Part shown: positions 1 to 64,000 of the stretch, in pieces
Numbering within the stretch: the first letter of the stretch is position 1
Layout of the letters: every line of letters begins with the position of its first letter
Virus record (IMG/VR): IMGVR_UViG_3300031413_000624
Length of the DNA stretch: 64,000 nt
Source of the DNA: a virus
Strand: one strand, 5' to 3'
Notes under the pieces: generated by a model
Told to the model about the DNA's origin: nothing
Database searches by the model: none
What the model saw: the letters and a program-made list of their open reading frames with translations, nothing else
Position numbers and translations under genes: made by a program

Positions 1-228
1 CTAGCTTCTCATCTTTCGCTTGTTTGCTTTGTCTACAAGCTTGTTATATTCAACAACTTGTAGAAGCGCTGTACGGAGAGCATCTTCCAGGAATGCGCCG
101 TCCTGGTTGCGGTAGTCTGTGGTGACTGTGATGTGCTCACCATTCACAGTGAAACGAATGAAGTTCGCCTCTGGACGCTGTGAAGCGGGAGCGGTCTTGC
201 CGAGGTGGAGTGTTACGTTTTTTGACAT
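1..228 (-). CDS. small hypothetical protein (75 aa)
   Basis: Complete ORF; AAAGGA RBS 6 nt upstream of the ATG on the minus strand. Confidence 0.4.
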   Translation of the reverse strand: MSKNVTLHLGKTAPASQRPEANFIRFTVNGEHITVTTDYRNQDGAFLEDALRTALLQVVEYNKLVDKANKRKMRS

Positions 229-434
229 GGTTATCCTTTCAGTTGGTGGTAATTGACTGAAAAGATAAATTTGTTATTACATGTCGTTTATTGTAGCACT
301 TTCTGTAAGGACTCGTCAAGAGTCATCCAAAAGTATCGGCAAGAATTCTTGAAACTTAGTACAGTGCAAGCTTTCTCTCCTGAAAAAGATTCTTGCGATA
401 CGATAGATAAAGTACACGTCAAAGGAGAACTGAC

Positions 435-704
435 ATGACTTATCAAGGATTACATAACGCCGAAGCATACGAACGTGCAAAAGAAGCTGAGGAGAATGCC
501 GCTCGAGATGCTTTAATTGCAGCTGCTCGTAGTGAACTGACGTGGGAACCAATTTCGCTGGAGCAGTTCTTGTTCAGAGTGGCAAAGCATGCACAGGTTG
601 ATTTACTTGCTGCGAAACGAGCTCTGTCGTACCTGAGAAGCTACAATGAGGCTGACTACGTGTTCGGTGTTGGAGTAACCAAGAAAGTCCGTCAGAATGG
701 CTGA
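435..704 (+). CDS. hypothetical protein (89 aa)
   Basis: ORF with AAAGGAG RBS at 421-427. Confidence 0.45.
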   Translation: MTYQGLHNAEAYERAKEAEENAARDALIAAARSELTWEPISLEQFLFRVAKHAQVDLLAAKRALSYLRSYNEADYVFGVGVTKKVRQNG

Positions 705-1290
705 GAGCAAAAAGGTAAAAATTCCTACTGCTGGGTATTCATCTGAACTGATTCCTAAAATCTTCTTAGTTTTCTCTGCTGTGCTTCTTCTTATCGCAGC
801 ATCTATAGGGCACCCTTTTGACCTTGGCTGGACTATTGTTGCTGCTCTGAACTTCGTTTTGCAAACAGGGATGCTCATTTGGACATTGTTTTTCAAGTCC
901 ACACTTACTGTTGAAGTCGTTGACGGTAAACCTGTTGCGGTGCGGGAGAAGAAACAGCGGATTCTTTTGTCAGAGGTTACGAACATTCAATGGAAGAAGA
1001 TTGGTCGTTCTTTCCAATTGCATCTTACTAAACCCGGTTCAGATGATGAGATGACAAGTAAAGCAATTATCTATTTGAGTGGTGAATCAGGTGTGCATTT
1101 GGTTCGTAAAAACAAGCTTTCGTTACTGAGTGAAACAATGCAAGCTACATCAGCTCCTCGTTCTGGCATTGAATATAAGCATGAGAAGCCAGCGTATTTC
1201 TTCCCTGACCAGGCTGATTATCAGTGGGGACAGACAGCTTCTCTTGGAGTAAATGAAGCGATAACCGAGCTGGGTCGGTACGTCAAATAG
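697..1290 (+). CDS. membrane protein (197 aa, 2-3 TM)
   Basis: ORF; hydrophobic N-terminal segments. Confidence 0.45.
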   Translation: MAESKKVKIPTAGYSSELIPKIFLVFSAVLLLIAASIGHPFDLGWTIVAALNFVLQTGMLIWTLFFKSTLTVEVVDGKPVAVREKKQRILLSEVTNIQWKKIGRSFQLHLTKPGSDDEMTSKAIIYLSGESGVHLVRKNKLSLLSETMQATSAPRSGIEYKHEKPAYFFPDQADYQWGQTASLGVNEAITELGRYVK

Positions 1291-1320
1291 TCAGAACTTT
1301 TGAGTTCTCTGATAGAATAG

Positions 1321-1734
1321 ATGATTATGATAGATTTCAAAGACATCAATGTAGGCGATAAGATTGAACTGGTGTTCAATAATGGAGACCGTATCAGTGG
1401 CGAAGTCACAGTGCGGGTAATTTCAGATACTATGCGCTTACAAACATTATTTGGTGGCGACACGTTCATCTCTGTTCGTGAAGTTAAAGAAATCAATGTT
1501 CTGACCCCTCGTGTAAATCGAGAGCCGTTCGAACCAGAAGGTGAGGGTTACATCTGGGGGTATGTGGACTTAGGAAATGTTCGCCATGCCGTCTACCGTT
1601 CTCCTGATAAATGGTGGAGTTACAAAGGCAAGATGGGTTCATGGGAGCGTCTGTATGACAAGGTAACGGATGACAACTACGATAAGCCGTTTACTTTTGT
1701 TCGTCTGATTGAAGCTGAACCTGACACTGAATAA
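1321..1734 (+). CDS. hypothetical protein
   Basis: ORF; TAGAAT -10-like hexamer at 1313-1318 right before the ATG (leaderless-type). Confidence 0.45.
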   Translation: MIMIDFKDINVGDKIELVFNNGDRISGEVTVRVISDTMRLQTLFGGDTFISVREVKEINVLTPRVNREPFEPEGEGYIWGYVDLGNVRHAVYRSPDKWWSYKGKMGSWERLYDKVTDDNYDKPFTFVRLIEAEPDTE

Positions 1735-1856
1735 GTTATGTCGATGAAGCGCTTAGTCCAGCAGCTTGTTGGATTAAGCGCTTTTCTCTTTTCTGAGGTG
1801 TTTCACAGAACATTGCTATGGTTTATATACGTACAAAAACAAGTTAGGGGAAAACC

Positions 1857-2798
1857 TTGGTAGGTTTTATCATCTTCGCTATCCTCGCAGTCGTTGCGGT
1901 GGTTGTGTGGCTTAGATCAGCAAAGAAAAGCAACAAGCTTCAAACACGTGTCTCAGGTGGTGTCGCAGCAGCCTTAGGATTAACAGCATTCGGTATCCTG
2001 TTTGCTCATAGCGCATACACGCAGGACCCAGGTGAGGCTGTTGTTCAGCGTGACACTATTACAGGTAAGATCGTCGGTCAGACCGTTACAGAAGGTTTGT
2101 ACTTCAAAGCTCCTTGGGTTGACACAGTGATGTTCAACATCCGTAATCAGAAGGTTTCCTTCGCTGGTAACGCTCAGTCTGGTTATGCTGACAATACTGG
2201 TGGAGCTGCTGACGGTTCACAGATTACTGTTCAGGATGCTGATGGTGTTTCTTCTAACATTGATATCACTTTACGTTACTCTATCAAGGGTGACTCTGTA
2301 ACCGAGATTTACCGTCAGTTCAAGGATGAGGAGAACTTCAAGAACTCTTTCATCACGCAGGACATCCGTTCAGTAGTACGTAACGTCCCAACGAAGTTCA
2401 GCACGCTCGACTTGATTACTCAACGTGGCAAGATTGAGAAGCAGATTCTTGATTCCTTGGAAGACCGTTGGAAGAAAGAGGGAGTTGTCATTGACTCCAT
2501 CAGCTTGCAGGAAATCCGTGTCCCTGACAGCGTTCGTGAAGCATATGCGAAAGCACAGGAAGCTCAAATCAACGTTGAGAAAGAACGCTCTAACCTTGAA
2601 GCAGCAGAAGTCTCCGCCCAGCAGAAAGTTGCTAACGCAACAGCTGAAGCGAAAGCTAACAAGATTCTAGCCGCTTCCTTATCTGACCCTGTTTTGAAGC
2701 AGCGATACCTTGACGCTCTTTCCGAACTTGGTAAAGACGGTAATGTCGTGGTTGTTCCTGAAGGATTCAACGGAATGTTGAATCTTAACAAGAAGTAA
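1857..2798 (+). CDS. SPFH/band-7 (HflC/prohibitin-like) membrane protein
   Basis: TTG start with AGGGG RBS; N-terminal TM; band-7 core and C-terminal coiled-coil Ala/Glu/Lys region. Confidence 0.65.
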   Translation: MVGFIIFAILAVVAVVVWLRSAKKSNKLQTRVSGGVAAALGLTAFGILFAHSAYTQDPGEAVVQRDTITGKIVGQTVTEGLYFKAPWVDTVMFNIRNQKVSFAGNAQSGYADNTGGAADGSQITVQDADGVSSNIDITLRYSIKGDSVTEIYRQFKDEENFKNSFITQDIRSVVRNVPTKFSTLDLITQRGKIEKQILDSLEDRWKKEGVVIDSISLQEIRVPDSVREAYAKAQEAQINVEKERSNLEAAEVSAQQKVANATAEAKANKILAASLSDPVLKQRYLDALSELGKDGNVVVVPEGFNGMLNLNKK

Positions 2799-2810
2799 GT
2801 AAAACGTTAT

Positions 2811-2852
2811 AGAAAATGGCAGAACCTGTAAAGTCGGGTTCTGCCATTTTCT
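2811..2852. terminator. bidirectional hairpin terminator
   Basis: agaaaatggcagaacc / gggttctgccattttct perfect stem with T-run. Confidence 0.6.
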
Positions 2853-2868
2853 ATAAGCTGTATCGTTA

Positions 2869-3450
2869 TCAACGTCTACGCGGTGTACGCCGAGTTCTTC
2901 TCCGAGATTTCACTCTGGTTGACTCAGCGGCGAAGGCTCTCCATGCGAAGTATTTCATCATAGTAGGAGGGAACGGTTCAGGGTTTGGATTTGAGCGGCT
3001 TTTCTTCACAACAGTAATAACGCCATTATCGTACTCCCAAAGCCCACATCCCTCGGGTATTTCTTCGGGAGTGAGCAAACCTTTCGGAGTTAAGTACACA
3101 AATCTGTTCACAACAGATTTCCATGCTCGTCTTTTATCTTCGGTATCACGCCGAAAATCCGCTTTGGAAACTTTCATTTCAATAGCAGTGATAGCTTGAC
3201 CTTCAAACATGAGGAAGTCAATTCGTCGTGTGAGTTTCGCATCCTGCCAGTTGTATCCATCAGGAACTTCAGCATCGTAATCAAGCCCTGACTTGTCATA
3301 AATGCGCTTCATTCGTGGGTTACTCAACGCACGGGCAGCTCGGGAAAGTCTTTCAGCATGTAAATCAGGCATTGTTACTTCTGTAAGAATAGCTGCTTTG
3401 TTATGTTTCGCGCGAAGTGCTGCGTAGAAAATCTCTTCTTGTTCTCTCAT
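2869..3450 (-). CDS. PD-(D/E)xK nuclease-like protein
   Basis: D...EMK motif (RIDFLMFEGQAITAIEMKVSK). Start placed at the internal Met because the upstream Met lies inside the terminator hairpin. Confidence 0.45.
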   Translation of the reverse strand: MREQEEIFYAALRAKHNKAAILTEVTMPDLHAERLSRAARALSNPRMKRIYDKSGLDYDAEVPDGYNWQDAKLTRRIDFLMFEGQAITAIEMKVSKADFRRDTEDKRRAWKSVVNRFVYLTPKGLLTPEEIPEGCGLWEYDNGVITVVKKSRSNPNPEPFPPTMMKYFAWRAFAAESTRVKSRRRTRRTPRRR

Positions 3451-3455
3451 TAACC

Positions 3456-3498
3456 TAAAAATCCCGATAGTTGCGTATATTCTCAACTATCGGGATTT
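3456..3498. terminator. hairpin terminator for the upstream minus-strand gene
   Basis: aaaaatcccgatagttg / caactatcgggattt inverted repeat. Confidence 0.55.
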
Positions 3499-3511
3499 AG
3501 GCTGCCTGTGA

Positions 3512-4138
3512 TTAGGCGTTGTAAATCTTGTCGTATTCTTTCTCAATGATGTTCTGGTGCTCAAACTCATCGTATCCGTGTTCTTCCCAAGCCTGCTTGA
3601 CATCCTCAGCAGTGATGGTCTCTTTCTGCGGAAGAAGATGTCCGAAGCAGTAATCAAGTCCACCGTCTTCATCATTTGAGGTGAGTTCGTCAAACTTCTC
3701 ACCGTAATGCCATGCTCCGTCCGTGTACCAAAGAACTAAGCTCGTCGCAAAGACGTTAGTCCCGTCAGGGAGTTCAACGTTCAAGCCCCAGTAATTCTCT
3801 TCCTGGTTAGTAGCAAAACGAAGCAAATGCTCAGGGGTTCCTTCATACAGTGCTTCCTGCTGAGGAGCATCCTCATCAGTGCCGTAGAAGTTTGTTGAGA
3901 CTTCGTGGTCATAAACAAGAACCAAAGCGTCATCGTCAACGAAGAACATCTGCAATGTCTGCCCACCACCGTCATCCCAGTGAGCAACAGTAGCGCCTTC
4001 AACAGTAGTGAACAGCTCATCAAAGCTGTATGAGCTACCAACTTGGCTGTCAATAGCGGCTGTCAGTTCAGCTCGCTTTTTCAGTTCAGCTGGAGCTGGA
4101 AGGGTTTCAAGAAACTTTGCAATTTTTGTCTCAGTCAT
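3512..4138 (-). CDS. acidic hypothetical protein (208 aa)
   Basis: Long ORF, no recognisable motif. Confidence 0.5.
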   Translation of the reverse strand: MTETKIAKFLETLPAPAELKKRAELTAAIDSQVGSSYSFDELFTTVEGATVAHWDDGGGQTLQMFFVDDDALVLVYDHEVSTNFYGTDEDAPQQEALYEGTPEHLLRFATNQEENYWGLNVELPDGTNVFATSLVLWYTDGAWHYGEKFDELTSNDEDGGLDYCFGHLLPQKETITAEDVKQAWEEHGYDEFEHQNIIEKEYDKIYNA

Positions 4139-4194
4139 GTTGCTCCTATCGGATGTTTTTCGGTATGTCTATAAAGCTATGGTATCATACTTAC

Positions 4195-4470
4195 ATGAGA
4201 TTCTTACTCCCACTTATTTTCGTTATCGTTGTAGCATTCCTGGCTTGGGCTGCTTTCAATTTCATTCGTGGTTCTTCATCTGGTTCAGGTGGGAACAGAG
4301 GTGCAGGCGGTTCGGATGGAGGAAACTACACGAATAACTTTACCAGTGATTCCTCAGACAACCATCACAGCGGCCATTACGGAAGCTCTGGCGGTGGTGA
4401 CTTCGGCGGAGGAGATTCAGGCGGTGGAGACTCTGGTGGGGGCGACGGTGGTGGCGGAGGAGGCGACTAA
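4195..4470 (+). CDS. small membrane-anchored glycine-rich protein
   Basis: TM helix LLPLIFVIVVAFLAWAAF followed by GGDSGGGDSGGGDGGGGGGD repeats; start uncertain (4117/4153/4195). Confidence 0.4.
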   Translation: MRFLLPLIFVIVVAFLAWAAFNFIRGSSSGSGGNRGAGGSDGGNYTNNFTSDSSDNHHSGHYGSSGGGDFGGGDSGGGDSGGGDGGGGGGD

Positions 4471-4491
4471 GCTTCTCCTCACAAAATAGTT

Positions 4492-4527
4492 GAAGGCGGT
4501 AACAGCGTGATGTTGTTACCGCCTTCA
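4492..4527. terminator. bidirectional hairpin terminator
   Basis: gaaggcggtaacagc / tgttaccgccttc stem. Confidence 0.55.
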
Positions 4528-4532
4528 ACTAT

Positions 4533-5021
4533 TTAATACTCAGTGCGAGTTGTGCTTTCTTTCCACACATTGAAAGGACTTACAGCATTTTCAATTCTCA
4601 GATGCTCAGCAACATCTCCAGCTGCAAGCTTCTCGTAAAACGTTGCGTCATCAAAGCCAGCATCAGCTGCATCATGGCGGTCAGCAGCGAACACAATGCG
4701 GTCAACACGTGACCACAATGCAGCGCCTAAGCACATGGGACATGGCTCACAGGAAGAGTACAGAATGCATCCTTCCAGACTAAACGTTTCCAACTGACGG
4801 CATGCTTCACGAATAGTATTCACTTCTGCATGCGCAGTCGGGTCATTCGTTGTCGTAACTGAATTACCGCAAGCGATTACTTTGCCAGACGGAGTGACAA
4901 TAACTGCTCCGAACGGCCCACCATTACCTGAATAGACGTTATCCATTGCGGTACGAATAGCAAGCTGGATGTAGTAACCATCGTAGTCGTCATTCATTGT
5001 CATCACTCTCCACTTTGCCAT
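4533..5021 (-). CDS. CMP/dCMP-type zinc deaminase (TadA/cytidine deaminase-like)
   Basis: HAEVNTIREA ... SCEPCPMC zinc-binding motifs (H-A-E, PC-x2-C). Confidence 0.75.
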   Translation of the reverse strand: MAKWRVMTMNDDYDGYYIQLAIRTAMDNVYSGNGGPFGAVIVTPSGKVIACGNSVTTTNDPTAHAEVNTIREACRQLETFSLEGCILYSSCEPCPMCLGAALWSRVDRIVFAADRHDAADAGFDDATFYEKLAAGDVAEHLRIENAVSPFNVWKESTTRTEY

Positions 5022-6120
5022 TCAGGTTCCAGAAAGGCTTTTCAAACTCAGGCTGGATAAGCTTCCAGATGCTGTCAGAAATCTTCTTCTCAGAAGACTC
5101 ATTGTAGTGACCACCGCTATGACGGCTGAACAGCATACCTACAAGCTTCTTATCCTGCTGCTGCACTGCAAAAGCATAGTCCTTCTGAGTGAAGTCATCA
5201 GGAAGAGAGGTAATTACGCTGTTATACGTGTTCTCTACTTCCTCACGCAGAGCAGCGAACTCTGCCAGAAGGTTGTCACGGGTGCGCTCAACGAAGTCAA
5301 TGAACTCCTCAGGAAGGTCCTTCAACCAGCTGTCAAAGTCGTTACCACTGACAAGCATCTCCCAGATACGACGTGAAGATGCGCCAGTGATGATGCGATG
5401 AAGCTGAACGTAGTCGGCCTGCTTAATCTTCACACGAGTGTCAGTGTTCAGGAAGTGCACAACCATACCCTCAGCGTTCTCACGCGGAGTTGCAGTAAGC
5501 GCCTCAGCAAGGTTCGTGTACTGGAACTGCTCAACCTTGTTCCACTTCCACTCATCAATCTGGGATGCAGGCTCGCTGACACCAGTCTCAATGTTTACAC
5601 GGGCAATCAGGATAAGGTCATCCATCTCACCGTAGTTCAGCACAATACGGTTGGTCGGGTAGATAATCTCCCAAATGTACGTGTAGCCCTCAGCAGGCTC
5701 CCACTGACCGTCATACAGCTCCAAGTAACGCGCCGTTGCATGCTGAGCCTGCTCAGAAGCAAAGGAACCACGAGTGGAGATGTTCAGCGTGCCATCAGGA
5801 GTGCGGTAAGAGATACCCATGCTACCGTCAGCCTTATCGGAGACAATAGCAGGACCAGTCAGAAGAGCCTGGTCAACATCAGGCTCGTTGTGGTTGAAGA
5901 ACTTACCCAGAGGACGGGAAACAATTTCCTTTGTCTCAGCGTCGACAATAAGACCACGTGCTGCCAAAGTTGCAGGGTTCCAAGCGCGCTCAAACTGAGC
6001 GACCTGTGAGTAGTCGTAAATCTCCAACGGCAGAGTAGGGTGTACCTGCTTATTGATGTGCTTTGCCGCGAATGCTGCATCCCACATTTCCTTCGGAGCA
6101 ATGTCATAAATAGTTGACAT
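4990..6120 (-). CDS. RNA ligase family protein (paralog A)
   Basis: KxDG nucleotidyltransferase motif I (VSDKADGSMGISY); about 45% identical by eye to the 16133..17371 product. Confidence 0.7.
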   Translation of the reverse strand: MSTIYDIAPKEMWDAAFAAKHINKQVHPTLPLEIYDYSQVAQFERAWNPATLAARGLIVDAETKEIVSRPLGKFFNHNEPDVDQALLTGPAIVSDKADGSMGISYRTPDGTLNISTRGSFASEQAQHATARYLELYDGQWEPAEGYTYIWEIIYPTNRIVLNYGEMDDLILIARVNIETGVSEPASQIDEWKWNKVEQFQYTNLAEALTATPRENAEGMVVHFLNTDTRVKIKQADYVQLHRIITGASSRRIWEMLVSGNDFDSWLKDLPEEFIDFVERTRDNLLAEFAALREEVENTYNSVITSLPDDFTQKDYAFAVQQQDKKLVGMLFSRHSGGHYNESSEKKISDSIWKLIQPEFEKPFWNLNGKVESDDNE

Positions 6121-6260
6121 GGAAAATCGTTACTTTCTGTGCTTCTTCAATGGATCAATTCGTACTGATAATAGCAGATATAAGCATCTTCGTCAACTGG
6201 TAGGAGGTCTTTCCTGCTTTGACAATGCCTGAACTGATATACTTTAGTAGCAGTAGTGAT

Positions 6261-6303
6261 GTGACAATATTGTCACATTGGCCTCATGCAACAATATTGT
6301 CAC
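6261..6303. promoter_or_regulatory. pair of palindromic operator-like sites
   Basis: Perfect 16-bp palindrome GTGACAATATTGTCAC (6261-6276) and repeat ACAATATTGTCAC (6291-6303) in a divergent intergenic region. Confidence 0.5.
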
Positions 6304-6327
6304 TTGCAACCTATTGGAAAGGCTATC

Positions 6328-6819
6328 ATGTCCTTAGCAGAAGATGAACGAACACAACGATCCCGCGAAGCTGCCAGAGAGCGTTCTCGAGCGAAATCGA
6401 TAAAGTTTGCAAAGATGAATGCAGAGGCTCGTCGTCTTTCGCAGGAAATGCCAGAAGAAGGATTACCTCTCAGTATTTGGGCAGAAGAAATCAAACGGCG
6501 TTCAGGAGAACACGAGTACATTCTTCACATCCTTCATAATCTTGAAGGGGAAGTTCATTACTCTTTGTCTAATGTTACAAGACTTCCAGGCTTGCAAAGC
6601 GCAGACCCTCAGTATCTTTCAGAATACACGCCTTACTCCATCCCTAAGAGTGTTGAACTTGACGAAGAAGTACTACGCCAGTACAATAAGTGGTCAATAC
6701 TGAATACTCAGCGTGCATATGCTACACAAGCTTACATCCAGTCACAGCTTGATTCAGGAAACGAGATTCTCGTACGTAAGCCTGACGGAACAGTCGAAGT
6801 AGTTGGATTTTCTTCATGA
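6328..6819 (+). CDS. hypothetical protein
   Basis: ORF; GGAAAGG RBS before the ATG at 6328. Confidence 0.45.
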   Translation: MSLAEDERTQRSREAARERSRAKSIKFAKMNAEARRLSQEMPEEGLPLSIWAEEIKRRSGEHEYILHILHNLEGEVHYSLSNVTRLPGLQSADPQYLSEYTPYSIPKSVELDEEVLRQYNKWSILNTQRAYATQAYIQSQLDSGNEILVRKPDGTVEVVGFSS

Positions 6820-7172
6820 ATGAACCAACAACATTAACATTATGGAGACCTGTTGGTCCAAAAGAGTTAGCTCTCATTGCTCAATCAGGTTACCAAGAAT
6901 TTCCGCCTCGCTTACCAGACCAACCTATCTTCTACCCTGTTCTCAATGAGGATTATGCAAGGAAGATAGCTTCAGGTTGGAACGCTAAATATGATGGTGG
7001 CGGGTTCGTAACGCAGTTCCAGGTGGAAAAACGCTTCATTGACCGCTACAAGGTCCAGCAGGTTGGCGGAGCAACAATTTTGGAATACTGGATACCTACT
7101 GAAGACTTAGATGACTTCAACGAACATATCGTCGGATTCATTGAAGTCATCGCTGAATACCCTTCGGTTTAA
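6816..7172 (+). CDS. hypothetical protein (118 aa)
   Basis: ATGA start/stop overlap with the upstream gene. Confidence 0.5.
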   Translation: MNEPTTLTLWRPVGPKELALIAQSGYQEFPPRLPDQPIFYPVLNEDYARKIASGWNAKYDGGGFVTQFQVEKRFIDRYKVQQVGGATILEYWIPTEDLDDFNEHIVGFIEVIAEYPSV

Positions 7173-7174
7173 AG

Positions 7175-7193
7175 TTGAGCTGAGTCCACTCAA
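7175..7193. promoter_or_regulatory. HAIR-like inverted repeat (HspR operator-type) upstream of dnaK
   Basis: TTGAGC-tgagtcc-ACTCAA matches the actinobacterial CTTGAGT-N7-ACTCAAG consensus. Confidence 0.5.
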
Positions 7194-7196
7194 CTA

Positions 7197-7213
7197 TTTT
7201 TCGTCAAAATGAC
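7197..7213. promoter_or_regulatory. TTTTTCGTCA-N3-TGAC operator-like motif (copy 1)
   Basis: tttttcgtcaaaatgac; same motif recurs at 25069 and 56233. Confidence 0.45.
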
Positions 7214-7271
7214 CTCTATTGAAAAAATGGTGTATGCTGTCATCATAAGTTCAACGAAAGGGTAACATAAA

Positions 7272-9125
7272 ATGGCTCGTACAATTGGTATCGACCTTGG
7301 AACCACAAACTCAGCTGCTGCAATCCTTGAAGGTGGAGAAGCGACAGTCATTGCAAACGCGGAAGGTGTTCGCACCACCCCATCCATTGTCGCATTCACA
7401 AAAGATGGTGACACGCTCGTCGGTGAAACCGCAAAACGTCAGGCAGTCACCAACGTTGACCGCACCATCCGCTCTGTAAAGCGCCACATGGGTACCACTT
7501 GGTCAACCACCATTGAGGGTAAGAAGTACACTGCTCAGGAAATCTCTGCCCGTATCCTCATGAAGCTCAAAAAAGATGCAGAGACTTACCTTGGTGAAGA
7601 TGTTGACTCCGCTGTCATCACCGTTCCTGCCTACTTCAATGACGCGGAGCGTCAGGCAACCAAAGAAGCTGGTGAGATTGCTGGACTAAAAGTTCTCCGT
7701 ATCGTCAATGAGCCTACCGCCGCAGCAATTGCATACGGTCTTGACAAGGTAAAAGAGTCCGAAACTGTTCTCATCTACGACCTCGGTGGTGGAACCTTCG
7801 ACGTGTCCCTTCTTGACATTGACAAAGACTCTGATGACGGCTTCGCAACCATTGAGGTACGTGCAACCGCAGGTGATAACCGACTCGGTGGCGATGACTG
7901 GGACAAGGCCCTGGTTGATTACATCAACGAGCAGTTCAAGGCTGCTTCTGGTGTTGACATCACAGGTGACAAGATTGCTCAGCAGCGTATCCGCGAGGGT
8001 GCAGAGCAGGCTAAGAAAGAGCTTTCCAGCGGTAGCAGCACAAGCGTTCAGCTCCCGTATATCTCTCTCACCTCTGAGGGTCCTCTGAACTTGGATGTTA
8101 CTATTACCCGTGCGAAGTTTGAAGAGTTGACCAAACCTCTCCTTGACCGCACTAAGAAGCCATTTGAGCAGGTTCTTGCCGATGCTGGTATTACCACAAG
8201 TGACATTGCGAACGTTATTCTTGTTGGTGGTTCAACTCGTATGCCTGCTGTTGTTGACCTGGTGAAGTCTTTGACAGGCAAGCAGCCCTCCCAGAATGTG
8301 AACCCTGATGAGGTTGTTGCTCTCGGTGCAGCTGTTCAGGCTGGTGTTGTGACTGGTGAGCGTAAGGATATCCTCCTGATTGACGTTACCCCGCTGTCTC
8401 TTGGTTTGGAGACTGCGGGTGGAGTTATGACGAAGCTCATTGAGCGGAACACTGCTATTCCCACTAAGCGGAGTGAGACCTTCACTACTGCGGTTGATAA
8501 CCAGCCGTCTGTTGCTGTTCAGGTCTTCCAGGGTGAGCGTGAGTTTACTCGTGATAACAAGAAGCTCGGTCAGTTTGAGTTGACAGGTATCGCTCCTGCT
8601 CCTCGTGGCCTTCCTCAGATTGAGGTAACTTTCGACATTGACGCAAACGGTATCGTTCACGTCTCTGCGAAGGATAAGGGTACTGGCCGCGAGCAGAAGA
8701 TTACCATCACAGGTGGTTCTTCCCTTTCCCAGGCTGACATCGACCGTATGGTCCGTGACGCTGAGGAGCACGCTGCTGAGGACAAGGCTAAGCGTGAGTC
8801 CCAGGACCTTCGCAACCAGGCTGAGCAGTTGACCTACTCTGCTGAGAAGGTTCTTGTGGACTACGCTGACCAGGTTCCTGCTGATGTCAAAGAAGAAGTA
8901 ACCAATGATATCAACGCTTTGAAGAAGGCTTTGAACGAGGGTTCTGATGATGATGTGAAAGCTGCTGTGGAGCGTTTGAACCAGTCTCAGCAGAAGGTTG
9001 GTCAGAGCGTCTACGGTAACCAGGCACAGGCTGACTCAGCCCCTTCTGAGGAAGCTAACCAGGCTCCTGCTGGTGGTAGCGAGGATGAAGATGTTGTTGA
9101 CGCAGAAATTGTTGACGAGGACTAA
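7272..9125 (+). CDS. dnaK: molecular chaperone DnaK (Hsp70)
   Basis: [16 protein letters not shown] and other Hsp70 signatures; strongly actinobacterial-like N-terminus; 617 aa. Confidence 0.95.
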
Positions 9126-9136
9126 AATTTTGTAAT

Positions 9137-9177
9137 CAAAGAAGCGGCAACCCTGGAACTGGGTTGCCGCTTCTTTG
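9137..9177. terminator. bidirectional intrinsic terminator
   Basis: Perfect 17-bp stem caaagaagcggcaaccc / gggttgccgcttctttg. Confidence 0.7.
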
Positions 9178-9178
9178 A

Positions 9179-9568
9179 TTAATGACTTTGTAACTGCTCT
9201 AAAAGCTCAGGAACCATAAGGTGATGATAATGCAAGGGGTAGACATCAATTCGTTCATCTAAACGTATGAACTGCTTTGTGTGAAGAACCTTTGCTGGAT
9301 TTTTATATGGATTGATAATACCTTTAGTGTACTTGATTATTAAAGGTCGTTGCTGAACGTCAACGTATCCTGCATATTTTTGTTTATCATAAACAACTAC
9401 TTCATTTGTCCATCTATCGTGAACCATTGGCGAATACAGGATGGTTGCATAGTATGCTTCTTTATCTACAAAGAAAACAAGAAGCTCATGTGTTTCAGGC
9501 AACCATTCAAAATCGCTAATAACAGGATTGTAAAACATGCCTAAGTAATCGGTTGCACTTTGGACCAT
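9179..9568 (-). CDS. hypothetical protein (129 aa)
   Basis: ORF flanked by terminators. Confidence 0.45.
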   Translation of the reverse strand: MVQSATDYLGMFYNPVISDFEWLPETHELLVFFVDKEAYYATILYSPMVHDRWTNEVVVYDKQKYAGYVDVQQRPLIIKYTKGIINPYKNPAKVLHTKQFIRLDERIDVYPLHYHHLMVPELLEQLQSH

Positions 9569-9579
9569 TGTGAGCTACA

Positions 9580-10023
9580 ATGATCCTTATGGCTGATCTA
9601 ACCACGTCGAAATATTCTCGTTTTGTTCTCCCTGCTGTCGCTGAGAACATTGAGAAGCTTCTGAATCTCCGGTTTACTGATGAAGACGAGGATGAGTATT
9701 CTCTCGCTGATATGGCTGACCCTGTGAAAGCATCAGGGCATTGCTACGATTCAGCATTGCTAGTTCAGCAATCAGGTCTTGTATTTAACGATGGTCCTAC
9801 TGGTGAGATTCTGAGGGTCATTCCTGAGGGAGAAAATGACCCTGACGGTTGGTGGCATGCAGCGTTCTCTGTGCCAGACCATATCGGGGAGGATATTGTG
9901 TATGATTTCACTATGCGCCAGTTCCACCCTGACCTCCCGTTCCCCTATGTAGGGTTCGCTGACCAGTGGGCTAGCACTATTGAAAAATACGCAGGTCGTG
10001 GCCCTGTTGAGTTTCTTTGGTAG
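9580..10023 (+). CDS. hypothetical protein
   Basis: ORF. Confidence 0.45.
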   Translation: MILMADLTTSKYSRFVLPAVAENIEKLLNLRFTDEDEDEYSLADMADPVKASGHCYDSALLVQQSGLVFNDGPTGEILRVIPEGENDPDGWWHAAFSVPDHIGEDIVYDFTMRQFHPDLPFPYVGFADQWASTIEKYAGRGPVEFLW

Positions 10024-10056
10024 TATTACGAATGATTAAGAAAGAAGTGAATAATA

Positions 10057-10521
10057 ATGGTTGAAACACCTGTCCTCAAACTGGGTAACGAATTTGATGT
10101 ACGTGATTTACAGAAGAAGGTGGCTGAGCTGCGTACAATTATGGTTGAAAGCGTTGAGACTCCTGATGATGTTCGTTTACAGTTGCTGATTCTGAATGCT
10201 GGGTTGGAAAACTTCTTAGAAGGCGAATACGCCGCGGAAGAACCTTCCCGTGACCGTGATGAGGAAATTCGGTTTGCAGATGAAATCAGTGCAGGCTTTG
10301 CTGCTGTGGGAGATAACTATGATGTGAAGTTCATTCACTCATCTATGGTAGAAGAGGTTCTCCAAGAGCAGGCTGCATCTATGGGTTTCTTGGATTCTCT
10401 TCCAGATGTTATTGCGGATGCCATTGACTGGGATAAAGTTGCTGATGTTGCAGCAGCCTCCGAGGATGTTCAGGAAATGTTCATTGATACAGAAGTGTAC
10501 ATTTGTAACCTGTACCTGTGA
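10057..10521 (+). CDS. acidic hypothetical protein
   Basis: ORF. Confidence 0.45.
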   Translation: MVETPVLKLGNEFDVRDLQKKVAELRTIMVESVETPDDVRLQLLILNAGLENFLEGEYAAEEPSRDRDEEIRFADEISAGFAAVGDNYDVKFIHSSMVEEVLQEQAASMGFLDSLPDVIADAIDWDKVADVAAASEDVQEMFIDTEVYICNLYL

Positions 10522-10525
10522 TAAT

Positions 10526-10535
10526 CCGATAGAAT
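10526..10535 (+). promoter_or_regulatory. CCGATAGAAT -10-like promoter element (leaderless rnhA)
   Basis: TAGAAT at 10530-10535, ATG at 10542 (6-nt gap). Confidence 0.45.
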
Positions 10536-10541
10536 TCTCTC

Positions 10542-11066
10542 ATGAGCAACAAATTAGTTATCGCCTGTGATGGTTCGTGTTTGAAGAACCCTGGCGGTGA
10601 AATTGGATGGGCTTGGGCTGACAATAAAGGTCGTTGGCAATCTAACGGTGCAGCCACTGGTTCTAACCAGAAAGCTGAGCTGTTAGGTTTACTGTCAGTC
10701 TTCTATGCTTTCCCAAATACTAGCATGCATATCCAACTGGATTCTCAGTATGTGTTGAATATCGCAACTAAATGGATGTTCACATGGAAGAAAAACGGTT
10801 GGTATCGTGATGCTGAGAAAACGCAGGTTGTGAGTAACCTCAACTATGTCCAAGCTATCTATGAGGCGCTTCGTGTTCGGAAGCAGAAGAAGCTTGTCAC
10901 TACGTTTGAATGGGTCAAAGGCCACGCTTCAAACGGTTTGAACAACATAGCTGACAAGGAAGCCCAGGCTGCTGCTCGCCGTATAAAAGCAAGTAAACCA
11001 GGGTATGCGGACTCTGCAAAGAACACTTCCTCAGAACGCCAAAACAGAATGCTTGAATCCTTGTGA
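10542..11066 (+). CDS. rnhA: ribonuclease H (RNase HI family)
   Basis: IACDGSCLKNPGG... RNase H catalytic N-terminus; DEDD-type fold motifs. Confidence 0.8.
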   Translation: MSNKLVIACDGSCLKNPGGEIGWAWADNKGRWQSNGAATGSNQKAELLGLLSVFYAFPNTSMHIQLDSQYVLNIATKWMFTWKKNGWYRDAEKTQVVSNLNYVQAIYEALRVRKQKKLVTTFEWVKGHASNGLNNIADKEAQAAARRIKASKPGYADSAKNTSSERQNRMLESL

Positions 11067-11860
11067 ATTCTACAATCGTATCCTACAACATTCAAATCCC
11101 AGCAGCAAAAGAGGAGCTACATCCTTGGGCTGGGAGAAAGCATGAAGTGCTGGAATGCTTACCTCTTCTTGGCGACCTCATAGGTTTACAAGAAGTAGAT
11201 TACAATACTTCACAAGGACGTGAAGTATCTGAACGTCTCGCGGAGGCTGGATTTAGTAGTTTTCAACCAGGATACGGTGATTCAGAGTACACGGATGAGT
11301 ACCATACTCGTATTCCTGTGTTTTGGAAGAAAGAGCATTTCAAACTGATTCGCCAGGAAGTGCGAATGCTGACAACAGGAACAGTTGAGCAGCAAAAGTT
11401 GCTACCAAACATTGAAGCTCGGTATACTACATATGTACAGCTTGAATGCAAAGGGACACCGTTGCATTTCTTCAACCTGCATCAACAGCATGTCCCTATG
11501 GAGCTGTCCGATCAGAAACTTATTACAGGGTATCAAGCTGTCCAAAGTGCAGGGCTTCAATCCTTACATGACTTCATTCGGGAACTCAATCCAAATGGGG
11601 ATAGAACATTCGTTGTTGGTGACTTCAACGCTACTGATCCTCATGTGAATGGTTATCAAGACGCTTACCGTGTTGCACAGCATACTGAGCATTCAGAATA
11701 CAACAGCTACCATGGATATCAACCAAGCGGCGGCAGCGAAGGCGGGTACATCATCGACCATGTGCTTACAAACCTCACTCAGGCGAACGTGTTGAATGCT
11801 GAGACACTTATACAAGAAAGAGGCAGTGACCACTACCCGATAAGAGTCACCGTTACCTGA
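11063..11860 (+). CDS. endonuclease/exonuclease/phosphatase (EEP) family protein
   Basis: C-terminal SDHYPIRV motif typical of the EEP fold; ATGA overlap with rnhA. Confidence 0.7.
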   Translation: MNSTIVSYNIQIPAAKEELHPWAGRKHEVLECLPLLGDLIGLQEVDYNTSQGREVSERLAEAGFSSFQPGYGDSEYTDEYHTRIPVFWKKEHFKLIRQEVRMLTTGTVEQQKLLPNIEARYTTYVQLECKGTPLHFFNLHQQHVPMELSDQKLITGYQAVQSAGLQSLHDFIRELNPNGDRTFVVGDFNATDPHVNGYQDAYRVAQHTEHSEYNSYHGYQPSGGSEGGYIIDHVLTNLTQANVLNAETLIQERGSDHYPIRVTVT

Positions 11861-11905
11861 AAATATGGTAGGCTTACTCGTTCAACTTACCTTTGTATTG
11901 GAATC

Positions 11906-12601
11906 ATGAGAATCGTCGTCGCATCCTGCTCTGTCATCTACACCGGCCGTGGAGATACTAAACTCCCGCAAGCCGTGCGAGCTATCATCCTCAAAGATGA
12001 CGGATGTATCTCAATCCATAATGATAAGAGCAACAAGCCGCTGAATTACATGGGTAAAGGCAACGTTCACACTGAAACAAAGAACGGTGAAATTACGATG
12101 TGGACATTTGACACTCGTAAAGAGAGTCTACAAATTACCATGCATGAAGTTCTCTCAGACACCAGCTTTGAGATTGACTTGAATGACGCTGGTTTGATCC
12201 GTGACGGCACAGAAAAGCATTTGCAGGCATGGTTGGCAGAACACCCTGAAAGCCTCGGAGAAGGCTTTACATTCGTTGCCCGTGAGCATCAGACAGGTGC
12301 AGGGCCTGTGGACTTACTGCTTGCTGACAAAGATGACAACCTTATCGCTGTTGAAGTGAAACGAATTGCAATGACAGCTTCCGTAGACCAGATTCGTCGT
12401 TATGTTGAAGCGTTGCAGCAGGACGGTATGGAGAATGTCCGTGGAATGATTGCAGCTTTGGATGTTCGTCCAAATACAGTCAAAATGGCTGAAAGACGCG
12501 GCATTGACTGGGCTATTATCCCAACCTACTGGCGTGAAACTGCCTTCATTAATGAAGAAGCAGAATCCGACGAATCAGATTCTGCTTCTTCCGACGAGTA
12601 A
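11906..12601 (+). CDS. nucS: NucS/EndoMS-like endonuclease
   Basis: RIVVASCSVIYTGRGDT N-terminal domain and GPVDLLLAD...AVEVKR RecB-like nuclease motif; 231 aa. Confidence 0.7.
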   Translation: MRIVVASCSVIYTGRGDTKLPQAVRAIILKDDGCISIHNDKSNKPLNYMGKGNVHTETKNGEITMWTFDTRKESLQITMHEVLSDTSFEIDLNDAGLIRDGTEKHLQAWLAEHPESLGEGFTFVAREHQTGAGPVDLLLADKDDNLIAVEVKRIAMTASVDQIRRYVEALQQDGMENVRGMIAALDVRPNTVKMAERRGIDWAIIPTYWRETAFINEEAESDESDSASSDE

Positions 12602-12602
12602 A

Positions 12603-13187
12603 TTACATCGTATTGTCAGGATTCTTTAAATCTTGAGGAGCTACCTTGTATGCATACTCGCTGTTCGCTGATAGGTAGTAGACATACTCTACGTTTTTGT
12701 CTTTCGGATCAGTGACAAGAATGTAATGCCTGCGAGCATCCACATCAAGGTAGCCTGCGGTATCCATGATTTCTTTAGCCTCAGTGTCAGTAAGATTTAG
12801 GTATTCATAATGCTTGTGGAACCAGTTCAGATAGTTGTTCTGAACAGCTTCCACTCGCATCTGAGGCTGCACGAAAGCAATTTGCGTGAAGCTAACAACT
12901 GCGCCAACAACTAAAAGGGCGGCTCCACCAAAAGAAATCAGCGCAGGGATACGACGAAACGCAGGTAGAGCTAACCCGAGAATGAGCAGAGCCAGTGGAA
13001 TGGCGAAAAGCCAGTAGTTGAAATCCTCTAAACCTGTCGGATTGGATGGTACATGCCAACCATTGAGGTCAGAGAGTTTGATTTCGTTGTTCATAACGTG
13101 TAGGATTCCTTTTGTGTTTCTGTTCGCAACTTGACCATTGAACTTTCCTATGGTACCCTGTTTTAGTAAATGAGTAAGGAAAATCAT
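12603..13187 (-). CDS. membrane protein (194 aa)
   Basis: ORF with two TM segments. Confidence 0.4.
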   Translation of the reverse strand: MIFLTHLLKQGTIGKFNGQVANRNTKGILHVMNNEIKLSDLNGWHVPSNPTGLEDFNYWLFAIPLALLILGLALPAFRRIPALISFGGAALLVVGAVVSFTQIAFVQPQMRVEAVQNNYLNWFHKHYEYLNLTDTEAKEIMDTAGYLDVDARRHYILVTDPKDKNVEYVYYLSANSEYAYKVAPQDLKNPDNTM

Positions 13188-14088
13188 GTCTCAGCATATT
13201 AAAGTGTTACGCGGTGTTCAGGGTTCTGGTAAATCAACTGAAGCCTTGAAGTGGGTTCGTCAGGACCCTCTGAATCGCGCCCGCGTGAACCGAGATGACA
13301 TCCGTTTGACTAACTTCGGCTCATATGACCTTCCTCAGGAGTTGGAGTATGCTGTTACGAAGATTGAACATCAGCTGATTCGTACACTGTTGAAGGCGAA
13401 GAAGAGCGTTGTTGTTGACAACGTGAACTTGCGTGCAAAGTACGTGAAAGAGTACTTGCTGATTGCTGATGAGTTCAATGTTCCTGTTCTGTATCAGGAT
13501 TTTCCTGTGGAGCTGGAAGTTGCATTAGCTCGTAATGCTGCTCGTGAGCGTAAGGTGCCTGAGGATGTTATTGTCAAGACTCATAAGCGATACATCCAGA
13601 GAGGTAAGTTCCCTGAGTTCCCTCAGCTGAATTACGACATGTCTGGGCTGTACGTTCCCGATGAGACCCTCCCGAAGGCTATCCTGTTGGATGTTGATGG
13701 CACGGCTATGAAGATTGGCAAGCACCGCGGCCCTTATGATTTCGATAAGGTCATTGATGATGAGCCGAACTTCCCTGTCATTACCACTGTGCAGTCCCTT
13801 GTCGCACATGAAGGCTATAAGGTGATTGTCATGTCAGGTCGTGATGAGATTTGCAAGCAAGATACTCTATTCTCTTTGGAAGTTGCAGGTGTTCCTGTTG
13901 ATGAAATCTACATGCGTCCTCAGGGTGACCGCCGCCCTGATACTGTTATCAAGCGTGAGCTGTTTGATGCGAATGTTCGCAACCGTTTTAACGTGTTGTT
14001 CGCACTTGATGACAGAGATGTTGTGATTGACATGTATAGAAAAGACTTGGGCTTGACTGTTTTCCAGGTTGATTACGGGAACTTCTAA
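13186..14088 (+). CDS. polynucleotide 5'-kinase/3'-phosphatase (Pnkp paralog A)
   Basis: P-loop GVQGSGKST in the N-terminal kinase half; HAD phosphatase motif LLDVDGT in the C-terminal half. Confidence 0.8.
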   Translation: MSQHIKVLRGVQGSGKSTEALKWVRQDPLNRARVNRDDIRLTNFGSYDLPQELEYAVTKIEHQLIRTLLKAKKSVVVDNVNLRAKYVKEYLLIADEFNVPVLYQDFPVELEVALARNAARERKVPEDVIVKTHKRYIQRGKFPEFPQLNYDMSGLYVPDETLPKAILLDVDGTAMKIGKHRGPYDFDKVIDDEPNFPVITTVQSLVAHEGYKVIVMSGRDEICKQDTLFSLEVAGVPVDEIYMRPQGDRRPDTVIKRELFDANVRNRFNVLFALDDRDVVIDMYRKDLGLTVFQVDYGNF

Positions 14089-14099
14089 ATCAGTACAGA

Positions 14100-14158
14100 T
14101 AATGCCAGCATAGGAGACGTTTGACTTTCGTCAGATTGTCTGTTATGCTGGCATTATC
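14100..14158. repeat. 15-bp inverted repeat with 32-nt spacer
   Basis: gataatgccagcata ... tatgctggcattatc downstream of pnkp. Confidence 0.4.
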
Positions 14159-14178
14159 AATTAAACGCAACTATGTGA

Positions 14179-14394
14179 ATGGATGAAGGTTTCATGCCTG
14201 GAATGATGGCTTCCAACAAGAACCGTGCTGTTAACCACGTTGATGGCGCTATGTTCGATGATGGTTTCTGGCAGCACCGCCGCTTCAAGGGTAAGCGCAA
14301 GGCTGGCGCTCCTACTGGTAGTCGTGGTTGGCGACGTGTTCTCCGCGCCAAGGAGAAGGCCGCTACTCGTCGTGACATCGCTGACAACAGCTGA
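14179..14394 (+). CDS. small basic protein (71 aa), uncertain
   Basis: ORF on the dominant strand; overlapping alternative frames. Confidence 0.2.
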   Translation: MDEGFMPGMMASNKNRAVNHVDGAMFDDGFWQHRRFKGKRKAGAPTGSRGWRRVLRAKEKAATRRDIADNS

Positions 14395-14522
14395 TTTCAA
14401 AATACCTTATTTTCCCTGGTCAGAATGGGTTTAAGTACTCCATTTTATTGTAAAATGTCAGTACTTCATGATACAATTATGTAGTAACAAACACACAAAC
14501 AGACAACGTTGGAGATAGTATT

Positions 14523-15407
14523 ATGAGTTTAGGTTTTCGTTCTGAGGTGCATTACGATGCAAAGAAAGATACAACCTTCCTGACATCAGATTCGCCTGAT
14601 TTCAGCAGTCAGCTGAGGGTTGATTTCACTCGCGGTTCAGAGCAGGACGCAGGTGTCCGTTCGTTTCTTGAAGACCAGGGTGAGGTTTCCTTTATCCGTG
14701 ACACAGTGCGACTCAGCACTATTGGTCGCGCAGGTCAGTTTGGTGTGCTGGGTGACGGTACTGAGTCGGATTCCACCACTGATACAATCAAGAATCTTTT
14801 CCTCGTGGGGAAAGAAGGTTCAGGTATTATGAACCTTGTCCGTAACTATCTTCTGCGTGCGCTTGTAAACCAGGCAAATGTCTACGCTGTCAATGCTCCT
14901 GGTGACTTTTACGGAGCAAAAGAGTACTTTGACATGGATGAAGATGTCATTCTCATCAACTCTGATACACAGACTAACTGGACTGATATCAAAGAATGGA
15001 TTGAAGCTGACCTGGAAGATAATGAAGAGGTGCTGATTCTGGTTCGTCAGAACAAGCATTGGGACAGGCTTTCGTCGGAAGCTCAGACATTCTTCAGTAC
15101 TCTGGAAAGTCACCCTAACCTCCGCATTCTGACGTTCTCAACTGAGGTTGATTACAGTATTTTGTCAGATGAAAATGTAGGCGACCAGTTCTGGTTTATT
15201 GGTTCAGGCGTTTTCTTGGAAGAGCGTGTTGTAGGTTTCATTGGAAGCGTTGAGGAGTACATTGCTAAGTACCTCATGCGTGACCGCACTGATATTCCCC
15301 ATGAGAATTCACGAGGAGTATTGTGGTTGAGCCGCGCCGATGATGATTACGAACGTATTGTTACGTACATGGTTCCTCGCACGATGTGGACTGTGGCTAT
15401 TCAGTAA
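14523..15407 (+). CDS. hypothetical protein (294 aa)
   Basis: ORF. Confidence 0.5.
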   Translation: MSLGFRSEVHYDAKKDTTFLTSDSPDFSSQLRVDFTRGSEQDAGVRSFLEDQGEVSFIRDTVRLSTIGRAGQFGVLGDGTESDSTTDTIKNLFLVGKEGSGIMNLVRNYLLRALVNQANVYAVNAPGDFYGAKEYFDMDEDVILINSDTQTNWTDIKEWIEADLEDNEEVLILVRQNKHWDRLSSEAQTFFSTLESHPNLRILTFSTEVDYSILSDENVGDQFWFIGSGVFLEERVVGFIGSVEEYIAKYLMRDRTDIPHENSRGVLWLSRADDDYERIVTYMVPRTMWTVAIQ

Positions 15408-16074
15408 TTGAAGCAAGGCGTTGAAGGAGTTCAGGTTTGTTCACATTTGTGAAACCTGAACTCCTTTGCGTTTCCCAGATATGATTCAGCTTTTCTACCA
15501 CTGTTGCAGTTGGAATATGGGTTTTATTCAGAAGAAGGTAATTCGTGTTGGCGCTTCGACCTTCTCCACCAAGTCCTGCTTTACCCGCATTTCGCCCTGT
15601 TCGCTGTACAAAGAAATCCGGGTGAGTGGTGCAAAACTGGAACCCTTTTGCGATGGTTATAGATGCAACAGAGCGAACAATTTCCTGATATGACCATAGC
15701 TGAAAAATTCGCTTATCATACTGCCATGTTTGAGTAAGATGCAGTTGCGGATGGACTTTCCCTAATAGCGAAGGGCGGTCAAAAGCTAACGGTAGGAGGA
15801 AAGCTACTGCATCAGCGAAACTGGCAGCATGTCTAAAATACTTGATCGTTGTATGGTGATGTGGAAGCTTTGGTGGTTCACCTAACACCAACGTTTTCAT
15901 TACTCCTCTTTCCCAGGAGCTTCGGAGAAAATCAAGGGGTTCAGGTACCCAGATTGTAGCACCTGGGAACAAAGGAGTAACTGGGCTAATGTCAATAATG
16001 CGATCGTAGTCTGCAATGTGAATACGACTGAGACCTTCTGCTGGGTCCCATTGCTCAATGGGTTGTGGGTTCAT
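15397..16074 (-). CDS. hypothetical protein
   Basis: Start moved to the internal Met with AAGGA RBS. Confidence 0.4.
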   Translation of the reverse strand: MNPQPIEQWDPAEGLSRIHIADYDRIIDISPVTPLFPGATIWVPEPLDFLRSSWERGVMKTLVLGEPPKLPHHHTTIKYFRHAASFADAVAFLLPLAFDRPSLLGKVHPQLHLTQTWQYDKRIFQLWSYQEIVRSVASITIAKGFQFCTTHPDFFVQRTGRNAGKAGLGGEGRSANTNYLLLNKTHIPTATVVEKLNHIWETQRSSGFTNVNKPELLQRLASITE

Positions 16075-16132
16075 CGTTTCGTATCCTTTTTCACATGCGT
16101 TTCGTAACTTCTTCTTCGTTAGATATATCAGC

Positions 16133-17371
16133 ATGACTACCACTCGTAAACCACCTTATTTGCATGCTGACGGTTCAAATTGTTGGACAAAGCATTGCTC
16201 CCGCCGCACCAAGGAAAGCAATGATCGTGCTTCCTTCTTCAAGCAGGTTGAAAAGACCCCAGCTGCGAAGCTTCCTACCAACCTTCCTCCACTGTCAGCG
16301 TTCCAGAAAGCTCACGCTGAGGGCCGTATTGAGAAGTCTGAACACCCAAATTACCCTTACGTGACCTACAAATACGCGCGTACTACGCAGTTCGCTTCTG
16401 ACTGGGATGATGTCACACTTGCTTCTCGTGGAATCATCTTTAACAAGGAAACCGGAGAAGTTGTTGCACGTCCATTTGCAAAGTTCTTCAACTACAATGA
16501 ACCTTCCGTGCCTACTGATAAACTTCATGGTCGTGTGAGCGTCACTGACAAACTTGACGGTTCATTAGGTATTGGTTACGTTGATGAGGACGGTAAGTTC
16601 AACATTGCTACTTCTGGTAGCTTTATCTCTGAACAGTCTAAACATGCTACTCGCATATACCAAGAGAAGTACGAAGGTAAATGGAATCCAAATCCAAACA
16701 TGACATACATGTGGGAAATTATTTACCCTGAGAACCGTGTTGTTGTCAACTATGGTGATGAGGATGACTTACACCTTATTGGTGCTGTCAATAAGCGCAC
16801 GGGTAAGAGCGTCCCATTAGGTGATATCAAAGAGTGGAAGTGGAAGCGTGCAGAAGAGTACAAAAACATTTCTTCTCTTGACTCTGTGCTTGCCACTCCT
16901 GACCGTGAGAACCGTGAAGGTTTCATTGTCCACTACATTGATACTGACACTCGCGTAAAGTACAAGCATGAGCAGTACTTGAACATTCACCGTGTTGCTA
17001 CTGGTGTTACTTCTAAGACTATCTGGCGTAAGATGTCTTTGGGTGAAGATATGGACAGCTGGAAGAGTGGAATTCCTGAGGAGTTCACTGACTTCATTTC
17101 TGAACGTCAGAACAAAATCCGCGCAAACTACGATAATGAAGTCAGCAAAGTTGTTGCTGACCACGCAAAGTTCAAAGCTTCTATGCCTGCTTCATATGAA
17201 CGTAAAGACTTCGCTGTTACATTGAAGAATTCTTCTGTAGTTCCAGCTGAGAATAAACCATTCATCATGAATTATGAATTCAACGGTAAAGTAGCAACAA
17301 ACGAGGTGCAAGCTCGTAAAATTTGGGAGCGCATCAAGCCTACCGATGAGGATACTTTCTGGAACATGTAA
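16133..17371 (+). CDS. RNA ligase family protein (paralog B) with N-terminal Cys-His motif
   Basis: KLDGS motif I; paralog of 4990..6120. Start MTTTRK.. chosen by analogy with MTTTRE.. of the 38971 gene; NCWTKHC motif. Confidence 0.65.
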   Translation: MTTTRKPPYLHADGSNCWTKHCSRRTKESNDRASFFKQVEKTPAAKLPTNLPPLSAFQKAHAEGRIEKSEHPNYPYVTYKYARTTQFASDWDDVTLASRGIIFNKETGEVVARPFAKFFNYNEPSVPTDKLHGRVSVTDKLDGSLGIGYVDEDGKFNIATSGSFISEQSKHATRIYQEKYEGKWNPNPNMTYMWEIIYPENRVVVNYGDEDDLHLIGAVNKRTGKSVPLGDIKEWKWKRAEEYKNISSLDSVLATPDRENREGFIVHYIDTDTRVKYKHEQYLNIHRVATGVTSKTIWRKMSLGEDMDSWKSGIPEEFTDFISERQNKIRANYDNEVSKVVADHAKFKASMPASYERKDFAVTLKNSSVVPAENKPFIMNYEFNGKVATNEVQARKIWERIKPTDEDTFWNM

Positions 17372-17372
17372 A

Positions 17373-17657
17373 TCATCGGTGAAGTAGGTAGTACGCTGCT
17401 AAAACGATAATTCCAATAGCATTCAAAGACATCAGCCCGTATCCAATGTATTTCGCTGGACGGGCTGATGTCTTTTGGTATGACCAGCTGGATAGCGTTA
17501 TGAGAAGAGCCATCAGGAAGCCCGCTCCGCTGATGATCCATTCCTGGGTAGAGAATCCTACAATGGTGAAGAAAAGAAGCGCATCAGCGTAGAGGAAGCT
17601 TACCCAGTATAAGGTTCTGTCAGGTTTGACTGTTTCTACTTCCTTTACTGTATTCAT
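17373..17657 (-). CDS. small membrane protein, uncertain
   Basis: ORF with TM helices; contains an internal hairpin at 17427-17475. Confidence 0.3.
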   Translation of the reverse strand: MNTVKEVETVKPDRTLYWVSFLYADALLFFTIVGFSTQEWIISGAGFLMALLITLSSWSYQKTSARPAKYIGYGLMSLNAIGIIVLAAYYLLHR

Positions 17658-17695
17658 GTAAGTATTAATCGGCTAATTTTGAAAAAGGGGTCAAT

Positions 17696-17716
17696 TTATC
17701 GTCGTTATGACGATAA
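17696..17716. promoter_or_regulatory. palindromic operator-like site TTATCGTC-N5-GACGATAA
   Basis: Perfect 8-bp arms; a TAGAAT hexamer 7 nt downstream (17723-17728); start of the NAD operon. Confidence 0.45.
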
Positions 17717-17763
17717 ACATGTTAGAATATCCTCAGAAGATAATAACAAAGGACACCTTCCTC

Positions 17764-18717
17764 ATGAAAGTATACAACGACACAGTTGTAATGACTGACT
17801 CCCTGATCCGCATGCTTGATGGATATCGCGCTGAACGAGGTTTTAACGCCTCAGAATGGGTTGAGCGTAAAGTTGCTCTCATCAACGCTTACTTCGCGCA
17901 GAGCGGCCTGTCAGGGGCTGTTGTAGGGGTTTCAGGAGGTATTGACTCCGCTGTTGCTCTTTCTCTTGTCGTGAAAGCATCACAGGTGGAAGACAGTCCA
18001 ATCAAGAAGATTGTTCCGATTCTTCTCCCCGCATTTTCCTACACAGGAGCTACCCGTCAGAACGAAGCTACAAACCGAGCAGAAAGCCTGTGCACAAAAC
18101 TTGGACTCGAAGCAGTCATCTTCCATCAGCTCACACCAATGGCTGAAATGATGAATGCAGAATTAGAGAACGTTTTGGGAATTCGGGCAACCCCTTGGGC
18201 TAAAGGCCAGTTAGTTGCATACACCCGAACCCCAATCCTGTACAGCACCTGCTCCATTCTCACGGACGCAGGATATCCAGCCTTAGTCATTGGAACTACA
18301 AATCTGTCAGAAGGTGGATACTTAGGTTATGTCGGTAAAGCCGCTGATGGCATGGTTGACTTACAGGTAGTGAGTGACTTGTACAAATCAGAAGTGTACC
18401 AAGTTGCGGAACTGCTAGAAGTACCAAACCTCATTATGAAAGCAACGCCAACAGGAGACATGTTTGACGGTCGGGATGACGAAACAGTGTTCGGAGCTTC
18501 CTACGACTTCGTGGAACTCTATCACCTCTGGCTGCAAAATGGCTCCGACCCTGAACTTCTGAAAGATGAAACATTCGCAGCAGGAGCGGCGAACCTTGAA
18601 AAGATGCACGCTTACAATGGTCATAAATATCTGTACGGTACACCATCAGTTCATTTGGATATCCTTCGTGCAGACATTCCTGGTGGTTGGAATAACAAAG
18701 CTTGGAGCGCTAAATAA
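17764..18717 (+). CDS. PP-loop ATP pyrophosphatase (NadE-like)
   Basis: SGGIDSAV PP-loop motif; AAAGGA RBS before 17764. Confidence 0.6.
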   Translation: MKVYNDTVVMTDSLIRMLDGYRAERGFNASEWVERKVALINAYFAQSGLSGAVVGVSGGIDSAVALSLVVKASQVEDSPIKKIVPILLPAFSYTGATRQNEATNRAESLCTKLGLEAVIFHQLTPMAEMMNAELENVLGIRATPWAKGQLVAYTRTPILYSTCSILTDAGYPALVIGTTNLSEGGYLGYVGKAADGMVDLQVVSDLYKSEVYQVAELLEVPNLIMKATPTGDMFDGRDDETVFGASYDFVELYHLWLQNGSDPELLKDETFAAGAANLEKMHAYNGHKYLYGTPSVHLDILRADIPGGWNNKAWSAK

Positions 18718-19457
18718 TGGCGACCAAATTTGTCAACCAAATTGACTTCACTATTCCAGCTATCCAACATGAAGTTGAAGTGGAGCCACTTCCTGAGTTA
18801 GACCGTTCAGCAGTGGTTATCCCTAACCTTATCCCAAGCAAAGAACGAGTTCATATCCTCCAAGAACTCAGTAAAGCGAACTGGCAGCCAGTATCCATCA
18901 CTGGAATGTCAGGTAACTGGAAGCCAGGGGATGAAATTGGGTCTTACCGAGCCTCAAACTACACACCAGAATACGCCACTGTATTATGGGACAGAATCAA
19001 ACACGCTTTCCCAACGGTTCGAGTGTTCAATCAGGAAGACAATACTGATTTTGATGACCATGAACTCTGGGAACCTGTTGGAGTTTCTCCACTGCTTCGT
19101 TTCATCAAATACGAAGATGGAGGCTGGCTTGTTGTTCACTATGACGCTCCATATGTTGAAGATGAGGACACTAGGACACTACAAAGCTTTGTTATCTACT
19201 TAGAACAGAGTCCCACGATTGCAGGTGGAGCAACTCGATACCTGCGAGACCCGCAAGCAGGGATTCCTATTGCTCAACGTATTTTAGATGACCAGAAACG
19301 TGCAGCAACCGAGGATGAAGTCCGGCTTCGTTTCACCCCTGAAAATGGAACAGGTGTCATCTTTGACCACAGACTTCTTCACGATGCTGCGCTCGTTCAG
19401 GGCGAAGGTCACAAAATTATTATCCGTACCGACATTATGTACAGGAAAGTCCGATGA
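18717..19457 (+). CDS. 2OG-Fe(II) oxygenase superfamily protein
   Basis: HYDAP (HxD) ... DHRLLH facial-triad arrangement; start/stop overlap with neighbours. Confidence 0.5.
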   Translation: MATKFVNQIDFTIPAIQHEVEVEPLPELDRSAVVIPNLIPSKERVHILQELSKANWQPVSITGMSGNWKPGDEIGSYRASNYTPEYATVLWDRIKHAFPTVRVFNQEDNTDFDDHELWEPVGVSPLLRFIKYEDGGWLVVHYDAPYVEDEDTRTLQSFVIYLEQSPTIAGGATRYLRDPQAGIPIAQRILDDQKRAATEDEVRLRFTPENGTGVIFDHRLLHDAALVQGEGHKIIIRTDIMYRKVR

Positions 19458-20965
19458 AAACAGACCGCTATTTTGATGCGTTATACGAACGCACTCACAG
19501 TGAACAGGATTTAACAACAGCTGGTTGGTTAGAAAAGCCAACACAAGTGAACCAGCAGTTACGGTATTACACAACGCCAGTTGATGCTATCCGTGATGCA
19601 GGCAAGGAAGAAGTCTCTGTTCTGTTTTACCCAGGATGTTTCGCCCCAGTGCATGAAGGTCATATCACTGCAATGCGCTTAGCCAAGGAAGCTGTCGAAG
19701 CGACAGGCGAAACAGTGGTAGCTGGTTTCTTCACACCAGACCATGATGACTACATTATGCGTAAAACGCATGATGAACGTTTCACAGCAGCGAACCGGGT
19801 AGAGCTTCTACATGCAGTAACTAAAACAGAAACATGGATGCAGGTAGACCCTTGGGCTGCTCAGTATGCTCCTACTGATTTGAACTTCACCACATTGTAT
19901 GATCGTTTGAATCAATACCTCAAACGTTGGGTACCAAATGTCAAAGTAAAGCTCTACATGGTGTTTGGTGGAGACAACTACATGTTCGCTAATGCTTTCA
20001 CTGAATATGGGTATGGGGTTTGCGTTCCTCGTGAAGGAGTTTCTATTGACTGGACCACAGTCCATCCTGATGCTCAAAAGCGTGTAGTTCTCAGTACGAA
20101 AAGCAGCACAAATCATTCATCCACAGCGGCCCGAGCAATGTACTCAAACCCTGCTGAAAAAGGTGGTCGGAGTACGATGGGTAAGCGCTACGTCCTTCGC
20201 AACGATTTAGATGCAGCATTTGAGAACACTACGGAGTACCCGAATTATCTTATCGCTCAGACTCTGCAGATTCTCTTCCACTCACATCTTCCAGAGGATA
20301 TCAGTGTCCAAACAGTTGATATTCATGACCAGTTCCAGCATCATCAGGAAAAAGCTGGGATCATTTCAATGGATTCATTTTGGAAAGCTGAATACAATCT
20401 TGACATTACCAGACTCTTCAATGCAGCCGGTGGCCAGAATCATCCATTACGGTACATCAACCGCCCAGGTTCCGATGATTTGCAAACACAAATCAAACGA
20501 ATCCCAGAAGGTGAATATGTACTTGCAGATGACGACATCGCTACTGGTGAAACCATGAAATTTGTTTCCAATGTGTTAGGCACTCACGGCATCAGAATTG
20601 TGGACACTCTAAGTCTTATCGATGAACTCAACACTGACCTGTACGATTTAGCTGACATGAGAGACTATGTGTTAGGGGCAAAGAATGGTGGGTTGACCGT
20701 TGTTGCTCCAAACGGTCAAGTGACACGAATGCCGTACTTTGCTTCCTATGTGAACGTTTCAGCAAGAACACGTATTCAGCCTAATAAAGCTCGCAGTTTC
20801 TCTATTGAAATTTGGAAGCTCAATCGCTCTTTGTACAAGAACAGTAGCCTTACCGTAGGAGACATCAAAGAGCATCAAGATTTCACCCTCTTTGGGTTCT
20901 CAGAGCAGATGCGGCTTGTTGAATTATGTGAGAAGCATTTAGAGCTGTTAGGTGTGCAAAGCTGA
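19454..20965 (+). CDS. nucleotidyltransferase (NMNAT-like, HxGH) fused to a type I phosphoribosyltransferase domain
   Basis: PVHEGH motif N-terminal; VLADDDIATGETM PRPP-binding motif C-terminal. Confidence 0.6.
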   Translation: MKTDRYFDALYERTHSEQDLTTAGWLEKPTQVNQQLRYYTTPVDAIRDAGKEEVSVLFYPGCFAPVHEGHITAMRLAKEAVEATGETVVAGFFTPDHDDYIMRKTHDERFTAANRVELLHAVTKTETWMQVDPWAAQYAPTDLNFTTLYDRLNQYLKRWVPNVKVKLYMVFGGDNYMFANAFTEYGYGVCVPREGVSIDWTTVHPDAQKRVVLSTKSSTNHSSTAARAMYSNPAEKGGRSTMGKRYVLRNDLDAAFENTTEYPNYLIAQTLQILFHSHLPEDISVQTVDIHDQFQHHQEKAGIISMDSFWKAEYNLDITRLFNAAGGQNHPLRYINRPGSDDLQTQIKRIPEGEYVLADDDIATGETMKFVSNVLGTHGIRIVDTLSLIDELNTDLYDLADMRDYVLGAKNGGLTVVAPNGQVTRMPYFASYVNVSARTRIQPNKARSFSIEIWKLNRSLYKNSSLTVGDIKEHQDFTLFGFSEQMRLVELCEKHLELLGVQS

Positions 20966-20982
20966 TACGATAGAACTTACTT

Positions 20983-21576
20983 ATGTTCGCTGTACTCACC
21001 GCCTTAGGCTTATCTGTTTCCGCAGGACTCAACGCGTACCTGCCGTTACTTGCTGTTGGTCTTCTCACCAAATACACTGATGTGTTTCAGCTTCCCAACG
21101 GATGGTCCTGGCTGAATCAAGACTGGGTGCTGATTCTATTCGGGTTACTTGCATTAGCTGAGTTTGTCGCAGATAAAGTTCCAGCGATTGACACATTCAA
21201 CGACATTATTCAAACAGTAGTACGCCCTTCATCAGGAGGTGTCGTATTTGCAGTAGGAATAGGTTCACATACTACTCCTATCACAAATTGGGATGCGTTC
21301 ATTCATTCACAAGCGTTTCCTAGCATTGTTGTAGGTGTGGTGATTGCATTGATTCCACATTTGATGAAGATGCTCATCCGTCCAGTCTTAAATGCAACAA
21401 CTGCTGGGTTAGCTACTCCGTTAGTGAGTTTCGGTGAAGATGTCATTTCGGTAGCATTGATTGCATTATCCATTTTCCTTCCTATCCTTGTCCCAGTAGC
21501 AGTAGTGCTACTCTTCATCATCGCTGTGCGAGTTATCAAACGGTTGCGCAGTAGGACGCAGGTGCAAACAGCATGA
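20983..21576 (+). CDS. polytopic membrane protein (DUF4126-like)
   Basis: Four or more TM helices. Confidence 0.45.
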   Translation: MFAVLTALGLSVSAGLNAYLPLLAVGLLTKYTDVFQLPNGWSWLNQDWVLILFGLLALAEFVADKVPAIDTFNDIIQTVVRPSSGGVVFAVGIGSHTTPITNWDAFIHSQAFPSIVVGVVIALIPHLMKMLIRPVLNATTAGLATPLVSFGEDVISVALIALSIFLPILVPVAVVLLFIIAVRVIKRLRSRTQVQTA

Positions 21577-22247
21577 GAGCATGTCAAGCTAAAAATCCAG
21601 AGACCTGTAAATACCACGGCTATGCTGTGTATGAGCAAAAACGGAATATGCAATCTCCTTCATGGACTACAGAAGAATCTTATGATTTCTTGACGATGCA
21701 TGGAGTAAATCTTCTTCCTCTTGGAACAGTGAAGAAGTGGGACTCAGAGCAGGATTATAAAGCATCATTCTATGAAGTTGAAAATGAATTAACTGGATTG
21801 TTCTCTGGTGGTGGGAGTGGTGAAGAGAAGATAGCTCTTATTGACAAAGACCTTCCTTTTGTTGTGAAATTCGCTGGAGACCCAGATTACCAGAATGGTG
21901 CAGATGGTTTATCCTCCACCTTCCAAGAGTATGTCGCAAGCCGCGATGGTTTGAACGGTCATGATGTAATGGCAAGAACTGAACTATTCTGGCATAAGAA
22001 TGGTTTCCCTATTATTGTTCAAGAAAAGCTGACCCACCTGACCCGTAAAGTGGTAACAGAGCTTGCTGAGCAATTGCCCTGGTTGCCAAAATCTTTCCAC
22101 TCATATGCTCAGATAGGACAAGATGGTTCTGGTAAATGGCGTATTTACGATTTGGATGCGGGAACGCTTATGGACTTCTACCCTGAAGAAACAGGTCAGA
22201 AAGTTCTTGACCAAGTATGGGATGAGTTTTTCCAATTGAAGAAATAG
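21573..22247 (+). CDS. hypothetical protein with N-terminal CQAKNPETCKYHG motif
   Basis: Cys-His motif family member; overlapped start. Confidence 0.5.
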   Translation: MRACQAKNPETCKYHGYAVYEQKRNMQSPSWTTEESYDFLTMHGVNLLPLGTVKKWDSEQDYKASFYEVENELTGLFSGGGSGEEKIALIDKDLPFVVKFAGDPDYQNGADGLSSTFQEYVASRDGLNGHDVMARTELFWHKNGFPIIVQEKLTHLTRKVVTELAEQLPWLPKSFHSYAQIGQDGSGKWRIYDLDAGTLMDFYPEETGQKVLDQVWDEFFQLKK

Positions 22248-22347
22248 CGCTAAATTGGTCCATTGCCGATAGACTGGGTAAGCATGTACTCATGTCTGCC
22301 CTGGCAGTAAACCAGTTTATTCTATTTAGACAGTAAGGAAAACCCTC

Positions 22348-23604
22348 ATGGTTTCAAAACCAGAACGGGGTCGATACTTGACCCTAGAAGATGTCCGTGT
22401 TTCATATAAACACAAAGATGACACCATCCATCTCACCTCAGCTGACCCAGATATTCCAAACGGGTCATTCTACATTACTTTGAATCGTGATACTCCAACC
22501 GAAGAAGCTCTCAGAGAACTACTGATTGAGCACGGTTATATCAAAGAGAATGATGTTGTCTCTAAGCCAGAAGACACTCAACTGGATTCTATTTACTCAT
22601 ACCGCCCACGGAATCCATTACAGGATTTGCTTGTGGATAGTTTAGTAGGGAGAGGCAACGTCAACTTCCCTCGTTATGTCCATATTTCAGGACAGCCAGG
22701 ATGTGGAAAAACATTTTTAGCGGCTCAAACCGTGGAAGAAGCTTCTGCTATGGGAATCAATACATATATCATCTCTGCAGATGTACAAGCTTACCTTCCC
22801 AAAGTTCAAGGTACTTGTACAACTATAAATTTACCAGATTTACCAGAAGGCTCTCTGAACCCTTTTGCCTTAGGTTTGAATGTAGATGAGATACTGAATT
22901 TTTTGATTAACTTTATCCTACCTTTGAATATTGGGAATATTGATACGCCAGATGGTGCTTATTTTTACGCACAGTATCGTGATATACTACGAAAAAGTAT
23001 TGGTCTTGTAGCTACTTACGAGGAGCCTTCTTTAGATAAAATAGTAGAAAATTTAGAGTCAAAAGCTACATTTGATAGTAAAGTTCAGCTACAAACTTCA
23101 TTAAAAAGGCTAAAAAAGACAGAATTCGGACATCTTCTTTTTGGTACATCACTATACGTAAAAGATATGATTGTAGATAAACATATAATAATTGATACTG
23201 GGGCTTTGCCTTATGTTAGTGTGTCAATTTTGCCTGATACATACACCGTTGAACAATTGGCAGCTGTCCTTATCAAGAAAATAATTGTCAATATTCTCAA
23301 TAAGAAAATAAACAATTCAAGTCGTCCCAGTTTGTTCATTATTGAAGAGTCGATAGATTTAGCTGAGGAGATGATTCCTATAATTCGTTCAAAAAATATT
23401 ACGCTTATTACAATAAACCAAGAACCTATTACCCAGTCTAATCTCCGTTTAAGTTCTTCTGCAAATCAGATGATTGGTCGTTCGTCCGACCGAAGCACCC
23501 AAGATGCAGTAGATTTACCCTTAGACAAACTGAGCACAGGAGAATTCTTCTGGTACGACATCAACACAGGGAACACTGAGTTTTATAAATCTGCTATTGA
23601 TTAA
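22348..23604 (+). CDS. P-loop NTPase (418 aa)
   Basis: Walker A GQPGCGKT; the 3' half of the gene is markedly AT-rich. Confidence 0.5.
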   Translation: MVSKPERGRYLTLEDVRVSYKHKDDTIHLTSADPDIPNGSFYITLNRDTPTEEALRELLIEHGYIKENDVVSKPEDTQLDSIYSYRPRNPLQDLLVDSLVGRGNVNFPRYVHISGQPGCGKTFLAAQTVEEASAMGINTYIISADVQAYLPKVQGTCTTINLPDLPEGSLNPFALGLNVDEILNFLINFILPLNIGNIDTPDGAYFYAQYRDILRKSIGLVATYEEPSLDKIVENLESKATFDSKVQLQTSLKRLKKTEFGHLLFGTSLYVKDMIVDKHIIIDTGALPYVSVSILPDTYTVEQLAAVLIKKIIVNILNKKINNSSRPSLFIIEESIDLAEEMIPIIRSKNITLITINQEPITQSNLRLSSSANQMIGRSSDRSTQDAVDLPLDKLSTGEFFWYDINTGNTEFYKSAID

Positions 23605-23607
23605 TGA

Positions 23608-23652
23608 GTAAAGGCGGGTCAGAGTAAACATATACTCTGACCCGCCTTTACT
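23608..23652. terminator. bidirectional intrinsic terminator
   Basis: gtaaaggcgggtcagagta / tactctgacccgcctttac 19-bp perfect stem. Confidence 0.7.
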
Positions 23653-23660
23653 TTCATTTG

Positions 23661-24146
23661 TTACATCGTAGCAACAAACTCCTTATCAAACGCCTTTGCG
23701 TCAGCTTCGCTGATGCCATGAGCCTTCAACCATGCCAGGCGAGCTTCCTTACCGTTCTCAACGGAAACCACGGCCTGCTTGGAAAGCGCGAACAGCCCGC
23801 CATCACGAAGGCGAATGACATGGTAACGGCTACGGTTGACCTGAGTGACCCGGTATCGCTCGCCACCACGGACTGTTACAATGTCACCTTCACAAGCCCA
23901 CGGGGCCATTACCACAGGGGTAGGAACAGGGGCAGAAACCTGAGCATTGGTACCAGCAGGCTCAACCTTCTCAATCATTTCATAAGGAACGTTGAACCGC
24001 TTGTTCGTTCCCCGCTCAATCACAATAACGTTCTTCGGGTTCGGCTTCTCAATGGTGCCAATGATACGCTTGCCACCTCGGCTCGGAGCGCTGGTAAGAA
24101 CCTGGTGCTTTTTAACAGTCTTCTGAGTGTAAATAGTTGCAGACAT
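23661..24146 (-). CDS. hypothetical protein (161 aa)
   Basis: ORF. Confidence 0.45.
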   Translation of the reverse strand: MSATIYTQKTVKKHQVLTSAPSRGGKRIIGTIEKPNPKNVIVIERGTNKRFNVPYEMIEKVEPAGTNAQVSAPVPTPVVMAPWACEGDIVTVRGGERYRVTQVNRSRYHVIRLRDGGLFALSKQAVVSVENGKEARLAWLKAHGISEADAKAFDKEFVATM

Positions 24147-24258
24147 AATTTTCTCTCTTATCTCTCAATGAAGTGTTCTGTAACACGAACAAACACCACT
24201 ATACAAAACCCCACTGACATTTGTCAAGCTTGAGATAACAAGATGATATAGTGGGCCT

Positions 24259-25035
24259 ATGAGTTATATTAGTCTGAGTACACGAGAAAACGAAACCATC
24301 GCCTACGGCACAGGATCAGATAGGGCGAATTTTAGCTTTCTTGCTGAGCGAATGTTCGTAGGATTGTTTGCTATGGACGACCCGTATATCTGGGAGAAGA
24401 TTGTTCCTCACGTCAAAAATGACCCATATGTGGACAAACGAACTGCGCTCATGAATGATATCAAAGGGTACAGTTTTGAAAGTTCAGTTTTGCATGTGGA
24501 TGGAGAGCCTATTGACCTGTTTACTGCAAAATTGAATACAGCTCTTCGATACGGTTCTGATGTAATGAAGCTTGCTGCTCGCCTGCATGGGCAAAGCGAA
24601 CTACATTGTTGGGTTGCGGGTAAAAACCGTGCATGGCTTGCTGACATCATGGAAAATGCTCCAACCACAGTATTCCGCGTCAATACTGAAACAGGTGAAA
24701 GCTACTGGAAACCCATCATTGATGCTCTCCGTGAAACAGATGAAGGGGATGCGGTTTTCTCCTATTCCGTTAGTTCTGGCTTCCCTCTTGTCCAATACGA
24801 TAAGAAGTTCCTTGCTTCGTTGAAAGAAATTGAAGATGAAGAAGATTACGACGAAGGAGAAGCGCGATATCTGTGGAATGAGAAACCTCTTGAAGAACGC
24901 TGGGAGAATACCATTGAAGTGTTCAAAGAGGAAACAGAGTCGCAAATGTTAGAGCTGACTCCTGATAATTGGGACTCGTACTACTTTGGTCAAGGCGCAG
25001 ATGCTTTGAGCATCCTTGAAAAACTGGGTGTTTAA
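24259..25035 (+). CDS. hypothetical protein (258 aa)
   Basis: ORF. Confidence 0.45.
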   Translation: MSYISLSTRENETIAYGTGSDRANFSFLAERMFVGLFAMDDPYIWEKIVPHVKNDPYVDKRTALMNDIKGYSFESSVLHVDGEPIDLFTAKLNTALRYGSDVMKLAARLHGQSELHCWVAGKNRAWLADIMENAPTTVFRVNTETGESYWKPIIDALRETDEGDAVFSYSVSSGFPLVQYDKKFLASLKEIEDEEDYDEGEARYLWNEKPLEERWENTIEVFKEETESQMLELTPDNWDSYYFGQGADALSILEKLGV

Positions 25036-25068
25036 ACTGGTTGAAAAATAAAATCGCAAAATCTGACC

Positions 25069-25093
25069 TTTTTCGTCATTTTGACGATATAAT
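25069..25093. promoter_or_regulatory. TTTTTCGTCA-ttt-TGACGA palindrome abutting a TATAAT -10 box (copy 2)
   Basis: tcgtca(25073-78)-ttt-tgacga(25082-87) followed by tataat 25088-25093, upstream of nadE. Confidence 0.5.
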
Positions 25094-25128
25094 AAGTTAG
25101 GAAAGGTTTTAGGAAGGAAACCAACATC

Positions 25129-25974
25129 ATGACCACTTTACAGAAGCACATCATTGAAACCCTCGGAGTGAAAGCGAAAGTCAACCCAGAGGAAGAGTTC
25201 CGCACTCGTGTAGACTTCCTCAAAGCTTTCACTAAAAATGCAGGAACACGTGGATTCGTCCTCGGGATCAGTGGAGGGCAGGATAGTGCTCTGGCTGGAT
25301 ACGTTGCTCAGACAGCTGTTCGTGAACTCCGTGATGAAACAGGCAAAGACTATGAATTCCTTGCCCTGCTCCTTCCATACGGTACACAGCGGGACGGGGA
25401 TGAAGCAGTAACCATCGCAAAAGACTTTATCAAAGCCGACCAGGTAATTGAATACAACATCAAAGACACTGTAGACGCTTTCGCAAACACCTTCAACACT
25501 ATTGCAGATGCTGACCCTGCAAACGGTGACAACCTTGCCGACTACCACAAAGGTAACGTCAAAGCACGTGTTCGCGCCATCACACAGTACGCATATGCTG
25601 GACAGCGACAGCTTCTGGTTGTTGGGACCGACCATGCAGCAGAAGCTGTCAGCGGCTTTTTCACGAAGTTCGGAGATGGTGCTGCTGACATTCTCCCTCT
25701 TAGCGGTTTGAACAAACGCCAGGGAAAAGAAGTGCTTCGCTTCCTGGGTGCTCCTGAGTTTGTTATCACTAAGGCTCCTACTGCTGACCTTTTGGACACT
25801 AACGCAGGTCAGGCTGATGAGACTGAACTTGGCATCACCTACGATGTGCTGGATGACTACCTTGAAGGCAAGACTGTCGCAGAAGCTGCTCAGCAGAAGA
25901 TTGAACTTCGTTACCTGGTGACTGAACACAAGCGTCAGCAGCCTGTTGACCCTTTTGCTGACTGGTGGAAGTAA
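25129..25974 (+). CDS. nadE: NH3-dependent NAD+ synthetase
   Basis: [12 protein letters not shown]-loop; length and overall pattern of NadE. Confidence 0.85.
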
Positions 25975-25982
25975 ATTTCAGT

Positions 25983-26024
25983 AAGTGAAGAAAAACTCTC
26001 ATACTCGAGAGTTTTTCTTCACTT
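25983..26024. terminator. intrinsic terminator
   Basis: agtgaagaaaaactctc / gagagtttttcttcact stem. Confidence 0.65.
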
Positions 26025-26063
26025 AAGCGGATTTATAAGGTCATCTGATAAAGGAGACCTCTC

Positions 26064-26387
26064 ATGACTACTTTCTACAAAGTGTTAGGGCCAGAAAATG
26101 AACTTGCCTGGATTGCCGCTATCCGGGATGAACAACGGAATCAAATAGTTGTCTGGGTAACAGATACTGCTCAATGGCATCACCATGTCATGTTGGAAAG
26201 TGATTATTACTCTCTTGGACCGTTTGAACCATTCATGCATTTCGTTGAAGTACATGCTGATGAAGTTGACCAGCTGTTGGAGAATGTTCCCAGCATTGTA
26301 GGAACCTTCTCGGAGCAGTACCTTCGGGATGCAAAAACTTGTTCCAGTGAAGAGCTTGGGTTAGGCAAAACCCCTATCCTTGCTTGA
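26064..26387 (+). CDS. hypothetical protein (107 aa)
   Basis: ORF. Confidence 0.4.
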   Translation: MTTFYKVLGPENELAWIAAIRDEQRNQIVVWVTDTAQWHHHVMLESDYYSLGPFEPFMHFVEVHADEVDQLLENVPSIVGTFSEQYLRDAKTCSSEELGLGKTPILA

Positions 26388-26423
26388 ATGAGAAGTTTTC
26401 CTTCTCTGTGATACACTTCCGAG

Positions 26424-27212
26424 ATGCTTCGGAAAGTCATTATTCGCACCCTGCTGTCCATCGGTGTAGTCTATTTACTCAACGCTGCCATTTTGTTCTT
26501 CTTCCAGCCTGTTGATGTTCAAACAGGAACTGCCTCCGTTGTCAAAACGCAGGAGTTCGGTGGGTTTAAAATTCTCACTGTTCCTCATCTGCGTTCAGGC
26601 GGAATCGGGGGTTGGTCAGCGGAAGCAGGAGGTTATGTAGATATGCTTTCTCCTGACGAAACCGCATACGTGAATCCTCATATTGCTGGGGACAACCTCA
26701 CGCAAACATCGTACTTATACCGGCATGAGTTTACTCACGTGTTACAGAAACAATTAGTTGCAAAAGTATCTGGCGGATATCCAAGTGCATGGAACCCTGT
26801 CCGATCAACTATTTACTACGTGAATCTTATTCGTTTGAATAATGATTTGGAAAAGCTGATGCCAAAGATGAATGAAGATCAGCAAGTTGTTGCAAAAGGG
26901 TTGGAATCTGCTGCAGAATGTTACGCTCAACCGTATTCAGAGAAGAGCGAAGAAGCTGTTTACTATAAAGCCCCTTATATCTTTCCTCGATACTGCAATG
27001 CTGAACAAGTCGCTATTGCAACGAAGCTATTCTCAGGAAAATGGCCTAAACCTTTGACTGTTGAGGAGAAGAAAAAACTCACTCCAGTTAACATCACAAC
27101 AGTAGACCCACAGAAGCTTGCAGAGAAAGAGCATCAGCAGTTCTTGAAAACTATGAAGCAGCTTATCAATTCAGCGCAAGACCTTGCGGACAAAGCGAAG
27201 CAGCAGAAATAG
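26424..27212 (+). CDS. membrane-anchored HExxH zincin-like protein (DUF4157-like)
   Basis: N-terminal TM; HEFTHVLQ motif. Confidence 0.45.
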   Translation: MLRKVIIRTLLSIGVVYLLNAAILFFFQPVDVQTGTASVVKTQEFGGFKILTVPHLRSGGIGGWSAEAGGYVDMLSPDETAYVNPHIAGDNLTQTSYLYRHEFTHVLQKQLVAKVSGGYPSAWNPVRSTIYYVNLIRLNNDLEKLMPKMNEDQQVVAKGLESAAECYAQPYSEKSEEAVYYKAPYIFPRYCNAEQVAIATKLFSGKWPKPLTVEEKKKLTPVNITTVDPQKLAEKEHQQFLKTMKQLINSAQDLADKAKQQK

Positions 27213-27213
27213 C

Positions 27214-27627
27214 TTACGCGTTATCCCAGTTCTGAACAGCTTTTTTGTCAGTCACACGACGTTCGTGGCGCTTTTGTTCTTTCCCTGAACGGTCTGTGCA
27301 CATCCAACATCCACACAAACCATGTCCTGTGTAGGCGAAGTGCCAACGGCAGGTCAAATCGCGCCATTCCTTGTTCGTCAACTTCAACTGGTCAGTAGGA
27401 GACTCAGGTAATGTGCATTCACCATTAGCGTGATCGTGGTCAGCTGTAGCTCCGACTCCTTTATCAGACTTGTCAGCCATTCTTACTTCAATAGGGCGTG
27501 TTTTTCTTGTACGACTCATAGTATTTATCTTATCGGAAAAAAGAAGCTCAGCGAAGAAACAAAACGTTGAGAACATTTGTTTACATAAATGACACACTCG
27601 GAAGCAACTGAGTTTGAGTTTCATCAC
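27214..27627 (-). CDS. Cys-rich small protein, uncertain
   Basis: ORF with many Cys/His. Confidence 0.35.
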   Translation of the reverse strand: MMKLKLSCFRVCHLCKQMFSTFCFFAELLFSDKINTMSRTRKTRPIEVRMADKSDKGVGATADHDHANGECTLPESPTDQLKLTNKEWRDLTCRWHFAYTGHGLCGCWMCTDRSGKEQKRHERRVTDKKAVQNWDNA

Positions 27628-27643
27628 AGATGTGTGTTATGAT
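27614..27643 (+). promoter_or_regulatory. sigma-70/SigA-like promoter for the clp gene
   Basis: TTGAGT-N18-TATGAT, 34 nt upstream of the start. Confidence 0.45.
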
Positions 27644-27676
27644 AGGTTAGAACCACGTAGAAAGAAGTAAAGGTTT

Positions 27677-37489: not shown

Positions 37490-38971
37490 TTAGGCAGTTG
37501 CAATGCGAGCACGAGTGATAACAGTCTGCTCATCGCCATTGAATGTGTCCAAGTCTTTGATAGTTGCACTGGATACAGTAAGCATGTCGCCGGCTTTGAA
37601 CTCTTTCTCTCCGCTTGCCCACCATTTAAGTTCTTTTCCTTCATCAGTGGTCATAATAAGGAGAGTCTTGTAGCTGTCTCCGACATTAGGGATGTATGTT
37701 GGGATGAGCTGAGCTCGCTTTACTGTTACTGGCACGTTTCTGAGCTTATCGCCAATTTGACCAACATAACCTTGGGCTCTTGGTCGACTTTCACGTTCCT
37801 GGCGAGCTTGCTGCTTTTTCGCAGCAGCAATAACGGAAACAACGTAGCCAACATGTTTGTAAGAAACATACTCTTGTGAGAGAAGCGTCTTCATGTTACG
37901 ACCGTAATCATTATCCGTGTCAAAATGAGTGGTCTCTATTACGGAAGTCGCCGCGGCCTCATGGTCTTCAAGGTTGATATCGTTGTAACGGTTGTTATTG
38001 TTGGATGAGAAGAAGAAACTTTTCACTTCGGAGGCAGTAGAGTCTTGGCCTGTTTCTCTTTCAAGCATACGGGAACGATACTTCTCACCATTGTCTGAAA
38101 TGGCCAGAGCTGCGGCTACAACGGATTTTGTTGGCAGCATGCTGTCCTGGCCACCCCAACGACGTTCACCGCGGTCTAAGTAATCGTCACCTTCTTCTGG
38201 GTCATAGTTGAGCGCCCACAAAGCTTTCGGACGAACTCCTGAAAATGACTCTAAGCAGTTAGAACCGACCTGCTTGTATTCACCTGTGTCTTTGTTGCGA
38301 AGCAGGTAAGTTGATGAACGTCTACGATTACTTCCACAGTGGTCACATTCAAAATGTTCAGGGGCATAACCGTTGAGTTCCTGACCAGGAACAACACGGG
38401 TGAGCATGGCTCCATCTTCTGTTTTGTCTACAGCAGCAACAAAATCCCATCCTCCAACATGAAGCTCGGGATAAGTAAGGCTCATACGAACCATGTTAAA
38501 ACGGTGACCTTCGTTGTCTTCTTCAACGAAGTGTTCAACTTCATAGTCGAACCGCTCTTCAACTCCTGCGCGGGTCAGTTTTCTGTTCGCAATATCAATA
38601 CGGTGAACTGCTTCATCTAGCCTGGAAGCAGGGAAAACTGAAACGCCTTCTACCTTCTCTTCCACTGAGGCACGTAAACGTTCGCCATCTTCTAACAGCT
38701 GCTGGTATTTCTCTTTCTCAGTCCAGTCGTTGGTCTCAGCAACTTTGTTAGTGAAGAACTCTTGACCACTGTCTGTGGCTGCGTACTCTACGGAGGCTTC
38801 TTTGAGTTTTTCTGATAGAGTGTAACGATCTTGGATGTCAGTGGTCTCTTCTAACTGGGAAGATAAAGCACGGAACTTCTCTTCAACGCGATCTAAGTAA
38901 GAAGCGTGTGTTGCACCATGGTAGCGGCAGGCAGCTTTATTGATTGCTCTGCATTCACGTGTAGTAGTCAT
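37490..38971 (-). CDS. hypothetical 493-aa protein with N-terminal CRAINKAACRYHG motif
   Basis: Cys-His motif family; internal C-x2-C (HFECDHCG). Confidence 0.5.
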   Translation of the reverse strand: MTTTRECRAINKAACRYHGATHASYLDRVEEKFRALSSQLEETTDIQDRYTLSEKLKEASVEYAATDSGQEFFTNKVAETNDWTEKEKYQQLLEDGERLRASVEEKVEGVSVFPASRLDEAVHRIDIANRKLTRAGVEERFDYEVEHFVEEDNEGHRFNMVRMSLTYPELHVGGWDFVAAVDKTEDGAMLTRVVPGQELNGYAPEHFECDHCGSNRRRSSTYLLRNKDTGEYKQVGSNCLESFSGVRPKALWALNYDPEEGDDYLDRGERRWGGQDSMLPTKSVVAAALAISDNGEKYRSRMLERETGQDSTASEVKSFFFSSNNNNRYNDINLEDHEAAATSVIETTHFDTDNDYGRNMKTLLSQEYVSYKHVGYVVSVIAAAKKQQARQERESRPRAQGYVGQIGDKLRNVPVTVKRAQLIPTYIPNVGDSYKTLLIMTTDEGKELKWWASGEKEFKAGDMLTVSSATIKDLDTFNGDEQTVITRARIATA

Positions 38972-39094
38972 GTTCTATTTCTAACCAGCGAATCTCACAA
39001 AAAACCTTGATTAAGGTGTTTCGGTACGATATTATAAAGGTTGCCGTTATACATTTGTTATAATTATTTCCAATTATCCCTACAGAAACAATTT

Positions 39095-39808
39095 ATGAGT
39101 ACCACTTTACTGTCACCTATTTTTGCCATTTCGACTATTATTTCCACTGCCACTGTTCCGATCAACACTGTTCCAGCCCAGCAAGAAGTACCGACTGTTG
39201 ATACCAGTGTTATTTACCAGACAACCGAAGAAGACGCTCAAACATACAACGTCGCTTCAAACGTTACAGAAGAAGACACCTCCCGTGATTCTTATACAGT
39301 GAAAGAAGCCCCTAAGCCTGTCACAGCTACTCCGACAGCCGTTTCTTCCAAAACTACTTCTATTCCTATTCAACACTCAGCGTTGACACAATCTACTGCT
39401 GCTCAGCAGACAACCACTGCCGCCTCAGCATCTGGTACTACAAAAGAACGCATTGTTCAGTTAGCCCTTCAATATAAGGGAGTTCCATATGTGTTTGGTG
39501 GAGAGAACCCATCAGGTTGGGACTGCTCTGGTTACGTCAAGTGGGTTACCGCTAATGTAACTGGTATCAACTTCTCCCATGGTGTTAGTGCAGAAGCTCA
39601 CTCTCAGTACACTCACGAGGTAACTCGTGCAGCTGCACAGCCAGGTGACTTTGTTGTCTTCTCTGGCACCGGTGGTTCTGAATACCACATTGGAATTTAC
39701 TTAGGTAATGGACGTATGGTACATGCATCCAAGCCTGGTGATTTCACCAAAGAATCCATCATTGACTGGCCTGGAAGCAGTGTGCGTTTCTACTCATTGA
39801 ACGGCTAA
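39095..39808 (+). CDS. NlpC/P60 family peptidoglycan endopeptidase with signal peptide
   Basis: GWDCSGYVKW ... YHIGIY catalytic Cys/His; TATAAT at 39059 argues for the start at 39095. Confidence 0.7.
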   Translation: MSTTLLSPIFAISTIISTATVPINTVPAQQEVPTVDTSVIYQTTEEDAQTYNVASNVTEEDTSRDSYTVKEAPKPVTATPTAVSSKTTSIPIQHSALTQSTAAQQTTTAASASGTTKERIVQLALQYKGVPYVFGGENPSGWDCSGYVKWVTANVTGINFSHGVSAEAHSQYTHEVTRAAAQPGDFVVFSGTGGSEYHIGIYLGNGRMVHASKPGDFTKESIIDWPGSSVRFYSLNG

Positions 39809-39828
39809 CAACTCGTTAGTAATAGTGT

Positions 39829-40731
39829 ATGAGTACACAAACAAATCGCTGCCGAGCAAAGCACCCAGAAACATGTTGGAAGCACGGAACCGGGTTAGGC
39901 TTTGATGCCAACCGTGAAATCCGTCTTGTTATGAAACAAGATCAAGCTTTACACAGCAAGCATGACATCTTCATGAAAGCCATGAAAACATATGACAGTA
40001 CCCATCTGGCATCTGTTCTCATGGCTTTTGCTGAAAACTCCTCCACCGTCAATACCGAACGTTTCAAGAAAGCATTGCTTCTTGCTACTGATCTTCACAA
40101 GACTGACACTCGAGCTAACCGTGCGCATCATGACCGCACACCATACATCGAACACCCTCTTCGTAACACTCTTCGTATCGTACGATACGGCTGTAAAGAA
40201 GAAAGTGTCCTTGTTGGATCACTCCTCCATGACACCGTAGAGGACCATCCTTGGGAAATTGCACGTAACTACGCAAAAGAAGAACCACGTGATGAACACC
40301 ATGCTCGTGAAATTGCTTACGACTACATTCGTAAAACATACGGTAAACGAGCTGCAAAAATTGTTGAAGGCATGTCTAACCCAATTATTGAGAACAAGTA
40401 TATGCCAGCTGGTGAAAAGAACGTCATCTACCGTGACCATGTTCTTGAAGCAATTGAAGACCCAGATGTCGCTATCCCAAAGATTTCTGACTTCACTGAC
40501 AACGCTCTTTCCTTACACCACACCGAAGCTGGCATGTCAGCTACATCATTGTACAAGAAATCCACTAAGTATTTGATGGTTATTGACGGCATGATTTCAC
40601 GAGTCAAGCGAGGATATGTAACAAAAGACCTTCCTATCTCAGAAGAAGGTTATAAGAACATTCTCTTCCAGCTTGAAGAAGGCAAGCTACGTTTGCTGTT
40701 CCTTAATAGAAAATATACTCCTGTCAAATGA
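39829..40731 (+). CDS. RelA/SpoT-type HD hydrolase (small alarmone hydrolase-like) with N-terminal Cys-His motif
   Basis: TPYIEHPLRNTLRI and LLHDTVEDH match the SpoT/Mesh1 HD core; N-terminal CRAKHPETCWKHG. Confidence 0.7.
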   Translation: MSTQTNRCRAKHPETCWKHGTGLGFDANREIRLVMKQDQALHSKHDIFMKAMKTYDSTHLASVLMAFAENSSTVNTERFKKALLLATDLHKTDTRANRAHHDRTPYIEHPLRNTLRIVRYGCKEESVLVGSLLHDTVEDHPWEIARNYAKEEPRDEHHAREIAYDYIRKTYGKRAAKIVEGMSNPIIENKYMPAGEKNVIYRDHVLEAIEDPDVAIPKISDFTDNALSLHHTEAGMSATSLYKKSTKYLMVIDGMISRVKRGYVTKDLPISEEGYKNILFQLEEGKLRLLFLNRKYTPVK

Positions 40732-40961
40732 TGAGTATACTCCTTCATACAGATGGGCACGGTTCGTTCTGGCAAGAGTTTATCTCAATTGCTACGGACC
40801 CTGCCCATCTGTTATTCGAGCTGATCTTCTCAGTATTATTTGATGTAGTATTAGTCTCAGTCATTTGGGGTGTCATCATCAAGAAAATCATTATCCCCAA
40901 ATTAAAACGCGATGTTCATCGTGAAATTGATGCTGAACATGGGTTGAAGCCTCACGATTGA
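40728..40961 (+). CDS. small membrane protein
   Basis: ORF with one TM helix. Confidence 0.35.
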   Translation: MMSILLHTDGHGSFWQEFISIATDPAHLLFELIFSVLFDVVLVSVIWGVIIKKIIIPKLKRDVHREIDAEHGLKPHD

Positions 40962-42400
40962 TGAGCAGCTTTACTTCGTATAATTCCCCAGATGAATAAA
41001 CCTGTGGCAGTAACAGTGAGCAACAATCCAGTTACTGTAATAGCGGAATGGAATTGCAAATGGATGAGGGTACTTTCCATGGCTTTTCCAGTGAATACGT
41101 TAGCTGGGATGAAAGCAGATAAGATAGCTCCGGCTACTGTAATGCTTACAGCTGCACATATCTGTGAAATGGTATCAACCAGCGCCGAGCCTGTTGATGT
41201 GTGAGTATGGGGCAGTCCTCGGAAAACACTCATACCAGCAACTAAACCATTCACACGCACTCCTGCTGCGATGAGGATAAGGGATACCGCGATCCAGCCA
41301 TAGCTGATAGGGCTACCGAACGTGTAAACCAGCATGCCTACGATAATGGATAGCCCACTGTATAAAGAAGCTTTTTGATTACCGAAACGTTCTACTATTT
41401 TGTTGACCAGTGGACCAACAGCCAGCAACGTAATCACTTGTGGGAGTAGCCCTAATGCAGCGAGTACTGGACTCCAATGATAATCCAGTTGCAGTTGTAA
41501 CATCACAACATAGCCCAGTCCAGCTGTAATGATGCTGGTGCTTGCTTTGTACAGCAATCCACTAGAAACTAATGGTAGTCTCAAAAGACTAAATGGGATT
41601 AGAGGGTTTTGAGATTTTTTCTCTTGCTTTACGAAAAAGGCTCCAAATAACACTGCGCTTGCTGTGAGACTCCAGAATTCCCATGAGATAGCACCATACT
41701 GTGCAGCAGCGTCAAGGAGTAGCAAAACTGATACGATTGCTAATGTGCCAAAGGTACCTCCAGCTACATCTAAGGGCTTCCGAATACTTTTTTGATTTCG
41801 CCATTCAGGAAGGCTGAGATATAAACTGAGGAATGCTACAGCTGCAATAGGAATGTTGACCAGTATCAGAAACTCCCATGATGCAACTGCTAACACAGCC
41901 CCGCCAATAGTTGGTCCGATGCTCAGTCCGACCAACCCGACTGTTGAGATGAAAGTCATCGCCCGCATTTGCAGCGATTCACTATTGAACAGCTTGAAGG
42001 TTAGCGACAAAGTAAGAGGAGTTGTCATTGCTGCGGCTAAGCCCATCAGCGCCCTCACCGCTATCAGTTCATAGATGTTCGTGACATCTAAGACTAATAA
42101 GCTTGACACTCCGAGAAGTGCTAACCCACTCAGCATGAGCTTTTTGGGGCTGAATTGGTCAGCGATAGACCCGAATAACAGCATAAGACTTCCGAAGATG
42201 ACAGAGTAGGCACTAGTAGCGAGACTTAATGAGGAGGTAGAAGCATTGAGAGTTTTCCCAATAGTCGGTAACGCTACTGTCAATACTGAATTATCAAGCA
42301 TTTCAAACAGGAACACGATGGATAACCCTGTAAGAGCAAGCCAGTTCTGTTTGAGAGATTGGGGTTGTTCCACAATAAAATGTTTTTGGAGACGGTTCAT
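40952..42400 (-). CDS. MFS transporter, 14-TM DHA2-type
   Basis: MFS motif LDNSVLTVALPTI; 482 aa, about 14 TM helices. Confidence 0.8.
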   Translation of the reverse strand: MNRLQKHFIVEQPQSLKQNWLALTGLSIVFLFEMLDNSVLTVALPTIGKTLNASTSSLSLATSAYSVIFGSLMLLFGSIADQFSPKKLMLSGLALLGVSSLLVLDVTNIYELIAVRALMGLAAAMTTPLTLSLTFKLFNSESLQMRAMTFISTVGLVGLSIGPTIGGAVLAVASWEFLILVNIPIAAVAFLSLYLSLPEWRNQKSIRKPLDVAGGTFGTLAIVSVLLLLDAAAQYGAISWEFWSLTASAVLFGAFFVKQEKKSQNPLIPFSLLRLPLVSSGLLYKASTSIITAGLGYVVMLQLQLDYHWSPVLAALGLLPQVITLLAVGPLVNKIVERFGNQKASLYSGLSIIVGMLVYTFGSPISYGWIAVSLILIAAGVRVNGLVAGMSVFRGLPHTHTSTGSALVDTISQICAAVSITVAGAILSAFIPANVFTGKAMESTLIHLQFHSAITVTGLLLTVTATGLFIWGIIRSKAAHQS

Positions 42401-42529
42401 TAGTATGCACCTTAGAAATTTTGTAAGGTGACAGAAATACTTTGACCGTGTACGTGGATGTGCTTTTTCTTCACATCTTTTTACCTTGTAGTTATTATTC
42501 TAACATGAATAGTGAAGAGAAATGTAATA

Positions 42530-42551
42530 CGCGTGAAAAACGCGTGAAAAA
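42530..42551. repeat. tandem 11-bp direct repeat cgcgtgaaaaa x2
   Basis: Seen in the divergent promoter region between the MFS gene and 42619. Confidence 0.5.
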
Positions 42552-42618
42552 CACAACCTTTGGTTTATATTTTTACCGATAATATTAGCACTTTTAGCAG
42601 TGTCGTAAGGGGAAGCGT

Positions 42619-44025
42619 ATGATTGCTAAGCTTATTAAATCGTCACGAGGTGCTATTGACCTGGCCTCTATACTCGTAGCGGTCATTATTGTTGGCCTTA
42701 TTTCTGGTGTTGTTTCTGTTAGCGTCTTTGCTGTCATTCCATGGACTCATGATAACGCCGCTAAGACTCATCTTGGCTCTATCGCTGTAGCGCAAGCTTC
42801 TTACAAAGGAGCCTATGAAAAATACGGGGACTATAAAGAATTAGTCAAAGAAGAGCTTCTTCCTGTACGAGAAAAAACTTGCTCAGTTACTTCAAACCAA
42901 GGTAGAACCTATACCTCAGCCACACAATCACCTACAGGTAAAGTCTTCATCAATACGAATACTGTTTCTCAGCCATGGCAAGCAGCGGTCGGTGAAACTA
43001 CCTGTTTAGGGACAGTGAAAGAAAACAACGAATTAGAGCCACTGCCACCAGCTACTGAACCAACTCCTACGGTTCCAACGGTAACTCCGAAACCAGGTAC
43101 GGAAAGCAGTTTTACACTGCGTTGCGATAAAACAACTTCAATGCTTTTACCAACAGCATCAGTAAATGCATCAGCGCAATGGAGTGATGGTGTGGAACAG
43201 TCCGCGACAACGGGTTCGTTCAATCAACGAACACTTGCCGCAGGCGTGACCTATAAAGTTACGATTACTGGGACGTTTGGGGTGCTGAGTATGCTTCCCC
43301 TGAATATTGACCAAAAGAATTGTGTTCGGTCGATGGATTTATGGGGTTCTGCCAGTGCTACTGTTGTAGCTGATTATGCTTTTGCCGGGGCTAATAATTT
43401 GACTTCTATCCCTCAGAACATTCCAGCAACAGTCACCTCAGTAGCGGGTATGTTCCAATCTAATAAGACATTCAATCAGGATTTGAGTACATGGGATACT
43501 GCAAACATCAAAAATATGAGCAATATGTTCAATGACTCAATATACACGAAGTCATTGAATAGTTGGAACGTTTCTAATGCTACAAATCTCAGTTTTATGT
43601 TTGCAAGTTCCTCCTACAACCAACCATTAGATAATTGGAAAACGGCTAATGTTCTTAGCATGGAGGGGATGTTCCAGAACAATCTTGTGTTCAATCAAAA
43701 TATTTCCAGCTGGAATACCACAAATTTGACTTCCACTGCATCTATGTTTGCAGGAGCTAAACTGTTCAATCAGCCATTGAACACTTGGACCGTGAATAAT
43801 GTTGTCAATATGAATAGCATGTTCAAAAATGCTACAAGCTTCAATCAGCCATTGAACAACTGGAATACATCTAAGGTGACAAACGTCAGTGGTATGTTCT
43901 TGAATGCCTCATCATTTAGTCAAAATCTTAGTGGATGGAAACTCCCTAATATTCTTGTATTCCTTGATTTTGCTCTGGGAAGTAAACTCAACATACTTCA
44001 ATTACCAAAACTGCCAATCTTATAG
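42619..44025 (+). CDS. surface protein with pilin-like N-terminal anchor and six tandem DUF285/BspA-like 26-aa repeats
   Basis: N-terminal hydrophobic helix; FNQ-L-W-T-N-MF repeats x6. Confidence 0.55.
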   Translation: MIAKLIKSSRGAIDLASILVAVIIVGLISGVVSVSVFAVIPWTHDNAAKTHLGSIAVAQASYKGAYEKYGDYKELVKEELLPVREKTCSVTSNQGRTYTSATQSPTGKVFINTNTVSQPWQAAVGETTCLGTVKENNELEPLPPATEPTPTVPTVTPKPGTESSFTLRCDKTTSMLLPTASVNASAQWSDGVEQSATTGSFNQRTLAAGVTYKVTITGTFGVLSMLPLNIDQKNCVRSMDLWGSASATVVADYAFAGANNLTSIPQNIPATVTSVAGMFQSNKTFNQDLSTWDTANIKNMSNMFNDSIYTKSLNSWNVSNATNLSFMFASSSYNQPLDNWKTANVLSMEGMFQNNLVFNQNISSWNTTNLTSTASMFAGAKLFNQPLNTWTVNNVVNMNSMFKNATSFNQPLNNWNTSKVTNVSGMFLNASSFSQNLSGWKLPNILVFLDFALGSKLNILQLPKLPIL

Positions 44026-44035
44026 AAATTTAATT

Positions 44036-44062
44036 CTCTGCCCCCAGTAGGAGGGGGCAGAG
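44036..44062. terminator. GC hairpin
   Basis: ctctgccccc / gggggcagag. Confidence 0.5.
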
Positions 44063-44146
44063 TGTCATTATCTTATGTCGTGCCCGATACTCCAAATATG
44101 TGAGCTTCCCTCTATTTTCACTTATCCTTGAAAGGACCCGAGCACC

Positions 44147-45268
44147 ATGGATAGTGTACCATCCCCAGTTAAAACAATTTCATTAGTATTTCAAAGTTCC
44201 CGCGCTGCCATAGACTTAGCCTCCATCATGGTTGGTGTCATCATCATTGGCCTTATTGGTAGTGTCATTGGCGCAACGGTTTTTGCAGTCATTCCCTGGG
44301 CGCAGGACAATGCAGCCCGAGCCTCCCTTTCCCAAGTCCGAACAGCAGAAGATGCTCAAAGAGGACTCAAAGAAAAATATGCTGGGCATGAAGCACTCAG
44401 CGATAATGGATTTTTACAAAGCCAACCAGGTCTAGCTGTTCGCACTAACGACGCTGGTACCTGCTATGTTGGCGTTATTGTTTCAGCAACAGGAAACATG
44501 TTCTGGACTTCGGACAAAACAGGCATAGCTGCTTATAAGAGCACAGCGCTACCAACCAGTCCTTGCTTAGATGTCACAGGACCAGGTAACTTAGCTGCTG
44601 TAACTTCACCTACTACTGGTGGGACAGCTGCTTCTATTGCTTCGAAAGTTACAGAAGACGGTGCTGGAAGTTATGAAACAAACGGTTCAGGCGGTTCTTC
44701 AACCTCATTATCTGGTCGTGCATGGTATGCCTACTATCGTGGCTCTTTCAACGAAAAGCAAAATGCTTCTCTTCCCTTACTCAAACAGCTTACTGGAGAA
44801 CAAGTAACACCAACAACATCAGCTCAGCATACAAACTTGTGGCTCAACGTCTACCACGTTCATGCTTATGCTGATGGCAAAGAACTGAAAGTATCCGGAG
44901 ATAATGATGCAGTAGACCATCCATACACAGGGTTTGACATCAATATTTCTTACGATAAAATCAATAACACCATTTTGTATTACTTCCATAACAACGCAGG
45001 GACTTCTGTGATTGGTGATAATAGCGATGCAACTATGACCAGGTTATGGAAAAATGGCTATGTTACATTTGAAGTGCCAGGATACACAGGAACAAACGTA
45101 TTGCATTTCAATGCTCAAAACCCTCGTTCATCTGACCCAAGTAACACTAACCGTCTTTCCGATTGGACAGGAACACTTAAGTGCGGTGAGGGATACGGTA
45201 ATGATAATAACTGTGCAAGTTTGAGCAGTTACGGATACAACTGGCAGAGCATTATTCCTAAATCCTAA
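44147..45268 (+). CDS. secreted/anchored protein, paralogous N-terminus to the 42619 product
   Basis: AIDLASIMVGVIIIGLIGSV... about 60% identical to the N-terminus of the upstream gene. Confidence 0.5.
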   Translation: MDSVPSPVKTISLVFQSSRAAIDLASIMVGVIIIGLIGSVIGATVFAVIPWAQDNAARASLSQVRTAEDAQRGLKEKYAGHEALSDNGFLQSQPGLAVRTNDAGTCYVGVIVSATGNMFWTSDKTGIAAYKSTALPTSPCLDVTGPGNLAAVTSPTTGGTAASIASKVTEDGAGSYETNGSGGSSTSLSGRAWYAYYRGSFNEKQNASLPLLKQLTGEQVTPTTSAQHTNLWLNVYHVHAYADGKELKVSGDNDAVDHPYTGFDINISYDKINNTILYYFHNNAGTSVIGDNSDATMTRLWKNGYVTFEVPGYTGTNVLHFNAQNPRSSDPSNTNRLSDWTGTLKCGEGYGNDNNCASLSSYGYNWQSIIPKS

Positions 45269-45274
45269 GCATCT

Positions 45275-45335
45275 CAGCATGTCTTCACTATACTTGACAA
45301 CTCCAATAACTCTGTGGTATAGTGAAGACATGCTG
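45275..45335. promoter_or_regulatory. 18-bp perfect inverted repeat enclosing a TTGACA-N18-TATAGT promoter
   Basis: cagcatgtcttcactata ... tatagtgaagacatgctg; -35 at 45294-45299, -10 at 45318-45323. Confidence 0.55.
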
Positions 45336-45457
45336 AATGTTTGACATATTTCTTGATTAGATAACCTCTCCATATAAGAGATGGTTCACTCGCAAACCCT
45401 GCGTTGAGGTACCCTCCGCAGTGATTGAGCTGTCTCGATTAAGAAAAGAAGTATGTT

Positions 45458-46066
45458 TTGGAACAGTACCCTTCAATTGATAAGATTATTCGCAATACTC
45501 ACATCTATGCTTACGATAAGTTAGATGGCTCCAACATTCGTGCTGAGTGGACTCGTAAGACTGGGTTCACAAAATTCGGTTCCCGCCGTCAGCTCATTGA
45601 CGAAAGTCACAGTTTGCTGGGTGAAGCTATCCCGTTGTTTAACGACAAATATGCAGATGCCTTAGATGAAATTTTCAGAAAGCAGAAATATCAGAAAGCA
45701 ACAGCATTCTTTGAGTTCTATGGGGAGAACAGCTTCGCAGGATTCCATGAAGATGAGCCTCACGATGTGACACTTTTCGATGTACATATTTATAAGCAAG
45801 GTCTGATGTCACCTCAGGAGTTTAACAAGGTCTTTAAACACGTTGATACCGCGCCCTTGCTTTTTCAAGGGAAGCCAACTGCTGAGTTTGTTGAGTCTGT
45901 GCAGGCAGGCACCTTAGAAGGCATGACCTTTGAGGGTGTTGTCTGCAAAGCAGGTTATGATAATCGGAACAAGTTAGCTTCATTCAAAATCAAGAATAAA
46001 GCTTGGTTAACTCGCTTGAAAGATAAGTGTGGGAATGATGAGAAAATGTTCACCGCGTTAGCATAA
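45458..46066 (+). CDS. small KxDG nucleotidyltransferase (RNA/DNA ligase-like)
   Basis: YDKLDGSNIRAEW motif I; 202 aa. Confidence 0.5.
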   Translation: MEQYPSIDKIIRNTHIYAYDKLDGSNIRAEWTRKTGFTKFGSRRQLIDESHSLLGEAIPLFNDKYADALDEIFRKQKYQKATAFFEFYGENSFAGFHEDEPHDVTLFDVHIYKQGLMSPQEFNKVFKHVDTAPLLFQGKPTAEFVESVQAGTLEGMTFEGVVCKAGYDNRNKLASFKIKNKAWLTRLKDKCGNDEKMFTALA

Positions 46067-46082
46067 AGTTGCTGTGTGAAAA

Positions 46083-46120
46083 GAACCCCTTAGCCAGAGC
46101 TAAGGGGTTCTTTTCTTCTT
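46083..46120 (+). terminator. intrinsic terminator with T-tract
   Basis: gaacccctta...taaggggttc followed by ttttcttctttt. Confidence 0.7.
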
Positions 46121-46165
46121 TTACTACTGATAGTATATAGATGGGACATAGAAGAAGGAAACCCA

Positions 46166-47605
46166 ATGTGTAGAAATAAAGAAGAAGGCGGTCGCCGCTG
46201 TACCGATCACAATGCATTCGGACAGCAGATCAGAAACCTTCAAGCGAAAAAGCAGTATCATGCAAAATATGGTCACACTGACAAAGTAACTTCGGTTGTT
46301 GAAGAAATGGATGCTCTTCGTGACAAGAAGCAGCATCTCTTAGAAGATGGAGGAACTGTTCTTCCATACACGATGCCATTGACCCCGAATGCGGAAAGAG
46401 TCCTCAACCAGCTCCGTGAAGACGGGTATGAGCCTTATGTTGTTGGAGGAAGTGTTCGTGACGCTCTTCTCGGATTAGACTCAAAGGATGTTGACATTGA
46501 AGTCTATAAAGCTACACCAGAAGAAGTCATTGCTTCCCTTCGTAAAATTGGTCAAGTGGATGAAGTGGGTAAATCATTTGGTGTCTTGAAAATCCAAATT
46601 GGGGGAGAAGACTTTGATGTCTCTCTTCCTCGTAAAGACTCTAAAATTGGTGACGGACACAGAGGGTTCACTGTTGAAGTAACTCCTGAACTCTCACTCC
46701 ATGAAGCAACTGCTCGTCGTGATTTCACCATCAATGCTCTCATGTATGACAACGAAATGGGATTCATCGTTGACAAGCACGGTGGTTTGAAAGATTTGGA
46801 GAAAGGTCATCTCCGTCATGTTTCAGAAGCTTTTGATGAGGACCCACTCCGTGTTCTTCGTGGAGTACAGATGGCTTCACGTTTTGATATGGAACTCCAC
46901 CCAGACACAGTAGTCAAAGCTCAAACACTGAAAGACCAGTTCGGTGATTTGGCTCGAGAGCGAGTCCAAACTGAATTCCAGAAGCTGTACCAGAAAGGTA
47001 AAGCTCCTCACAAAGCGTTCAAGCTTTTGCAGGATACAGGTTGGGACGCAAACTTCTCTGGTGTTGCAGAAGTGAATGGAAAATCTCTGCGTCGTAATCT
47101 GCAAAGAACTCAGGAGTTGACTGACCAAGGAGTCATCCCTAAGGAGAAAGGTGCATACATCCTTTCAGCGAACATTGCATCTCATCTGAATGATAAAGAT
47201 GCAAGAAACTTCTTGACATACACTACTGTTGGTGATGATTTGAAGAACAAGTCATACAACCTTTCTCGTGTTGAGCTACCAGTGAAGCAAGGAAAAGCTT
47301 CTTTGCGAGCATGGGCAAAAGGCATGCCTCGCCACGTCACCATTCAAGACTGGGTTTTACTCAGTAAAGCCAAAGGTGACAAGGAAGTAGCAGAGCGTAT
47401 TGAACGCAAAGCAGAAAAACTTGGCATTTTGCACAGCCCTGAATCTGACATGGTATCAGGAGATGATGTACTTGCTGCTTTCCCTGAACGTAAACCAGGT
47501 CGTTGGATGAAAGAAGCCTTAGATGCAACTCGTAACGCTCAGTACTCTGATGTGTTCCGTGACCGCGAAAAAGGTATTGCCTGGGTCAAAGCAAACATTA
47601 GCTGA
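46166..47605 (+). CDS. cca: CCA-adding tRNA nucleotidyltransferase with N-terminal Cys-His motif
   Basis: GGSVRDALLGLDSKDVDIEV polymerase-beta motif; RRDFTINAL; N-terminal MCRNKEEGGRRCTDH. Confidence 0.8.
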   Translation: MCRNKEEGGRRCTDHNAFGQQIRNLQAKKQYHAKYGHTDKVTSVVEEMDALRDKKQHLLEDGGTVLPYTMPLTPNAERVLNQLREDGYEPYVVGGSVRDALLGLDSKDVDIEVYKATPEEVIASLRKIGQVDEVGKSFGVLKIQIGGEDFDVSLPRKDSKIGDGHRGFTVEVTPELSLHEATARRDFTINALMYDNEMGFIVDKHGGLKDLEKGHLRHVSEAFDEDPLRVLRGVQMASRFDMELHPDTVVKAQTLKDQFGDLARERVQTEFQKLYQKGKAPHKAFKLLQDTGWDANFSGVAEVNGKSLRRNLQRTQELTDQGVIPKEKGAYILSANIASHLNDKDARNFLTYTTVGDDLKNKSYNLSRVELPVKQGKASLRAWAKGMPRHVTIQDWVLLSKAKGDKEVAERIERKAEKLGILHSPESDMVSGDDVLAAFPERKPGRWMKEALDATRNAQYSDVFRDREKGIAWVKANIS

Positions 47606-47690
47606 CCTAAAAGAATGAACACATGTGGGAGCAACTAAAGCTATACAGTTGCTCCCACATGTGTTATAGTAGAGTTTTCTATAAGAAAGA

Positions 47691-48179
47691 TTGATCCATA
47701 TGCTCACAGAGTATCTCCGAGGTGAAAACAACGAGGCCGCTCTTGCTGCCCTTGCTATGCAGGAAGCGTTCAAGCTTCCCCGTGATGATGAAGCAATGGA
47801 AGCATTATATACAACAGTAGACCATGATTCACTTATCAAAGGATTAGTGTTCATTAGCTCTTGTATTGCTGTTGCTGTCACTAAAGATGAAACCCCGCAT
47901 CGTTTCTACTCATTCTTCCGAGCAGCTCTTAATGGTGGTCCTCCTCTGGAAACTTATGAAGATGATGCTATTACGCTGATGGAAGCTTCCTTAGAGGATG
48001 ACGAAGCAATCTTTGAGTTAGTGCTCTGCTCAGTAACAAGCAAAGTGGAAGTCATTGCTGCATTATGCGCAACGAACGTTCACTTTGTTCAGAACTCTCC
48101 GTATGGTGATTTTAGTCAGAAGGTTTTCGATGCTATTCGCTCAACCCTGATTCAGGATTACCTGAAGGAAGACCTCTAA
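47691..48179 (+). CDS. hypothetical protein
   Basis: ORF. Confidence 0.45.
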   Translation: MIHMLTEYLRGENNEAALAALAMQEAFKLPRDDEAMEALYTTVDHDSLIKGLVFISSCIAVAVTKDETPHRFYSFFRAALNGGPPLETYEDDAITLMEASLEDDEAIFELVLCSVTSKVEVIAALCATNVHFVQNSPYGDFSQKVFDAIRSTLIQDYLKEDL

Positions 48180-48196
48180 TCCGTTAGATATAATGC

Positions 48197-49012
48197 ATGG
48201 CGTTGTTCTCTCGGAAACATAAATGCAAAGCAGCTAATCCTGCTGCTTGCACTGATCCTCGTTGCCCAGATAAGAAAGTTCTTCTGCAAGCCTTTGAATC
48301 AGCTTTATCAGAAGGCGATTACCAGAAGATGTTCAACGCAAGGGACGAGATGGAAAAATTCAAGCCTATCTCTATTACTCCTGCGAGAACTCCTGAGGAC
48401 TGGGACACGCTTCTTGTCAAGTCAGATGAGAACGAGTATAAAACTGTCAGCATTATGCCAAAGAAGCAAGCTGCTTCCTATGATACCAGTGTCATTCCTC
48501 AGTTCGATTCTTTCTCCGCCATTCAGGAGTACTTTTCCAAGGATAAGAATGTCTTGTTGAAATTGAAAAATTTGGATGAGCAGATGCCAGAAGCACAATG
48601 TATCTCTCTGAGAGAGTTCTATGTTTCGCCTGCATTGAGAGGGCAAGGTGTCGGCAAATGGATTCTCAACATCATCACAAAGCATGCTGATGACCATGGA
48701 GCTATTGTCTTTTTGACTCCTACCTCGTCAGGTGACAATAAGCTTTCACCTGACCACGTGGATTATGTAAAACGTGCAGTTCAGCATCGTTCTCGTATCA
48801 CAGACTTCTACTCCAAGCATGGTTTCCAACAGAATCCTTTCTGGTTTCCTTGGGGTGGCAAAGATGAACTCACCAACGAACCATGGAATCCTGACAAGCA
48901 GGCTCAAACACAATTCTCAGAGACAGCAAAGAACTATCTGAGCAACTACACTGTCGCCCAAATGATGAGAAAGCCAGCAGCGGGTTGGCCAAAGTCCTGG
49001 GTAACCCTCTAA
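48197..49012 (+). CDS. GNAT-like acetyltransferase with N-terminal Cys3 motif
   Basis: RGQGVGKWIL motif A; N-terminal CKAANPAACTDPRCP. Confidence 0.5.
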   Translation: MALFSRKHKCKAANPAACTDPRCPDKKVLLQAFESALSEGDYQKMFNARDEMEKFKPISITPARTPEDWDTLLVKSDENEYKTVSIMPKKQAASYDTSVIPQFDSFSAIQEYFSKDKNVLLKLKNLDEQMPEAQCISLREFYVSPALRGQGVGKWILNIITKHADDHGAIVFLTPTSSGDNKLSPDHVDYVKRAVQHRSRITDFYSKHGFQQNPFWFPWGGKDELTNEPWNPDKQAQTQFSETAKNYLSNYTVAQMMRKPAAGWPKSWVTL

Positions 49013-49051
49013 AAGCTTTTACCATAGCTTATTCCGATAGAATGAGCTGAC

Positions 49052-50512
49052 ATGAGTATCCAGAATTCAGCAGCCGTTAAAACCAGAGTGCTTTCCTTAT
49101 GGGAGCAGCCTCGTTTCTTTGTTGGCCTCATCCTTATTCTCATTACTTCATTCAGCTTGATCCGAGCCAGTTATTTCCCTGAAACAGATGTGTTATGGGG
49201 AGCCCGTAATGGGGAAGAACTTGTCAAAAATGGGTTTCATGTTTACATTGCAGATACTTGGAATCTTACAACATTAGGACGAGTCTGGTCGCCAAATTCC
49301 TGGCTATGGAATGTTATTCTATTCCTCTTTTACCATGCGTTCGGAACTATAGGGTTTGTGATCCTCACTGCCATCACAAATTTCTTAACATACCTGTTTA
49401 TTTTTCTGACAACCAGAAAGCTCAAAGTTCCAGCTACCTGGCAGTTCCTCATTCTCATAGCTTCATGGATTGTGTTGACTGCATATATGAACGGTAGATC
49501 AAACGCCGCAGACGTGTTGATCCTGACAGGGTTTGTCTATCTGTCTTCTTTCTTACGCTTCAAAAACCCATTCATTACAGCATCCAGCATTATCGTAGGT
49601 TCTTTCCTCATCCAAGTACTGTGGCTGAATATCCATCTGACTGCAATATTAGGGTTAGTACTTCTTCCTGCTATCACATTTATTCTACAAAAAGGCAAGC
49701 CTTTCTGGAATAAGGCAGGCTTGGCAGTAGCTTCGCTTATTGGAACCGCGTCAGCTATGCTAGTTTCTCCTTTTGGGTTAGAAGGATTAGCGAAGACTCT
49801 GCAGACTCGAAACGAGTCAGTGAACTTCTTTGTAGAATGGTCCAACATTTTCTATACAGGAGAGCCGAACTGGCCAGTTATTATCATGCTGCTCATCGGA
49901 GTTGGGTTGAGTGTATACCTCTTTACTCAGAAACAGTATCTTGTTGTAGCACTGTTTGCTGTGTTTATTTATGAATCGTACACCGCTATTCGGTTTGCTC
50001 CGTACCTGCTGGTTCTCTCATTAGCTTGTCTTGTCTACATCAAACGATGGAGTGAACCGAAATGGTTTAGTTTGTTGAAGTTTGTAGGCATTGTCATCTC
50101 AGTGATTATTATGGTGGTTGCGTTGGGTGTTGGGGCAAAAGCTGTTATTAACCCGAATAGTACTGTACCTGTGAATCCTATCCTTTTCAAGGAAATCCCA
50201 CAGAATGCTCATGTTGCAACAACGTGGCGTTCCAGTGCTGAACTTATTTTGTACCGCCCTGATACGAAAATCATTATTGACGGTAGGAATGATTTCATTG
50301 GGAAGAAGCAGTATAAAGAAGCAAATGATGTTTTCGCAAAGACAAGCACATTATACATCAAGAATTGGTTCGCCAAGTATGACATTGATACTGTTTTCGT
50401 ACCTGACTCTTCTTTGCCTGAGTACGAGAATATCATCAAACAGATGAAGAAACTTGGTTGGTCTGAACACCAGTATCAGCAATCAGTTACTTTTGTCGAA
50501 GTAAGCAAGTAA
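49052..50512 (+). CDS. polytopic membrane protein (possible GT-C-like glycosyltransferase)
   Basis: About 12 TM helices; TAGAAT 8 nt before the ATG. Confidence 0.5.
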   Translation: MSIQNSAAVKTRVLSLWEQPRFFVGLILILITSFSLIRASYFPETDVLWGARNGEELVKNGFHVYIADTWNLTTLGRVWSPNSWLWNVILFLFYHAFGTIGFVILTAITNFLTYLFIFLTTRKLKVPATWQFLILIASWIVLTAYMNGRSNAADVLILTGFVYLSSFLRFKNPFITASSIIVGSFLIQVLWLNIHLTAILGLVLLPAITFILQKGKPFWNKAGLAVASLIGTASAMLVSPFGLEGLAKTLQTRNESVNFFVEWSNIFYTGEPNWPVIIMLLIGVGLSVYLFTQKQYLVVALFAVFIYESYTAIRFAPYLLVLSLACLVYIKRWSEPKWFSLLKFVGIVISVIIMVVALGVGAKAVINPNSTVPVNPILFKEIPQNAHVATTWRSSAELILYRPDTKIIIDGRNDFIGKKQYKEANDVFAKTSTLYIKNWFAKYDIDTVFVPDSSLPEYENIIKQMKKLGWSEHQYQQSVTFVEVSK

Positions 50513-50559
50513 ACCCTCTAAAAATCAATGGTTGTGGGTCCGATAGGGATAAGTATAGC

Positions 50560-51786
50560 TTGTCGAAAAGAAAGATTTTTAGATCATCCATGGTTACTCA
50601 CACACTAATACAGCAGGACAACTTAGCATTTCTCAATGAAGAGGTTGAGAAGAACGTTTACGAGTTGCAACGCAATGTTGACACCATCTACATTGATCCT
50701 CCTTATAACACAGGGAACCATGAGGCAACAGGCTTCACATACAATGACGATTTTGGTAAAAATGCTGACCGTCATACTGCCTGGTTACAATTCATGAAGG
50801 AACGCCTCGTTCCAGCTCGCACCTTACTGAAAAACACAGGAGTTGTTGTTATCTCCATTGATGATTCAGAGGTCCATCGTCTTCGCGTTCTCATGGATGA
50901 AATTTTCGGTGAACAGAACTTTATCGCCCAGATCGTTGTTGATGGTGGAAATCCAAAGAACAACGCTCGTTTCCTATCTACTACTCATGAATACATGCTG
51001 GTATATGCCCGTTCAGCTCATGCGTTATATAAGTCAGGCGTGAAATGGCGTAAACGACGCGAAGGTATTGACAAGCTTCTCAAAGAGTATGAGCGCTCTA
51101 AGAAGCGCTACAAAGAAGACTACGAGCAGGTCACAGCTCATTTGAAGCAGTGGGTCAAAGGTCAGAAGCTTACCAAACGTCTGAAAGTGTTTTATAACGC
51201 TGATGCGAAAGGTTTGTACACCTATGCTGACTTGTCTGCGCCAGGAGCTGGGTTGCGGTACGAAGTTTTGCATCCAGTAACTGGTAAGCCTTCCCAGGTT
51301 CCTTCTCGAGGCTGGGGTTTGAGTGAAACCAAGTTCAAAGCGTTAGACGCTGCTGGTTTAGTACTGTACGGGAAAGATGAGACGGCACAGCCTTTGAAGA
51401 AGTTGTATTTGCAAGATAAGAAAGACCAAGTGCAGAAAAGCATTCTTGAATACCCTTCACGCTCCTCAACTCATTTGTTAGAGAAGTTATTAGGTCGTCG
51501 TAGTTCATTCAACAACCCGAAGAATTTGCAGATGATGACAGATTTGATTGACCTCATCACACCTGAAGACGGAACCGTTCTGGACTTCTTCGCGGGTAGT
51601 GGAACAACAGGACATGCTGTTCTTGCATTGAACAATAAAGGTTCAAAGCGTAAGTTTGTTCTGGTTACAAACAATGAGAACAACATTTTCTACGATGTCA
51701 CAAAGCCTCGGTTAGAGAAAGCTGTTGAAGCTCTGAAATCAGAAGATGTTGTTAAAACTGTTGAACACGTCAATCATTTATCCTAA
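50560..51786 (+). CDS. N6-adenine/N4-cytosine DNA methyltransferase (beta class)
   Basis: IYIDPPYNTG (motif IV) upstream of FAGSGTTGHA (motif I); TTG start. Confidence 0.8.
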   Translation: MSKRKIFRSSMVTHTLIQQDNLAFLNEEVEKNVYELQRNVDTIYIDPPYNTGNHEATGFTYNDDFGKNADRHTAWLQFMKERLVPARTLLKNTGVVVISIDDSEVHRLRVLMDEIFGEQNFIAQIVVDGGNPKNNARFLSTTHEYMLVYARSAHALYKSGVKWRKRREGIDKLLKEYERSKKRYKEDYEQVTAHLKQWVKGQKLTKRLKVFYNADAKGLYTYADLSAPGAGLRYEVLHPVTGKPSQVPSRGWGLSETKFKALDAAGLVLYGKDETAQPLKKLYLQDKKDQVQKSILEYPSRSSTHLLEKLLGRRSSFNNPKNLQMMTDLIDLITPEDGTVLDFFAGSGTTGHAVLALNNKGSKRKFVLVTNNENNIFYDVTKPRLEKAVEALKSEDVVKTVEHVNHLS

Positions 51787-51822
51787 ACCGATTGTAGACA
51801 GGTATATAGAAAGAGAATTATT

Positions 51823-52425
51823 ATGAGTATTATCATCACTCCTAACCAGGTAGCTTCACGAGACAATCGTGCTCCTGCTCCTGCTACAAAGCCAGACGGT
51901 TCAGGTTTCCAATGGCGCATGTTCTACCAAAGCAACAGCATGATTGCTGATGTTGACTCAACCGCTGATGCTCTTGAAGTTCTTAGTTCAGGCTATGCTT
52001 CATTGAGTACAGAAGAGAAGCTGGAAGACCGTATCCGTTTAGCTCAGACTGTCCAAATCAATGCCCGTAGCATCATCGCTTCACGCATTTCTCAGAAGAC
52101 TGCTTCCGAACTCAAAGACTGGGAATGGGAGGTTCTCCTATATCAGGGTGACCCATATGGTTGGGGCAATGGTACAGGTAAACTGGGTGAGCAGGATGAT
52201 GAGAGCTTAGATATTTGGTCTTCTGACATTCCATTAGTCCTCGTGTCAACCTCTTATGCGCCTCATACGGATATCATCAAACCCATTTCCATTGAAGGTG
52301 ATTATAAGGAAGTAAAGAACCTTATCTGGCTCCGTCCAGAGCATGAGTTAGAGTTTCTGCAAACACTTTCTCGCATTGGTTATATTACATTTGGCCGTCC
52401 AGCTGTAGAAGACGTTTACGCTTGA
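51823..52425 (+). CDS. hypothetical protein
   Basis: ORF. Confidence 0.45.
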   Translation: MSIIITPNQVASRDNRAPAPATKPDGSGFQWRMFYQSNSMIADVDSTADALEVLSSGYASLSTEEKLEDRIRLAQTVQINARSIIASRISQKTASELKDWEWEVLLYQGDPYGWGNGTGKLGEQDDESLDIWSSDIPLVLVSTSYAPHTDIIKPISIEGDYKEVKNLIWLRPEHELEFLQTLSRIGYITFGRPAVEDVYA

Positions 52426-52502
52426 AGCATTTTCTGTAAAAGGACCAAAGTACACGCTTTACTTGATAGCTATAAAGCAAGCTAAACCCAGAAGGAAAAT
52501 AC

Positions 52503-55500
52503 ATGTGTAATGCGATCCGTGATGGCGGTCAACGTTGTGCCGTCCACCAACACACAAGCACAGCTGCTATTCGTACAGTAGCAGCTCATACCGGATTAGA
52601 AGTCCGACAGGTTGAAAGTGTCTTCCGTGAACTCCGCCGTGAAGGTGGACGTAACGCTGCACCAGTGCCGCAATCAACCTTAGATGCCATTCAGACAGAG
52701 TTTCGCACCATTGCTGAGGCTTTACCTGTTCACGCTTTATATGAGCGTCAGATGGCTTCTGCTGCAGAAACCAATGAAGAACAGACTCCTCAGACTCACT
52801 ACGCTTTACAGCGTTTACTGACGCGTTCTACTGAACGTGCTGCGAGCTTACAGGATGCTTTCAACGACTTAGCAAACCGGACAGGATATGCCGCTGAGGA
52901 ACTTCGTTACCGGTATCAGACAGAGTATGCTGCTGTTCCAACAGGTAACGGTGTTGACATCCCAGAGGAAATGACCCCCGCAAACCGAGCACGAGCTCGC
53001 CGGTCAGGTCTTCCTTATGACCGTCCATCAGTTGTTGCTTTCGAACGCACTCGTGAGCTTGCAGAGAGAAATCATGTTTACGAGGAAGCTAACCGTCGTA
53101 TAACATCATGGGAATCTCCTAACGCTGAAAACTCAAGCATTGCAGTCATGGGTTATGATGAAGGGCGTTTGGAACTGTATTTCACAAACGCCCCTGAACA
53201 GCTATACTCTTACCAGAATGTTCCAGAAGACTTGTGGAACCGTCTACGTGAATCTCCTCGTCCAGGAATGATTTATTCACGTAGCATTAGTGGTAATGAA
53301 GAGTTCCAGTATGCCTCAGCAGCAGAAGCTGGACGCGATGCTTACCGTGTTCGCTGTGCAGCTTGTGGACAGTTCCGTGCCGCAGTTCATTCCTGCCCAG
53401 AACGCGCTCATCGTGAGCGCTTAGTCCGCGCTGGATACACAACTGAGGAAATCGTTGAAGCTTTGGCCAACGGCACTGATGTTGTAGAAGAATCAGTTGC
53501 TTCTGAAACTTCTCATGAATTATTTGCTCGTATTCCTCAGGCCGATTCTGCCGATGAGTCGTCTGTCAGAGAGTTTATTGCTTCTGAACACTTCCAGGAG
53601 AGAATGCCATTCGGTCAAGCTGTCCAAACTGAAAATGGCCGTTGGGTCGTTGATTTAGTTGACTACTCAAACGAAGAGCAATCTGAGAACCCCTTCGGCG
53701 ACAATCGTTTCTTTGACTCTCGTTACAGCTCTATCAATAACCGTGGAACGTCTCGCTGGACTCATGACTTTGCAGACCGTGATAATCCTACCTCAGATGA
53801 ACTCATGGAAATTAGCCAGTACCATACTGCGTACAGAAGTTTATCTGGTGTTAGAACACTGCATTATGTTAACGTTGTGCGCGATAATTTACAAAGCATG
53901 GATTTCCGCATGCCAGTTCAGGCAAGTTTCACAGGACTTAACTCTCCTGATGATTCAGGCCGCTACCTTCCCTCAGGTACAGTAACTGGGTCTTTGACTC
54001 TTGGACGTTTAGAAGAAGGAGAACGTCTTGAAGATGCTGTTGCCCGTGAGCGGAACTTGCGTTGTGATTGTGCCGACTACCAGGAAAATTACGACTGTAT
54101 TCATGTTCGTACAGTAACTCGTAACCCTTATGTCTTCTTAGCAAACCGCAGTAACCAGTTTATTGAAGGTGAACACCTGCGCGATTACCGTTCAGGTTTC
54201 ATCACTGCGATTTCTGAAGAAGAAAGTATGCGCAGTTACATGCGTGATAACGGCATGACTCGTGAAGAAGCATCGGCAGCGATTGAAGCCGAACGCGCTG
54301 AGCGTCGCCGTATTGAAGAAGAGCAGCAAGCATATTACCAGGCTTCTCTTGCTGACCGTCGCCGTATTGACATGGAACGTGGTACTCGTAATGCACAACG
54401 TTTAGCTACAACTAATGCTGCGGTTATTGCTGAGAATGATGCTCATCGTGCTCGTATGGCTGCTCGTTGGGAAGAAGTTGAACCAGGTTACTCTGATAAC
54501 GTGGATGCTTTGTACGAAGACTATGTGACCACTATGCGTCGTCGTCGTGCAGGTGAAGAAGTTCTTGATTACCGTACTGAGAATGTCACTGATGGTATTT
54601 GCTCTCCAGAACCTGGTGGACGTGCGTTTGGTGTTGAGTTAGAGTTCGATATTGACCCAAACACTAACCGTTATCAAGCTCTGCAAACAATTGCTCGTGA
54701 ACTCCACGAAGCAGGTCTTACTGAAAATGACTACCAGACCAGCTACCATTCTGCTCGCAGAAGTGGATGGGGTTCTTGGTCATTTGAAGAAGACTCCACT
54801 GTTTCAGGTGAACTCGTTTCTCCTATCATGCGAGATACTCCTGAACATTGGCAACAGTTGCAGACAGCTCTTGAAATCATCAAGCGTAATGGTGGAATCT
54901 CAACAACACGTACTGGTTCCCACGTTCACATTTCAACAGCATCATACGAATCCTCACCAGCAAAGCACATGGAACTTATTCGTCAGGTAAATGCTAACGA
55001 AGAAATGATGTATCGTTTAGCTTCTAGTCCCGAGCGTGGAAATCACCGTGGTATGCAATGGTGTGGTCCTAACGTAAATACAGGTGTAGATGATATCTCA
55101 GCTGATGTTTCCAGTGCGCATAACGTTATGCATGACCATGTTGGACATGGCTATGCTATGAACTTCGAGTCCACATATCAGCAGGATTACCGTCGTTCAA
55201 ACGTTGAATTCCGTATGTGGGACGGTACCCTTGATGCAGCTGTTATCCAGCGTCAAGTTATGGTTTCTGCTGCTATGACAGACTACGCTGAGCGTAATGT
55301 CATTGAAAACGGTAGAACTTCTGCTGTTCCTCGTCAAACTGTCGGTGGAGAAAGAGAAGTTCAGCGACAGATTCATACTGGACGTGGACGGTTAAGTCGT
55401 GAACACTTTGAACAAACAATGGGAAACGCTCCTCAATTTATGGACAACCTATTCCGTCGTCAAGAGGACCGTCGTCGTGTAGCTGAGCTGTTCTCCATTA

Positions 55501-55550
55501 CCAATTGGGCTGATTACAGTGACAATTACGAGGAAGACTACGATTACTGA
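52503..55550 (+). CDS. 1015-aa multidomain protein: N-terminal Cys-His motif, SWIM-like zinc finger, C-terminal amidoligase-like domain
   Basis: MCNAIRDGGQRCAVHQH; CDCADYQENYDCIH; GVELEFDI ... TGSHVHIS, as in the glutamine-synthetase-like amidoligase fold. Confidence 0.55.
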   Translation: MCNAIRDGGQRCAVHQHTSTAAIRTVAAHTGLEVRQVESVFRELRREGGRNAAPVPQSTLDAIQTEFRTIAEALPVHALYERQMASAAETNEEQTPQTHYALQRLLTRSTERAASLQDAFNDLANRTGYAAEELRYRYQTEYAAVPTGNGVDIPEEMTPANRARARRSGLPYDRPSVVAFERTRELAERNHVYEEANRRITSWESPNAENSSIAVMGYDEGRLELYFTNAPEQLYSYQNVPEDLWNRLRESPRPGMIYSRSISGNEEFQYASAAEAGRDAYRVRCAACGQFRAAVHSCPERAHRERLVRAGYTTEEIVEALANGTDVVEESVASETSHELFARIPQADSADESSVREFIASEHFQERMPFGQAVQTENGRWVVDLVDYSNEEQSENPFGDNRFFDSRYSSINNRGTSRWTHDFADRDNPTSDELMEISQYHTAYRSLSGVRTLHYVNVVRDNLQSMDFRMPVQASFTGLNSPDDSGRYLPSGTVTGSLTLGRLEEGERLEDAVARERNLRCDCADYQENYDCIHVRTVTRNPYVFLANRSNQFIEGEHLRDYRSGFITAISEEESMRSYMRDNGMTREEASAAIEAERAERRRIEEEQQAYYQASLADRRRIDMERGTRNAQRLATTNAAVIAENDAHRARMAARWEEVEPGYSDNVDALYEDYVTTMRRRRAGEEVLDYRTENVTDGICSPEPGGRAFGVELEFDIDPNTNRYQALQTIARELHEAGLTENDYQTSYHSARRSGWGSWSFEEDSTVSGELVSPIMRDTPEHWQQLQTALEIIKRNGGISTTRTGSHVHISTASYESSPAKHMELIRQVNANEEMMYRLASSPERGNHRGMQWCGPNVNTGVDDISADVSSAHNVMHDHVGHGYAMNFESTYQQDYRRSNVEFRMWDGTLDAAVIQRQVMVSAAMTDYAERNVIENGRTSAVPRQTVGGEREVQRQIHTGRGRLSREHFEQTMGNAPQFMDNLFRRQEDRRRVAELFSITNWADYSDNYEEDYDY

Positions 55551-56180
55551 TTAGCGTAGGGTGGTTTCCAACGCTGACACAGAGTTCAGGTATTCTTCAA
55601 CATCGGAGAACAAACCATCTGTGAACGCTGCGGAAACCATCCTTGCTTGTAATTGCAGCCCCATCTCGTCACCTGAAAGCTTTTTTGCTAACCCTGTCAG
55701 AGTGTAATCCTCTTTTGAAGGCACGCCCAAGTTGTGGATCAATTCTACTGCTGCTTGAATCTGTTTTTCATTGAGAGCTTTATCCTCTGACAGGGTTTTG
55801 TGCATCCATGAGGTGACATCAGCTTTCAATACGGCGTTTTGCTCGATGTAGTCTTCTTCTGTGGTAAGAAGCCAAGAGAAGCTACCTTCATTCTTCCACT
55901 CATTGAGATTATGCTGGACTCCGATTGTATCAAGTCGCTCAATGAGTTCCGCTCCTGCAATGATGACAACATCGTTGATTGTTCCTGCTGGCTCAACCTC
56001 AGGCTGCCAAACGTACAGGTCTTCGCCTGGTTGCAATTCAGCTACTTCCCCGTTGTCGCCTTTGTAGATTGTTGTTCCATCTTCTTCTTTGTAGAAGGGT
56101 ACTGCGGTAACGAGCGTGCCTACATTTGCAACTTGATTTGGAACGAACCCGTAAAGTGGGCGAGTGGTTGTATCTGTCAT
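55551..56180 (-). CDS. hypothetical protein (209 aa)
   Basis: ORF. Confidence 0.45.
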   Translation of the reverse strand: MTDTTTRPLYGFVPNQVANVGTLVTAVPFYKEEDGTTIYKGDNGEVAELQPGEDLYVWQPEVEPAGTINDVVIIAGAELIERLDTIGVQHNLNEWKNEGSFSWLLTTEEDYIEQNAVLKADVTSWMHKTLSEDKALNEKQIQAAVELIHNLGVPSKEDYTLTGLAKKLSGDEMGLQLQARMVSAAFTDGLFSDVEEYLNSVSALETTLR

Positions 56181-56232
56181 GAGAGAAGACTACCAAACTG
56201 TTGATGTTTAGAGGATTTTGAGAACTTTAATT

Positions 56233-56249
56233 ATTTTTCGTCAATTTGA
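56233..56249. promoter_or_regulatory. TTTTTCGTCA-att-TGAC motif (copy 3), next to TTGCCG-N17-TACACT
   Basis: Seen at 56233-56249; promoter hexamers at 56258 and 56281. Confidence 0.45.
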
Positions 56250-56346
56250 CTGAAAAACTTGCCGATACTCTTTAAGAGTGATACACTAAGAACATAACGA
56301 ACGGGGTTACTTGAACGCCCGAGAAAAACAACAAGGAGCAAAAATT

Positions 56347-56970
56347 ATGTGGTACATCATCCACACCAATTATGACCTCACCGAAGGTCGCGGCTGGGAA
56401 ATTCCCACCACTATTACTCAGGACCGTAACGTCGCCCTCTGGTACGCTCACACCTATCGCCCATTCTACGGCCAGGTGCAGGGCATCCACGCTGTACATG
56501 GTGCCGACAAGCTGACTTATGACCGTGAGCATGAATTCTTGAAGACCTACCCTCGTGGTGAAATTGTTGACCCTGAGTTGAACGCTCAGTGGAAGCAGTA
56601 CGAAAAGACTTTCACTGACCAGGGCAGGAAGTTGCCTGAACCTCCCATGAACCCTCAGACAGTGTATGTCGTCGGTTATGTAACGGACCCAGGTATTGGT
56701 GGGACAGTCATTCGGAACCAGTTCATGCCTGCCCAGTTCTTCACGGATTATAACGAAGCACAGCAGGCAGCTATTGCAGGTGCTGATGCAGGTAATAAAA
56801 TCTGGCACATCATTGCATTGGAAACAGACACCTACTGTGGGACTCGTGCTATGGCGAAGGAACGTATCTTCACCTACCCTGTTCCGAAGCCCGCTATTGT
56901 TGAAACTGAACAGATTCAGCAGTATGATATTGATGAACTGACAGACCTGTTCACAGTAGGAGCGAAGTAA
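56347..56970 (+). CDS. hypothetical protein
   Basis: AAGGAG RBS before the ATG at 56347. Confidence 0.5.
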   Translation: MWYIIHTNYDLTEGRGWEIPTTITQDRNVALWYAHTYRPFYGQVQGIHAVHGADKLTYDREHEFLKTYPRGEIVDPELNAQWKQYEKTFTDQGRKLPEPPMNPQTVYVVGYVTDPGIGGTVIRNQFMPAQFFTDYNEAQQAAIAGADAGNKIWHIIALETDTYCGTRAMAKERIFTYPVPKPAIVETEQIQQYDIDELTDLFTVGAK

Positions 56971-56971
56971 C

Positions 56972-57175
56972 ATGGCAAACAATAACGAATTCACAGTTGA
57001 GAATCTGCAACGGATTATCAACTTGATGAATCACGGAAAAACTGACTTGACAGGTGTGTCGGAAATGAACATTAAGTTCGCTCCGAATGTTTCAGGGCGA
57101 ATTGTCGCTAAGAATGATGACACATTTGTTTTCGTTCCCAACAGTCACCAAGACATTGACCAATTCGGTCGCTAA
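56972..57175 (+). CDS. small hypothetical protein
   Basis: ORF, start adjacent to the upstream stop. Confidence 0.35.
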   Translation: MANNNEFTVENLQRIINLMNHGKTDLTGVSEMNIKFAPNVSGRIVAKNDDTFVFVPNSHQDIDQFGR

Positions 57176-57191
57176 GATTTAGGAGAATATC

Positions 57192-57779
57192 ATGACAAAG
57201 GGTTTGCTTATCGTTGACGTGCAGAACGATTTTATTGAAGGGGGTAGCCTGGCAGTCGCAGGAGGAGAGAAAGTCGCTCTAACGCTTGCAGAGCACCTCC
57301 TGGATGCTGATTACCATGCGCTCATCACCACTCAGGACTGGCACATTGAGCCTGGAAACCATTGGGCAGAAACTCCCGACTATGTGGACACCTGGCCTGT
57401 GCATTGCGCTGCAAACACTGCTGGTGCATCGGTACGCCCTGAGCTGGCGGCTGCCATTGTTTCCAAGGTCAGCGAACAGCGAAGCCTTCGGTATTTGCGC
57501 ATCGTCAAGGGTGAGTATGAAGCAGCTTACTCAGGTTTTGAAGGCCGCGACTTTCTTGGAGGGAATGAGAAGGTTCCTACCCTTATCCGTGAGCTTGGTG
57601 TAGATGAACTGGACATTGTAGGACTGGCGACAGACCATTGTGTTCGCGCTACTGTTCTGGACGCTCTGAAAGCGGGATTCAAGGTAAACGTCCTCACCGA
57701 CTATGTTGCAGGTGTCGACCCTGAGCGCTCCAAAGCAGCTCTTGCTGAAATGGAAACAGCAGGCGCAACTCTCGTCTAA
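57192..57779 (+). CDS. pncA: isochorismatase-family hydrolase, nicotinamidase (PncA)-like
   Basis: LLIVDVQNDF; catalytic GLATDHCV. Confidence 0.7.
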   Translation: MTKGLLIVDVQNDFIEGGSLAVAGGEKVALTLAEHLLDADYHALITTQDWHIEPGNHWAETPDYVDTWPVHCAANTAGASVRPELAAAIVSKVSEQRSLRYLRIVKGEYEAAYSGFEGRDFLGGNEKVPTLIRELGVDELDIVGLATDHCVRATVLDALKAGFKVNVLTDYVAGVDPERSKAALAEMETAGATLV

Positions 57780-57847
57780 ATCAAGATAACGAAGAAGCTG
57801 ACTGGCATGAAATACGCCAGTCAGCTTCTTCGCGTTAGGAATGAATT

Positions 57848-64000: not shown

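Follow-up and report, generated by a model that had tools for sequence, protein, structure and literature searches.

The window analysed here, a 64,000-nt stretch from a viral record, encodes two T4-type polynucleotide 5'-kinase/3'-phosphatases and two RNA ligases of the Rnl1 family. The former are Pnkp1 (300 aa; 13186..14088, plus strand) and the diverged Pnkp2 (347 aa; 34439..35482, plus strand). The latter are LigA, an ATP-dependent enzyme of 'plain' type (376 aa; 4990..6120, minus strand), and LigB (412 aa; 16133..17371, plus strand). A zinc deaminase of the CDA fold (154-162 aa; 4533..4997, minus strand) overlaps the end of LigA. All five genes lie where the initial annotation had placed them, and the E-values behind the ligase, Pnkp and deaminase assignments are far beyond chance.

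Both ligases belong to the RNA rather than the DNA type, as had been proposed. They match PF09511 (RNA_lig_T4_1) in Pfam at 58.2 bits for LigA and 57.5 bits for LigB, against a cutoff of 28.3 bits, and PHROG 562, the T4 gp63/Rnl1 family, with E-values of 3e-69 and 4e-61, respectively; on the NCBIfam T4 RnlA equivalog they score 79 and 69 bits, far under its cutoff of 242. Pairwise alignment gives 41% identity over ~367 aa (E 6e-103). Aligned to T4 Rnl1 (2c5u) with HMMER, LigA keeps the catalytic residues K96 (motif I, KADG), R55, K73/F75, E151, E217-G218 and K231/K233, and its basic residue in motif Ia is R117. The catalytic set of LigB is likewise intact (K140, D142, G143, R99, K117, F119, E195, E262-G263, K276/K278), with Ser161 instead of Lys or Arg at the motif Ia position. 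Across 124 aligned members of the Rnl1 family, the columns of T4 R54, K75, K99, D101, G102, E159, E227, G228, K240 and K242 are invariant and that of F77 nearly so (122 F, 2 W); at none of them does LigA or LigB depart from the consensus. The residue table of these 124 homologs also reveals that Ser or Ala at motif Ia is kept across the whole LigB clade and is not a private lesion. In related ligases, the basic side chain at this position contacts the RNA 5'-phosphate (PMC6379707), and its absence from LigB therefore means that the chemistry or partners of this enzyme may differ.

LigB further carries an N-terminal extension of ~45 aa with a Cys/His motif, PY-H-DG-NCWTK-C, conserved in the clade alignment. 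Its reading frame opens at 16058, and 16133 is the likely start because it yields the clade-conserved N-terminus and avoids a gene called upstream on the opposite strand. Structure prediction against the T4 enzymes, a check suggested in the initial annotation, gave for LigB an AF2 model (pLDDT 91) whose best PDB match is T4 Rnl1 2c5u, over its full length (E 1.5e-16, 387 columns).

Each Pnkp joins an AAA_33 kinase half to a HAD_PNKP phosphatase half and falls in PHROG 505, and both are genuine enzymes of this class, as the initial annotation held. Pnkp1 matches HAD_PNKP at 149 bits in Pfam and PHROG 505 at E 9e-85, and is 33% identical to Pnkp2 (pairwise E 2e-49); the divergence of the paralogs noted in the initial annotation is seen in both pairs. 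In the PDB, Pnkp1 aligns over its full length with the Pnkp1 of 4xrp (E 1e-40) and with T4 Pnkp 1ltq (E 1.5e-28), and Pnkp2 matches the same two structures at E 7e-29 and 1e-24. The kinase residues are K16, S17, D37, R40 and R120 in Pnkp1 and K15, S16, D36, R39 and R118 in Pnkp2; those of the phosphatase are D169, D171, S217, R219, K256 and D275-D276 in the former and D165, D167, T227, R229, K266 and D284-D285 in the latter. Both keep T4 Pnkp K15, S16, D35, R38, R126, D165, D167, R213, D254, K258 and D277/D278, with Ser (Pnkp1) or Thr (Pnkp2) as the S211 equivalent; the roles of these residues in T4 have been described (PMC3592404). Substitution of a catalytic Lys or Asp, which would have marked inactive duplicates, is seen in none of the four enzymes, and their other essential residues are also kept.

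Two features set Pnkp2 apart: its HAD domain has an insert specific to the clade (FHRxS), and its C-terminus carries a Cys motif, C325-x2-C328-G...G339-P-x-C342 (a CxxC...GPxC tail); the clade alignment A1 of 30 sequences contains invariant columns. The tail resembles DUF6011 weakly, under cutoff (E 0.012). Among the matches listed from 185,579 GTDB species genomes, the Pnkp2 clade is absent, and the best full-length match listed reaches 33-34% identity. Judged by their sequences, Pnkp2 and LigB each belong to an undescribed, metagenome-only subclade. A dN/dS comparison that took in LigA, LigB, Pnkp1 and the deaminase returned 0.059 for LigA (against a 93% ortholog in the relative L163), ~0.05 for LigB, with dS saturated, 0.016 for Pnkp1 and 0.024 for the deaminase.

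The gene at 45458..46066 (plus strand) encodes Lig3, a stand-alone, Rnl2-like nucleotidyltransferase-domain ligase of 202 aa (PF09414 E 1.7e-10; PHROG 548) that lacks the Rnl2 C-terminal domain. Its residues K21-L-D-G, R43 (motif Ia), E86, E159-G160 and K177/K179 occupy columns invariant in a family of ~203-aa proteins, 55-77% identical, on the same giant contigs. The AF2 model (pLDDT 95) finds its best PDB matches in T4 Rnl2 (2hvr/1s68), TbREL1 and NgrRnl. Only 100 nt downstream begins a homolog of CCA-adding tRNA nucleotidyltransferases (479 aa; 46166..47605, plus strand) with a PolyA_pol head and an RNA-binding domain; its best NCBIfam match is CCA tRNA nucleotidyltransferase (E 1e-49, under the equivalog cutoff), and it matches PHROG 2244, tRNA nucleotidyltransferase, at E 1e-58. 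The initial annotation did not include these two genes (45458-47605), and the toolkit is larger than it stated. Between Pnkp1 and LigB lies a conserved 294-aa protein (14523..15407, plus strand) with no Pfam or PHROG match; its ortholog in L006 (42% identity) stands directly upstream of the LigB ortholog, and an accessory role is possible. Pnkp1 itself is the last gene of a block, kept in L006 and L163, whose other members are RNase H, an EEP nuclease/phosphatase, NucS and a small membrane ORF. Other functions duplicated in the genome are NAD synthase and GNAT, each present twice.

The deaminase (PF00383) had been labelled TadA-like, an identity that is rejected in favour of the guanine deaminase (GuaD) type. 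It matches B. subtilis guanine deaminase (1wkq/1tiy) over its full length to the terminal EY at E 1.7e-40, versus 8e-21 or weaker for TadA structures, and scores 67 bits on the NCBIfam TadA model against an equivalog cutoff of 150. With the B. subtilis enzyme it shares the zinc motifs HAE and PCxxC, and the alignment continues along the C-terminal segment as far as the final Tyr; unlike that enzyme, the deaminase here resides in a phage-like element, its substrate is a predicted one, and its gene is translationally overlapped with that of an RNA ligase. Its ORF spans 4533-5021, with the start at 4997 more likely, and this start overlaps the LigA stop codon by 8 nt, in ATGAATGA. The reported position beside LigA holds for the window and for close relatives (L163) only: in L157, a 71% sibling, the deaminase is ~2.9 kb from the LigA ortholog, and L008 has none beside its 69% LigA ortholog.

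Each repair enzyme has a counterpart in a sibling genome at ~70-77% amino-acid identity: LigA in L157, Pnkp1 and LigB in L006 (where LigB is syntenic and 72% identical), Pnkp2 in P0122 and Lig3 in P0249. In L008, Pnkp1-type and LigA-type genes adjoin divergently; in L010, the same is true of Pnkp2-type and LigB-type genes, with a Lig3-type gene close by, and in L161 a Pnkp2-type gene lies 3.4 kb upstream of a LigB-type one. These neighbourhoods suggest two cognate healing-sealing sets: a 'plain' pair of Pnkp1 and LigA, and a 'decorated' pair of Pnkp2, with its Cys tail, and LigB, with its Cys/His motif and no basic motif Ia. The spacing in the window blurs this pairing: LigB lies 2 kb downstream of Pnkp1, LigA is 7 kb away from it, and Pnkp2 and Lig3 are scattered. 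Both clades persist in many distant relatives, and by sequence the two sets are ancient paralogs rather than recent copies. Old, distinct clades with different appended motifs fit non-redundant roles.

With moderate confidence, the window can be assigned to a giant phage-like genome with a probable link to Actinomycetota, in which two T4-style RNA 'heal and seal' sets would both be complete and active. What the sequences show directly is the identity of the genes, their intact catalytic residues, the structure of the clades, conserved synteny and purifying selection; we infer RNA (tRNA) as the substrate, a counter-defence role and a division of labour in which the two sets would repair different classes of RNA break, as the initial annotation suggested. 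By analogy with T4 Pnkp and Rnl1, the HAD domain of Pnkp would remove the cyclic or 3' phosphate via an aspartyl-phosphate intermediate, the P-loop domain would next phosphorylate the 5'-OH, and the Rnl1-type ligase would then join 3'-OH to 5'-PO4, passing through ligase-AMP and AppRNA. In relatives, the decorated pair clusters with the NTase-only Lig3; the CCA-adding enzyme beside Lig3 in the window could restore 3' ends. For T4 Rnl1 and Pnkp, a function in tRNA repair is established, with tRNA specificity conferred by the Rnl1 C-domain (PMC6379707, PMC3592404).

The two sets could instead act on the same RNA breaks with no substrate specialisation, as functional back-ups or as sets separated only by when or where they work (early versus late, virion-delivered versus expressed), which we consider rather unlikely. 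All catalytic residues are common to both sets, the genome also duplicates NAD synthase and GNAT, selection for functional back-ups has been noted in jumbo phages (PMC7824862), and the short terminal Cys motifs of LigB and Pnkp2 might serve as tags for targeting or assembly rather than determine the substrate. However, the depth of divergence, the clade-specific changes in the HAD domain and at the substrate-contacting motif Ia position, and the retention of both clades across many distant relatives argue against redundancy. Decay of one copy of each pair into an inactive duplicate has a single point in its favour, the Lys/Arg-to-Ser change at LigB motif Ia, but this residue is typical of the whole clade; with full-length ORFs, invariant catalytic residues and dN/dS of 0.02-0.06 where measurable, this reading is effectively refuted.

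T4-type Pnkp acts on DNA ends too, and the eukaryotic PNKP works in DNA repair. One of the two Pnkps might serve mainly in DNA end-processing or repair, leaving only one true RNA repair set; the most plausible candidate is Pnkp1, which keeps RNase H, EEP and NucS as conserved neighbours. This is improbable, since a Pnkp1-type gene directly adjoins a LigA-type RNA ligase in L008, LigB is 2 kb away here, the closest cultured Pnkp1 homologs adjoin RNA ligases in actinophages, and the Pnkp1 block showed no DNA ligase. That the replicon is non-viral, an unusual cell or giant plasmid-like element using these enzymes for endogenous RNA repair or processing in the manner of bacterial Pnkp1-Rnl-Hen1, is unlikely. 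Its contig spans 878 kb, and those of relatives up to 1.0 Mb, with DnaK, ClpB, GyrA/B, DnaG, DnaB, RecA, MFS transporters, type IV pilin-like genes and a T2SSE ATPase among their genes, and both Pnkps match the bacterial Pnkp1 subunit best in the PDB. Nevertheless, the GTDB matches listed lack the Pnkp2 clade, most of the neighbouring genes lie outside any Pfam family, many of them being very small, several genes match PHROG families and have their best cultured homologs in large actinophages, and a scan of window ORFs revealed no Hen1.

The reading as two repair sets in a phage-like genome can be set against several known systems. The Pnkp1 subunit of Capnocytophaga gingivalis Pnkp1-Rnl-Hen1 (4xrp/4xru) is the best solved-structure match, full length, for both Pnkps; unlike that complex, the window has no detected Hen1 methyltransferase, and its duplicated ligases are Rnl1-type. 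With T4 Pnkp and Rnl1 (gp63), which counter the PrrC anticodon nuclease, the window enzymes share the two-domain Pnkp (P-loop kinase and DxDxT HAD phosphatase), the Rnl1-specific N-subdomain, NTase core and helical C-domain, and all experimentally defined catalytic residues, at only ~18-25% identity. They differ from T4 in the two diverged copies of each enzyme, in the missing motif Ia Lys and N-terminal Cys/His motif of LigB, and in the HAD insert and Cys tail of Pnkp2. The closest cultured homologs, 40-46% identical to LigA and Pnkp1 in amino acids, belong to large actinophages, such as the Streptomyces phages TunaTartare, LukeCage and Tomas and the Arthrobacter phages Bauer and Seahorse. 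There, ligase and kinase genes lie 1-2 kb or less apart, but each of these 50-135 kb genomes has just one ligase and one Pnkp, and none encodes a Pnkp2-type enzyme above 37% identity. Ligase and Pnkp matches in the phage collection occupy one place per record (1703/1703 and 2347/2347), and a second Rnl1 or Pnkp locus occurs in no record among the 50,697 phage genomes. Among jumbo phages, Xanthomonas phage XacN1 encodes three Rnl2 paralogs, and BcepSauron and BcepSaruman carry RtcB, Rnl1 and Rnl2; these ligases have been read as non-redundant repair of the damage done by different RNase effectors (Iyer et al. 2021, PMC7824862). The window resembles such repertoires in that a single very large phage or phage-like genome unites several ligases with PNK-HAD healing enzymes and a CCA-adding enzyme, and differs from them in that Rnl1 is duplicated together with Pnkp. 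The idea of ligase paralogs specialising against different RNases has already been published for jumbo phages (PMC7824862), and the toolkit described here is an unusually large form of the known equipment for mending cut tRNA rather than a new kind of system.

Two RNA ligases and two polynucleotide kinase-phosphatases were identified by an ORF map and profile searches of the window, in agreement with the initial annotation. LigA (4990-6120, minus strand, 376 aa) and LigB (16133-17371, plus strand, 412 aa) both match Pfam RNA_lig_T4_1 and PHROG 562, the T4 gp63/Rnl1 family (E 3e-69 and 4e-61, respectively), and share 41% identity over the full catalytic and C-terminal regions in a pairwise alignment. 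The kinase-phosphatases Pnkp1 (13186-14088, 300 aa) and Pnkp2 (34439-35482, 347 aa), which are 33% identical when aligned pairwise, each combine an AAA_33 P-loop kinase with a HAD_PNKP phosphatase domain, as had been proposed. This duplication of a known system is real and had been correctly located. Two active T4-style healing-and-sealing sets would repair ribotoxin-cut RNA, and this is the best-supported reading of the genes. The identity of the genes, their intact active sites, the selection on them and their synteny are observed; the substrate, a role in counter-defence and a division of labour are inferred.

The ligase active sites were compared in a residue table of 124 family sequences aligned with the T4 Rnl1 segment from a PDB alignment. 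The equivalents of T4 R54, K75, K99, D101, G102, E159, E227, G228, K240 and K242 are invariant across these sequences and the F77 position is nearly so; at every one of them LigA and LigB agree with the consensus. The nucleotidyltransferase motifs are I (KxDG) K96/D98/G99, III E151, IV E217-G218 and V K231/K233 in LigA, and I K140/D142/G143, III E195, IV E262-G263 and V K276/K278 in LigB. The Rnl1-specific N-terminal subdomain (T4 R54, K75, F77) is represented by R55, K73 and F75 in LigA and by R99, K117 and F119 in LigB, and R54 and K75 are essential in T4 Rnl1 (PMC6379707). The sole departure from T4 among the LigB catalytic positions compared lies at motif Ia, where 104 of the 124 homologs, LigA (R117) included, have Arg at the position of T4 K119. 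LigB has S161, and Ala or Ser occupies the site in 19 of 20 LigB-clade sequences. K119 of T4 Rnl1 was reportedly found by Wang et al. in 2003 to be required for step 2. [quoted passage not shown] Given this role in relatives and the sharing of the change throughout the LigB clade, it is read as a clade-level functional difference and not as a private lesion.

Both ligases score well above the gathering score of Pfam PF09511 (LigA 58.2 and LigB 57.5 bits against 28.3) and far below the cutoff of the NCBIfam equivalog model TIGR02308 (79.4 and 68.6 bits against 242), so that they are predicted to be members of the Rnl1 family, yet not T4 equivalogs. LigA alignments reach profile position 368 of 377 in PHROG 562 and 359 of 373 in TIGR02308, and those of LigB reach 361 of 377 and 329 of 373. 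The AF2 model of LigB (pLDDT 91) has a helical C-domain at residues 280-400. Together, the LigA profile alignments and the alignments and model of LigB place an all-helical C-terminal domain after the nucleotidyltransferase core in both proteins. Over 387 columns the LigB model finds its top PDB match in T4 Rnl1, with fungal Trl1-LIG and archaeal Rnl3 ranking lower; the TM-score of just 0.51-0.56 indicates that domain orientation or detail departs from T4 Rnl1. Within a metagenome-only group that stands apart from Rnl1 homologs encoded on chromosomes of Actinomycetota (e.g. Dactylosporangium), LigA and LigB are assigned by their sequences to separate clades. A strict screen for positions separating these clades returned just two minor ones. 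LigB-clade members have a common N-terminal motif (consensus APYRHxDGSNCWTKNCSR), and this clade, with its Cys/His motif and its missing basic residue at motif Ia, is an undescribed subfamily.

The kinase-phosphatases are likewise intact. At the kinase positions T4 K15, S16, D35 (general base), R38 and R126, Pnkp1 has K16, S17, D37, R40 and R120, and Pnkp2 has K15, S16, D36, R39 and R118. At the DxDxT phosphatase positions T4 D165, D167, S211, K258 and D278, the corresponding residues are D169, D171, S217, K256 and D276 in Pnkp1 and D165, D167, T227, K266 and D285 in Pnkp2, in which S211 is thus replaced by Thr; T4 R213, D254 and D277 are also kept in both. Roles of the T4 residues have been assigned, e.g. 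D35 as general base, D165 as nucleophile, D167 as acid-base and D278 for Mg (PMC3592404). HAD_PNKP scores are 149 bits for Pnkp1 and 73 for Pnkp2 (cutoff 27.6). T4 R176 aligns with F190 of Pnkp2 inside an insert specific to the clade, a region of uncertain alignment. The Pnkp2 clade comprises at least 90 clusters, all with this HAD insert (FHRxS), and its C-terminal tail (C-x2-C-G...G-P-x-C) is invariant and weakly resembles DUF6011. Like the LigB clade, it is an undescribed subfamily. Since catalytic residues are kept in both ligases and both Pnkps, the explanation that one copy of each enzyme is an inactive duplicate is effectively excluded. DNA-ligase identity, the other objection named in the initial annotation, is rejected as well: the residues are of Rnl1 type, and in the match list of the LigB model DNA ligases rank far down.

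The deaminase gene (ORF 4533-5021, likeliest start 4997) had been described as TadA-like and as adjoining LigA. The likeliest start indeed overlaps the LigA stop, in ATGAATGA, but the adjacency is kept only in close relatives. The label itself does not hold, because the protein scores 67.2 bits against the TadA equivalog NF008113 of NCBIfam (cutoff 150) and matches the B. subtilis guanine deaminase (1wkq) end to end over residues 17-162 (E 1.7e-40), whereas the best TadA match in the PDB covers only residues 15-114 (E 8e-21). The alignment with 1wkq takes in the HAEV and CEPCPMC zinc motifs, AGFDD and the terminal EY of the C-terminal segment specific to GuaD, and the protein is predicted to be a CDA-fold deaminase of the B. 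subtilis GuaD type. Work on 1wkq reportedly assigns a functional role to the terminal Tyr of guanine deaminase.

A third ligase, Lig3 (45458-46066, 202 aa), belongs to PF09414 and has the full Rnl2-type nucleotidyltransferase motif set I, Ia, III, IV and V, with K21, D23, G24, R43, E86, E159, G160, K177 and K179 invariant in 42 homologs. As a sequence search gave no PDB relative, a fold search was used, and the model (pLDDT 95) matched best T4 Rnl2 (2hvr/1s68, E ~1e-8), the trypanosome editing ligase and NgrRnl. The C-terminal domain of Rnl2 is needed for nick recognition. Lig3 is without this domain: its match to PHROG 548 spans profile positions 29-241 of 341, and the model ends after two short helices that follow motif V. 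Lig3 is conserved at 55-77% across the giant contigs. In the window (45458-47605 for both genes) it is immediately followed, 100 bases downstream, by the gene of a CCA-adding enzyme homolog, which extends to 47605. A further ligase type, matching PHA02142 and PF09414, is present at 14518-15101 of L162, from a deep LigA-clade relative on a 695-kb contig; ligase repertoires evidently differ across the lineage.

Unrelated enzymes of the window repeatedly bear short, Cys-rich motifs at a terminus. They are found at the N-terminus of LigB (16133-16210, PY-H-DG-NCWTK-C, as in its clade), the C-terminus of Pnkp2 (35411-35482, CxRCG...GPxC, with a weak DUF6011 match), the N-terminus of the CCA enzyme (46166-46230) and the N-termini of two GNAT proteins (48197-48290 and 57848-57950, KC...C-DP-CP), the last motif being shared with P0043, a LigB-clade protein. 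These termini may serve in zinc binding, targeting or assembly. A bolder proposal, which is considered unlikely, would join LigB, Pnkp2 and Lig3 in an undescribed three-component RNA repair machine working beside a conventional Pnkp1/LigA pair in phage-like genomes of 0.7-1.0 Mb. [quoted passage not shown]

Selection and gene order were followed in relatives. Against a relative that is 93-97% identical (L163), dN/dS is 0.059 for LigA, 0.016 for Pnkp1 and 0.024 for the deaminase; against orthologs of 70-75% identity dS is saturated and the ratios are unreliable, with no estimate for Pnkp1 against the sibling locus L006. The sibling genome (~70-77% identity) keeps all five enzymes, as well as the order of the block formed by DnaK, RNase H, EEP, NucS, Pnkp1 and LigB. 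In distant relatives, a Pnkp1-type gene divergently adjoins a LigA-type gene (L008), a Pnkp2-type gene divergently adjoins a LigB-type gene with a Lig3-type gene two genes off (L010), and a Pnkp2-type gene lies 3.4 kb upstream of a LigB-type gene (L161). These neighbourhoods suggest two cognate pairs, Pnkp1/LigA and Pnkp2/LigB, and the gene order of the window itself is shuffled. A gene for a YgjV-like inner-membrane protein lies immediately upstream of the LigB-type gene in two distant relatives (L160 6427-6957, L161 6308-6934) and, in the window, at 36398-37117, 0.9 kb from Pnkp2, which resembles what would be left of an ancestral gene order Pnkp2, YgjV, LigB. Between Pnkp1 and LigB, a 294-aa protein (14523-15407) has a 42%-identical ortholog that directly precedes the LigB ortholog in L006, and in the window an inserted opposite-strand gene (15397-16143, 225-248 aa, PHROG 5172) separates the protein's gene from LigB. 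The 294-aa gene and other neighbours match no Pfam or PHROG family, and no RtcB, Hen1, RlaP, 2H or KptA was found among the ORFs scanned.

The two sets are probably non-redundant, the competing explanation being that they are redundant or are told apart by timing alone. In another alternative Pnkp1 would act in DNA repair. This reading draws on conserved neighbours, since RNase H, EEP nuclease/phosphatase, NucS and a 194-aa membrane ORF precede Pnkp1 (10542-13187 + Pnkp1) in the same order in L006 and L163, and this block could provide a DNA-end-processing context; the pairing of a Pnkp1-type gene with a LigA-type gene in L008 points to RNA repair by the Pnkp1/LigA set. For either set, no tRNA or other RNA substrate or partner can be proposed from the window, because ARAGORN found no tRNA genes in it and an Rfam scan gave nothing at gathering thresholds. 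Promoter and terminator scans returned chance numbers (19 against 17.9 expected and 17 against 11.6), which leaves transcription units undefined.

A further alternative is that the replicon is non-viral. The window comprises ~349.5-413.5 kb, reversed, of a metagenomic contig of 878,479 bp (ENA ERZ27247405 k141_830180), and contigs of 0.3-1.0 Mb, e.g. 696, 725, 788, 885, 980 and 1000 kb, carry members of the ligase and Pnkp clades found here. Gene content is phage-like, with the addition of DnaK, ClpB, GyrAB, DnaG, DnaB, RecA, MFS transporters and pilin-like genes. In an alignment scan, the Pnkp2 clade, the marker by which the lineage was traced, was absent among the matches listed in GTDB species representatives, where relatives reach at most 34% identity, and IMG/VR yielded stand-alone HAD phosphatases with no full-length Pnkp2; a single-protein scan of IMG/VR gave no LigA relatives. 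This phage-like giant genome may be that of a huge phage or of another replicon. The largest phage genome known to us is ~735 kb, a size that genomes of this lineage, if viral, would surpass, and the source lineage may outweigh the duplication itself in importance.

NAD-related genes also form a dense set, which comprises two diverged NAD synthases, an NMNAT-like cytidylyltransferase, an isochorismatase/PncA-like protein and several ADP-ribosyltransferases, and a WGR-PARP is encoded shortly beyond the limits of the window (window 17707-18717, 25129-25974, 19454-20965, 57192-57779 and 32385-33293; L001 16168-20609). Such a set is in keeping with the repertoires for NAD synthesis and counter-depletion known from jumbo phages, and is another function in duplicate. 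In L160, from a relative on a 532-kb contig (a contig of ~1.0 Mb is recorded for the same protein), the LigB-type gene is followed at a distance of 1.3-2.2 kb by tRNAs at 9620-9693 and 10467-10549, one with anticodon CTA (amber-suppressor type) and one tRNA-Leu(TAA). Stop-codon recoding may occur in this lineage.

T4-style tRNA repair is a textbook phage counter-measure to anticodon nucleases. In tblastn searches of 50,697 phage records, LigA matched 1703 records, Pnkp1 2347 and Pnkp2 2614, with exactly one matching place in each record. As the same search with GyrA does show several places per record, no phage deposited in this collection was found to carry either Rnl1 or the T4-type Pnkp twice; megablast of 4500-17400 against it gave no match. 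Literature searches turned up no phage reported to have Rnl1 or Pnkp in duplicate, nor a description of Mb-scale actinophage-like genomes. Two diverged, constrained pairs with a minimal Rnl2-like ligase and a CCA enzyme offer a natural experiment on whether repair enzymes can be ribotoxin-specific, and the LigB and Pnkp2 clades are clonable for direct comparison with the conventional paralogs of the same genome. Multiple ligases have been described in jumbo phages, for instance three Rnl2 paralogs in XacN1, and the proposal was made that they are specialised to counter different RNase effectors (Iyer et al. 2021, PMC7824862). The concept of specialised paralogs is thus already published, and the enzyme subclades found here are undescribed.

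Follow-up and report, generated by a model that had tools for sequence, protein, structure and literature searches.

Organization of the locus

The window, the 64,000-nucleotide stretch of DNA that was analyzed, comes from a giant-phage-like genome with a tightly packed set of NAD-type genes, including three overlapping genes at 17764-20965. All three ORFs named in an earlier sequence-only reading were present when the ORFs of the window were checked. They had been described as a PP-loop NadE-like enzyme, a 2OG-Fe(II) oxygenase, and a fusion of an HxGH nucleotidyltransferase to a type I PRTase domain, and domain matches and motifs agreed with these descriptions, for the last domain by a PRPP-loop motif and weak fold similarity. 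The features are as follows:

17695-17717, operator-like palindrome TTTATCGTC-GTTAT-GACGATAAA, 21-23 bp, a perfect 9+9 inverted repeat
17764-18717, + strand, NadE-like PP-loop ATP pyrophosphatase, 317 aa (Pfam NAD_synthase)
18717-19457, + strand, Fe(II)/2-oxoglutarate oxygenase, 246 aa, P4H-like (2OG-FeII_Oxy_3; HxD...H...R intact)
19454-20170, + strand, N-terminal half of the 503-aa fusion, predicted NMNAT-type adenylyltransferase domain (HxGH / SxxxxR)
20171-20965, + strand, C-terminal half of the fusion, divergent PRPP-loop domain, type-I-PRTase-like, motif YVLADDDIATGET
20983-22247, + strand, two co-transcribed downstream genes (DUF4126 membrane protein, 20983-21576; 224-aa ORF, 21573-22247)
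25070-25090, second copy of the palindrome, TTTTCGTCATTTTGACGATAT, with two mismatches; overlaps a TATAAT box, 39 nt upstream of nadE
25129-25974, + strand, canonical NH3-dependent NAD synthetase NadE (NF001979, Pfam)
57192-57779, + strand, PncA-like nicotinamidase, isochorismatase fold (NF008623, Pfam Isochorismatase, motif)

The stop of the NadE-like gene and the start of the oxygenase gene overlap by 1 nt at 18717, and the oxygenase end and the fusion start overlap by 4 nt at 19454-19457. The DUF4126 gene and the 224-aa ORF also share a 4-nt overlap and are kept with the module solely in close relatives. The protein at 57192, previously called PncA-like, matched NF008623 (2.5e-32) at 112 bits, below the 174-bit cut-off, and Pfam Isochorismatase at 6e-21, in keeping with that name. 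Upstream of its gene lie a half-copy of the palindrome motif (56235-56250) and a 219-aa ORF. An Alt-like ADP-ribosyltransferase (PF03496, 4e-19) is encoded within the same window. Neither an amino-acid racemase nor an NrtR gene was found in the window, and an Rfam search of the window and 10 loci returned no riboswitch or other RNA.

A palindrome shared with nadE

The palindromic site reported at the head of the operon is real. Both gene calling and homologue N-termini put the start of the first gene at 17764, as opposed to 17707 in the longer ORF used earlier. Since 17707 falls inside the palindrome and 17764 does not, the palindrome precedes the first gene by about 47 nt. An extended -10-like sequence, TGTTAGAAT, is found just 3' of it. 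The core TCGTCN4TGAC occurs five times compared to 0.49 expected, and this enrichment, together with the two-mismatch copy before nadE, argues that the palindrome is not a chance occurrence. A diverged relative (L006) carries the same palindrome ahead of both its module operon and its nadE.

NrtR operators have a 21-bp GT-N7-AC architecture (PMC2330246). The palindrome at 17695-17717 fits this layout, a feature that carries little information. The module operon may be switched on via a predicted operator that it has in common with nadE. The shared operator suggests that the NAD genes of the phage may be wired to a host ADP-ribose sensor, and such wiring would tie NAD cleavage by defense systems to induction of the counter-measure. 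The idea that the palindrome marks a NAD-specific regulon was weakened by related half-sites that are also found ahead of dnaK.

A divergent NadE-like enzyme beside a canonical NadE

The NadE-like protein matched Pfam NAD_synthase at 2.5e-30 and carries the P-loop SGGIDS, within VSGGIDSAV. It passed only the nadE domain model TIGR00552 (100 bits versus a 63.65-bit cut-off) and scored under every whole-protein NCBIfam NAD-synthase cut-off (best, 119 versus 255 bits), which places it in the NAD_synthase family and short of equivalog-level identity with a characterized NadE. Its best PDB match was the Pyrococcus horikoshii NadE 2e18 (5e-18), followed by 3fiu (5e-15), which we take to be the Francisella enzyme. 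The protein is without a glutaminase domain.

The gene at 25129 had been called a bona fide nadE, and this was confirmed by the NF001979 equivalog (343 bits versus a 250-bit cut-off) and by Pfam (1.7e-63). A canonical NadE was also found in L006 and in the Elusimicrobia locus L014. Because the two genes lie under the same motif in this phage, the NadE-like enzyme is probably not simply redundant with canonical NadE.

The 503-aa fusion protein

The N-terminal domain of the fusion has a HIGH-type nucleotidyltransferase fold with the (H/T)xGH and ISSTxxR motifs of NMNAT/NadD enzymes. Its score is under the NCBIfam equivalog cut-off (TIGR00482, 39 versus 112 bits). From these features, it is predicted to be an NMNAT-type pyridine-mononucleotide adenylyltransferase.

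The C-terminal domain had been called a type I PRTase. The part of this call that stood is the PRPP loop: YVLADDDIATGET has the hydrophobic stretch, the two acidic residues, and the following [ST]Gx[ST] of type I PRTases. Lack of the PRPP-binding residues had been named as a result that would refute the reading; they were looked for, and the loop is conserved. Among 194 members at ≤50% identity, [DE]DDxx[TS]GxT is invariant, and the acidic PRPP loop, six arginines, and several aspartates are near-absolutely conserved. Beyond the motif, similarity was weak. Just about 100 of 264 residues superpose on type I PRTases, there was no significant match to Pfam Pribosyltran, and no Pfam model covers the domain. 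Unlike the type I PRTases (APRT, HGPRT, and OPRT) and the Ter-operon PRTases of phage ME3, the domain has an invariant set of its own (R249, D307, R320, R337, D401-x-RDF, GGL, R425, R438, and N457). The motif and the weak fold similarity hint at a type I PRTase-like domain. A Prs/Adps-like identity was rejected, as the Prs structure scored below the PRTases and no Prs Pfam match was obtained. A standalone homologue in ME3 (ME3_299) adjoins an NAD synthetase and is not a Ter PRTase, and its PRPP loop is degenerate. Among the larger window ORFs scanned, no PRTase of the NAMPT or PncB type was seen, which leaves the C-terminal domain as the sole candidate for phosphoribosyl transfer.

The oxygenase is a core part of the module

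The oxygenase matched 2OG-FeII_Oxy_3 (PF13640), a prolyl-hydroxylase-like Pfam family, at 1.9e-7 (32.4 bits versus a 27-bit cut-off). H141-x-D143, H218, and R237 did not vary across 10 orthologues and supply the iron triad (HxD/E...H) and the basic residue for the 2OG C5 carboxylate that define Fe(II)/2OG oxygenases. Neither a single-sequence nor a profile search found a sequence relative in the PDB, and its 179 relatives are all unnamed. The sequence-only reading had treated the oxygenase as embedded with no obvious role in the pathway, which does not fit its distribution. Four loci (L004, L008, L018, and L020) have it fused to the NadE-like enzyme, and it also occurs inside mega-fusions. In loci of gut origin and from Elusimicrobia, a radical SAM enzyme is present instead. 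One or the other was present in every locus examined, and the oxygenase is a core part of the module.

A conserved four-domain module linked to NAD genes

In the three overlapping genes, the phage carries its own copy of a four-domain module that is conserved and unnamed, with intact catalytic motifs in each domain. The C-terminal domain was found in at least 730 sequence clusters from many bacterial phyla and from cultured jumbo phages (ME3 and X1). The module is mostly bacterial and is not an invention of the phage itself. The NadE-like gene immediately precedes the fusion in 14 of 14 loci, which represent at least eight bacterial lineages and huge phages. All four domains are joined in a single protein of 1,048-1,208 aa in P0219, P0220, P0221, P0231, and P0265, and P0313 combines the NadE-like, NMNAT, and C-terminal domains. 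Gene order and gene fusions thus show that the four domains are obligatorily linked.

Other genes accompany the module in some lineages. These accessory operon genes encode an amino-acid racemase (TIGR00035) or a LysA-like PLP enzyme, a GNAT protein (fused in P0180), and a second radical SAM enzyme; they vary across lineages and are absent from the phage window. Copies from gut metagenomes adjoin a serine recombinase and Lamassu or Hachiman defense genes, and a 617-aa protein of the gut operon showed no glycyl-radical motif. PADLOC had no defense-system model for the core proteins and gave only generic radical SAM/viperin and 2OG matches. When 50,697 phage records were searched with DNA and tblastn, the operon, the fusion, and the C-terminal domain had no match, and the oxygenase alone matched cultured phages. 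Versions of the module are carried by the cultured phages Acinetobacter ME3 and Xanthomonas X1/BUDD. We found no description of the fusion or the module in the literature, and the module appears to be uncharacterized so far.

The module shows links to NAD genes and to NrtR, the NAD regulator. In two Elusimicrobia loci (L013 and L014), the operon begins with NrtR, and in L010 and L019 NrtR is adjacent; L019 also has nadM-Nudix beside it. In Xanthomonas phage X1, NMNAT and NAMPT (nadV) lie beside the NadE-like/oxygenase pair. The window itself adds the PncA-like protein, the canonical NadE, and the ADP-ribosyltransferase. The locus had been described as an NAD+ salvage cluster. The link to NAD holds, through NrtR, the nadM-Nudix and NAMPT neighbors, and the palindrome common with nadE. 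A plain salvage route leaves the set partly unexplained, since, to our knowledge, no NAD salvage step, including those from nicotinate to NAD, requires oxidation and since a canonical NadE lies under the same motif.

Comparison with known NAD pathways

The closest comparison is the Preiss-Handler pathway (PncA - PncB - NadD - NadE). Its nicotinamidase, phosphoribosyl transfer, NMNAT-type adenylylation, and PP-loop amidation steps are all available here, and the phage window also has PncA and a true NadE. Clusters of pncB-nadD-nadE have been reported in gut jumbo phages (PMC11662467). In contrast to this pathway, the module has no PncB, a type II PRTase, and instead has a divergent type-I-like domain, which is fused to a eukaryote-type NMNAT rather than to NadD. 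It also has a second, divergent NadE-like enzyme as an obligate partner and an integral oxygenase or radical SAM enzyme.

The layout had been said to differ from NARP1 and NARP2, and it does, as their defining gene pairs are absent. NARP1 consists of the Prs-like Adps and the NAMPT-like Namat, and the module has neither. For NARP2 (NAMPT/NadV plus NMNAT/Nudix), an NMNAT domain is present and the larger window ORFs scanned included no NAMPT. NARP3, published since the first two, is composed of PnuC and NadR, the latter with NMNAT and NR kinase activities (PMC13464706); the module lacks PnuC and the NadR kinase domain. The NMNAT-type step is common to the module, NARP2, and NARP3. Like all three, the module is a set of phage-borne NAD-building genes plausibly of use against NAD-depleting defenses. 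Unlike them, it adds an amidation and an oxidative step and is mostly bacterial.

The Francisella route of NadE* NMN synthetase and NadM (Sorci et al. 2009, cited in PMC7824862) resembles the module in pairing a divergent NadE with an NMNAT able to take an amidated mononucleotide. The Francisella system is not known to have a PRTase fusion or an oxygenase, and the similarity is at the family level only (5e-15). A 7-deazapurine pathway (QueC/QueE/ToyH-like) was rejected on three grounds: the PP-loop enzyme clearly belongs to the NAD_synthase family, the nucleotidyltransferase is NMNAT-like, and NrtR is linked. A de novo route, with racemase and oxygenase in place of NadB, was unsupported, as there is no linked NadA and the phage is without a racemase.

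Proposed pathway and alternative explanations

We tentatively favor, at a little short of an even chance, a Preiss-Handler-like line from base to dinucleotide with one extra oxidative step, whose role would be upkeep of the NAD+ pool. Such an assembly line would convert a free pyridine-carboxylate base, PRPP, and ATP to a nicotinamide-type adenine dinucleotide. The C-terminal domain would phosphoribosylate the base, which in the phage would most simply be nicotinate made from nicotinamide by its own PncA. The fused NMNAT domain would then adenylylate the resulting mononucleotide, and the NadE-like enzyme would turn the carboxylate into the carboxamide. With a type-I-like PRTase in PncB's stead, this would be a compact Preiss-Handler-like route. 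The oxygenase, or the radical SAM enzyme in versions from the gut and from Elusimicrobia, would carry out one further obligatory step in physical association with the NadE-like enzyme. The module, PncA, and NadE would jointly maintain or restore the NAD+ pool, which could feed the phage's own consumers, such as the Alt-like ADP-ribosyltransferase, and counter NAD depletion by the host.

Several observations speak against this pathway. The oxygenase or radical SAM enzyme is in every locus examined, yet going from nicotinate to NAD needs no oxidation. A canonical NadE lies under the same motif in the same phage, phage X1 already has a full NAMPT and NMNAT route beside the pair, and the accessory genes suggest an amino-acid-derived substrate. 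The same four points, with the interchange of oxygenase and radical SAM enzyme and the GNAT fusion, favor another possible explanation, which we consider somewhat unlikely: that the product of the module is not NAD+ but a non-canonical NAD-like dinucleotide or an ADP-ribose conjugate. The racemase or PLP enzyme, the NadE-like enzyme (through ring closure or amidation), and the oxygenase or radical SAM enzyme would build or tailor the base from an amino acid, after which the fusion would phosphoribosylate and adenylylate it. NMNATs adenylylate carboxamide-azole nucleotides, such as tiazofurin monophosphate. The product could be a cofactor analogue, signal, or antimetabolite in phage-host or inter-bacterial conflict, and the recombinase and defense genes beside the gut copies are consistent with this. 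However, co-transcription with NrtR and the NAD-gene neighborhoods suit ordinary NAD homeostasis, the accessory genes vary by lineage with none in the window, and none of the core proteins has a PADLOC model. A bolder form, which we consider rather unlikely, is a self-contained line for a new NAD-like dinucleotide, its base made or modified by the PP-loop enzyme and the oxygenase or radical SAM enzyme and possibly amino-acid-derived, that huge and jumbo phages and mobile elements deploy in an NAD-centered arms race as a cofactor substitute, signal, or antimetabolite.

Alternatively, the product could still be NAD+, with an amidation that is independent of ammonia. The racemase or PLP enzyme would provide an amino acid for the NadE-like enzyme to join to the carboxylate of nicotinate. 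C-N cleavage, oxidative by the oxygenase in aerobes or radical by the radical SAM enzyme in anaerobes, would then remove the carbon skeleton and leave the carboxamide. Peptide C-terminal amidation and archaeosine formation by RaSEA/ArcS offer chemical analogies. This scheme would account for the repeated NadE-like/oxygenase fusions, the absent glutaminase domain, the departure of the enzyme from canonical NadE, the presence of an NH3-dependent NadE alongside it, and the oxygenase/radical SAM alternation together with the amino-acid enzymes. We nevertheless regard it as improbable: it is purely inferential, NH3-dependent NadE enzymes require no donor, the phage window has no racemase, and the GNAT protein, second radical SAM enzyme, and 617-aa protein are given no role. 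Least probable, in our estimate, is that the C-terminal domain senses PRPP or a nucleotide, like PRTase-fold regulators, while the cluster provides only the last two NAD steps (NMNAT and NadE-like) and the oxygenase acts on a protein. The degenerate loop of the ME3 homologue would suit a regulator, and the prolyl-hydroxylase-like family of the oxygenase would suit a protein substrate. Conservation across the 194 members is, however, typical of an active site, the constant fusion to NMNAT suggests consecutive steps, and the larger window ORFs scanned offer no other PRTase for the pathway.

If the favored Preiss-Handler-like line is correct, it would be a fourth kind of phage-borne NAD-building route. 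It would also be an unrecognized bacterial NAD pathway, with a new PRTase-like domain in place of PncB and an oxygen-dependent or radical step without a textbook counterpart, and would assign a function to the family of at least 730 clusters. A non-canonical product would instead be a new natural dinucleotide. The module is testable, since versions occur in cultured jumbo phages and the single-polypeptide forms could be expressed as one gene.

The operon and its products

The module, which consists of a NadE-like PP-loop enzyme, an Fe(II)/2OG oxygenase and a fusion of an NMNAT domain to a C-terminal domain (C-domain), is encoded in a tightly packed plus-strand operon with the NadE-like gene first.

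Genes of the operon
17764-18717, +, NadE-like gene (317 aa)
18717-19457, +, oxygenase gene (1-base overlap with the NadE-like gene)
19454-20965, +, gene of the 503-aa fusion (4-base overlap with the oxygenase gene)
20983-21576, +, DUF4126 membrane protein, 3' of the fusion gene
21573-22247, +, 224-aa ORF of unknown type, after DUF4126

The sequence-only reading had started the NadE-like gene at 17707, with a palindrome spanning the start. Homologues, by their N-termini, and the gene calls made on identical public contigs both place it at 17764, which puts the perfect 9+9 palindrome (17695-17717) about 47 nt upstream. The operon had no close match, as DNA or protein, among 50,697 deposited phage genomes.

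The NadE-like protein falls in the NAD-synthase family of PP-loop enzymes (Pfam 2.5e-30; motif SGGIDS) and scores far under every whole-protein NCBIfam NAD-synthase cut-off. Its closest solved structures are P. horikoshii NadE and 3fiu, presumably the Francisella enzyme. The gene at 25129, described earlier as a bona fide nadE, passes the NCBIfam cut-offs as a true NadE. The oxygenase, of the P4H-like 2OG-FeII_Oxy_3 family, retains its HxD...H triad and 2OG-binding arginine in all aligned orthologues. It has no sequence relative among solved structures, and none of its 179 homologues is named.

Pfam gave no match in the C-terminal half of the window's fusion, Pribosyltran matches were marginal and confined to 12 of 39 relatives, and the profile match to APRT stood at 0.005. 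Among 194 members at no more than 50% identity, the essentially invariant features were a loop of PRPP type, [DE]DDxx[TS]GxT, together with six arginines and several aspartates. We therefore call the C-domain a putative divergent PRPP-loop, PRTase-like domain despite the weak profile matches. The PRPP loop agrees with the type I PRTase assignment proposed earlier, and matches to the family profiles are marginal or absent; the PRPP-binding residues, whose loss would have spoken against the sequence-only reading, are retained. The C-domain and the gene set go unnamed in Pfam, NCBIfam, PHROG and PADLOC.

Conservation of the module

An exhaustive phmmer census of 1.84 billion representatives found 730 proteins with the C-domain, nearly always C-terminal in chains of 450-640 aa. 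A second survey, scanning one genome per species, found the fusion in MAGs of Clostridiales, Christensenella, Elusimicrobia, Pseudomonadales, Bdellovibrionales, Alpha- and Gammaproteobacteria and Obscuribacterales. Conservation of the module reaches well past this phage. A NadE-like gene immediately preceded the fusion in all 14 compared loci, with the oxygenase between them in phage, proteobacterial, Bdellovibrionales and Obscuribacterales loci. The NadE-like protein and oxygenase form one fused protein in four loci, and single chains of 1,048-1,208 aa, one of them placed on a bacterial assembly, unite all four domains. The four domains are obligately linked through gene order and fusion, with catalytic motifs intact.

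The oxygenase was absent from the Clostridiales, Christensenella, Elusimicrobia and human-gut metagenome loci, whose carriers are taken to be anaerobes. These loci instead carry a conserved radical SAM enzyme of unclassified type, whose gene overlaps the start of the NadE-like gene, and a Cx4Cx2C protein occupies this position in a Pseudomonadales locus. Replacement of O2-dependent enzymes by radical SAM enzymes is known from other pathways. By analogy, this exchange speaks for an oxidative or radical step as part of the module's pathway.

Accessory genes are lineage-specific; an amino-acid racemase (TIGR00035) was found in four loci, one of them in a related huge phage. The human-gut operon (genes 6035-14189 of loci L031-L033) has seven genes, in the order LysA-like PLP enzyme, radical SAM, NadE-like, NMNAT/PRTase-like, GNAT, radical SAM and a 617-aa protein, the last with SelO-like motifs by eye. 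Its neighbours are a large serine recombinase and Lamassu or Hachiman genes, the latter variable, which shows a mobile, conflict-associated setting for the gut copies and does not settle the direction of any anti-defence role. GNAT belongs to gut-type modules or is fused to them (protein P0180).

Links to NAD metabolism

NrtR is an NAD regulator that responds to ADP-ribose. It heads the operon in two Elusimicrobia loci and adjoins the module in two others; in locus L019, a nadM-Nudix gene is a neighbour as well. The module is thus associated with NAD genes and NrtR. Besides its true NadE, the window encodes a PncA-like nicotinamidase and the following genes.

Further genes of the window
32385-33293, +, Alt/exoenzyme-type ADP-ribosyltransferase, which consumes NAD (PF03496 4e-19; phrog_802)
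40952-42400, -, MFS transporter (PF07690 8e-35)
48197-49012, +, GNAT-like acetyltransferase
57848-58687, +, GNAT-like acetyltransferase, weakly supported, directly after pncA

MFS members include the niacin permease NiaP, and by analogy the transporter could be a candidate importer of a pyridine precursor.

A copy of the palindrome with two mismatches (25070-25090), overlapping a TATAAT box, stands 39 nt upstream of nadE. For the exact core TCGTCN4TGAC, five occurrences compare with an expectation of 0.49. Sites of the form TTWTCGTC-N4-TGAC were seen upstream of dnaK (7272; site 7198-7213), the module operon (17696-17716), nadE (25070-25090) and the ORF at 56311 that precedes pncA (56235-56250). 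In L006, a diverged relative with proteins 44-72% identical to the window's, the same element stands 5' of the module operon and of its nadE (sites at 5552 and 12697), two orthologous positions; it constitutes a phylogenetic footprint. We treat the palindrome as a real shared cis-element, probably for a dimeric regulator. With its 21 bp and GT-N7-AC core it follows the architecture published for NrtR operators (PMC2330246). As a pointer to NrtR this is weak, because the window has no NrtR gene and related half-sites lie 5' of dnaK and of the ORF upstream of pncA.

Possible pathway

As predicted from sequence, the C-domain would use PRPP to phosphoribosylate a pyridine-carboxylate base, the fused NMNAT domain would adenylylate the resulting mononucleotide, and the NadE-like enzyme would amidate the carboxylate, with nicotinate supplied from nicotinamide by the phage PncA. 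We tentatively favor such a Preiss-Handler-like NAD line with a non-orthologous PRTase, plus an extra step of unknown nature. It leaves outside the oxygenase/radical SAM step, the co-regulated canonical NadE and the amino-acid enzymes. Two other readings address this step, the second NadE and the amino-acid enzymes. The oxygenase/radical SAM, NadE-like and amino-acid enzymes may build or tailor a base that ends up in a non-canonical dinucleotide, a product we consider rather unlikely. Amidation might instead draw on an amino-acid nitrogen donor whose carbon skeleton is then stripped oxidatively or radically, an improbable scheme. It is more doubtful still that the C-domain, rather than joining base to PRPP, is regulatory.

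As first noted, the layout is neither that of NARP1 (Adps and Namat) nor that of NARP2 (NAMPT and NMNAT). It likewise differs from NARP3 (PnuC and NadR), from the gut jumbo-phage cluster pncB-nadD-nadE (PMC11662467) and from the combinations of NAMPT, NadM and NadR that surveys of jumbo phages and viruses describe. No paper describing the fusion or the module was found. The module would fall under the synthesis of NAD-type dinucleotides and the supply of NAD to phages, with a real chance of something more novel.

Two cultured jumbo phages carry recognisable versions of the module and are ready for experiments. In Acinetobacter phage ME3 (KU935715 216842-221833), the 212-aa C-domain homologue ME3_299 (Foldseek 4.7e-9, HMM 9e-15) overlaps an NAD synthetase whose closer match is the NadE-like protein, not NadE, and an oxygenase with 30% identity lies 2 kb away. 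A macrodomain gene is nearby. In Xanthomonas phage X1 (OQ427096 105048-112638), a weak NMNAT-like 372-aa gene, an oxygenase and an NAD synthase are contiguous, followed by NMNAT and NAMPT.

Genomic setting

The window looks phage-like rather than cellular: it encodes two T4 Rnl1-type RNA ligases, two polynucleotide kinase/phosphatases, a CCA-adding enzyme, a DNA methyltransferase and the ADP-ribosyltransferase, and many ORFs have no family match. No tRNA genes were found in the window. Because no structural genes were seen within it, we infer, rather than observe, a huge phage. An identical fusion protein is encoded on an 878-kb metagenomic contig (ERZ27247405 k141_830180), the source of the window's own locus in the comparison. 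The relatives P0315, P0320, P0333 and P0359 are encoded on contigs of 780-980 kb. These genomes, the window's included, would, if phages, surpass the largest published phage genome, to our knowledge about 735 kb.

The ligases, kinase/phosphatases and CCA-adding enzyme make an unusually redundant tRNA/RNA-repair kit (4990-6120, -; 16058-17371, 13186-14088, 34439-35482 and 46166-47605, +). Other genes of this phage-like genome are as follows.

Chaperone and amidoligase-like genes
7272-9125, +, full-length Hsp70/DnaK (Pfam 9e-232)
27677-30175, +, ClpB-type disaggregase
52503-55550, +, 1,015-aa protein, amidoligase-like in one region (phrog_2443 1e-11) and otherwise of unrecognised architecture

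Shortly past the RNA ligase stop, a perfect inverted repeat of 16 nt around a 19-nt loop (17425-17475) falls inside a small membrane ORF on the minus strand (17373-17657); it could act as a terminator or form some other structured element.

Follow-up and report, generated by a model that had tools for sequence, protein, structure and literature searches.

NrtR proteins join a Nudix-like sensor domain to a winged-helix DNA-binding domain. Their boxes are described as 21-bp palindromes with a GT-N7-AC core (PMC2330246); the M. smegmatis box, a 23-bp sequence GTTTTCGA-N7-TCGAAAAC, has been validated by EMSA and SPR, and ADP-ribose releases the repressor from it (PMC6800001). Two further repressors, NiaR (YrxA) and the enterobacterial NadR, likewise have palindromic sites on the promoters of NAD genes; the core of the first is TGT-N4-ACA (type I) or ACA-N5-TGT (type II), and the operator of the second is TGTTTA-N6-TAAACA (PMC2330245).

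Such control has a precedent in phages. Bacillus phage G is a jumbo phage with NAD-salvage genes of its own. Its gp273 (annotated as a MutT/NUDIX hydrolase) was found here to combine a NUDIX with an NrtR_WHD domain and to stand first in front of a pncA-pncB-nadD cluster; an NrtR-like protein is encoded by a 636-kb uncultured phage as well. Phage-encoded restoration of NAD is a current topic in phage defence, where the available portions of the literature cover the enzymes and contain no treatment that we saw of how the genes are controlled. One paper, in which the term NrtR occurs four times, describes the enzymes of three phage NAD+ reconstitution pathways, NARP1, NARP2 and NARP3 (PMC13464706). 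Nudix-HTH regulators of bacterial anti-ADP-ribosylation systems are predicted in a survey that covers viral NAD/ADP-ribose systems (PMC9503650). In the parts of the literature on NrtR and phage that were examined, no passage placed NrtR boxes on phage genes.

The DNA studied here (the window, the whole stretch of 64,000 nucleotides that was analysed) lies inside an 878,479-bp metagenomic contig; contigs with the same DnaK reach 883,042 bp. An earlier note on the window had described a repeated motif at three promoters and proposed that a dimeric regulator acting there controls chaperone and NAD genes together. We consider it likely that this motif serves an NrtR-family repressor as its operator (box), on the promoters of NAD genes. 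On sequence grounds it matches the box of this known regulator family and is not an unknown phage operator; NrtR-type boxes are already known in kind, and what appears to be new is the setting, the NAD genes of a huge phage-like element. The operators of NiaR and NadR do not fit, as the sites read TCGTCA-N3-TGACGA, the NiaR core is not matched and TGTTTA-N6-TAAACA is not present at them.

Four sites in the window

The exact motif, TTTTTCGTCA-N3-TGAC, is found at 7197-7213, 25069-25085 and 56234-56250, so that the three near-identical copies first claimed are all there, the third having been placed one base too low (56233-56249). The 14 specified bases would be expected about 5e-4 times on both strands of 64 kb, compared with the three copies seen. 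With up to two mismatches to the 17-mer, the 64-kb window gives nine strand-wise matches where 0.80 are expected, a number that no shuffle out of 100 reached. The fourth site, described at first only as a related palindrome, is a perfect 23-bp palindrome. The core GTCA-N3-TGAC occurs four times in the window, and three of these occurrences are these intergenic sites. All four sites are intergenic, on the + strand and upstream of + strand genes, and all four contain GT-N7-AC inside a 23-bp frame, the general form being a 23-bp palindrome TTWTCGTCA-N3-TGACGAWAA with a GT-N7-AC core. The T-tract of the motif as first described is part of the NrtR half-site (its TTTTCG outer arm). The flanking 20 kb, read on this contig or on its near-identical copies, contain no further copy. 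The sites and the genes behind them are as follows.

7174..7194, no strand: HAIR-like inverted repeat GTTGAGC-N7-ACTCAAC, immediately upstream of the dnaK box
7197..7219, no strand: half-degenerate box upstream of dnaK, TTTTTCGTCA-AAA-TGACCTCTAT, in which only the left arm and TGAC match
7272..9125, + strand: dnaK (Hsp70; HSP70 9e-232), a doubtful target
17695..17717, no strand: perfect 23-bp palindrome TTTATCGTCG-TTA-TGACGATAAA, upstream of the NAD operon
17707..22247, + strand: NAD operon, assigned by Pfam/NCBIfam and PDB sequence searches
start at 17707 or, more likely, 17764, + strand: NadE-like protein, first in the NAD operon
18717-19457, + strand: 2OG-Fe(II) oxygenase, NAD operon
19454-20965, + strand: NMNAT fused to a PRTase-like domain, 503 aa, NAD operon
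20983-21576, + strand: DUF4126 protein, NAD operon
21573-22247, + strand: open reading frame without known function, NAD operon
25069..25091, no strand: NrtR-type box of the nadE promoter, TTTTTCGTCA-TTT-TGACGATATA, its right end overlapping the -10 hexamer TATAAT (25088-25093)
25129..25974, + strand: nadE, NH3-dependent NAD+ synthetase (Pfam NAD_synthase 1.7e-63), target gene
56234..56256, no strand: box upstream of the pncA operon, TTTTTCGTCA-ATT-TGACTGAAAA
56347..58687, + strand: pncA operon, encoding a 207-aa protein, a 67-aa protein, a nicotinamidase and a 279-aa protein, three of them without known function
57192-57779, + strand: PncA-type nicotinamidase (Isochorismatase 6e-21), third gene of the pncA operon

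Three of the four are promoters of NAD synthesis or NAD salvage, dnaK being the exception. The tie that the motif makes among NAD genes is stronger than was first noted, because the gene at 56347, originally listed by its position, is the first gene of the operon that holds PncA. Between motif and -10 hexamer there is no gap at nadE (0 nt), a gap of 5 nt at the NAD operon and one of ~17 to 30 nt at dnaK and pncA; these promoter assignments are consensus readings of the sequence.

At nadE the right arm extends to TGACGA and adjoins TATAAT, just as originally described. The product scores 343 bits against NCBIfam PRK00768 (cut-off 250). The promoter scan called no sigma-70 -35/-10 pair at this box. 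The palindrome of the NAD operon is followed by an extended -10 element, TGtTAGAAT (17720-17728), and both of these boxes fill the space up to the -10 hexamer, that is, the -35-to--10 region. Within the operon, the second domain of the 503-aa NMNAT fusion has a phosphoribosyltransferase-type motif, YVLADDDIATGETM; in a PDB sequence search of this protein only NMNAT was matched.

The pncA box has a perfect left arm, and its right arm reads TGAC, followed by a 1-nt insertion before the A-run. It lies ~8 nt upstream of a candidate promoter, TTGCCG-17-TACACT (read from the sequence), and it shares bases with the -35 hexamer of a promoter-like site facing the divergent gene (- strand, 56244, TTGACG-18-CAAAAT). 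Given this position upstream of the likely + strand promoter, its mode of action is uncertain. The nicotinamidase candidate hits the nicotinamidase/pyrazinamidase model NF008623 at 2.5e-32, with 112 bits, below the 174-bit cut-off. The + strand gene at 56347 is called in all assemblies, and a greedy - strand reading frame at 56272-57021 is a shadow frame. The conserved leader is not accounted for by a riboswitch in Rfam, which returned nothing at E <= 1 for the pncA leader and nothing at the gathering threshold for the whole window. For the 207-aa protein a PDB sequence search found nothing, and phage G gp274, considered as a homologue, is not homologous.

Conservation across relatives of the element

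NadE homologues occur on long metagenomic contigs (0.3-0.8 Mb) at 80, 73, 71, 68 and 64% identity, and the region upstream of nadE was compared in four of these lineages. The boxes of the window and of three relatives read:

window: cTTTTTCGTCA-TTT-TGACGATATAAT
L013: cTTTTTCGTCA-ATA-TGACGATATACT
L015: cGTTTTCGTCA-GAA-TGACGATATACT
L137: aTTTTTCGTCA-CTT-TGACGATATAAT

The 12 arm bases (TCGTCA/TGACGA) are invariant in the window and the lineages at 80%, 71% and 64% NadE identity, while the spacer (TTT/ATA/GAA/CTT) and the flanks vary and the rest of the intergenic region has diverged; the box always adjoins TATAAT or TATACT. From this alignment, the box is judged to be under purifying selection across the relatives. 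Arms that never change around a free 3-bp centre, joined at a fixed point to the -10 hexamer, form, as we read them, the footprint of a dimeric protein on the core promoter, so the operator-like palindrome for a dimeric regulator that was first proposed is borne out across diverged relatives. MerR-type activation through a 19-bp spacer at nadE (cTGACc-19-TATAAT) was also considered and rejected, since the -35-like hexamer is unconserved in L013, L015 and L137.

The other NAD boxes are kept as well. L013 has ATTATCGTCA-TTG-TGACGATAAA followed by TGgTATGAT, with the same operon downstream; TGgTATGAT, like TGtTAGAAT of the window, is an extended -10 element. In L012, an 82%-identity relative, the pncA box differs only in its spacer (ATT to ATG), and the gene order of the pncA operon is unchanged there and in all assemblies. 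Counted over lineages, four keep the nadE box, two the NAD-operon box and two the pncA box. Other boxes occur in relatives: L141 has TCGTCA-AGT-TGAAGA upstream of a pnuC transporter gene, and in L138 a variant box (TTAAAGTCA-N3-TGAC...) accompanies nadE, a pnuC-nadR pair and a desaturase gene. Over five lineages, the putative regulon follows the NAD genes through the clade, and not dnaK.

The idea of joint control of chaperone and NAD genes therefore has to be divided: its NAD part stands, with three of the four sites, and its chaperone part probably does not hold, as the dnaK copy is confined to the near-identical population, offers a single good arm and stands directly behind a HAIR-like repeat. 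Outside the near-identical contigs, the box is absent upstream of dnaK in L139 (80% DnaK identity), in L141 (76%) and in L137, the lineage with 64% NadE identity. The promoter signal of dnaK is conserved across the relatives (...AAAATGGTGTAnnnT; the -10 of the window is TATGCT), and relative to L139, L141 and L137 the only 'extra' in the dnaK region of the window is CGTCAAAA. The T-run of the dnaK box belongs to the hairpin before it, as its tail; the TGACCT arm of the box stands 17 nt before TATGCT, in the -35 position. Comparison with the relatives indicates that the dnaK copy is probably a recent, lineage-specific site, weak or non-functional. The copy could be an NrtR site that is young and weak, or a near-coincidence arising from a T-tail and a -35 element; in this context such a coincidence is roughly estimated to have odds of the order of a few per cent.

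The repeat upstream suggests a different control for dnaK. HAIR, the operator of the actinobacterial heat-shock repressor HspR, has the consensus CTTGAGT-N7-ACTCAAG. The repeat at 7174-7194 is the only match to this consensus in the window at three or fewer mismatches (it has three), and L139 has CCTGAGT-N7-ACTCAGG at the same place, with two. A similar repeat thus stands upstream of dnaK in the window and in L139, as in the HspR/HAIR system of actinobacterial dnaK, and in the window it is an element separate from the NrtR-type motif; by its sequence, dnaK probably has its own actinobacterial-type heat-shock operator. With the T-run after it, the repeat may double as a terminator of the upstream gene; the terminator scan did not call the hairpin as one. 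The CIRCE element (HrcA operator), TTAGCACTC-N9-GAGTGCTAA, has 0 matches in the window at three or fewer mismatches.

The palindrome in bacterial genomes

We scanned one genome per bacterial species (596 Gb) for TTWTCGTCANNNTGACGAWAA; the pattern was derived from the phage sites, so that the result shows where that sequence occurs and not the full NrtR motif. The number of matching genome loci is at least 120, against ~35 expected by chance. Among the matches listed, 46 are from Actinomycetota by record titles, with 60-76% GC, where an AT-rich 21-mer is expected to be rare, and ~28 are from Oscillospiraceae, again by record titles.

When the flanking reading frames of the matches listed were clustered, a family of 228-270 aa appeared in 24 loci. 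A profile of this family found the gene in 25 of the at least 120 loci, always 1-116 bp from the palindrome. By Pfam it consists of NUDIX and NrtR_WHD (PF21906), i.e. it is NrtR, and all 25 loci are actinobacterial. SPFH proteins adjoin the palindrome in 25 actinobacterial loci among the matches listed; its other actinobacterial neighbours there include glutamine-dependent NadE, an ADP-ribosylglycohydrolase, a SIR2_2 protein and a 2OG-Fe(II) oxygenase. A Streptomyces protein encoded 170 bp from the same palindrome shares 37% identity with the 2OG oxygenase of the window. A scan of viral contigs for the palindrome gave one match (L005), in the stem of a long terminator-like hairpin.

The boxes resemble those of actinobacterial NrtR in their GT-N7-AC core, their 23-bp palindromic form and their place on NAD-gene promoters. 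They share with the M. smegmatis box a TTTTCG-N9-CGAAAA frame, in the same register as TTTTCGTCA-N3-TGACGAAAA. In their inner arm bases, TCA/TGA, they depart from the mycobacterial consensus, with which only the frame and the outer arms are common, and the exact consensus has no match within three mismatches. The boxes of the window also differ in standing in a huge phage-like element of 45% GC, and in having genes of amidation and salvage as targets (nadE, NMNAT, pncA), whereas those of actinobacterial NrtR are nadABC. Further points against the NrtR reading are that the right arm is degenerate at dnaK and pncA, and that there the box lies upstream of the predicted -35.

A possible objection is that the sites serve some other dimeric regulator, of the element or of the host, acting on a temporal or stress class of genes that includes dnaK, with the resemblance to NrtR boxes convergent. 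The copy at dnaK, which is not an NAD gene, would fit such a regulator. So would the failure to find nrtR in the ~180 kb examined: a profile search of the window plus the phage-side loci L001-L016 (~125 kb) gave no NrtR homologue, and the Pfam tables of L137-L141, which with L001-L016 bring the total to that figure, contain no NrtR. The Oscillospiraceae point the same way. In ~26 of their loci, among the matches listed, the palindrome stands upstream of thiolase genes, between thiolase and a PpiC-like gene, and neither nrtR nor another regulator was seen near these sites; another factor may read the same palindrome there. We nevertheless regard a non-NrtR regulator as unlikely. First, the palindrome adjoins nrtR in 25 independent actinobacterial genomes among the matches listed. 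Second, across five lineages the boxes track nadE, the NMNAT operon, pncA and pnuC-nadR, and not dnaK. Third, a homologous 2OG oxygenase lies beside the box both in Streptomyces and in the element.

Could the motif instead be a promoter element, such as a hexamer of -35 type (TTGACG/ATGACC), a T-tract acting like an UP element, or the target of a sigma factor that the element encodes? The right arm does resemble TTGACA, the spacing of TGACCT from TATGCT at dnaK is that of a -35, and the - strand site at 56244 is called promoter-like. We think this very improbable: no fixed element fits all of the -10 distances given above, conservation is symmetric in the two arms around a free 3-bp centre (the signature of a dimer site), and in bacteria the motif adjoins nrtR.

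Least credible of all is that the copies are chance matches or by-products without regulatory role (remnants of a hairpin or terminator, or a small repeat): the sole exact match in viral contigs is a terminator-like hairpin stem and the T-run at dnaK does come after a hairpin, but far more exact copies are seen than expected, the arms are invariant over lineages at 64-100% while the flanks have diverged, the NAD boxes overlap the -10 region and so lie upstream of the transcript, and a terminator would need stronger stems than these, of 4-6 bp.

Regulator, host and element

If the boxes are sites of an NrtR-family repressor, as we prefer, its gene should lie either in the host or elsewhere in the ~880-kb element; we lean slightly to the host. 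The reading frames adjoining the sites were rejected as the regulator: the divergent 94-aa frame (17373-17657) is a membrane protein, and the divergent 209-aa frame and the 207-, 67- and 107-aa frames have no DNA-binding signature. Phage G offers the complementary case, in a Bacillus host: there the regulator gene is seen and the operator is not, whereas in the window operators are seen and the regulator is not. No TCGTCA-N3-TGACGA box was found upstream of gp273, and no matching box near the NrtR-like genes of phage G or LR756504.

NAD-depleting defences generate ADP-ribose, and the ADP-ribosyltransferases of the element would produce it as well, which gives a testable hypothesis: an NrtR-type repressor, from the host or encoded elsewhere in the element, would hold the NAD-rebuilding genes off until ADP-ribose releases it. 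Following what is known of NrtR biology (PMC2330246, PMC6800001), a dimer would bind the box and block RNA polymerase, and ADP-ribose or a related product of NAD cleavage would free the promoter. The ligand could come from the ADP-ribosyltransferases and PARP of the element (at least four of the former and one of the latter) or from NAD-depleting host defences, so that NAD synthesis would be switched on while NAD is being consumed. A broader proposal, which we put forward tentatively and think more doubtful than not, is that the element has wired nadE, NMNAT-PRT and pncA (in relatives, pnuC-nadR) to an ADP-ribose-sensing NrtR, host-borrowed or its own; cleavage of NAD by defence NADases or by its own ADP-ribosyltransferases/PARP would then induce replenishment as an on-demand counter-defence, and recruitment of dnaK would have begun in this lineage. 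Compared with the pathways of PMC13464706, the pnuC-nadR pair of L138 resembles NARP3 and NMNAT also occurs in NARP2, while the gene set of the window (NadE, NadE-like, NMNAT-PRT fusion and PncA) is none of NARP1-3. Even if the boxes are ordinary NrtR sites, the first reading is corrected, from a regulon of chaperone plus NAD genes to one of NAD genes. Operators of this kind could be used to trace the host regulators that huge phages plug into.

The host is probably an actinobacterium, a prediction drawn from the identity of DnaK, the actinobacterial-type boxes, the HAIR-like repeat and the -10-only or TGn-extended -10 promoters. DnaK is 72-75% identical to that of Microbacteriaceae (Leifsonia, Herbiconiux and others), far above the ~50-60% of its tblastn hits in the phage collection, where several carry Firmicute-phage names. 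Against this host stand the 45% GC of the element, Actinomycetota being typically above 60%, and the nearest named relatives of NadE, which are from Bacillaceae (~60%). The boxes, the DnaK similarity and the HAIR-like repeat would together assign an uncultured element of record-class size to Actinomycetota.

We found no close DNA relatives among deposited phages and no relatives of NadE or DnaK in IMG/VR. The element is called a phage on the strength of a gene content typical of huge phages; no capsid or terminase gene is in view in the window and flanks. Genes for RNA transactions in the window encode two Rnl1-type RNA ligases, two PNKPs, an Rnl2-like ligase and a CCA-adding enzyme, and those for DNA encode RNase H, NucS, dCMP deaminase, DNA methylases and gyrase A and B. 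Besides DnaK there are a ClpB/C-type ATPase, an NlpC/P60 peptidase, an ADP-ribosyltransferase and many reading frames without a family, and the flanks add the PARP, further ADP-ribosyltransferases and DnaG. Intrinsic terminators and promoters of the sigma-70 type are frequent between the genes of the window.

The palindrome and NrtR-like proteins in other genomes

Among the matches listed from a genome scan, about 26 Oscillibacter or Oscillospiraceae genomes (including those of loci L017, L067 and L106) carry the same palindrome, typically as TTTTCGTCAAGGTGACGAAAA, 5' of a thiolase gene, at a distance of ~150-200 bp as measured at L017 and one other locus. We did not find nrtR within the 8-kb Oscillospiraceae loci bearing the palindrome, and therefore the palindrome may there be used by the regulon of another regulator. 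A more distant relative, L138, has a variant box, TTAAAGTCA-N3-TGAC, at 982, 9983 and 19121, located at nadE, pnuC-nadR and a fatty-acid desaturase gene; this variant suggests that the operator co-diverged with its regulator, or with the host.

Gp273 of Bacillus phage G (L142, record 200123-200878), annotated as a MutT/NUDIX hydrolase, has NUDIX and NrtR_WHD domains and heads the pncA-pncB-nadD cluster of that phage, and the 636-kb uncultured phage LR756504 also encodes an NrtR-like protein (L143 5995-6657). Phage-encoded NrtR-family regulators appear to go unannotated.

Upstream regions of dnaK and the pncA operon

The HspR operator (HAIR) has the consensus CTTGAGT-N7-ACTCAAG, and a similar inverted repeat lies directly 5' of dnaK in both the window and the 80% identical relative L139:

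Window 7174-7194, HAIR-like inverted repeat, 3 mismatches to the consensus
L139 5901-5921, HAIR-like inverted repeat, 2 mismatches to the consensus

The repeat is what would be expected if dnaK and the host are of actinobacterial origin; because a T-run comes next, it could also be a terminator. The leader of the pncA operon (window 56288-56346) is nearly unchanged in the relative L012 (2320-2392) while the proteins are only 82% identical, and it includes a stretch, CGGGGTTACTTGAACGCCCG, able to form a hairpin. The leader had no match in Rfam, and may be a structured 5' UTR.

NAD synthesis, consumption and possible import

Further genes of the window and of loci L009 and L006 have actual or possible ties to NAD:

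Window 19454-20965, 503-aa fusion protein, NMN/NaMN adenylyltransferase domain (residues ~55-232) plus C-terminal domain
Window 32385-33293, L009 4816-9257 and L006 17936-18463, loci of the NAD-consuming enzyme cluster
Window 36398-37117 (-), YgjV-family membrane protein
Window 40952-42400 (-), MFS transporter

The C-terminal domain of the fusion has a phosphoribosyltransferase-type motif, YVLADDDIATGETM, and the fusion, which is kept in the relatives L013 and L137, could be a two-step NAD salvage enzyme in a single chain. The YgjV family is PnuC-related, and the YgjV-family protein and the MFS transporter are candidates for the import of vitamins or niacin; no box lies upstream of either gene.

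The NAD-consuming enzymes grouped in ~85 kb are a WGR+PARP protein and the products of four or more ORFs of the ADP-ribosyltransferase family. Alongside them are RNA-repair genes: two each for Rnl1 and PNKP, and one each for an Rnl2-like ligase and a CCA-adding enzyme.

Source element and a tRNA-like gene

The window holds neither a capsid gene nor a terminase gene. It derives from an 878-kb contig (ENA ERZ27247405 k141_830180), and the same DnaK occurs in independent assemblies, on contigs of 828, 858, 878.6 and 883 kb. The largest known phage genomes are ~735 kb, so the source element, if a phage, would be bigger than these.

The window also has a tRNA-like gene:

Window 36108-36236 (+), tRNA-like gene whose anticodon region is interrupted by a 62-nt insertion

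ARAGORN did not call this gene, and its Rfam tRNA score of 26.4 bits is slightly below the gathering score of 29. Inside the insertion lies a stray TTTTTTCGTCA, on the - strand.

Follow-up and report, generated by a model that had tools for sequence, protein, structure and literature searches.

The gene at positions 39829-40731 (+ strand) of the 64,000-nucleotide stretch of DNA analyzed here, called the window below, encodes a protein that resembles the HD hydrolase of SpoT and Mesh1, and it raises the question of what such an enzyme hydrolyzes and what it does for the element that carries it. The gene probably encodes a single-domain metal-dependent 3'-(pyro)phosphohydrolase, that is, a small alarmone hydrolase, to which we ascribe by inference a role during infection and which carries a separate tag module.

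The open reading frame comprises 300 codons and a stop; no earlier start than its ATG is available, as the second and third codons before it are stops. A preliminary description of this DNA had assigned TPYIEHPLRNTLRI and LLHDTVEDH to the core shared by SpoT, Mesh1 and the small alarmone hydrolases, and rightly so: both are present, and TPYI-HP and LLHDTVED are identical in human MESH1 (3nr1) in a pairwise alignment. The first of these stretches (aa 104-117; 40138-40179, +) aligns with TPYINHP of MESH1 and contains the first metal-binding histidine, H109, within its PYI-HP motif; Y106, I107, H109, P110, L111, N113 and R116 are invariant in the 29 sequences of the family. LLHDTVEDH (aa 132-140; 40222-40248, +), also invariant in the 29 sequences, supplies the HD metal ligands H134 and D135 and, three residues past the HD, the catalytic pair E138-D139 (HDxxED). 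The fourth metal ligand, D221, is found together with N225 in KISDFTDN (aa 218-225; 40480-40503, +), the equivalent of KLADKLDN in Mesh1 and KLADRLHN in Rel; the family profile aligns it with KLADKLDNL of 3nqw, SSADKLHNL of 7qoe and KVADRLHN of 5xnx, and its residues K218, D221, D224 and N225 are invariant. The metal-binding set as a whole (H109, H134, D135 and D221) aligns with its equivalents in MESH1, Rel and 7qoe, and the catalytic residues are invariant over the 29 homologues, which are 32-71% identical to the window protein. Every catalytic His, Asp and Glu of the single-domain SpoT/Mesh1-type hydrolase that had been proposed is therefore in place. The product has the all-helical HD fold of the RSH type in an AF2 model with a pLDDT of 91, and sequence and model together establish this fold along with the full metal-binding set, the E138-D139 pair and a Mesh1-like D-x-x-D-N motif. 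The protein is apparently an active, if divergent, hydrolase of the SpoT/Mesh1 type, and by homology its metal would be Mn2+.

The divergence is considerable. As a single sequence the protein scores 20.9 bits against Pfam HD (PF01966; cut-off 22) and 18.1 bits against HD_4 (PF13328; cut-off 27.2), and since both scores fall under the gathering cut-offs the protein is placed in a divergent subfamily of about 250 aa. The best PDB match of the single sequence in phmmer has an E-value of 0.003, and identity to characterized small alarmone hydrolases is only 14-24%. The comparison that the preliminary description had called for, against the RelA_SpoT HD domain and Mesh1, gives clear matches when a profile of the 29 sequences is used: solved structures of a small alarmone hydrolase, Rel and Mesh1 are matched at E-values of 1e-13 to 1e-8, with the Leptospira small alarmone hydrolase 7qoe at 1.4e-13 across both halves of the protein and the Rel, Mesh1 and RelH structures at 1e-10 to 1e-8. 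On these sequence grounds the RSH-type match is well beyond chance. HD_4 is matched at E<=0.01 by 21 of the 29 family members (best 4e-9), and the subfamily thus sits at the edge of that model, still within the superfamily. The top Foldseek match of the structure model is the human MESH1-NADPH complex, and BFVD holds many viral proteins of small-alarmone-hydrolase type with the same fold. At E<=1e-30 the hydrolase family forms a group of its own of 389 representative clusters. Members of the subfamily occur in Microbacterium jumbo phages, where they are annotated "SpoT-like", and in Microbacteriaceae. A search of cultured phages for DNA nearly identical to the 36-46 kb region of the window found no match. 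A second HD gene of the window, at 30182-30754, was considered as a paralogue and rejected; its product resembles class-I phosphodiesterases, with an hhalign probability of 1.4% against the hydrolase family.

The protein is a hydrolase only: it has no synthetase domain, its Pfam matches are HD and HD_4 alone, and its match to the NCBIfam model spoT_relA is limited to positions 1-58 of 687. Tag, HD core and helices account for all 300 aa in the model. Three elements are added in the subfamily: a helix at the N terminus, 20 aa inserted beside the active site and, at the C terminus, a long hairpin. The insertion (aa 141-160; 40249-40308, +; about 20 aa) is family-specific and separates the VED motif from the "FG..V..V" helix; in every PDB match it shows up as a gap between two aligned stretches, with profile positions 140-161 left unmatched, and the structure model places helices at 141-148 and 156-171. 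The C-terminal hairpin (aa 238-295; 40540-40728, +), conserved in the subfamily, consists of helices 238-265 and 272-295 modeled at pLDDT >94, with K247 and Y248 invariant in the 29 sequences; it is longer than the hairpin of canonical small alarmone hydrolases of 180-200 aa. The scan for promoters and terminators around the gene gave nothing above shuffled expectation.

The closest functional precedents are PaSpo of Salmonella phage SSU5 and PbcSpo of phage PVP-SE1, which are likewise phage-encoded, single-domain RSH-type HD proteins with no adjacent toxin and have the same catalytic motif set; their proposed role is the bypass of growth arrest caused by alarmones or toxic synthetases (PMC7229694). 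They differ in being about 180-220 aa long and in lacking an N-terminal Cys/His tag, and the window protein is set apart from them by description, as a separate subfamily of about 250 aa with the additions listed above. The structurally characterized enzymes of Leptospira levettii (7QOE) and Corynebacterium glutamicum (RelH, 7QOC/7QOD) are only 20-24% identical to the window protein, which has about 110 extra residues, tag included. Metazoan MESH1 (3NR1, 5VXA, 3NQW) is 21% identical overall; it has 179 aa and no extensions, and its physiological substrate is debated between ppGpp, NADPH and tRNA-PP. Proteins of the same subfamily, 39-40% identical over aa 50-231, are found in Microbacterium phage A3Wally (gp271) and in Big4, Zooman and Cece, cultured phages of about 190 kb, where they are annotated by similarity only as "SpoT-like ppGpp synthesis/degradation protein". 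These proteins have no N-terminal tag, and their tblastn match ends at aa 231, short of the C-terminal hairpin.

We favor the view that, during infection by a phage-like element of about 0.88 Mb, the small alarmone hydrolase would strip the 3'-pyrophosphate from (p)ppGpp and (p)ppApp, with pyrophosphorylated tRNA CCA ends as a possible further substrate. Removal of alarmones would turn off the stringent response, and it would also turn off growth arrest by toxic synthetases of the CapRel, PhRel or FaRel type. The preliminary description had correctly stated that such enzymes antagonize toxic synthetases and act on tRNA CCA ends. The small alarmone hydrolases of PVP-SE1 and SSU5 neutralize all tested toxic alarmone synthetases (2020, PMC7229694), small alarmone hydrolases remove pyrophosphate from tRNA CCA ends, and MESH1 and ATfaRel restore aminoacylation of pyrophosphorylated tRNA (both bioRxiv 10.1101/2021.04.30.441581). 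Because phage hydrolases that neutralize toxic synthetases were demonstrated experimentally in 2020, the window enzyme adds to a known kind of counter-defense enzyme. An "HD-alarmone PDEase" has also been catalogued in jumbo phages, in the same functional category and listed as a counter-nucleotide-signal defense; the parts of this 2021 survey available to us describe neither the architecture of the window subfamily nor its N-terminal tag (PMC7824862).

If the enzyme does counter toxic synthetases, it probably does not do so as part of a toxin-antitoxin pair. The window ORFs scanned, a set that includes both flanks but not some small ORFs, contain no RelA_SpoT synthetase domain, and in this set the gene has no adjoining toxic small alarmone synthetase of the kind that defines a type IV antitoxin such as ATfaRel. 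The bacterial homologues P0120 and P0115 also have no toxic synthetase as a neighbor and are orphans in housekeeping contexts. Characterized orphan small alarmone hydrolases are promiscuous, with NADPH among the substrates of these enzymes (PMC9765508), and the window enzyme is probably promiscuous as well; candidate substrates inferred for it are (p)ppGpp, (p)ppApp, pyrophosphorylated tRNA and NADPH.

The modeled fold is equally compatible with NADPH and other 2'/3'-phosphorylated nucleotides, and one might ask whether the protein is instead a Mesh1-like NADP(H) 2'-phosphatase, converting NADPH and NADP+ to NADH and NAD+ for the element's own NAD+ economy and having nothing to do with alarmone signaling. 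The best Foldseek match, as noted, is MESH1 in complex with NADPH, and the D-x-x-D-N motif follows the KLADKLDN pattern of Mesh1 and not the DRLHN of long RSH proteins. The window encodes two NAD synthetase-like proteins, an NMNAT-like protein and a nicotinamidase-like isochorismatase, a PnuC-like YgjV gene lies 2.7 kb upstream of the hydrolase gene, and the A3Wally homologue sits in a block of NAD-salvage genes with NaPRT, PnuC and an adenylyltransferase. An orphan bacterial small alarmone hydrolase hydrolyzes NADPH and controls NADH levels (PMC9765508), and large gut phages with full NAD+ pathways have been described (PMC11662467). However, the NAD genes are scattered across the whole window and are not specifically beside the hydrolase gene, and enzymes that hydrolyze NADPH also cleave alarmones, so that the NADP(H) reaction is not an exclusive explanation. 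As a replacement for the alarmone role we consider it unlikely.

A role in RNA 3'-end healing is more doubtful still. Here the protein would remove a 3'-phosphate, a 2',3'-cyclic phosphate or a 3'-pyrophosphate from cleaved or modified tRNA, in concert with the CCA enzyme, the PNKPs and the RNA ligases, and would have no role on free-nucleotide alarmones. The window does encode an RNA-repair set of two PNKPs, two Rnl1-like proteins, one Rnl2-like protein and one CCA-adding tRNA nucleotidyltransferase (46166-47605, +; Pfam PolyA_pol 9e-24, phrog_2244 1e-58), tRNA 3' ends are acted on by small alarmone hydrolases, and RNA-repair enzymes (RlaP and an RNA-ligase-like protein) are among the other carriers of the tag. 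A short tRNA nucleotidyltransferase gene directly adjoins the hydrolase gene in A3Wally, where it follows it, and in loci L016 and L017; the distance is 0.6 kb in locus L035, and in the lineage of the window the CCA and Rnl2-like genes lie 2.3-5.4 kb from the hydrolase gene, with the CCA gene 5.4 kb downstream in the window itself and 2.3 kb away in relatives without an insertion. The earlier proposal of a suite aimed at tRNA 3' ends rests on co-location, which a wider count does not put clearly above baseline: a CCA gene occurs within 10 kb in 9 of the 79 retrieved loci that encode an HD relative, approximately the frequency expected for any 20 kb taken at random from a jumbo phage, and direct adjacency is confined, among the 79 loci, to the Microbacterium-phage lineage and one other locus. 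The link between hydrolase and CCA enzyme is only suggestive. Moreover, two PNKP phosphatases are already present for 3'-phosphate and cyclic ends, and the known hydrolases that act on tRNA-PP also cleave alarmones.

The infection role presupposes that the gene is phage-borne, as the preliminary description had stated, and this part of the claim holds as likely and not beyond that, since the window ORFs that were scanned include no structural phage gene (capsid, terminase or tail). The surrounding DNA has the appearance of a very large phage, rich in the RNA-repair and NAD genes that are typical of such phages. Neighboring genes strongly match phage-only families (phrog_2319 at 2e-57, phrog_505 at 9e-85, phrog_562 at 4e-61 and phrog_2244 at 1e-58), the window encodes an Alt-like ADP-ribosyltransferase besides the PNKP, Rnl1 and CCA enzymes, and a relative lies beside rIIA/rIIB-like and ribonucleotide reductase genes. 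A housekeeping orphan hydrolase on a small bacterial chromosome or megaplasmid, with no counter-defense role, is highly improbable: the contigs of 0.83-0.88 Mb that carry the gene, one of them the 880,603-bp contig k141_538707 of ENA ERZ27247428, do exceed 735 kb, the size cited for the largest phage genome, IMG/VR contains no member of the lineage, the window contains genes for DnaK, a ClpB-like protein with a Clp_N domain (27677-30175), GyrA, GyrB and an MFS pump, and the bacterial homologues are chromosomal orphans, but against this stand the phage-only matches and the Alt-like and rII-like genes, 64 kb without a tRNA gene, no ribosomal or core metabolic gene among the ORFs scanned, and the presence of more distant family members both in cultured phages and on viral contigs of 136-375 kb in IMG/VR. 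A search with the neighboring MFS gene against 185,579 species genomes returned only a 28%-identical match and hence no clue to the host.

The second feature of the small alarmone hydrolase is its N terminus. The preliminary description had recognized a family motif there, and this motif, CRAKHPETCWKHG (aa 8-20; 39850-39888, +), of the form C-x-A-K-x-P-x-T-C-x-x-H-G, is indeed also carried N-terminally by the products of three other window ORFs. These encode an Alt-like ADP-ribosyltransferase with CYAKNPDTCKNHG (32385-33293, +; Pfam ADPrib_exo_Tox 4e-19, phrog_802 Alt-like), a 493-aa protein of the phage family phrog_2319 (E 1.7e-57) with the variant CRAINKAACRYHG (37490-38971, -), and a 224-aa protein without assigned function or Pfam/PHROG match with CQAKNPETCKYHG (21573-22247, +). 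The 13-residue consensus, C-x-A-K-[ND]-P-x-T-C-x-x-H-G, starts 4-12 residues past the initiating Met. Related contigs, which reach 0.79 Mb, have the tag on 33 unrelated protein clusters; ADP-ribosyltransferase, Nudix, RlaP, RNA-ligase-like and GNAT enzymes are among them. The tagged set also takes in at least 25 families without assigned function. Other members of the hydrolase family carry related Cys/His N-terminal modules, [FY]H[IV]NPxTG..CxA..CP[FY]G..H[FY] and MCYxxGPRCxxH, and these may point to a general, modular system.

Synonymous codons differ among the copies of the tag in the window, arguing that selection acts on the protein; conservation at the RNA or DNA level was rejected on the same evidence. 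A Sec, Tat or lipoprotein signal was also rejected, on composition: polar residues (S, T, K, R) precede the first Cys, there is neither an RR motif nor an L-x-x-C lipobox, and position counts reveal no hydrophobic stretch further on. Residues 1-20 are modeled at low confidence (pLDDT 48-60). The tag is covered by no Pfam model or paper found: Pfam scans of the tag and of a longer HCCH-type module at permissive E-values gave nothing meaningful, and full-text literature searches with tag peptide strings returned no paper. The strict DNA pattern of the tag, in N-only and N/D versions, had 0 hits in IMG/VR. The 50-aa tag-bearing N terminus and the longer module had no tblastn match in cultured phages, probably because these queries are too short, and a 37-sequence tag alignment run against a large protein database yielded only 102 candidates and returned 6 short proteins.

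The tag may be a separate module common to many host-directed enzymes of these genomes, and most likely it confers a common handling or docking property. A more specific proposal, put forward tentatively and with less than even confidence, is that it is an undescribed shared leader or docking knuckle that marks host-directed enzymes of phage-like genomes of 0.7-0.9 Mb for a common fate. Tagged proteins could be packaged into the capsid and injected along with the DNA, which would have the alarmone hydrolase in place from the onset of infection; or they could dock in a metal-dependent manner onto a single hub, for example RNA, the ribosome or a chaperone of the phage. The capsid-targeting sequences of phage T4 provide a parallel for the tag, being short N-terminal peptides on unrelated proteins, including the injected ADP-ribosyltransferase Alt, that lead to a common destination. 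They have no Cys/His motif, are cleaved by the prohead protease and share no sequence similarity with the tag; they serve as an analogy only.

The hydrolase represents a further, very divergent lineage of phage small alarmone hydrolases, and it extends these enzymes to a genome of about 0.88 Mb, perhaps one of the largest of phage-like type on record. Its preference among alarmones, tRNA-PP and NADPH is a question that it shares with most small alarmone hydrolases. The N-terminal tag is potentially the more valuable feature. If it is true that one peptide directs dozens of unrelated enzymes to a shared destination or partner, the tag would provide a sequence rule for the effector arsenal of giant genomes, many of whose proteins are currently without annotation, and a handle on how very large phages deliver or organize their counter-defense enzymes.

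The gene at 39829-40731 (+), 300 codons plus a stop, lies exactly where the preliminary description had placed it, and its start and N terminus are unambiguous because stop codons sit 2 and 3 codons 5' of the ATG. Single-sequence searches gave matches of weak significance: Pfam HD and HD_4 reached 20.9 and 18.1 bits (below the cut-offs of 22 and 27.2), the NCBIfam spoT_relA match (E 5e-10) was confined to model positions 1-58, and PDB phmmer returned Lmo0812 at 0.003 and MESH1 at 0.012. The motifs TPYIEHPLRNTLRI (aa 104-117) and LLHDTVEDH (aa 132-140) had been called near-identical to the SpoT/Mesh1 core, accurately so, since TPYI-HP and LLHDTVED are identical in human MESH1 in pairwise alignments. 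A large protein database contains 222 homologues, and in an alignment of 28 of these (32-71% identity to the window protein) the invariant columns include R95, R98, H109, H134, D135, E138, D139, K218, D221, D224 and N225. This set represents the RSH (RelA/SpoT-homologue) hydrolase signature, with metal-binding H...HD...D, a catalytic ED pair and, later in the sequence, K-x-x-D-x-x-D-N. When the profile of the family alignment was compared with solved structures, it matched the Leptospira levettii small alarmone hydrolase 7qoe (both halves, E 1.4e-13), M. tuberculosis Rel (E 9e-11), Drosophila and human Mesh1 (E 2-3e-10), C. glutamicum RelH (E 2e-8) and Rel_Seq 1vj7 (E 2e-8), with KISDFTDN of the window protein lining up with KLADKLDN of Mesh1. 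Because the catalytic columns are invariant and the profile matches solved structures, the protein belongs to the hydrolase-only RSH type and its active site is intact. The family originally proposed was thus the right one, with the catalytic His and Asp residues all present.

The window enzyme is a divergent addition to the known phage small alarmone hydrolases. Unlike the canonical enzymes of 180-200 aa, it has an N-terminal extension (aa 1 to ~50), an additional pre-core helix with invariant K53, an insertion of ~20 aa directly after VEDH, and a long C-terminal helical hairpin in which K247 and Y248 are invariant. Its subfamily is large, with 389 representative clusters recovered at E<=1e-30 when the profile was searched exhaustively, rising to 1215 at E<=1e-10 and to 9723 at E<=1e-3. 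Pfam HD_4 is matched by 21 of 29 family members.

Published work shows that every toxic alarmone synthetase tested is neutralised by stand-alone phage small alarmone hydrolases (PVP-SE1, SSU5; PMC7229694), and that tRNA carrying a pyrophosphate at its CCA end regains aminoacylation with MESH1 and ATfaRel (10.1101/2021.04.30.441581). One survey counts an "HD-alarmone PDEase" among jumbo-phage counter-defences (PMC7824862). By analogy with these published phage hydrolases, the window enzyme most likely hydrolyses 3'-pyrophosphorylated nucleotides, perhaps also tRNA, and would thereby prevent alarmone-based growth arrest. A real rival, though one compatible with this role, is that it acts as an NADP(H) phosphatase, since orphan small alarmone hydrolases also hydrolyse NADPH (PMC9765508) and NAD genes are abundant in the window. 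None of the window ORFs scanned is a nearby synthetase gene, which counts against a toxin-antitoxin role. Of the Microbacteriaceae homologues, two are orphans with housekeeping surroundings and a third is on a phage-like contig.

The preliminary description had also suggested that the hydrolase belongs to a suite of enzymes directed at tRNA 3' ends. The window carries an unusually redundant RNA-repair set of six genes within 43 kb: two T4 Rnl1-like ligases, two PNKPs, one Rnl2-like ligase and a CCA-adding enzyme (4990-6120 (-), 13186-14088, 16058-17371, 34439-35482, 45458-46066 and, for the CCA gene, 46166-47605). A CCA gene directly adjoins the hydrolase homologue in the Microbacterium-phage lineage (L001, L016, L017), in whose cultured phages the homologue is annotated "SpoT-like" and lies immediately 5' of the tRNA nucleotidyltransferase. 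The distance is 0.6 kb at locus L035, 2.3-5.4 kb in the window lineage, and 3.5-5 kb at L032 and L072/L074. Such co-location occurs in 9 of the 79 fetched loci encoding an HD relative, roughly what we estimate for 20 kb taken at random from a CCA-encoding jumbo phage, so that the functional link is weak and membership of the hydrolase in the suite is unproven.

The gene is likely phage-borne. Several neighbours give very strong matches to phage-only PHROG families (phrog_2319 1.7e-57, phrog_505 9e-85, phrog_562 4e-61, phrog_2244 1e-58), rIIA-like, rIIB-like and ribonucleotide reductase genes adjoin a relative of 44% identity (532-kb contig), and family members at 32-40% identity come from IMG/VR viral contigs (136-375 kb) and from cultured Microbacterium phages of ~190 kb. 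The window also encodes DnaK, a ClpB/C-like ATPase, GyrB, GyrA, an Alt-like ADP-ribosyltransferase, a DNA methylase and an amidoligase; there are no tRNA genes in the 64 kb, and no capsid, terminase or tail genes among the ORFs scanned. The window lineage was not found in IMG/VR. An identical protein is present on an 880,603-bp ENA contig and close variants occur on contigs 828-883 kb long; in all, the same or an at least 90%-identical protein (one 90% cluster) is encoded on independent contigs measuring 880,603, 881,636, 883,042, 858,429 and 828,331 bp, and relatives at 48-71% identity lie on contigs of 715-791 kb. The source genome thus appears to be ~0.88 Mb, exceeding the 735 kb that one paper cites for the largest phage genome (PMC11662467), and could be that of a phage or of another giant element. 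That paper describes rumen "NAD-jumbo phages" of 714-717 kb, which the 715-725-kb relatives seem to resemble in size and gene content, the sole basis of the comparison. A likeness to them is also seen in the NAD+ metabolism genes dispersed across the window, namely two NAD-synthetase-like genes, an NMNAT-like gene (cytidylyltransferase fold), a PnuC-like YgjV membrane protein gene (36398-37117 (-)) and a nicotinamidase-like isochorismatase gene, the other four lying at 17707-18717, 19454-20965, 25129-25974 and 57192-57779.

Directly 3' of the hydrolase gene, a block of ~3.3 kb (40748-44040) contains a membrane ORF of 77 aa, the gene for an MFS efflux pump of the DHA2 type (-) and that for a protein combining DUF285/BspA-like repeats with a pilin-like N terminus. 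It is replaced by 185 bp in the otherwise co-linear relative L002 (82-84% identical), and it is no assembly artefact, since the 880-kb ENA contig also carries it; it appears to be a recent transporter-carrying insertion or deletion. The adjacent proteins 42619-44025 and 44147-45268 share a pilin-like hydrophobic N-terminal segment, SSR[GA]AIDLASI[LM]V[AG]VII[VI]GLI..., one having DUF285 repeats and the other no database match. A 49-bp stretch (36243-36291) matches L002 at 100% in inverted orientation and is therefore a perfect palindrome; located just upstream of the 3' end of the leftward YgjV gene, in the gap after rightward ORFs ending at 36063 and 36243, it probably forms a terminator hairpin that works in both directions. 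Another HD-superfamily gene, unrelated to the hydrolase (30182-30754 (+), 190 aa) and flanked by the ClpB/C-like ATPase and an Rv2179c-like 3'-5' exoribonuclease, has the class-I cyclic-nucleotide phosphodiesterase motifs YHNxxH...HDYxH, and its product may degrade cyclic-nucleotide signals.

The N-terminal motif mentioned in the preliminary description was confirmed as a 13-residue tag, C-x-A-K-[ND]-P-x-T-C-x-x-H-G, at the extreme N terminus of the hydrolase (CRAKHPETCWKHG, aa 8-20, 39850-39888 (+)) and three other window proteins: the Alt-like ADP-ribosyltransferase (CYAKNPDTCKNHG, 32421-32459 (+)), a 493-aa phrog_2319 protein (CRAINKAACRYHG, 38915-38953 (-)) and a 224-aa protein of unassigned function (CQAKNPETCKYHG, 21582-21620 (+)). 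The copies are written in different codons, so selection acts on the peptide. No Shine-Dalgarno-like sequence precedes the starts of the tagged genes inspected (39795-39828, 21552-21572, 38972-38983), which may be informative about the host's mode of translation initiation.

A strict back-translated pattern of the tag (~40 bits, with about one chance match expected by our estimate) had no match in IMG/VR and 57 in metagenome contigs (loci L080-L136). These contigs are related and up to 0.79 Mb long; a 725-kb contig accounts for eight of the matches and a 789-kb contig for five, and the first Cys follows a Met by 4-12 residues in 53 of the 57. After trimming of the tag, the proteins fall into 33 clusters without mutual similarity. 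Some cluster representatives could be assigned, as a NUDIX hydrolase (1.7e-17), an RNA-repair nucleotidyltransferase (RlaP), an RNA-ligase-like protein and, weakly, a GNAT enzyme, whereas many had no match at all. Tagged enzymes overall include Nudix, RlaP, RNA-ligase-like, GNAT-like, ADP-ribosyltransferase and HD proteins.

Among the 238 hydrolase-family members in hand, 84 carry the tag, at least 22 a longer module ([FY]H[IV]NPxTG-x3-4-C-x-A-x4-5-C-P-[FY]-G...H[FY]) and a few MCYxxGPRCxxH, while 84 have no extension; examples of Cys/His modules other than the tag include P0159, P0163, P0189, P0194 and P0233, and P0188, P0199, P0204 and P0237. All three types share a C-x(6-8)-C core, followed by x2-H in the tag and the MCY type and by P-[FY]-G, with His residues further out, in the longer module, a possible HCCH knuckle. 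None of the three matched a Pfam model, and the tag peptide strings did not occur in searchable papers. The tag region is modelled at low confidence, and positions beyond its H-G show no conservation. An export signal was rejected for the tag, which lacks a hydrophobic core, a twin-arginine motif and a lipobox. The tag would fit a small, putatively metal-binding docking knuckle, or a targeting signal common to these proteins that might, by analogy with T4 Alt, direct them into the capsid for injection. It is this shared N-terminal tag that deserves follow-up.

Follow-up and report, generated by a model that had tools for sequence, protein, structure and literature searches.

Two adjacent tRNA-repair genes, each with its own boundaries and both carried by a recurrent replicon of ~880 kb, encode a minimal RNA ligase and a CCA-adding-type tRNA nucleotidyltransferase, and the region preceding the ligase is, on balance, best explained as the end hairpin of the upstream gene overlapping the ligase promoter, followed by a leaderless leader ORF that would serve as a translational switch. 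The switch, which we propose from the arrangement of the sequence, may respond to tRNA damage. The genes lie in a 64,000-nt stretch of DNA analyzed over its whole length (hereafter, the window). An earlier sequence-only reading had described the hairpin, the promoter, and the two genes, and every sequence element that it named is present to within 1 to 2 nt; it had overlooked a conserved mini-ORF and an anti-Shine-Dalgarno helix in the ligase leader, which is 128 nt long. The region upstream of the ligase contains the following elements:

44147 to 45268, plus strand: upstream gene, 373 aa, pilin-like at its N-terminus and without a Pfam family; the hairpin begins 6 nt past its stop codon.
45274 to 45336, plus strand: 20-bp perfect inverted repeat with a 23-nt loop between arms 45274–45293 and 45317–45336, interpreted as the upstream gene's end or terminator hairpin.
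45294 to 45323, plus strand: sigma-70-type promoter, with the −35 box TTGACA at 45294–45299, an 18-nt spacer, and the extended −10 box TGgTATAGT at 45315–45323.
45330 to 45344, plus strand: predicted transcription start, A45330, and four-codon mini-ORF ATG CTG AAT GTT TGA (MLNV, stop).
45343 to 45354, plus strand: 5′ arm of the closing helix, GACATATTTCTT, the anti-Shine-Dalgarno segment, which starts within the mini-ORF stop codon.
45378 to 45436, plus strand: central stem-loop of the leader, differing in sequence among lineages.
45446 to 45457, plus strand: 3′ arm of the closing helix, AAGAAGTATGTT, which covers the ligase ribosome-binding region and ends just 5′ of the TTG start.

Transcription from the extended −10 promoter would begin at A45330 and yield an mRNA that opens with the AUG of the four-codon ORF. 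The 12 nt starting inside the mini-ORF stop would pair with the 12 nt directly 5′ of the ligase TTG, and the ligase ribosome-binding site would therefore be closed on the free leader. A 70S ribosome on the mini-ORF would cover and unwind the 5′ arm, opening the ligase start site, and a ribosome lingering there, through a shortage of intact or charged tRNA-Leu, -Asn, or -Val or through slow termination, would hold the site open so that more ligase is made. The ligase would then reseal broken tRNA, and the neighboring enzyme would rebuild 3′ CCA ends.

The promoter matches 11 of the 12 consensus positions, its hexamers lie within the 16 to 18 nt of separation typical of sigma-70 promoters, and the −10 box TATAGT (45318–45323) is extended by a TG (45315–45316) one base to its 5′ side. 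This agrees with the sequence-only reading, which had placed TTGACA, an 18-nt spacer, and TATAGT in a hairpin, with the −10 box inside the right arm, and had put the transcription start near 45330, consistent with the A45330 predicted here. An equivalent promoter precedes the ligase in 10 related lineages. Of 11 sequences, 10 have a gap of exactly 6 nt between the −10 box and the mini-ORF ATG and one has 7 nt, and the 6 nt themselves vary between lineages. The same geometry of extended −10 box, 6 nt, and ATG recurs at five full-length genes of the window, with starts at 24259, 26424, and 31468 and, on the minus strand, at 56180 and 35830.

In all minimum-energy folds, the stop-codon region pairs with the ligase ribosome-binding site and closes the leader, of which the first 13 nt stay single-stranded throughout the predicted folds. 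The sequence of the two arms is lineage-specific, yet their complementarity is kept: cognate 5′ and 3′ arms pair with a mean energy of −12.4 kcal/mol versus −6.4 kcal/mol for non-cognate combinations (0 of 100,000 permutations), and extension to 17 lineages, including those with Shine-Dalgarno (SD)-led upstream ORFs (uORFs) of 5 to 7 codons, gave −12.5 versus −6.7 kcal/mol (0 of 200,000 permutations). Because the helix shifts its register by 1 to 3 nt and bulges between lineages, column-wise covariation counts on the MAFFT leader alignment were set aside, and support for the helix is expressed as this difference in duplex energies. Compared with 33-nt windows of the same locus, the cognate arm had a median rank of 3.4% (Fisher p = 2e-7). 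Lineages L020, L100, L103, and L123 have a weak or unremarkable helix (rank 8% to 20% of local windows), and in three SD-led relatives the 3′ arm stops 15 to 18 nt 5′ of the start codon, leaving the latter uncovered. The window also encodes two Rnl1-like ligases and two Pnkp enzymes of the T4 type, and leaders resembling that of the ligase were not seen at these additional repair genes.

The gene behind this leader has the following features:

45458 to 46066, plus strand: minimal ATP-dependent RNA ligase, a complete ORF of 202 aa that comprises just the nucleotidyltransferase domain, with a TTG start.
45518 to 45535, 45710 to 45724, 45932 to 45949, and 45983 to 45994, plus strand: ligase motifs I (KLDGSN), III (FEFYG), IV (EGVVCK), and V (FKIK), respectively.

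The 202-aa KxDG nucleotidyltransferase recognized at 45458 by the sequence-only reading can now be specified as an RNA ligase with the motif K21-L-D-G-S-N. Its PF09414 profile score is 41.8 bits (cutoff 27), its homologues begin at the same residue (MExYPSI), and in 21 homologues the following residues are invariant: K21, D23, G24, S25, and N26 of motif I, E86 of motif III, E159 and K164 of motif IV, and K177 and K179 of motif V. Since a sequence search against PDB chains gave no match, fold comparison was needed. The AlphaFold2 model (pLDDT 94.4) was matched by Foldseek to T4 Rnl2, NgrRnl (Naegleria Rnl5), REL1, Rnl3, and Rnl1 (E = 1e-8 to 1e-5), the best solved-structure matches being T4 Rnl2 (2HVR, 1S68), Naegleria Rnl5, and REL1. 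The ligase shares with T4 Rnl2 the covalent nucleotidyltransferase fold and motifs I, III, IV, and V; however, the two are just 15% to 16% identical, and the model ends in two short helices (residues 181–201) right after motif V, where members of the Rnl2 family in the strict sense carry a C-terminal helical domain. T4 Rnl2 needs that domain for overall nick sealing, and the 202-aa ligase has none; the flanking modules of Rnl1, Rnl3, and Rnl5 are absent as well. At E ≤ 0.001, the ligase matched 1,761 database proteins, and the homologues listed are mostly 201 to 203 aa long. The closest one in a cultured phage, ORF354 of Xanthomonas phage XacN1, is 43% identical over its full length and is annotated only as a hypothetical protein. 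The protein is most likely a stand-alone nucleotidyltransferase-domain RNA ligase, with tRNA resealing as its predicted role. Biochemical work on it would reveal the contribution of the additional domains in Rnl1 to Rnl5, and a ligase of 202 aa may be useful as a small ligase.

Among close relatives, the ligase lies beside genes for Pnkp, an Rnl1-like ligase, the CCA enzyme, or Tpt1, and in more distant ones, it falls within the tRNA gene arrays of huge phages or next to them; this nucleotidyltransferase-only ligase is widespread and tied to such arrays. A tRNA gene lies within 500 nt of the ligase in 40 of the 108 loci with under 60% identity, often in arrays of 12 to 17. Rnl2-family paralogues of jumbo phages similarly occur in large phages beside Pnkp, Rnl1, and CCA enzymes, which together make up the RNA repair kit described for jumbo phages (PMC7824862). 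No tRNA gene was found in the 64-kb window. In the arrays of relatives, 1 to 5 of 11 to 16 tRNAs lack an encoded CCA, which, coming from other genomes, is only suggestive.

We regard the ~880-kb replicon as a probable huge phage or phage-like element. The word “phage” in the sequence-only reading is plausible, short of proof. The 10 kb that adjoin the right end of the window contain no hallmark gene, phage or cellular, and a scan of IMG/VR for GyrA found nothing. A serious possibility, though not the one that we favor, is that the window derives from a very small cellular genome, with the ligase and the CCA enzyme as housekeeping or stress-repair genes. The window encodes DnaK, ClpB, GyrB/GyrA, an MFS transporter, NlpC/P60, and pilin-like proteins, DnaG adjoins it, and YidC is present in a relative. 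DnaK, however, is also encoded by three mini-ligase phages (LR745206, LR756502, and Lak phages), and within ~86 kb there is no gene for a ribosomal protein, an aminoacyl-tRNA synthetase, or a tRNA, whereas the same ~86 kb carries three RNA ligases, two Pnkp enzymes, NAD-salvage genes, ADP-ribosyltransferases, and a giant KTSC-amidoligase protein. A cellular origin would fit the absence of the ~790-kb relatives from IMG/VR and the lack of DNA-level similarity between the window and known phages; a PHROGs search returned only functional matches. Yet the clade is missing from 185,579 GTDB species genomes despite being assembled from many samples in one contig of ~880 kb, the mini-ligase is found among known phages only in genomes of 385 to 642 kb, and a phage of 841 kb has been described.

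The proposed leader-ORF switch resembles translational attenuation of the ermC, cat, and cmlA type, in which a leader-peptide ORF precedes a ribosome-binding site sequestered by pairing with a segment that the leader ribosome must cover. In the ligase leader, likewise, a conserved short ORF (four codons, 10 lineages) lies upstream on the same predicted transcript, and every predicted fold pairs the downstream ribosome-binding site with a segment under the footprint of the leader-ORF ribosome. The difference is that this leader ORF comprises only four codons, has no Shine-Dalgarno sequence, and stands at the extreme 5′ end, and that the controlled gene encodes an RNA-repair ligase instead of a resistance determinant. 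An RNA-repair ligase apparently made on demand is also known from the rtcBA operon, whose regulator RtcR responds to damaged tRNA; RtcR, however, is a sigma-54 transcriptional activator and RtcB belongs to another ligase class, whereas the control proposed here would be translational and regulator-free. If the switch works in this way, a phage-like element would tie RNA repair to the state of translation without a regulator protein, unlike RtcR, and the known bacterial leader peptides would gain one from a four-codon leaderless ORF. Mycobacteria use leaderless polycysteine ORFs as attenuators. The mini-ORF differs from the leaderless ORFs of mycobacteria and Escherichia coli in its smaller length, its conservation as MLN[VIY], and its coupling to a covarying anti-Shine-Dalgarno helix before a ligase gene; an element of this kind was not found in Rfam or in the literature searched. 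Leaderless transcripts are reported to be common in mycobacteria, as are small leaderless ORFs (PMC4633059), and mRNAs with a 5′-terminal AUG ahead of an SD-led gene have been described for E. coli (PMC4965119).

What the mini-ORF might sense can be proposed only tentatively: possibly, it is a sensor of tRNA integrity, in which a depleted tRNA stalls the first ribosome and thereby switches on the minimal ligase. Host anticodon nucleases or CCA-trimming enzymes would deplete the usable tRNA for Leu, Asn, or Val or, in relatives with M-x-K-V uORFs, for Lys and Val. If true, this would amount to a protein-free feedback loop that links repair of the translation apparatus to its damage, on phage-like replicons of ~0.8 to 1 Mb. 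Relatives may use other leader-ORF designs. Distant ones carry SD-led uORFs of 5 to 7 codons (M-x-K-V...) in place of the leaderless mini-ORF, and in other clades ORFs of ~28 codons with a terminator stand ahead of ligase–tRNA-array operons; folds of these with masked ribosome footprints always retained the terminator, and no switching between terminator and antiterminator was seen. Alternatively, the mini-ORF might be translated and sense nothing, acting as a constitutive enhancer whose brief melting of the helix would set a fixed, low level of ligase translation. We consider this rather unlikely, although the architecture would be identical and E. coli mRNAs with a 5′-terminal AUG ahead of an SD-led gene are among those reported to influence downstream translation (PMC4965119). 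The conserved Leu-Asn codons and the retention of leader ORFs in three architectures throughout the family hint, without proof, that codon identity matters; the present evidence separates constitutive enhancement from stall sensing in no respect.

Whether the mini-ORF is a coding element bears on another alternative, namely, that the conserved 5′ end, AUGCUGAAUGUUUAA, is an untranslated RNA signal (a site for a protein, a small RNA, or an RNase) and that the helix is a constitutive stabilizer or a thermosensor. The element is just 15 nt long and, with ~10 lineages, too small for a formal coding test, so that coding is unprovable from this sample, and AA(U/G)GUU recurs as nucleotides in the SD-led uORFs of distant relatives. 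Nevertheless, we judge this alternative unlikely. The peptides encoded in the 10 lineages are MLNV, MLNY, MLNI, and, in L103, the divergent MFLY; the length of four codons plus stop is invariant; and the changes observed (CTG/CTA, AAT/AAC, GTT/GTC, GTT/ATT, and TGA/TAA) are synonymous, conservative, or stop-preserving, with all single-base differences falling at third positions, preserving the stop, or exchanging Val and Ile. The ATG, moreover, stands exactly 6 nt past the −10 box, as it does at the five leaderless genes of the window, and distant relatives have, at this position, short ORFs that are clearly SD-led. No Rfam family matched the element: in the window and 20 related loci, nothing but tRNAs reached the gathering score, and a permissive search of 45200–46200 yielded only sub-threshold microRNA-precursor matches to hairpins.

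The inverted repeat around the promoter, given as 18 bp (45275–45292 and 45318–45335) by the sequence-only reading, is real and, at its full extent, 20 bp long. As RNA, its stem is lengthened by G-U pairs to 45266–45344 and reaches −39.5 kcal/mol (z = −9.1), with 0 of 200 shuffles as stable. The hairpin is far beyond chance, yet it is not unique in the window, which contains 22 perfect hairpins with a stem of at least 12 bp versus 0 to 1 in shuffled sequence. Of these, 16 begin 3 to 17 nt past a stop codon, as does the hairpin at 45274–45336, which begins 6 nt past that of the upstream gene; the gene-end hairpins of this genome mostly have no T tract behind the stem. The promoter-in-hairpin geometry is repeated at 14098–14158, with the −35 box and spacer in the loop and the right arm opening with the −10 box. 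The overlap of terminator and promoter that had been offered as one reading of the locus is thereby upheld. As a terminator, the hairpin has a stable stem soon after a stop codon but is atypical, with a 23-nt loop instead of one of 3 to 8 nt and the tail AATGTTTGACAT in place of an immediate U tract, and it was not listed by a scan for consensus terminators. Factor-independent “I-shaped” terminators without a U tract have been described for mycobacteria, and the hairpins of the window resemble them in their long, perfect, stable stems a few nt past stop codons, mostly without a T tract. The hairpin at 45274–45336 differs in its 23-nt loop, which carries the −35 box and spacer, and its terminator role is predicted.

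We read the repeat as the probable end hairpin of the upstream gene, overlapping the sigma-70-type ligase promoter in a tightly packed genome. It would fold only in read-through RNA, in which the start of the mini-ORF would also be buried. A promoter in a hairpin is in itself ordinary, as compact genomes overlap terminators with promoters. In lineage L015, a separate terminator already lies upstream of an 18-bp repeat, which extends over the mini-ORF as well, and therefore the repeat may do more than terminate. The suggestion of an operator clamping the promoter did not hold up, and a dimeric or looping repressor gripping both arms across the −35 and −10 boxes is highly unlikely: although a perfect palindrome brackets the promoter and shorter palindromes with the same CATGCT(GA) bases flank the −10 box in L020, L022, and L015, the repeat is absent from L019, where the ligase is 98% identical and the sequence upstream of the +1 ATG is unrelated, L021, L016, L099, L100, L102, and L123 also keep the promoter and leader without the palindrome, other versions span only 6 to 18 bp with different spacing (12, 12, 14, and 47 nt between the AGCATG and CATGCT half-sites in four lineages, unfit for one protein), both arms are unique in the 64-kb window, which holds no second copy, and the hairpin belongs with the genome-wide gene-end class.

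Downstream of the ligase, the following elements delimit the second repair gene:

46078 to 46123, plus strand: strong intrinsic terminator with a 17-bp stem (46078–46115), a 4-nt loop, and a T-rich tail.
46129 to 46152, plus strand: conserved element specific to the CCA gene, GATAG (46129–46133) ... GGGACATAGA (46143–46152).
46166 to 47605, plus strand: class II tRNA nucleotidyltransferase (CCA-adding type), 479 aa, intact.
46445 to 46462, 46715 to 46738, and 46838 to 46861, plus strand: CCA enzyme motifs A (GGSVRD), RRDFTINA, and EDPLRVLR, respectively.
47618 to 47670, plus strand: 19-bp perfect hairpin 3′ of the CCA gene (47618–47665), overlapping the next promoter-like site.

The T-tract terminator that had been placed between the two genes (46083–46120) corresponds to the 17-bp stem and its T-rich tail. 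The two genes are neighbors, as the term “operon” had implied, but this terminator separates them, the CCA gene has its own conserved element, and the adjacency holds in the closest clade only. The element is probably the promoter and start region of the CCA gene. GATAG-N6–9-GGGACATAGA is kept upstream of that gene also in L020 and L022, where an intervening gene separates the CCA gene from the ligase. As a general promoter or late-gene motif, GGGACATAG was rejected, occurring within the window only upstream of the CCA gene. The hairpin following the CCA gene carries TATACA inside its loop and TGtTATAGT at the end of its right arm.

The assignment of the second gene to CCA-adding enzymes with the family Cys motif was borne out, at the level of a CCA-type tRNA nucleotidyltransferase, by motifs A to E and an N-terminal MC-x9-C, and the 479-aa ORF shows no truncation. 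The head domain scores 84.6 bits against PF01743 (cutoff 23) and contains motif A of the pol-beta head (GGxVRD ... DxD), motifs B to E (RRD, DxxGGxxDL, EDxxR, and ERxxxE) are all present, and residues 76–474 align with residues 8–393 of the 404-aa Bacillus stearothermophilus enzyme (1MIV; E = 2e-29), covering it from head through neck and body to tail. The best NCBIfam model, PRK13299 (CCA tRNA nucleotidyltransferase), gives 169.5 bits (cutoff 290); the protein falls below every NCBIfam equivalog cutoff, and PcnB models score nearly as high. Unlike the B. stearothermophilus enzyme and the CCA enzymes of jumbo phages, it has a conserved N-terminal extension of ~70 aa, starting MCRNKEEGGRRC, with the pattern MC-x(6–10)-RC in 82 of 119 homologues. 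CCA enzymes are the second most common RNA-end-repair nucleotidyltransferases of jumbo phages (PMC7824862), and known phage CCA enzymes cover at most 63% of the present protein at 33% to 41% identity. Some relatives of the CCA enzyme are fused to a polynucleotide-kinase-like P-loop domain.

The 202-aa KxDG nucleotidyltransferase noted in a sequence-only reading of the window is an ATP-dependent RNA ligase consisting of the nucleotidyltransferase domain only: the K21-LDGSN motif is present and PF09414 matches at 41.8 bits (cut-off, 27). The other sequence elements of that reading were also found in the window, where the ligase region is organized as follows.

Features of the ligase region
45274-45293 and 45317-45336: perfect inverted repeat, 20 bp, 23 nt between the arms
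45294-45299 (+): -35 element TTGACA, inside the hairpin loop, 18-nt spacer to the -10 element
45318-45323 (+): -10 element TATAGT, within the right arm of the repeat
45330-45344 (+): four-codon mini-ORF opening the ligase leader
45343-45354 and 45446-45457: predicted closing helix of the leader, GACATATTTCTT pairing with AAGAAGTATGTT
45458-46066 (+): ligase ORF, TTG start, 202 aa, K21-LDGSN
46078-46123: terminator between ligase and CCA genes, 17-bp stem and T-rich tail
46129-46152: GATAG-N6-9-GGGACATAGA motif
46166-47605 (+): class II tRNA nucleotidyltransferase (CCA) gene, 479 aa

The ligase matched 1,761 database proteins at E ≤ 0.001, the best 120 of which are mostly 201-203 aa long, and motifs I, III, IV, and V are invariant among 21 homologues. 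No PDB chain was matched by sequence; the AlphaFold2 model (pLDDT 94.4) matches the nucleotidyltransferase domains of T4 Rnl2, Naegleria Rnl5, REL1, archaeal Rnl3, and T4 Rnl1, with 2 short C-terminal helices as the sole addition. The closest homologue from a cultured phage is XacN1 ORF354 (43% identity), annotated as a hypothetical protein. Among loci with less than 60% identity, a tRNA gene lies within 500 nt of the ligase in 40 of 108, and many of these ligase genes sit within an array of 12-17 tRNAs or at its head, one of them on a 619-kb IMG/VR contig; in the closest clade, the neighbors are instead a CCA enzyme, Pnkp, an Rnl1-like ligase, or Tpt1. A putative role in tRNA repair is well supported by association. 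In 6 loci of relatives (L104, L031-L034, and L036), the ligase occupies a conserved position between tRNA-Ala(tgc) and tRNA-Ala(cgc), within arrays whose tRNAs are sorted by amino acid (Arg, Ser x4, Gly, Ala, Trp, Cys). In the 3 arrays checked (L104, L031, and L081), 1-5 of 11-16 tRNAs lack an encoded CCA.

The ligase promoter is of the extended -10 type, with TG one base 5' of TATAGT. A -35 and extended -10 followed by ATG recur in the window and in the related loci L019, L020/L022, L021, L015, L016, L099, L100/L101, L102, L103, and L123, with a gap between -10 and ATG of exactly 6 nt (7 in L102) that shows no sequence conservation. This ATG starts a four-codon ORF, MLNV* (MLNY* in L020/L022, MLNI* in L099, and MFLY* in L103), the length of which is constant across lineages; differences among the MLN-type ORFs are limited to CTG/CTA, AAT/AAC, GTT/GTC, GTT/ATT, GTT/TAC, and TGA/TAA. 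Given a transcription start 7 nt past the -10 element, the A of the ATG would be the first base of the transcript, and the ORF is therefore predicted to be leaderless. The same arrangement (TGnTAnnnT-N6-ATG) is found at 5 full-length genes of the window, at 24244-24261, 26409-26426, and 31453-31470, and on the minus strand at 56195-56178 and 35845-35828 (gene starts at 24259, 26424, and 31468, and at 56180 and 35830 on the minus strand). Promoter geometry here implies leaderless mRNAs, and since 5 full-length genes share it, leaderless expression seems normal in this system. At 10018-10064, an extended -10 (TGgTAGTAT) is followed 5 nt on by a 10-codon ORF (MIKKEVNNNG*), which overlaps a gene start at 10057 and may be another leaderless uORF.

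The leader is 92-128 nt long across lineages. In the minimum-energy folds of every lineage, the first approximately 13 nt are unpaired, and the predicted folds are closed by a helix between a segment at or just past the mini-ORF stop and the region directly 5' of the ligase start. The arms change in sequence between lineages yet stay complementary, as in L015 (ACTATTTCC/GGAAATAGT), L102 (TAATTATTTCCT/AGGAAATAATTA), and L099 (TAAGTTAAA/TTTAACTTA). The mean duplex energy was -12.4 kcal/mol for cognate arms versus -6.4 kcal/mol for non-cognate arms, and none of 100,000 permutations was as low. Seven more distant lineages carry uORFs of 5-7 codons, each led by a Shine-Dalgarno (SD) sequence, at the position of the mini-ORF (for example, MKVLV*, MKVSK*, MFKVVFN*, and MIKVAIA*); with these added, the means were -12.5 and -6.7 kcal/mol, respectively (0 of 200,000 permutations). 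Among all 33-nt windows of its own locus, the cognate arm had a median rank of 3.4% (Fisher p = 2e-7), although the helix is individually weak in 4 lineages (rank 8%-20%). What is new in the region is this conserved, predicted leaderless mini-ORF and, with it, the covarying anti-SD helix in front of a domain-minimal RNA ligase; no description of the combination was found in Rfam or by literature search.

We propose that in the free leader the helix would shut the ligase ribosome-binding site. A ribosome on the 15-nt mini-ORF would necessarily cover the 5' arm, so that translation of the mini-ORF would open the ligase start, and the longer the ribosome occupied the mini-ORF, the more ligase would be made. 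From the role of the controlled enzyme, from the conserved Leu-Asn (or Lys-Val in the SD-led relatives), and from the tRNA preference of a defense nuclease, we infer that the inducing signal would be the loss of usable tRNA; at least one such nuclease prefers tRNAs whose anticodons are U-rich, tRNA-Lys(UUU) among them (PMC11042736). The control logic is shared with the leader peptides of erm and cat genes, but the leader ORF here is predicted to be leaderless and is only four codons long.

A different layout was observed in other clades (L039, L084, L088, L089/L092, L091, L093/L098, L095, L074, L078, and L080), in which a promoter, an SD-led ORF of 20-35 codons (for example, MFLTTDKTKTTTTTTKQVAAVSFLCLGIS and MLMIVGKAIAVAKTTGKTVSLNGLFLHKL), and a strong intrinsic terminator precede the mini-ligase; in all but the last 3 of these loci, the ORF lies about 80-105 nt 5' of the ligase. 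Loci with enough downstream sequence, other than L089/L092, have a tRNA gene or array 3' of the ligase. The arrangement resembles attenuation control of a ligase-tRNA operon; simple masked-ribosome folding showed no antiterminator in these leaders.

The inverted repeat around the ligase promoter had been reported as perfect, which it is, and as 18 bp long, against the 20 bp measured here; as RNA, the 45274-45336 hairpin has a folding energy of -39.5 kcal/mol (z = -9.1). Of the 2 explanations offered for it, an overlap of terminator and promoter is favored. Twenty-two perfect hairpins (12-21-bp stems) occur across the window, compared with 0-1 in shuffled sequence, and 16 of them start 3-17 nt past a stop codon, as does the hairpin in question, 6 nt past the stop of the gene at 44147-45268; a T tract is absent behind most of the 22. 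L019 shares 98% ligase identity and an almost unchanged leader from the ATG on, whereas its sequence 5' of the ATG is unrelated and free of any long repeat; in other relatives, the repeat is missing, or is short and differently spaced. Taken together with the single-copy arms, these properties indicate that the repeat most plausibly marks the end of the upstream gene, as a hairpin that overlaps a promoter. An operator clamping the promoter is not supported, given the absence of the repeat in L019, its variable spacing in relatives, and the lack of a second copy of either arm within the 64-kb window. Such a geometry is what genome compaction ordinarily produces. It recurs directly 3' of a Pnkp gene at 14098-14158 (TTGACT at 14121, N17, TGtTATGCT at 14144), where the -35 and spacer again lie in the loop and the right arm opens with the -10, and a 19-bp hairpin 3' of the CCA gene likewise covers part of the promoter-like site that comes next. 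One feature stands apart from this reading: in the window and in L020, L022, and L015, the upstream arm and the opening bases of the ligase transcript are reverse complements (TCAGCATG ... CATGCTGA), so that a read-through RNA would fold the mini-ORF start into the hairpin. L015 already has a separate terminator further upstream. Downstream of the 14098-14158 hairpin, an uncalled 66-codon ORF (14194-14394) encodes a very basic product. The consecutive genes 42619-44025 and 44147-45268 encode proteins with a common pilin-like hydrophobic N-terminus (RGAIDLASILVAVIIVGLI / RAAIDLASIMVGVIIIGLI), the former additionally carrying DUF285 repeats.

The ligase and CCA genes had also been described as an operon. 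They are adjacent and co-oriented in the window, L019, L015, L099, and L021 and have one further gene between them in L020/L022; the adjacency is confined to the closest clade, and the CCA gene is missing from the flanks of every relative with ligase identity of 66% or less. The terminator that the sequence-only reading placed between the genes is present, and a long stable hairpin occurs in 5 of 7 intergenic regions; that of L099 is weak (-10.5 kcal/mol), and in L015 a 20-bp hairpin holds the conserved GATAG-N6-9-GGGACATAGA motif in its loop, rather than preceding it, and the CCA start codon in its right arm. This motif lies just 5' of the CCA start in all 7 intergenic regions, including those of L015, L099, L020, L021, and L022, and was not found elsewhere in the window. 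Because it precedes every CCA gene of this clade, the CCA gene most likely has its own start signals; co-transcription with the ligase through read-through is possible.

The CCA gene is intact, and its product contains PF01743, PF12627, and motifs A-E, with residues 76-474 aligning with the whole B. stearothermophilus CCA-adding enzyme. It scores below every NCBIfam equivalog cut-off, so CCA specificity is putative. The Cys motif noted earlier is part of a conserved extension of approximately 70 aa opening with MC-x(6-10)-RC, a pattern matched in 82 of 119 CCA-family homologues. A C-x6-10-C-x1-3-[H/D/P] N-terminus is found on 7 otherwise unrelated window proteins (starts at 21573, 32385, 39829, 46166, 48197, 52503, and 57848; for example, MCRNKEEGGRRC, MCNAIRDGGQRC, CRAKHPETCWKHG, CYAKNPDTCKNHG, and CKAANPAACTDPRCP), which besides the CCA enzyme are a GNAT protein, an HD-domain protein, an ADP-ribosyltransferase, a 1015-aa KTSC/amidoligase protein, and 2 proteins of unknown function; the motif may serve all of them as a signal for targeting or packaging. 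Three CCA-enzyme relatives of 640-646 aa (P0254, P0256, and P0263) carry a fused P-loop kinase domain of the AAA_33/KTI12/Zeta_toxin families, which would unite a kinase and a CCA-adding enzyme in one repair protein.

The ligase gene resides on an 878,479-bp metagenome contig present in samples ERZ27247405 and SRR8869675, and several data sets contain the same proteins, each on one contig of 828-883 kb. We consider that this replicon is probably a huge phage or phage-like element. The window encodes 2 Rnl1-like ligases, 2 T4-type Pnkp enzymes, 2 NAD synthases, a cytidylyltransferase-like protein, an isochorismatase, and an ADP-ribosyltransferase (jointly at 4990-6120 on the minus strand, 13186-14088, 16058-17371, 34439-35482, 17707-18717, 25129-25974, 19454-20965, 57192-57779, and 32385-33293), all of jumbo-phage type, as is the KTSC/amidoligase protein. 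An RNA-repair and NAD arsenal of this sort has been described for jumbo phages (PMC7824862), and the ligase and CCA genes together match what is known of RNA repair in very large phages. No ribosomal protein or aminoacyl-tRNA synthetase family was matched among the window proteins scanned, and the window holds no tRNA gene or Rfam family. The ligase clade was not found in 185,579 GTDB species genomes, which yielded just 11 distant, scattered matches. On the cellular side, the window encodes DnaK, ClpB, GyrB/GyrA, an MFS transporter, NlpC/P60, and pilin-like/DUF285 proteins, and relatives of about 790 kb are absent from IMG/VR. Known phages with the ligase have genomes of 385-642 kb only, 3 of which encode DnaK too (LR745206, LR756502, and Lak phages); in IMG/VR, the ligase is found on contigs of up to 619 kb, and a phage genome of 841 kb has been published. 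The window also holds NucS, RNase H, and an Rv2179c-like exoribonuclease; the apparently leaderless genes, hairpins without a U tract, and NucS hint, as a lead only, at a host or organism resembling actinobacteria. The 10 kb adjoining the window on the right (12622-22445 of L125) also weigh rather on the cellular side: what they show is limited to a DnaG primase, a second N6/N4 methyltransferase, another ADP-ribosyltransferase, NERD and metallophosphatase proteins, and, as a weak match, a Pth2-type peptidyl-tRNA hydrolase.
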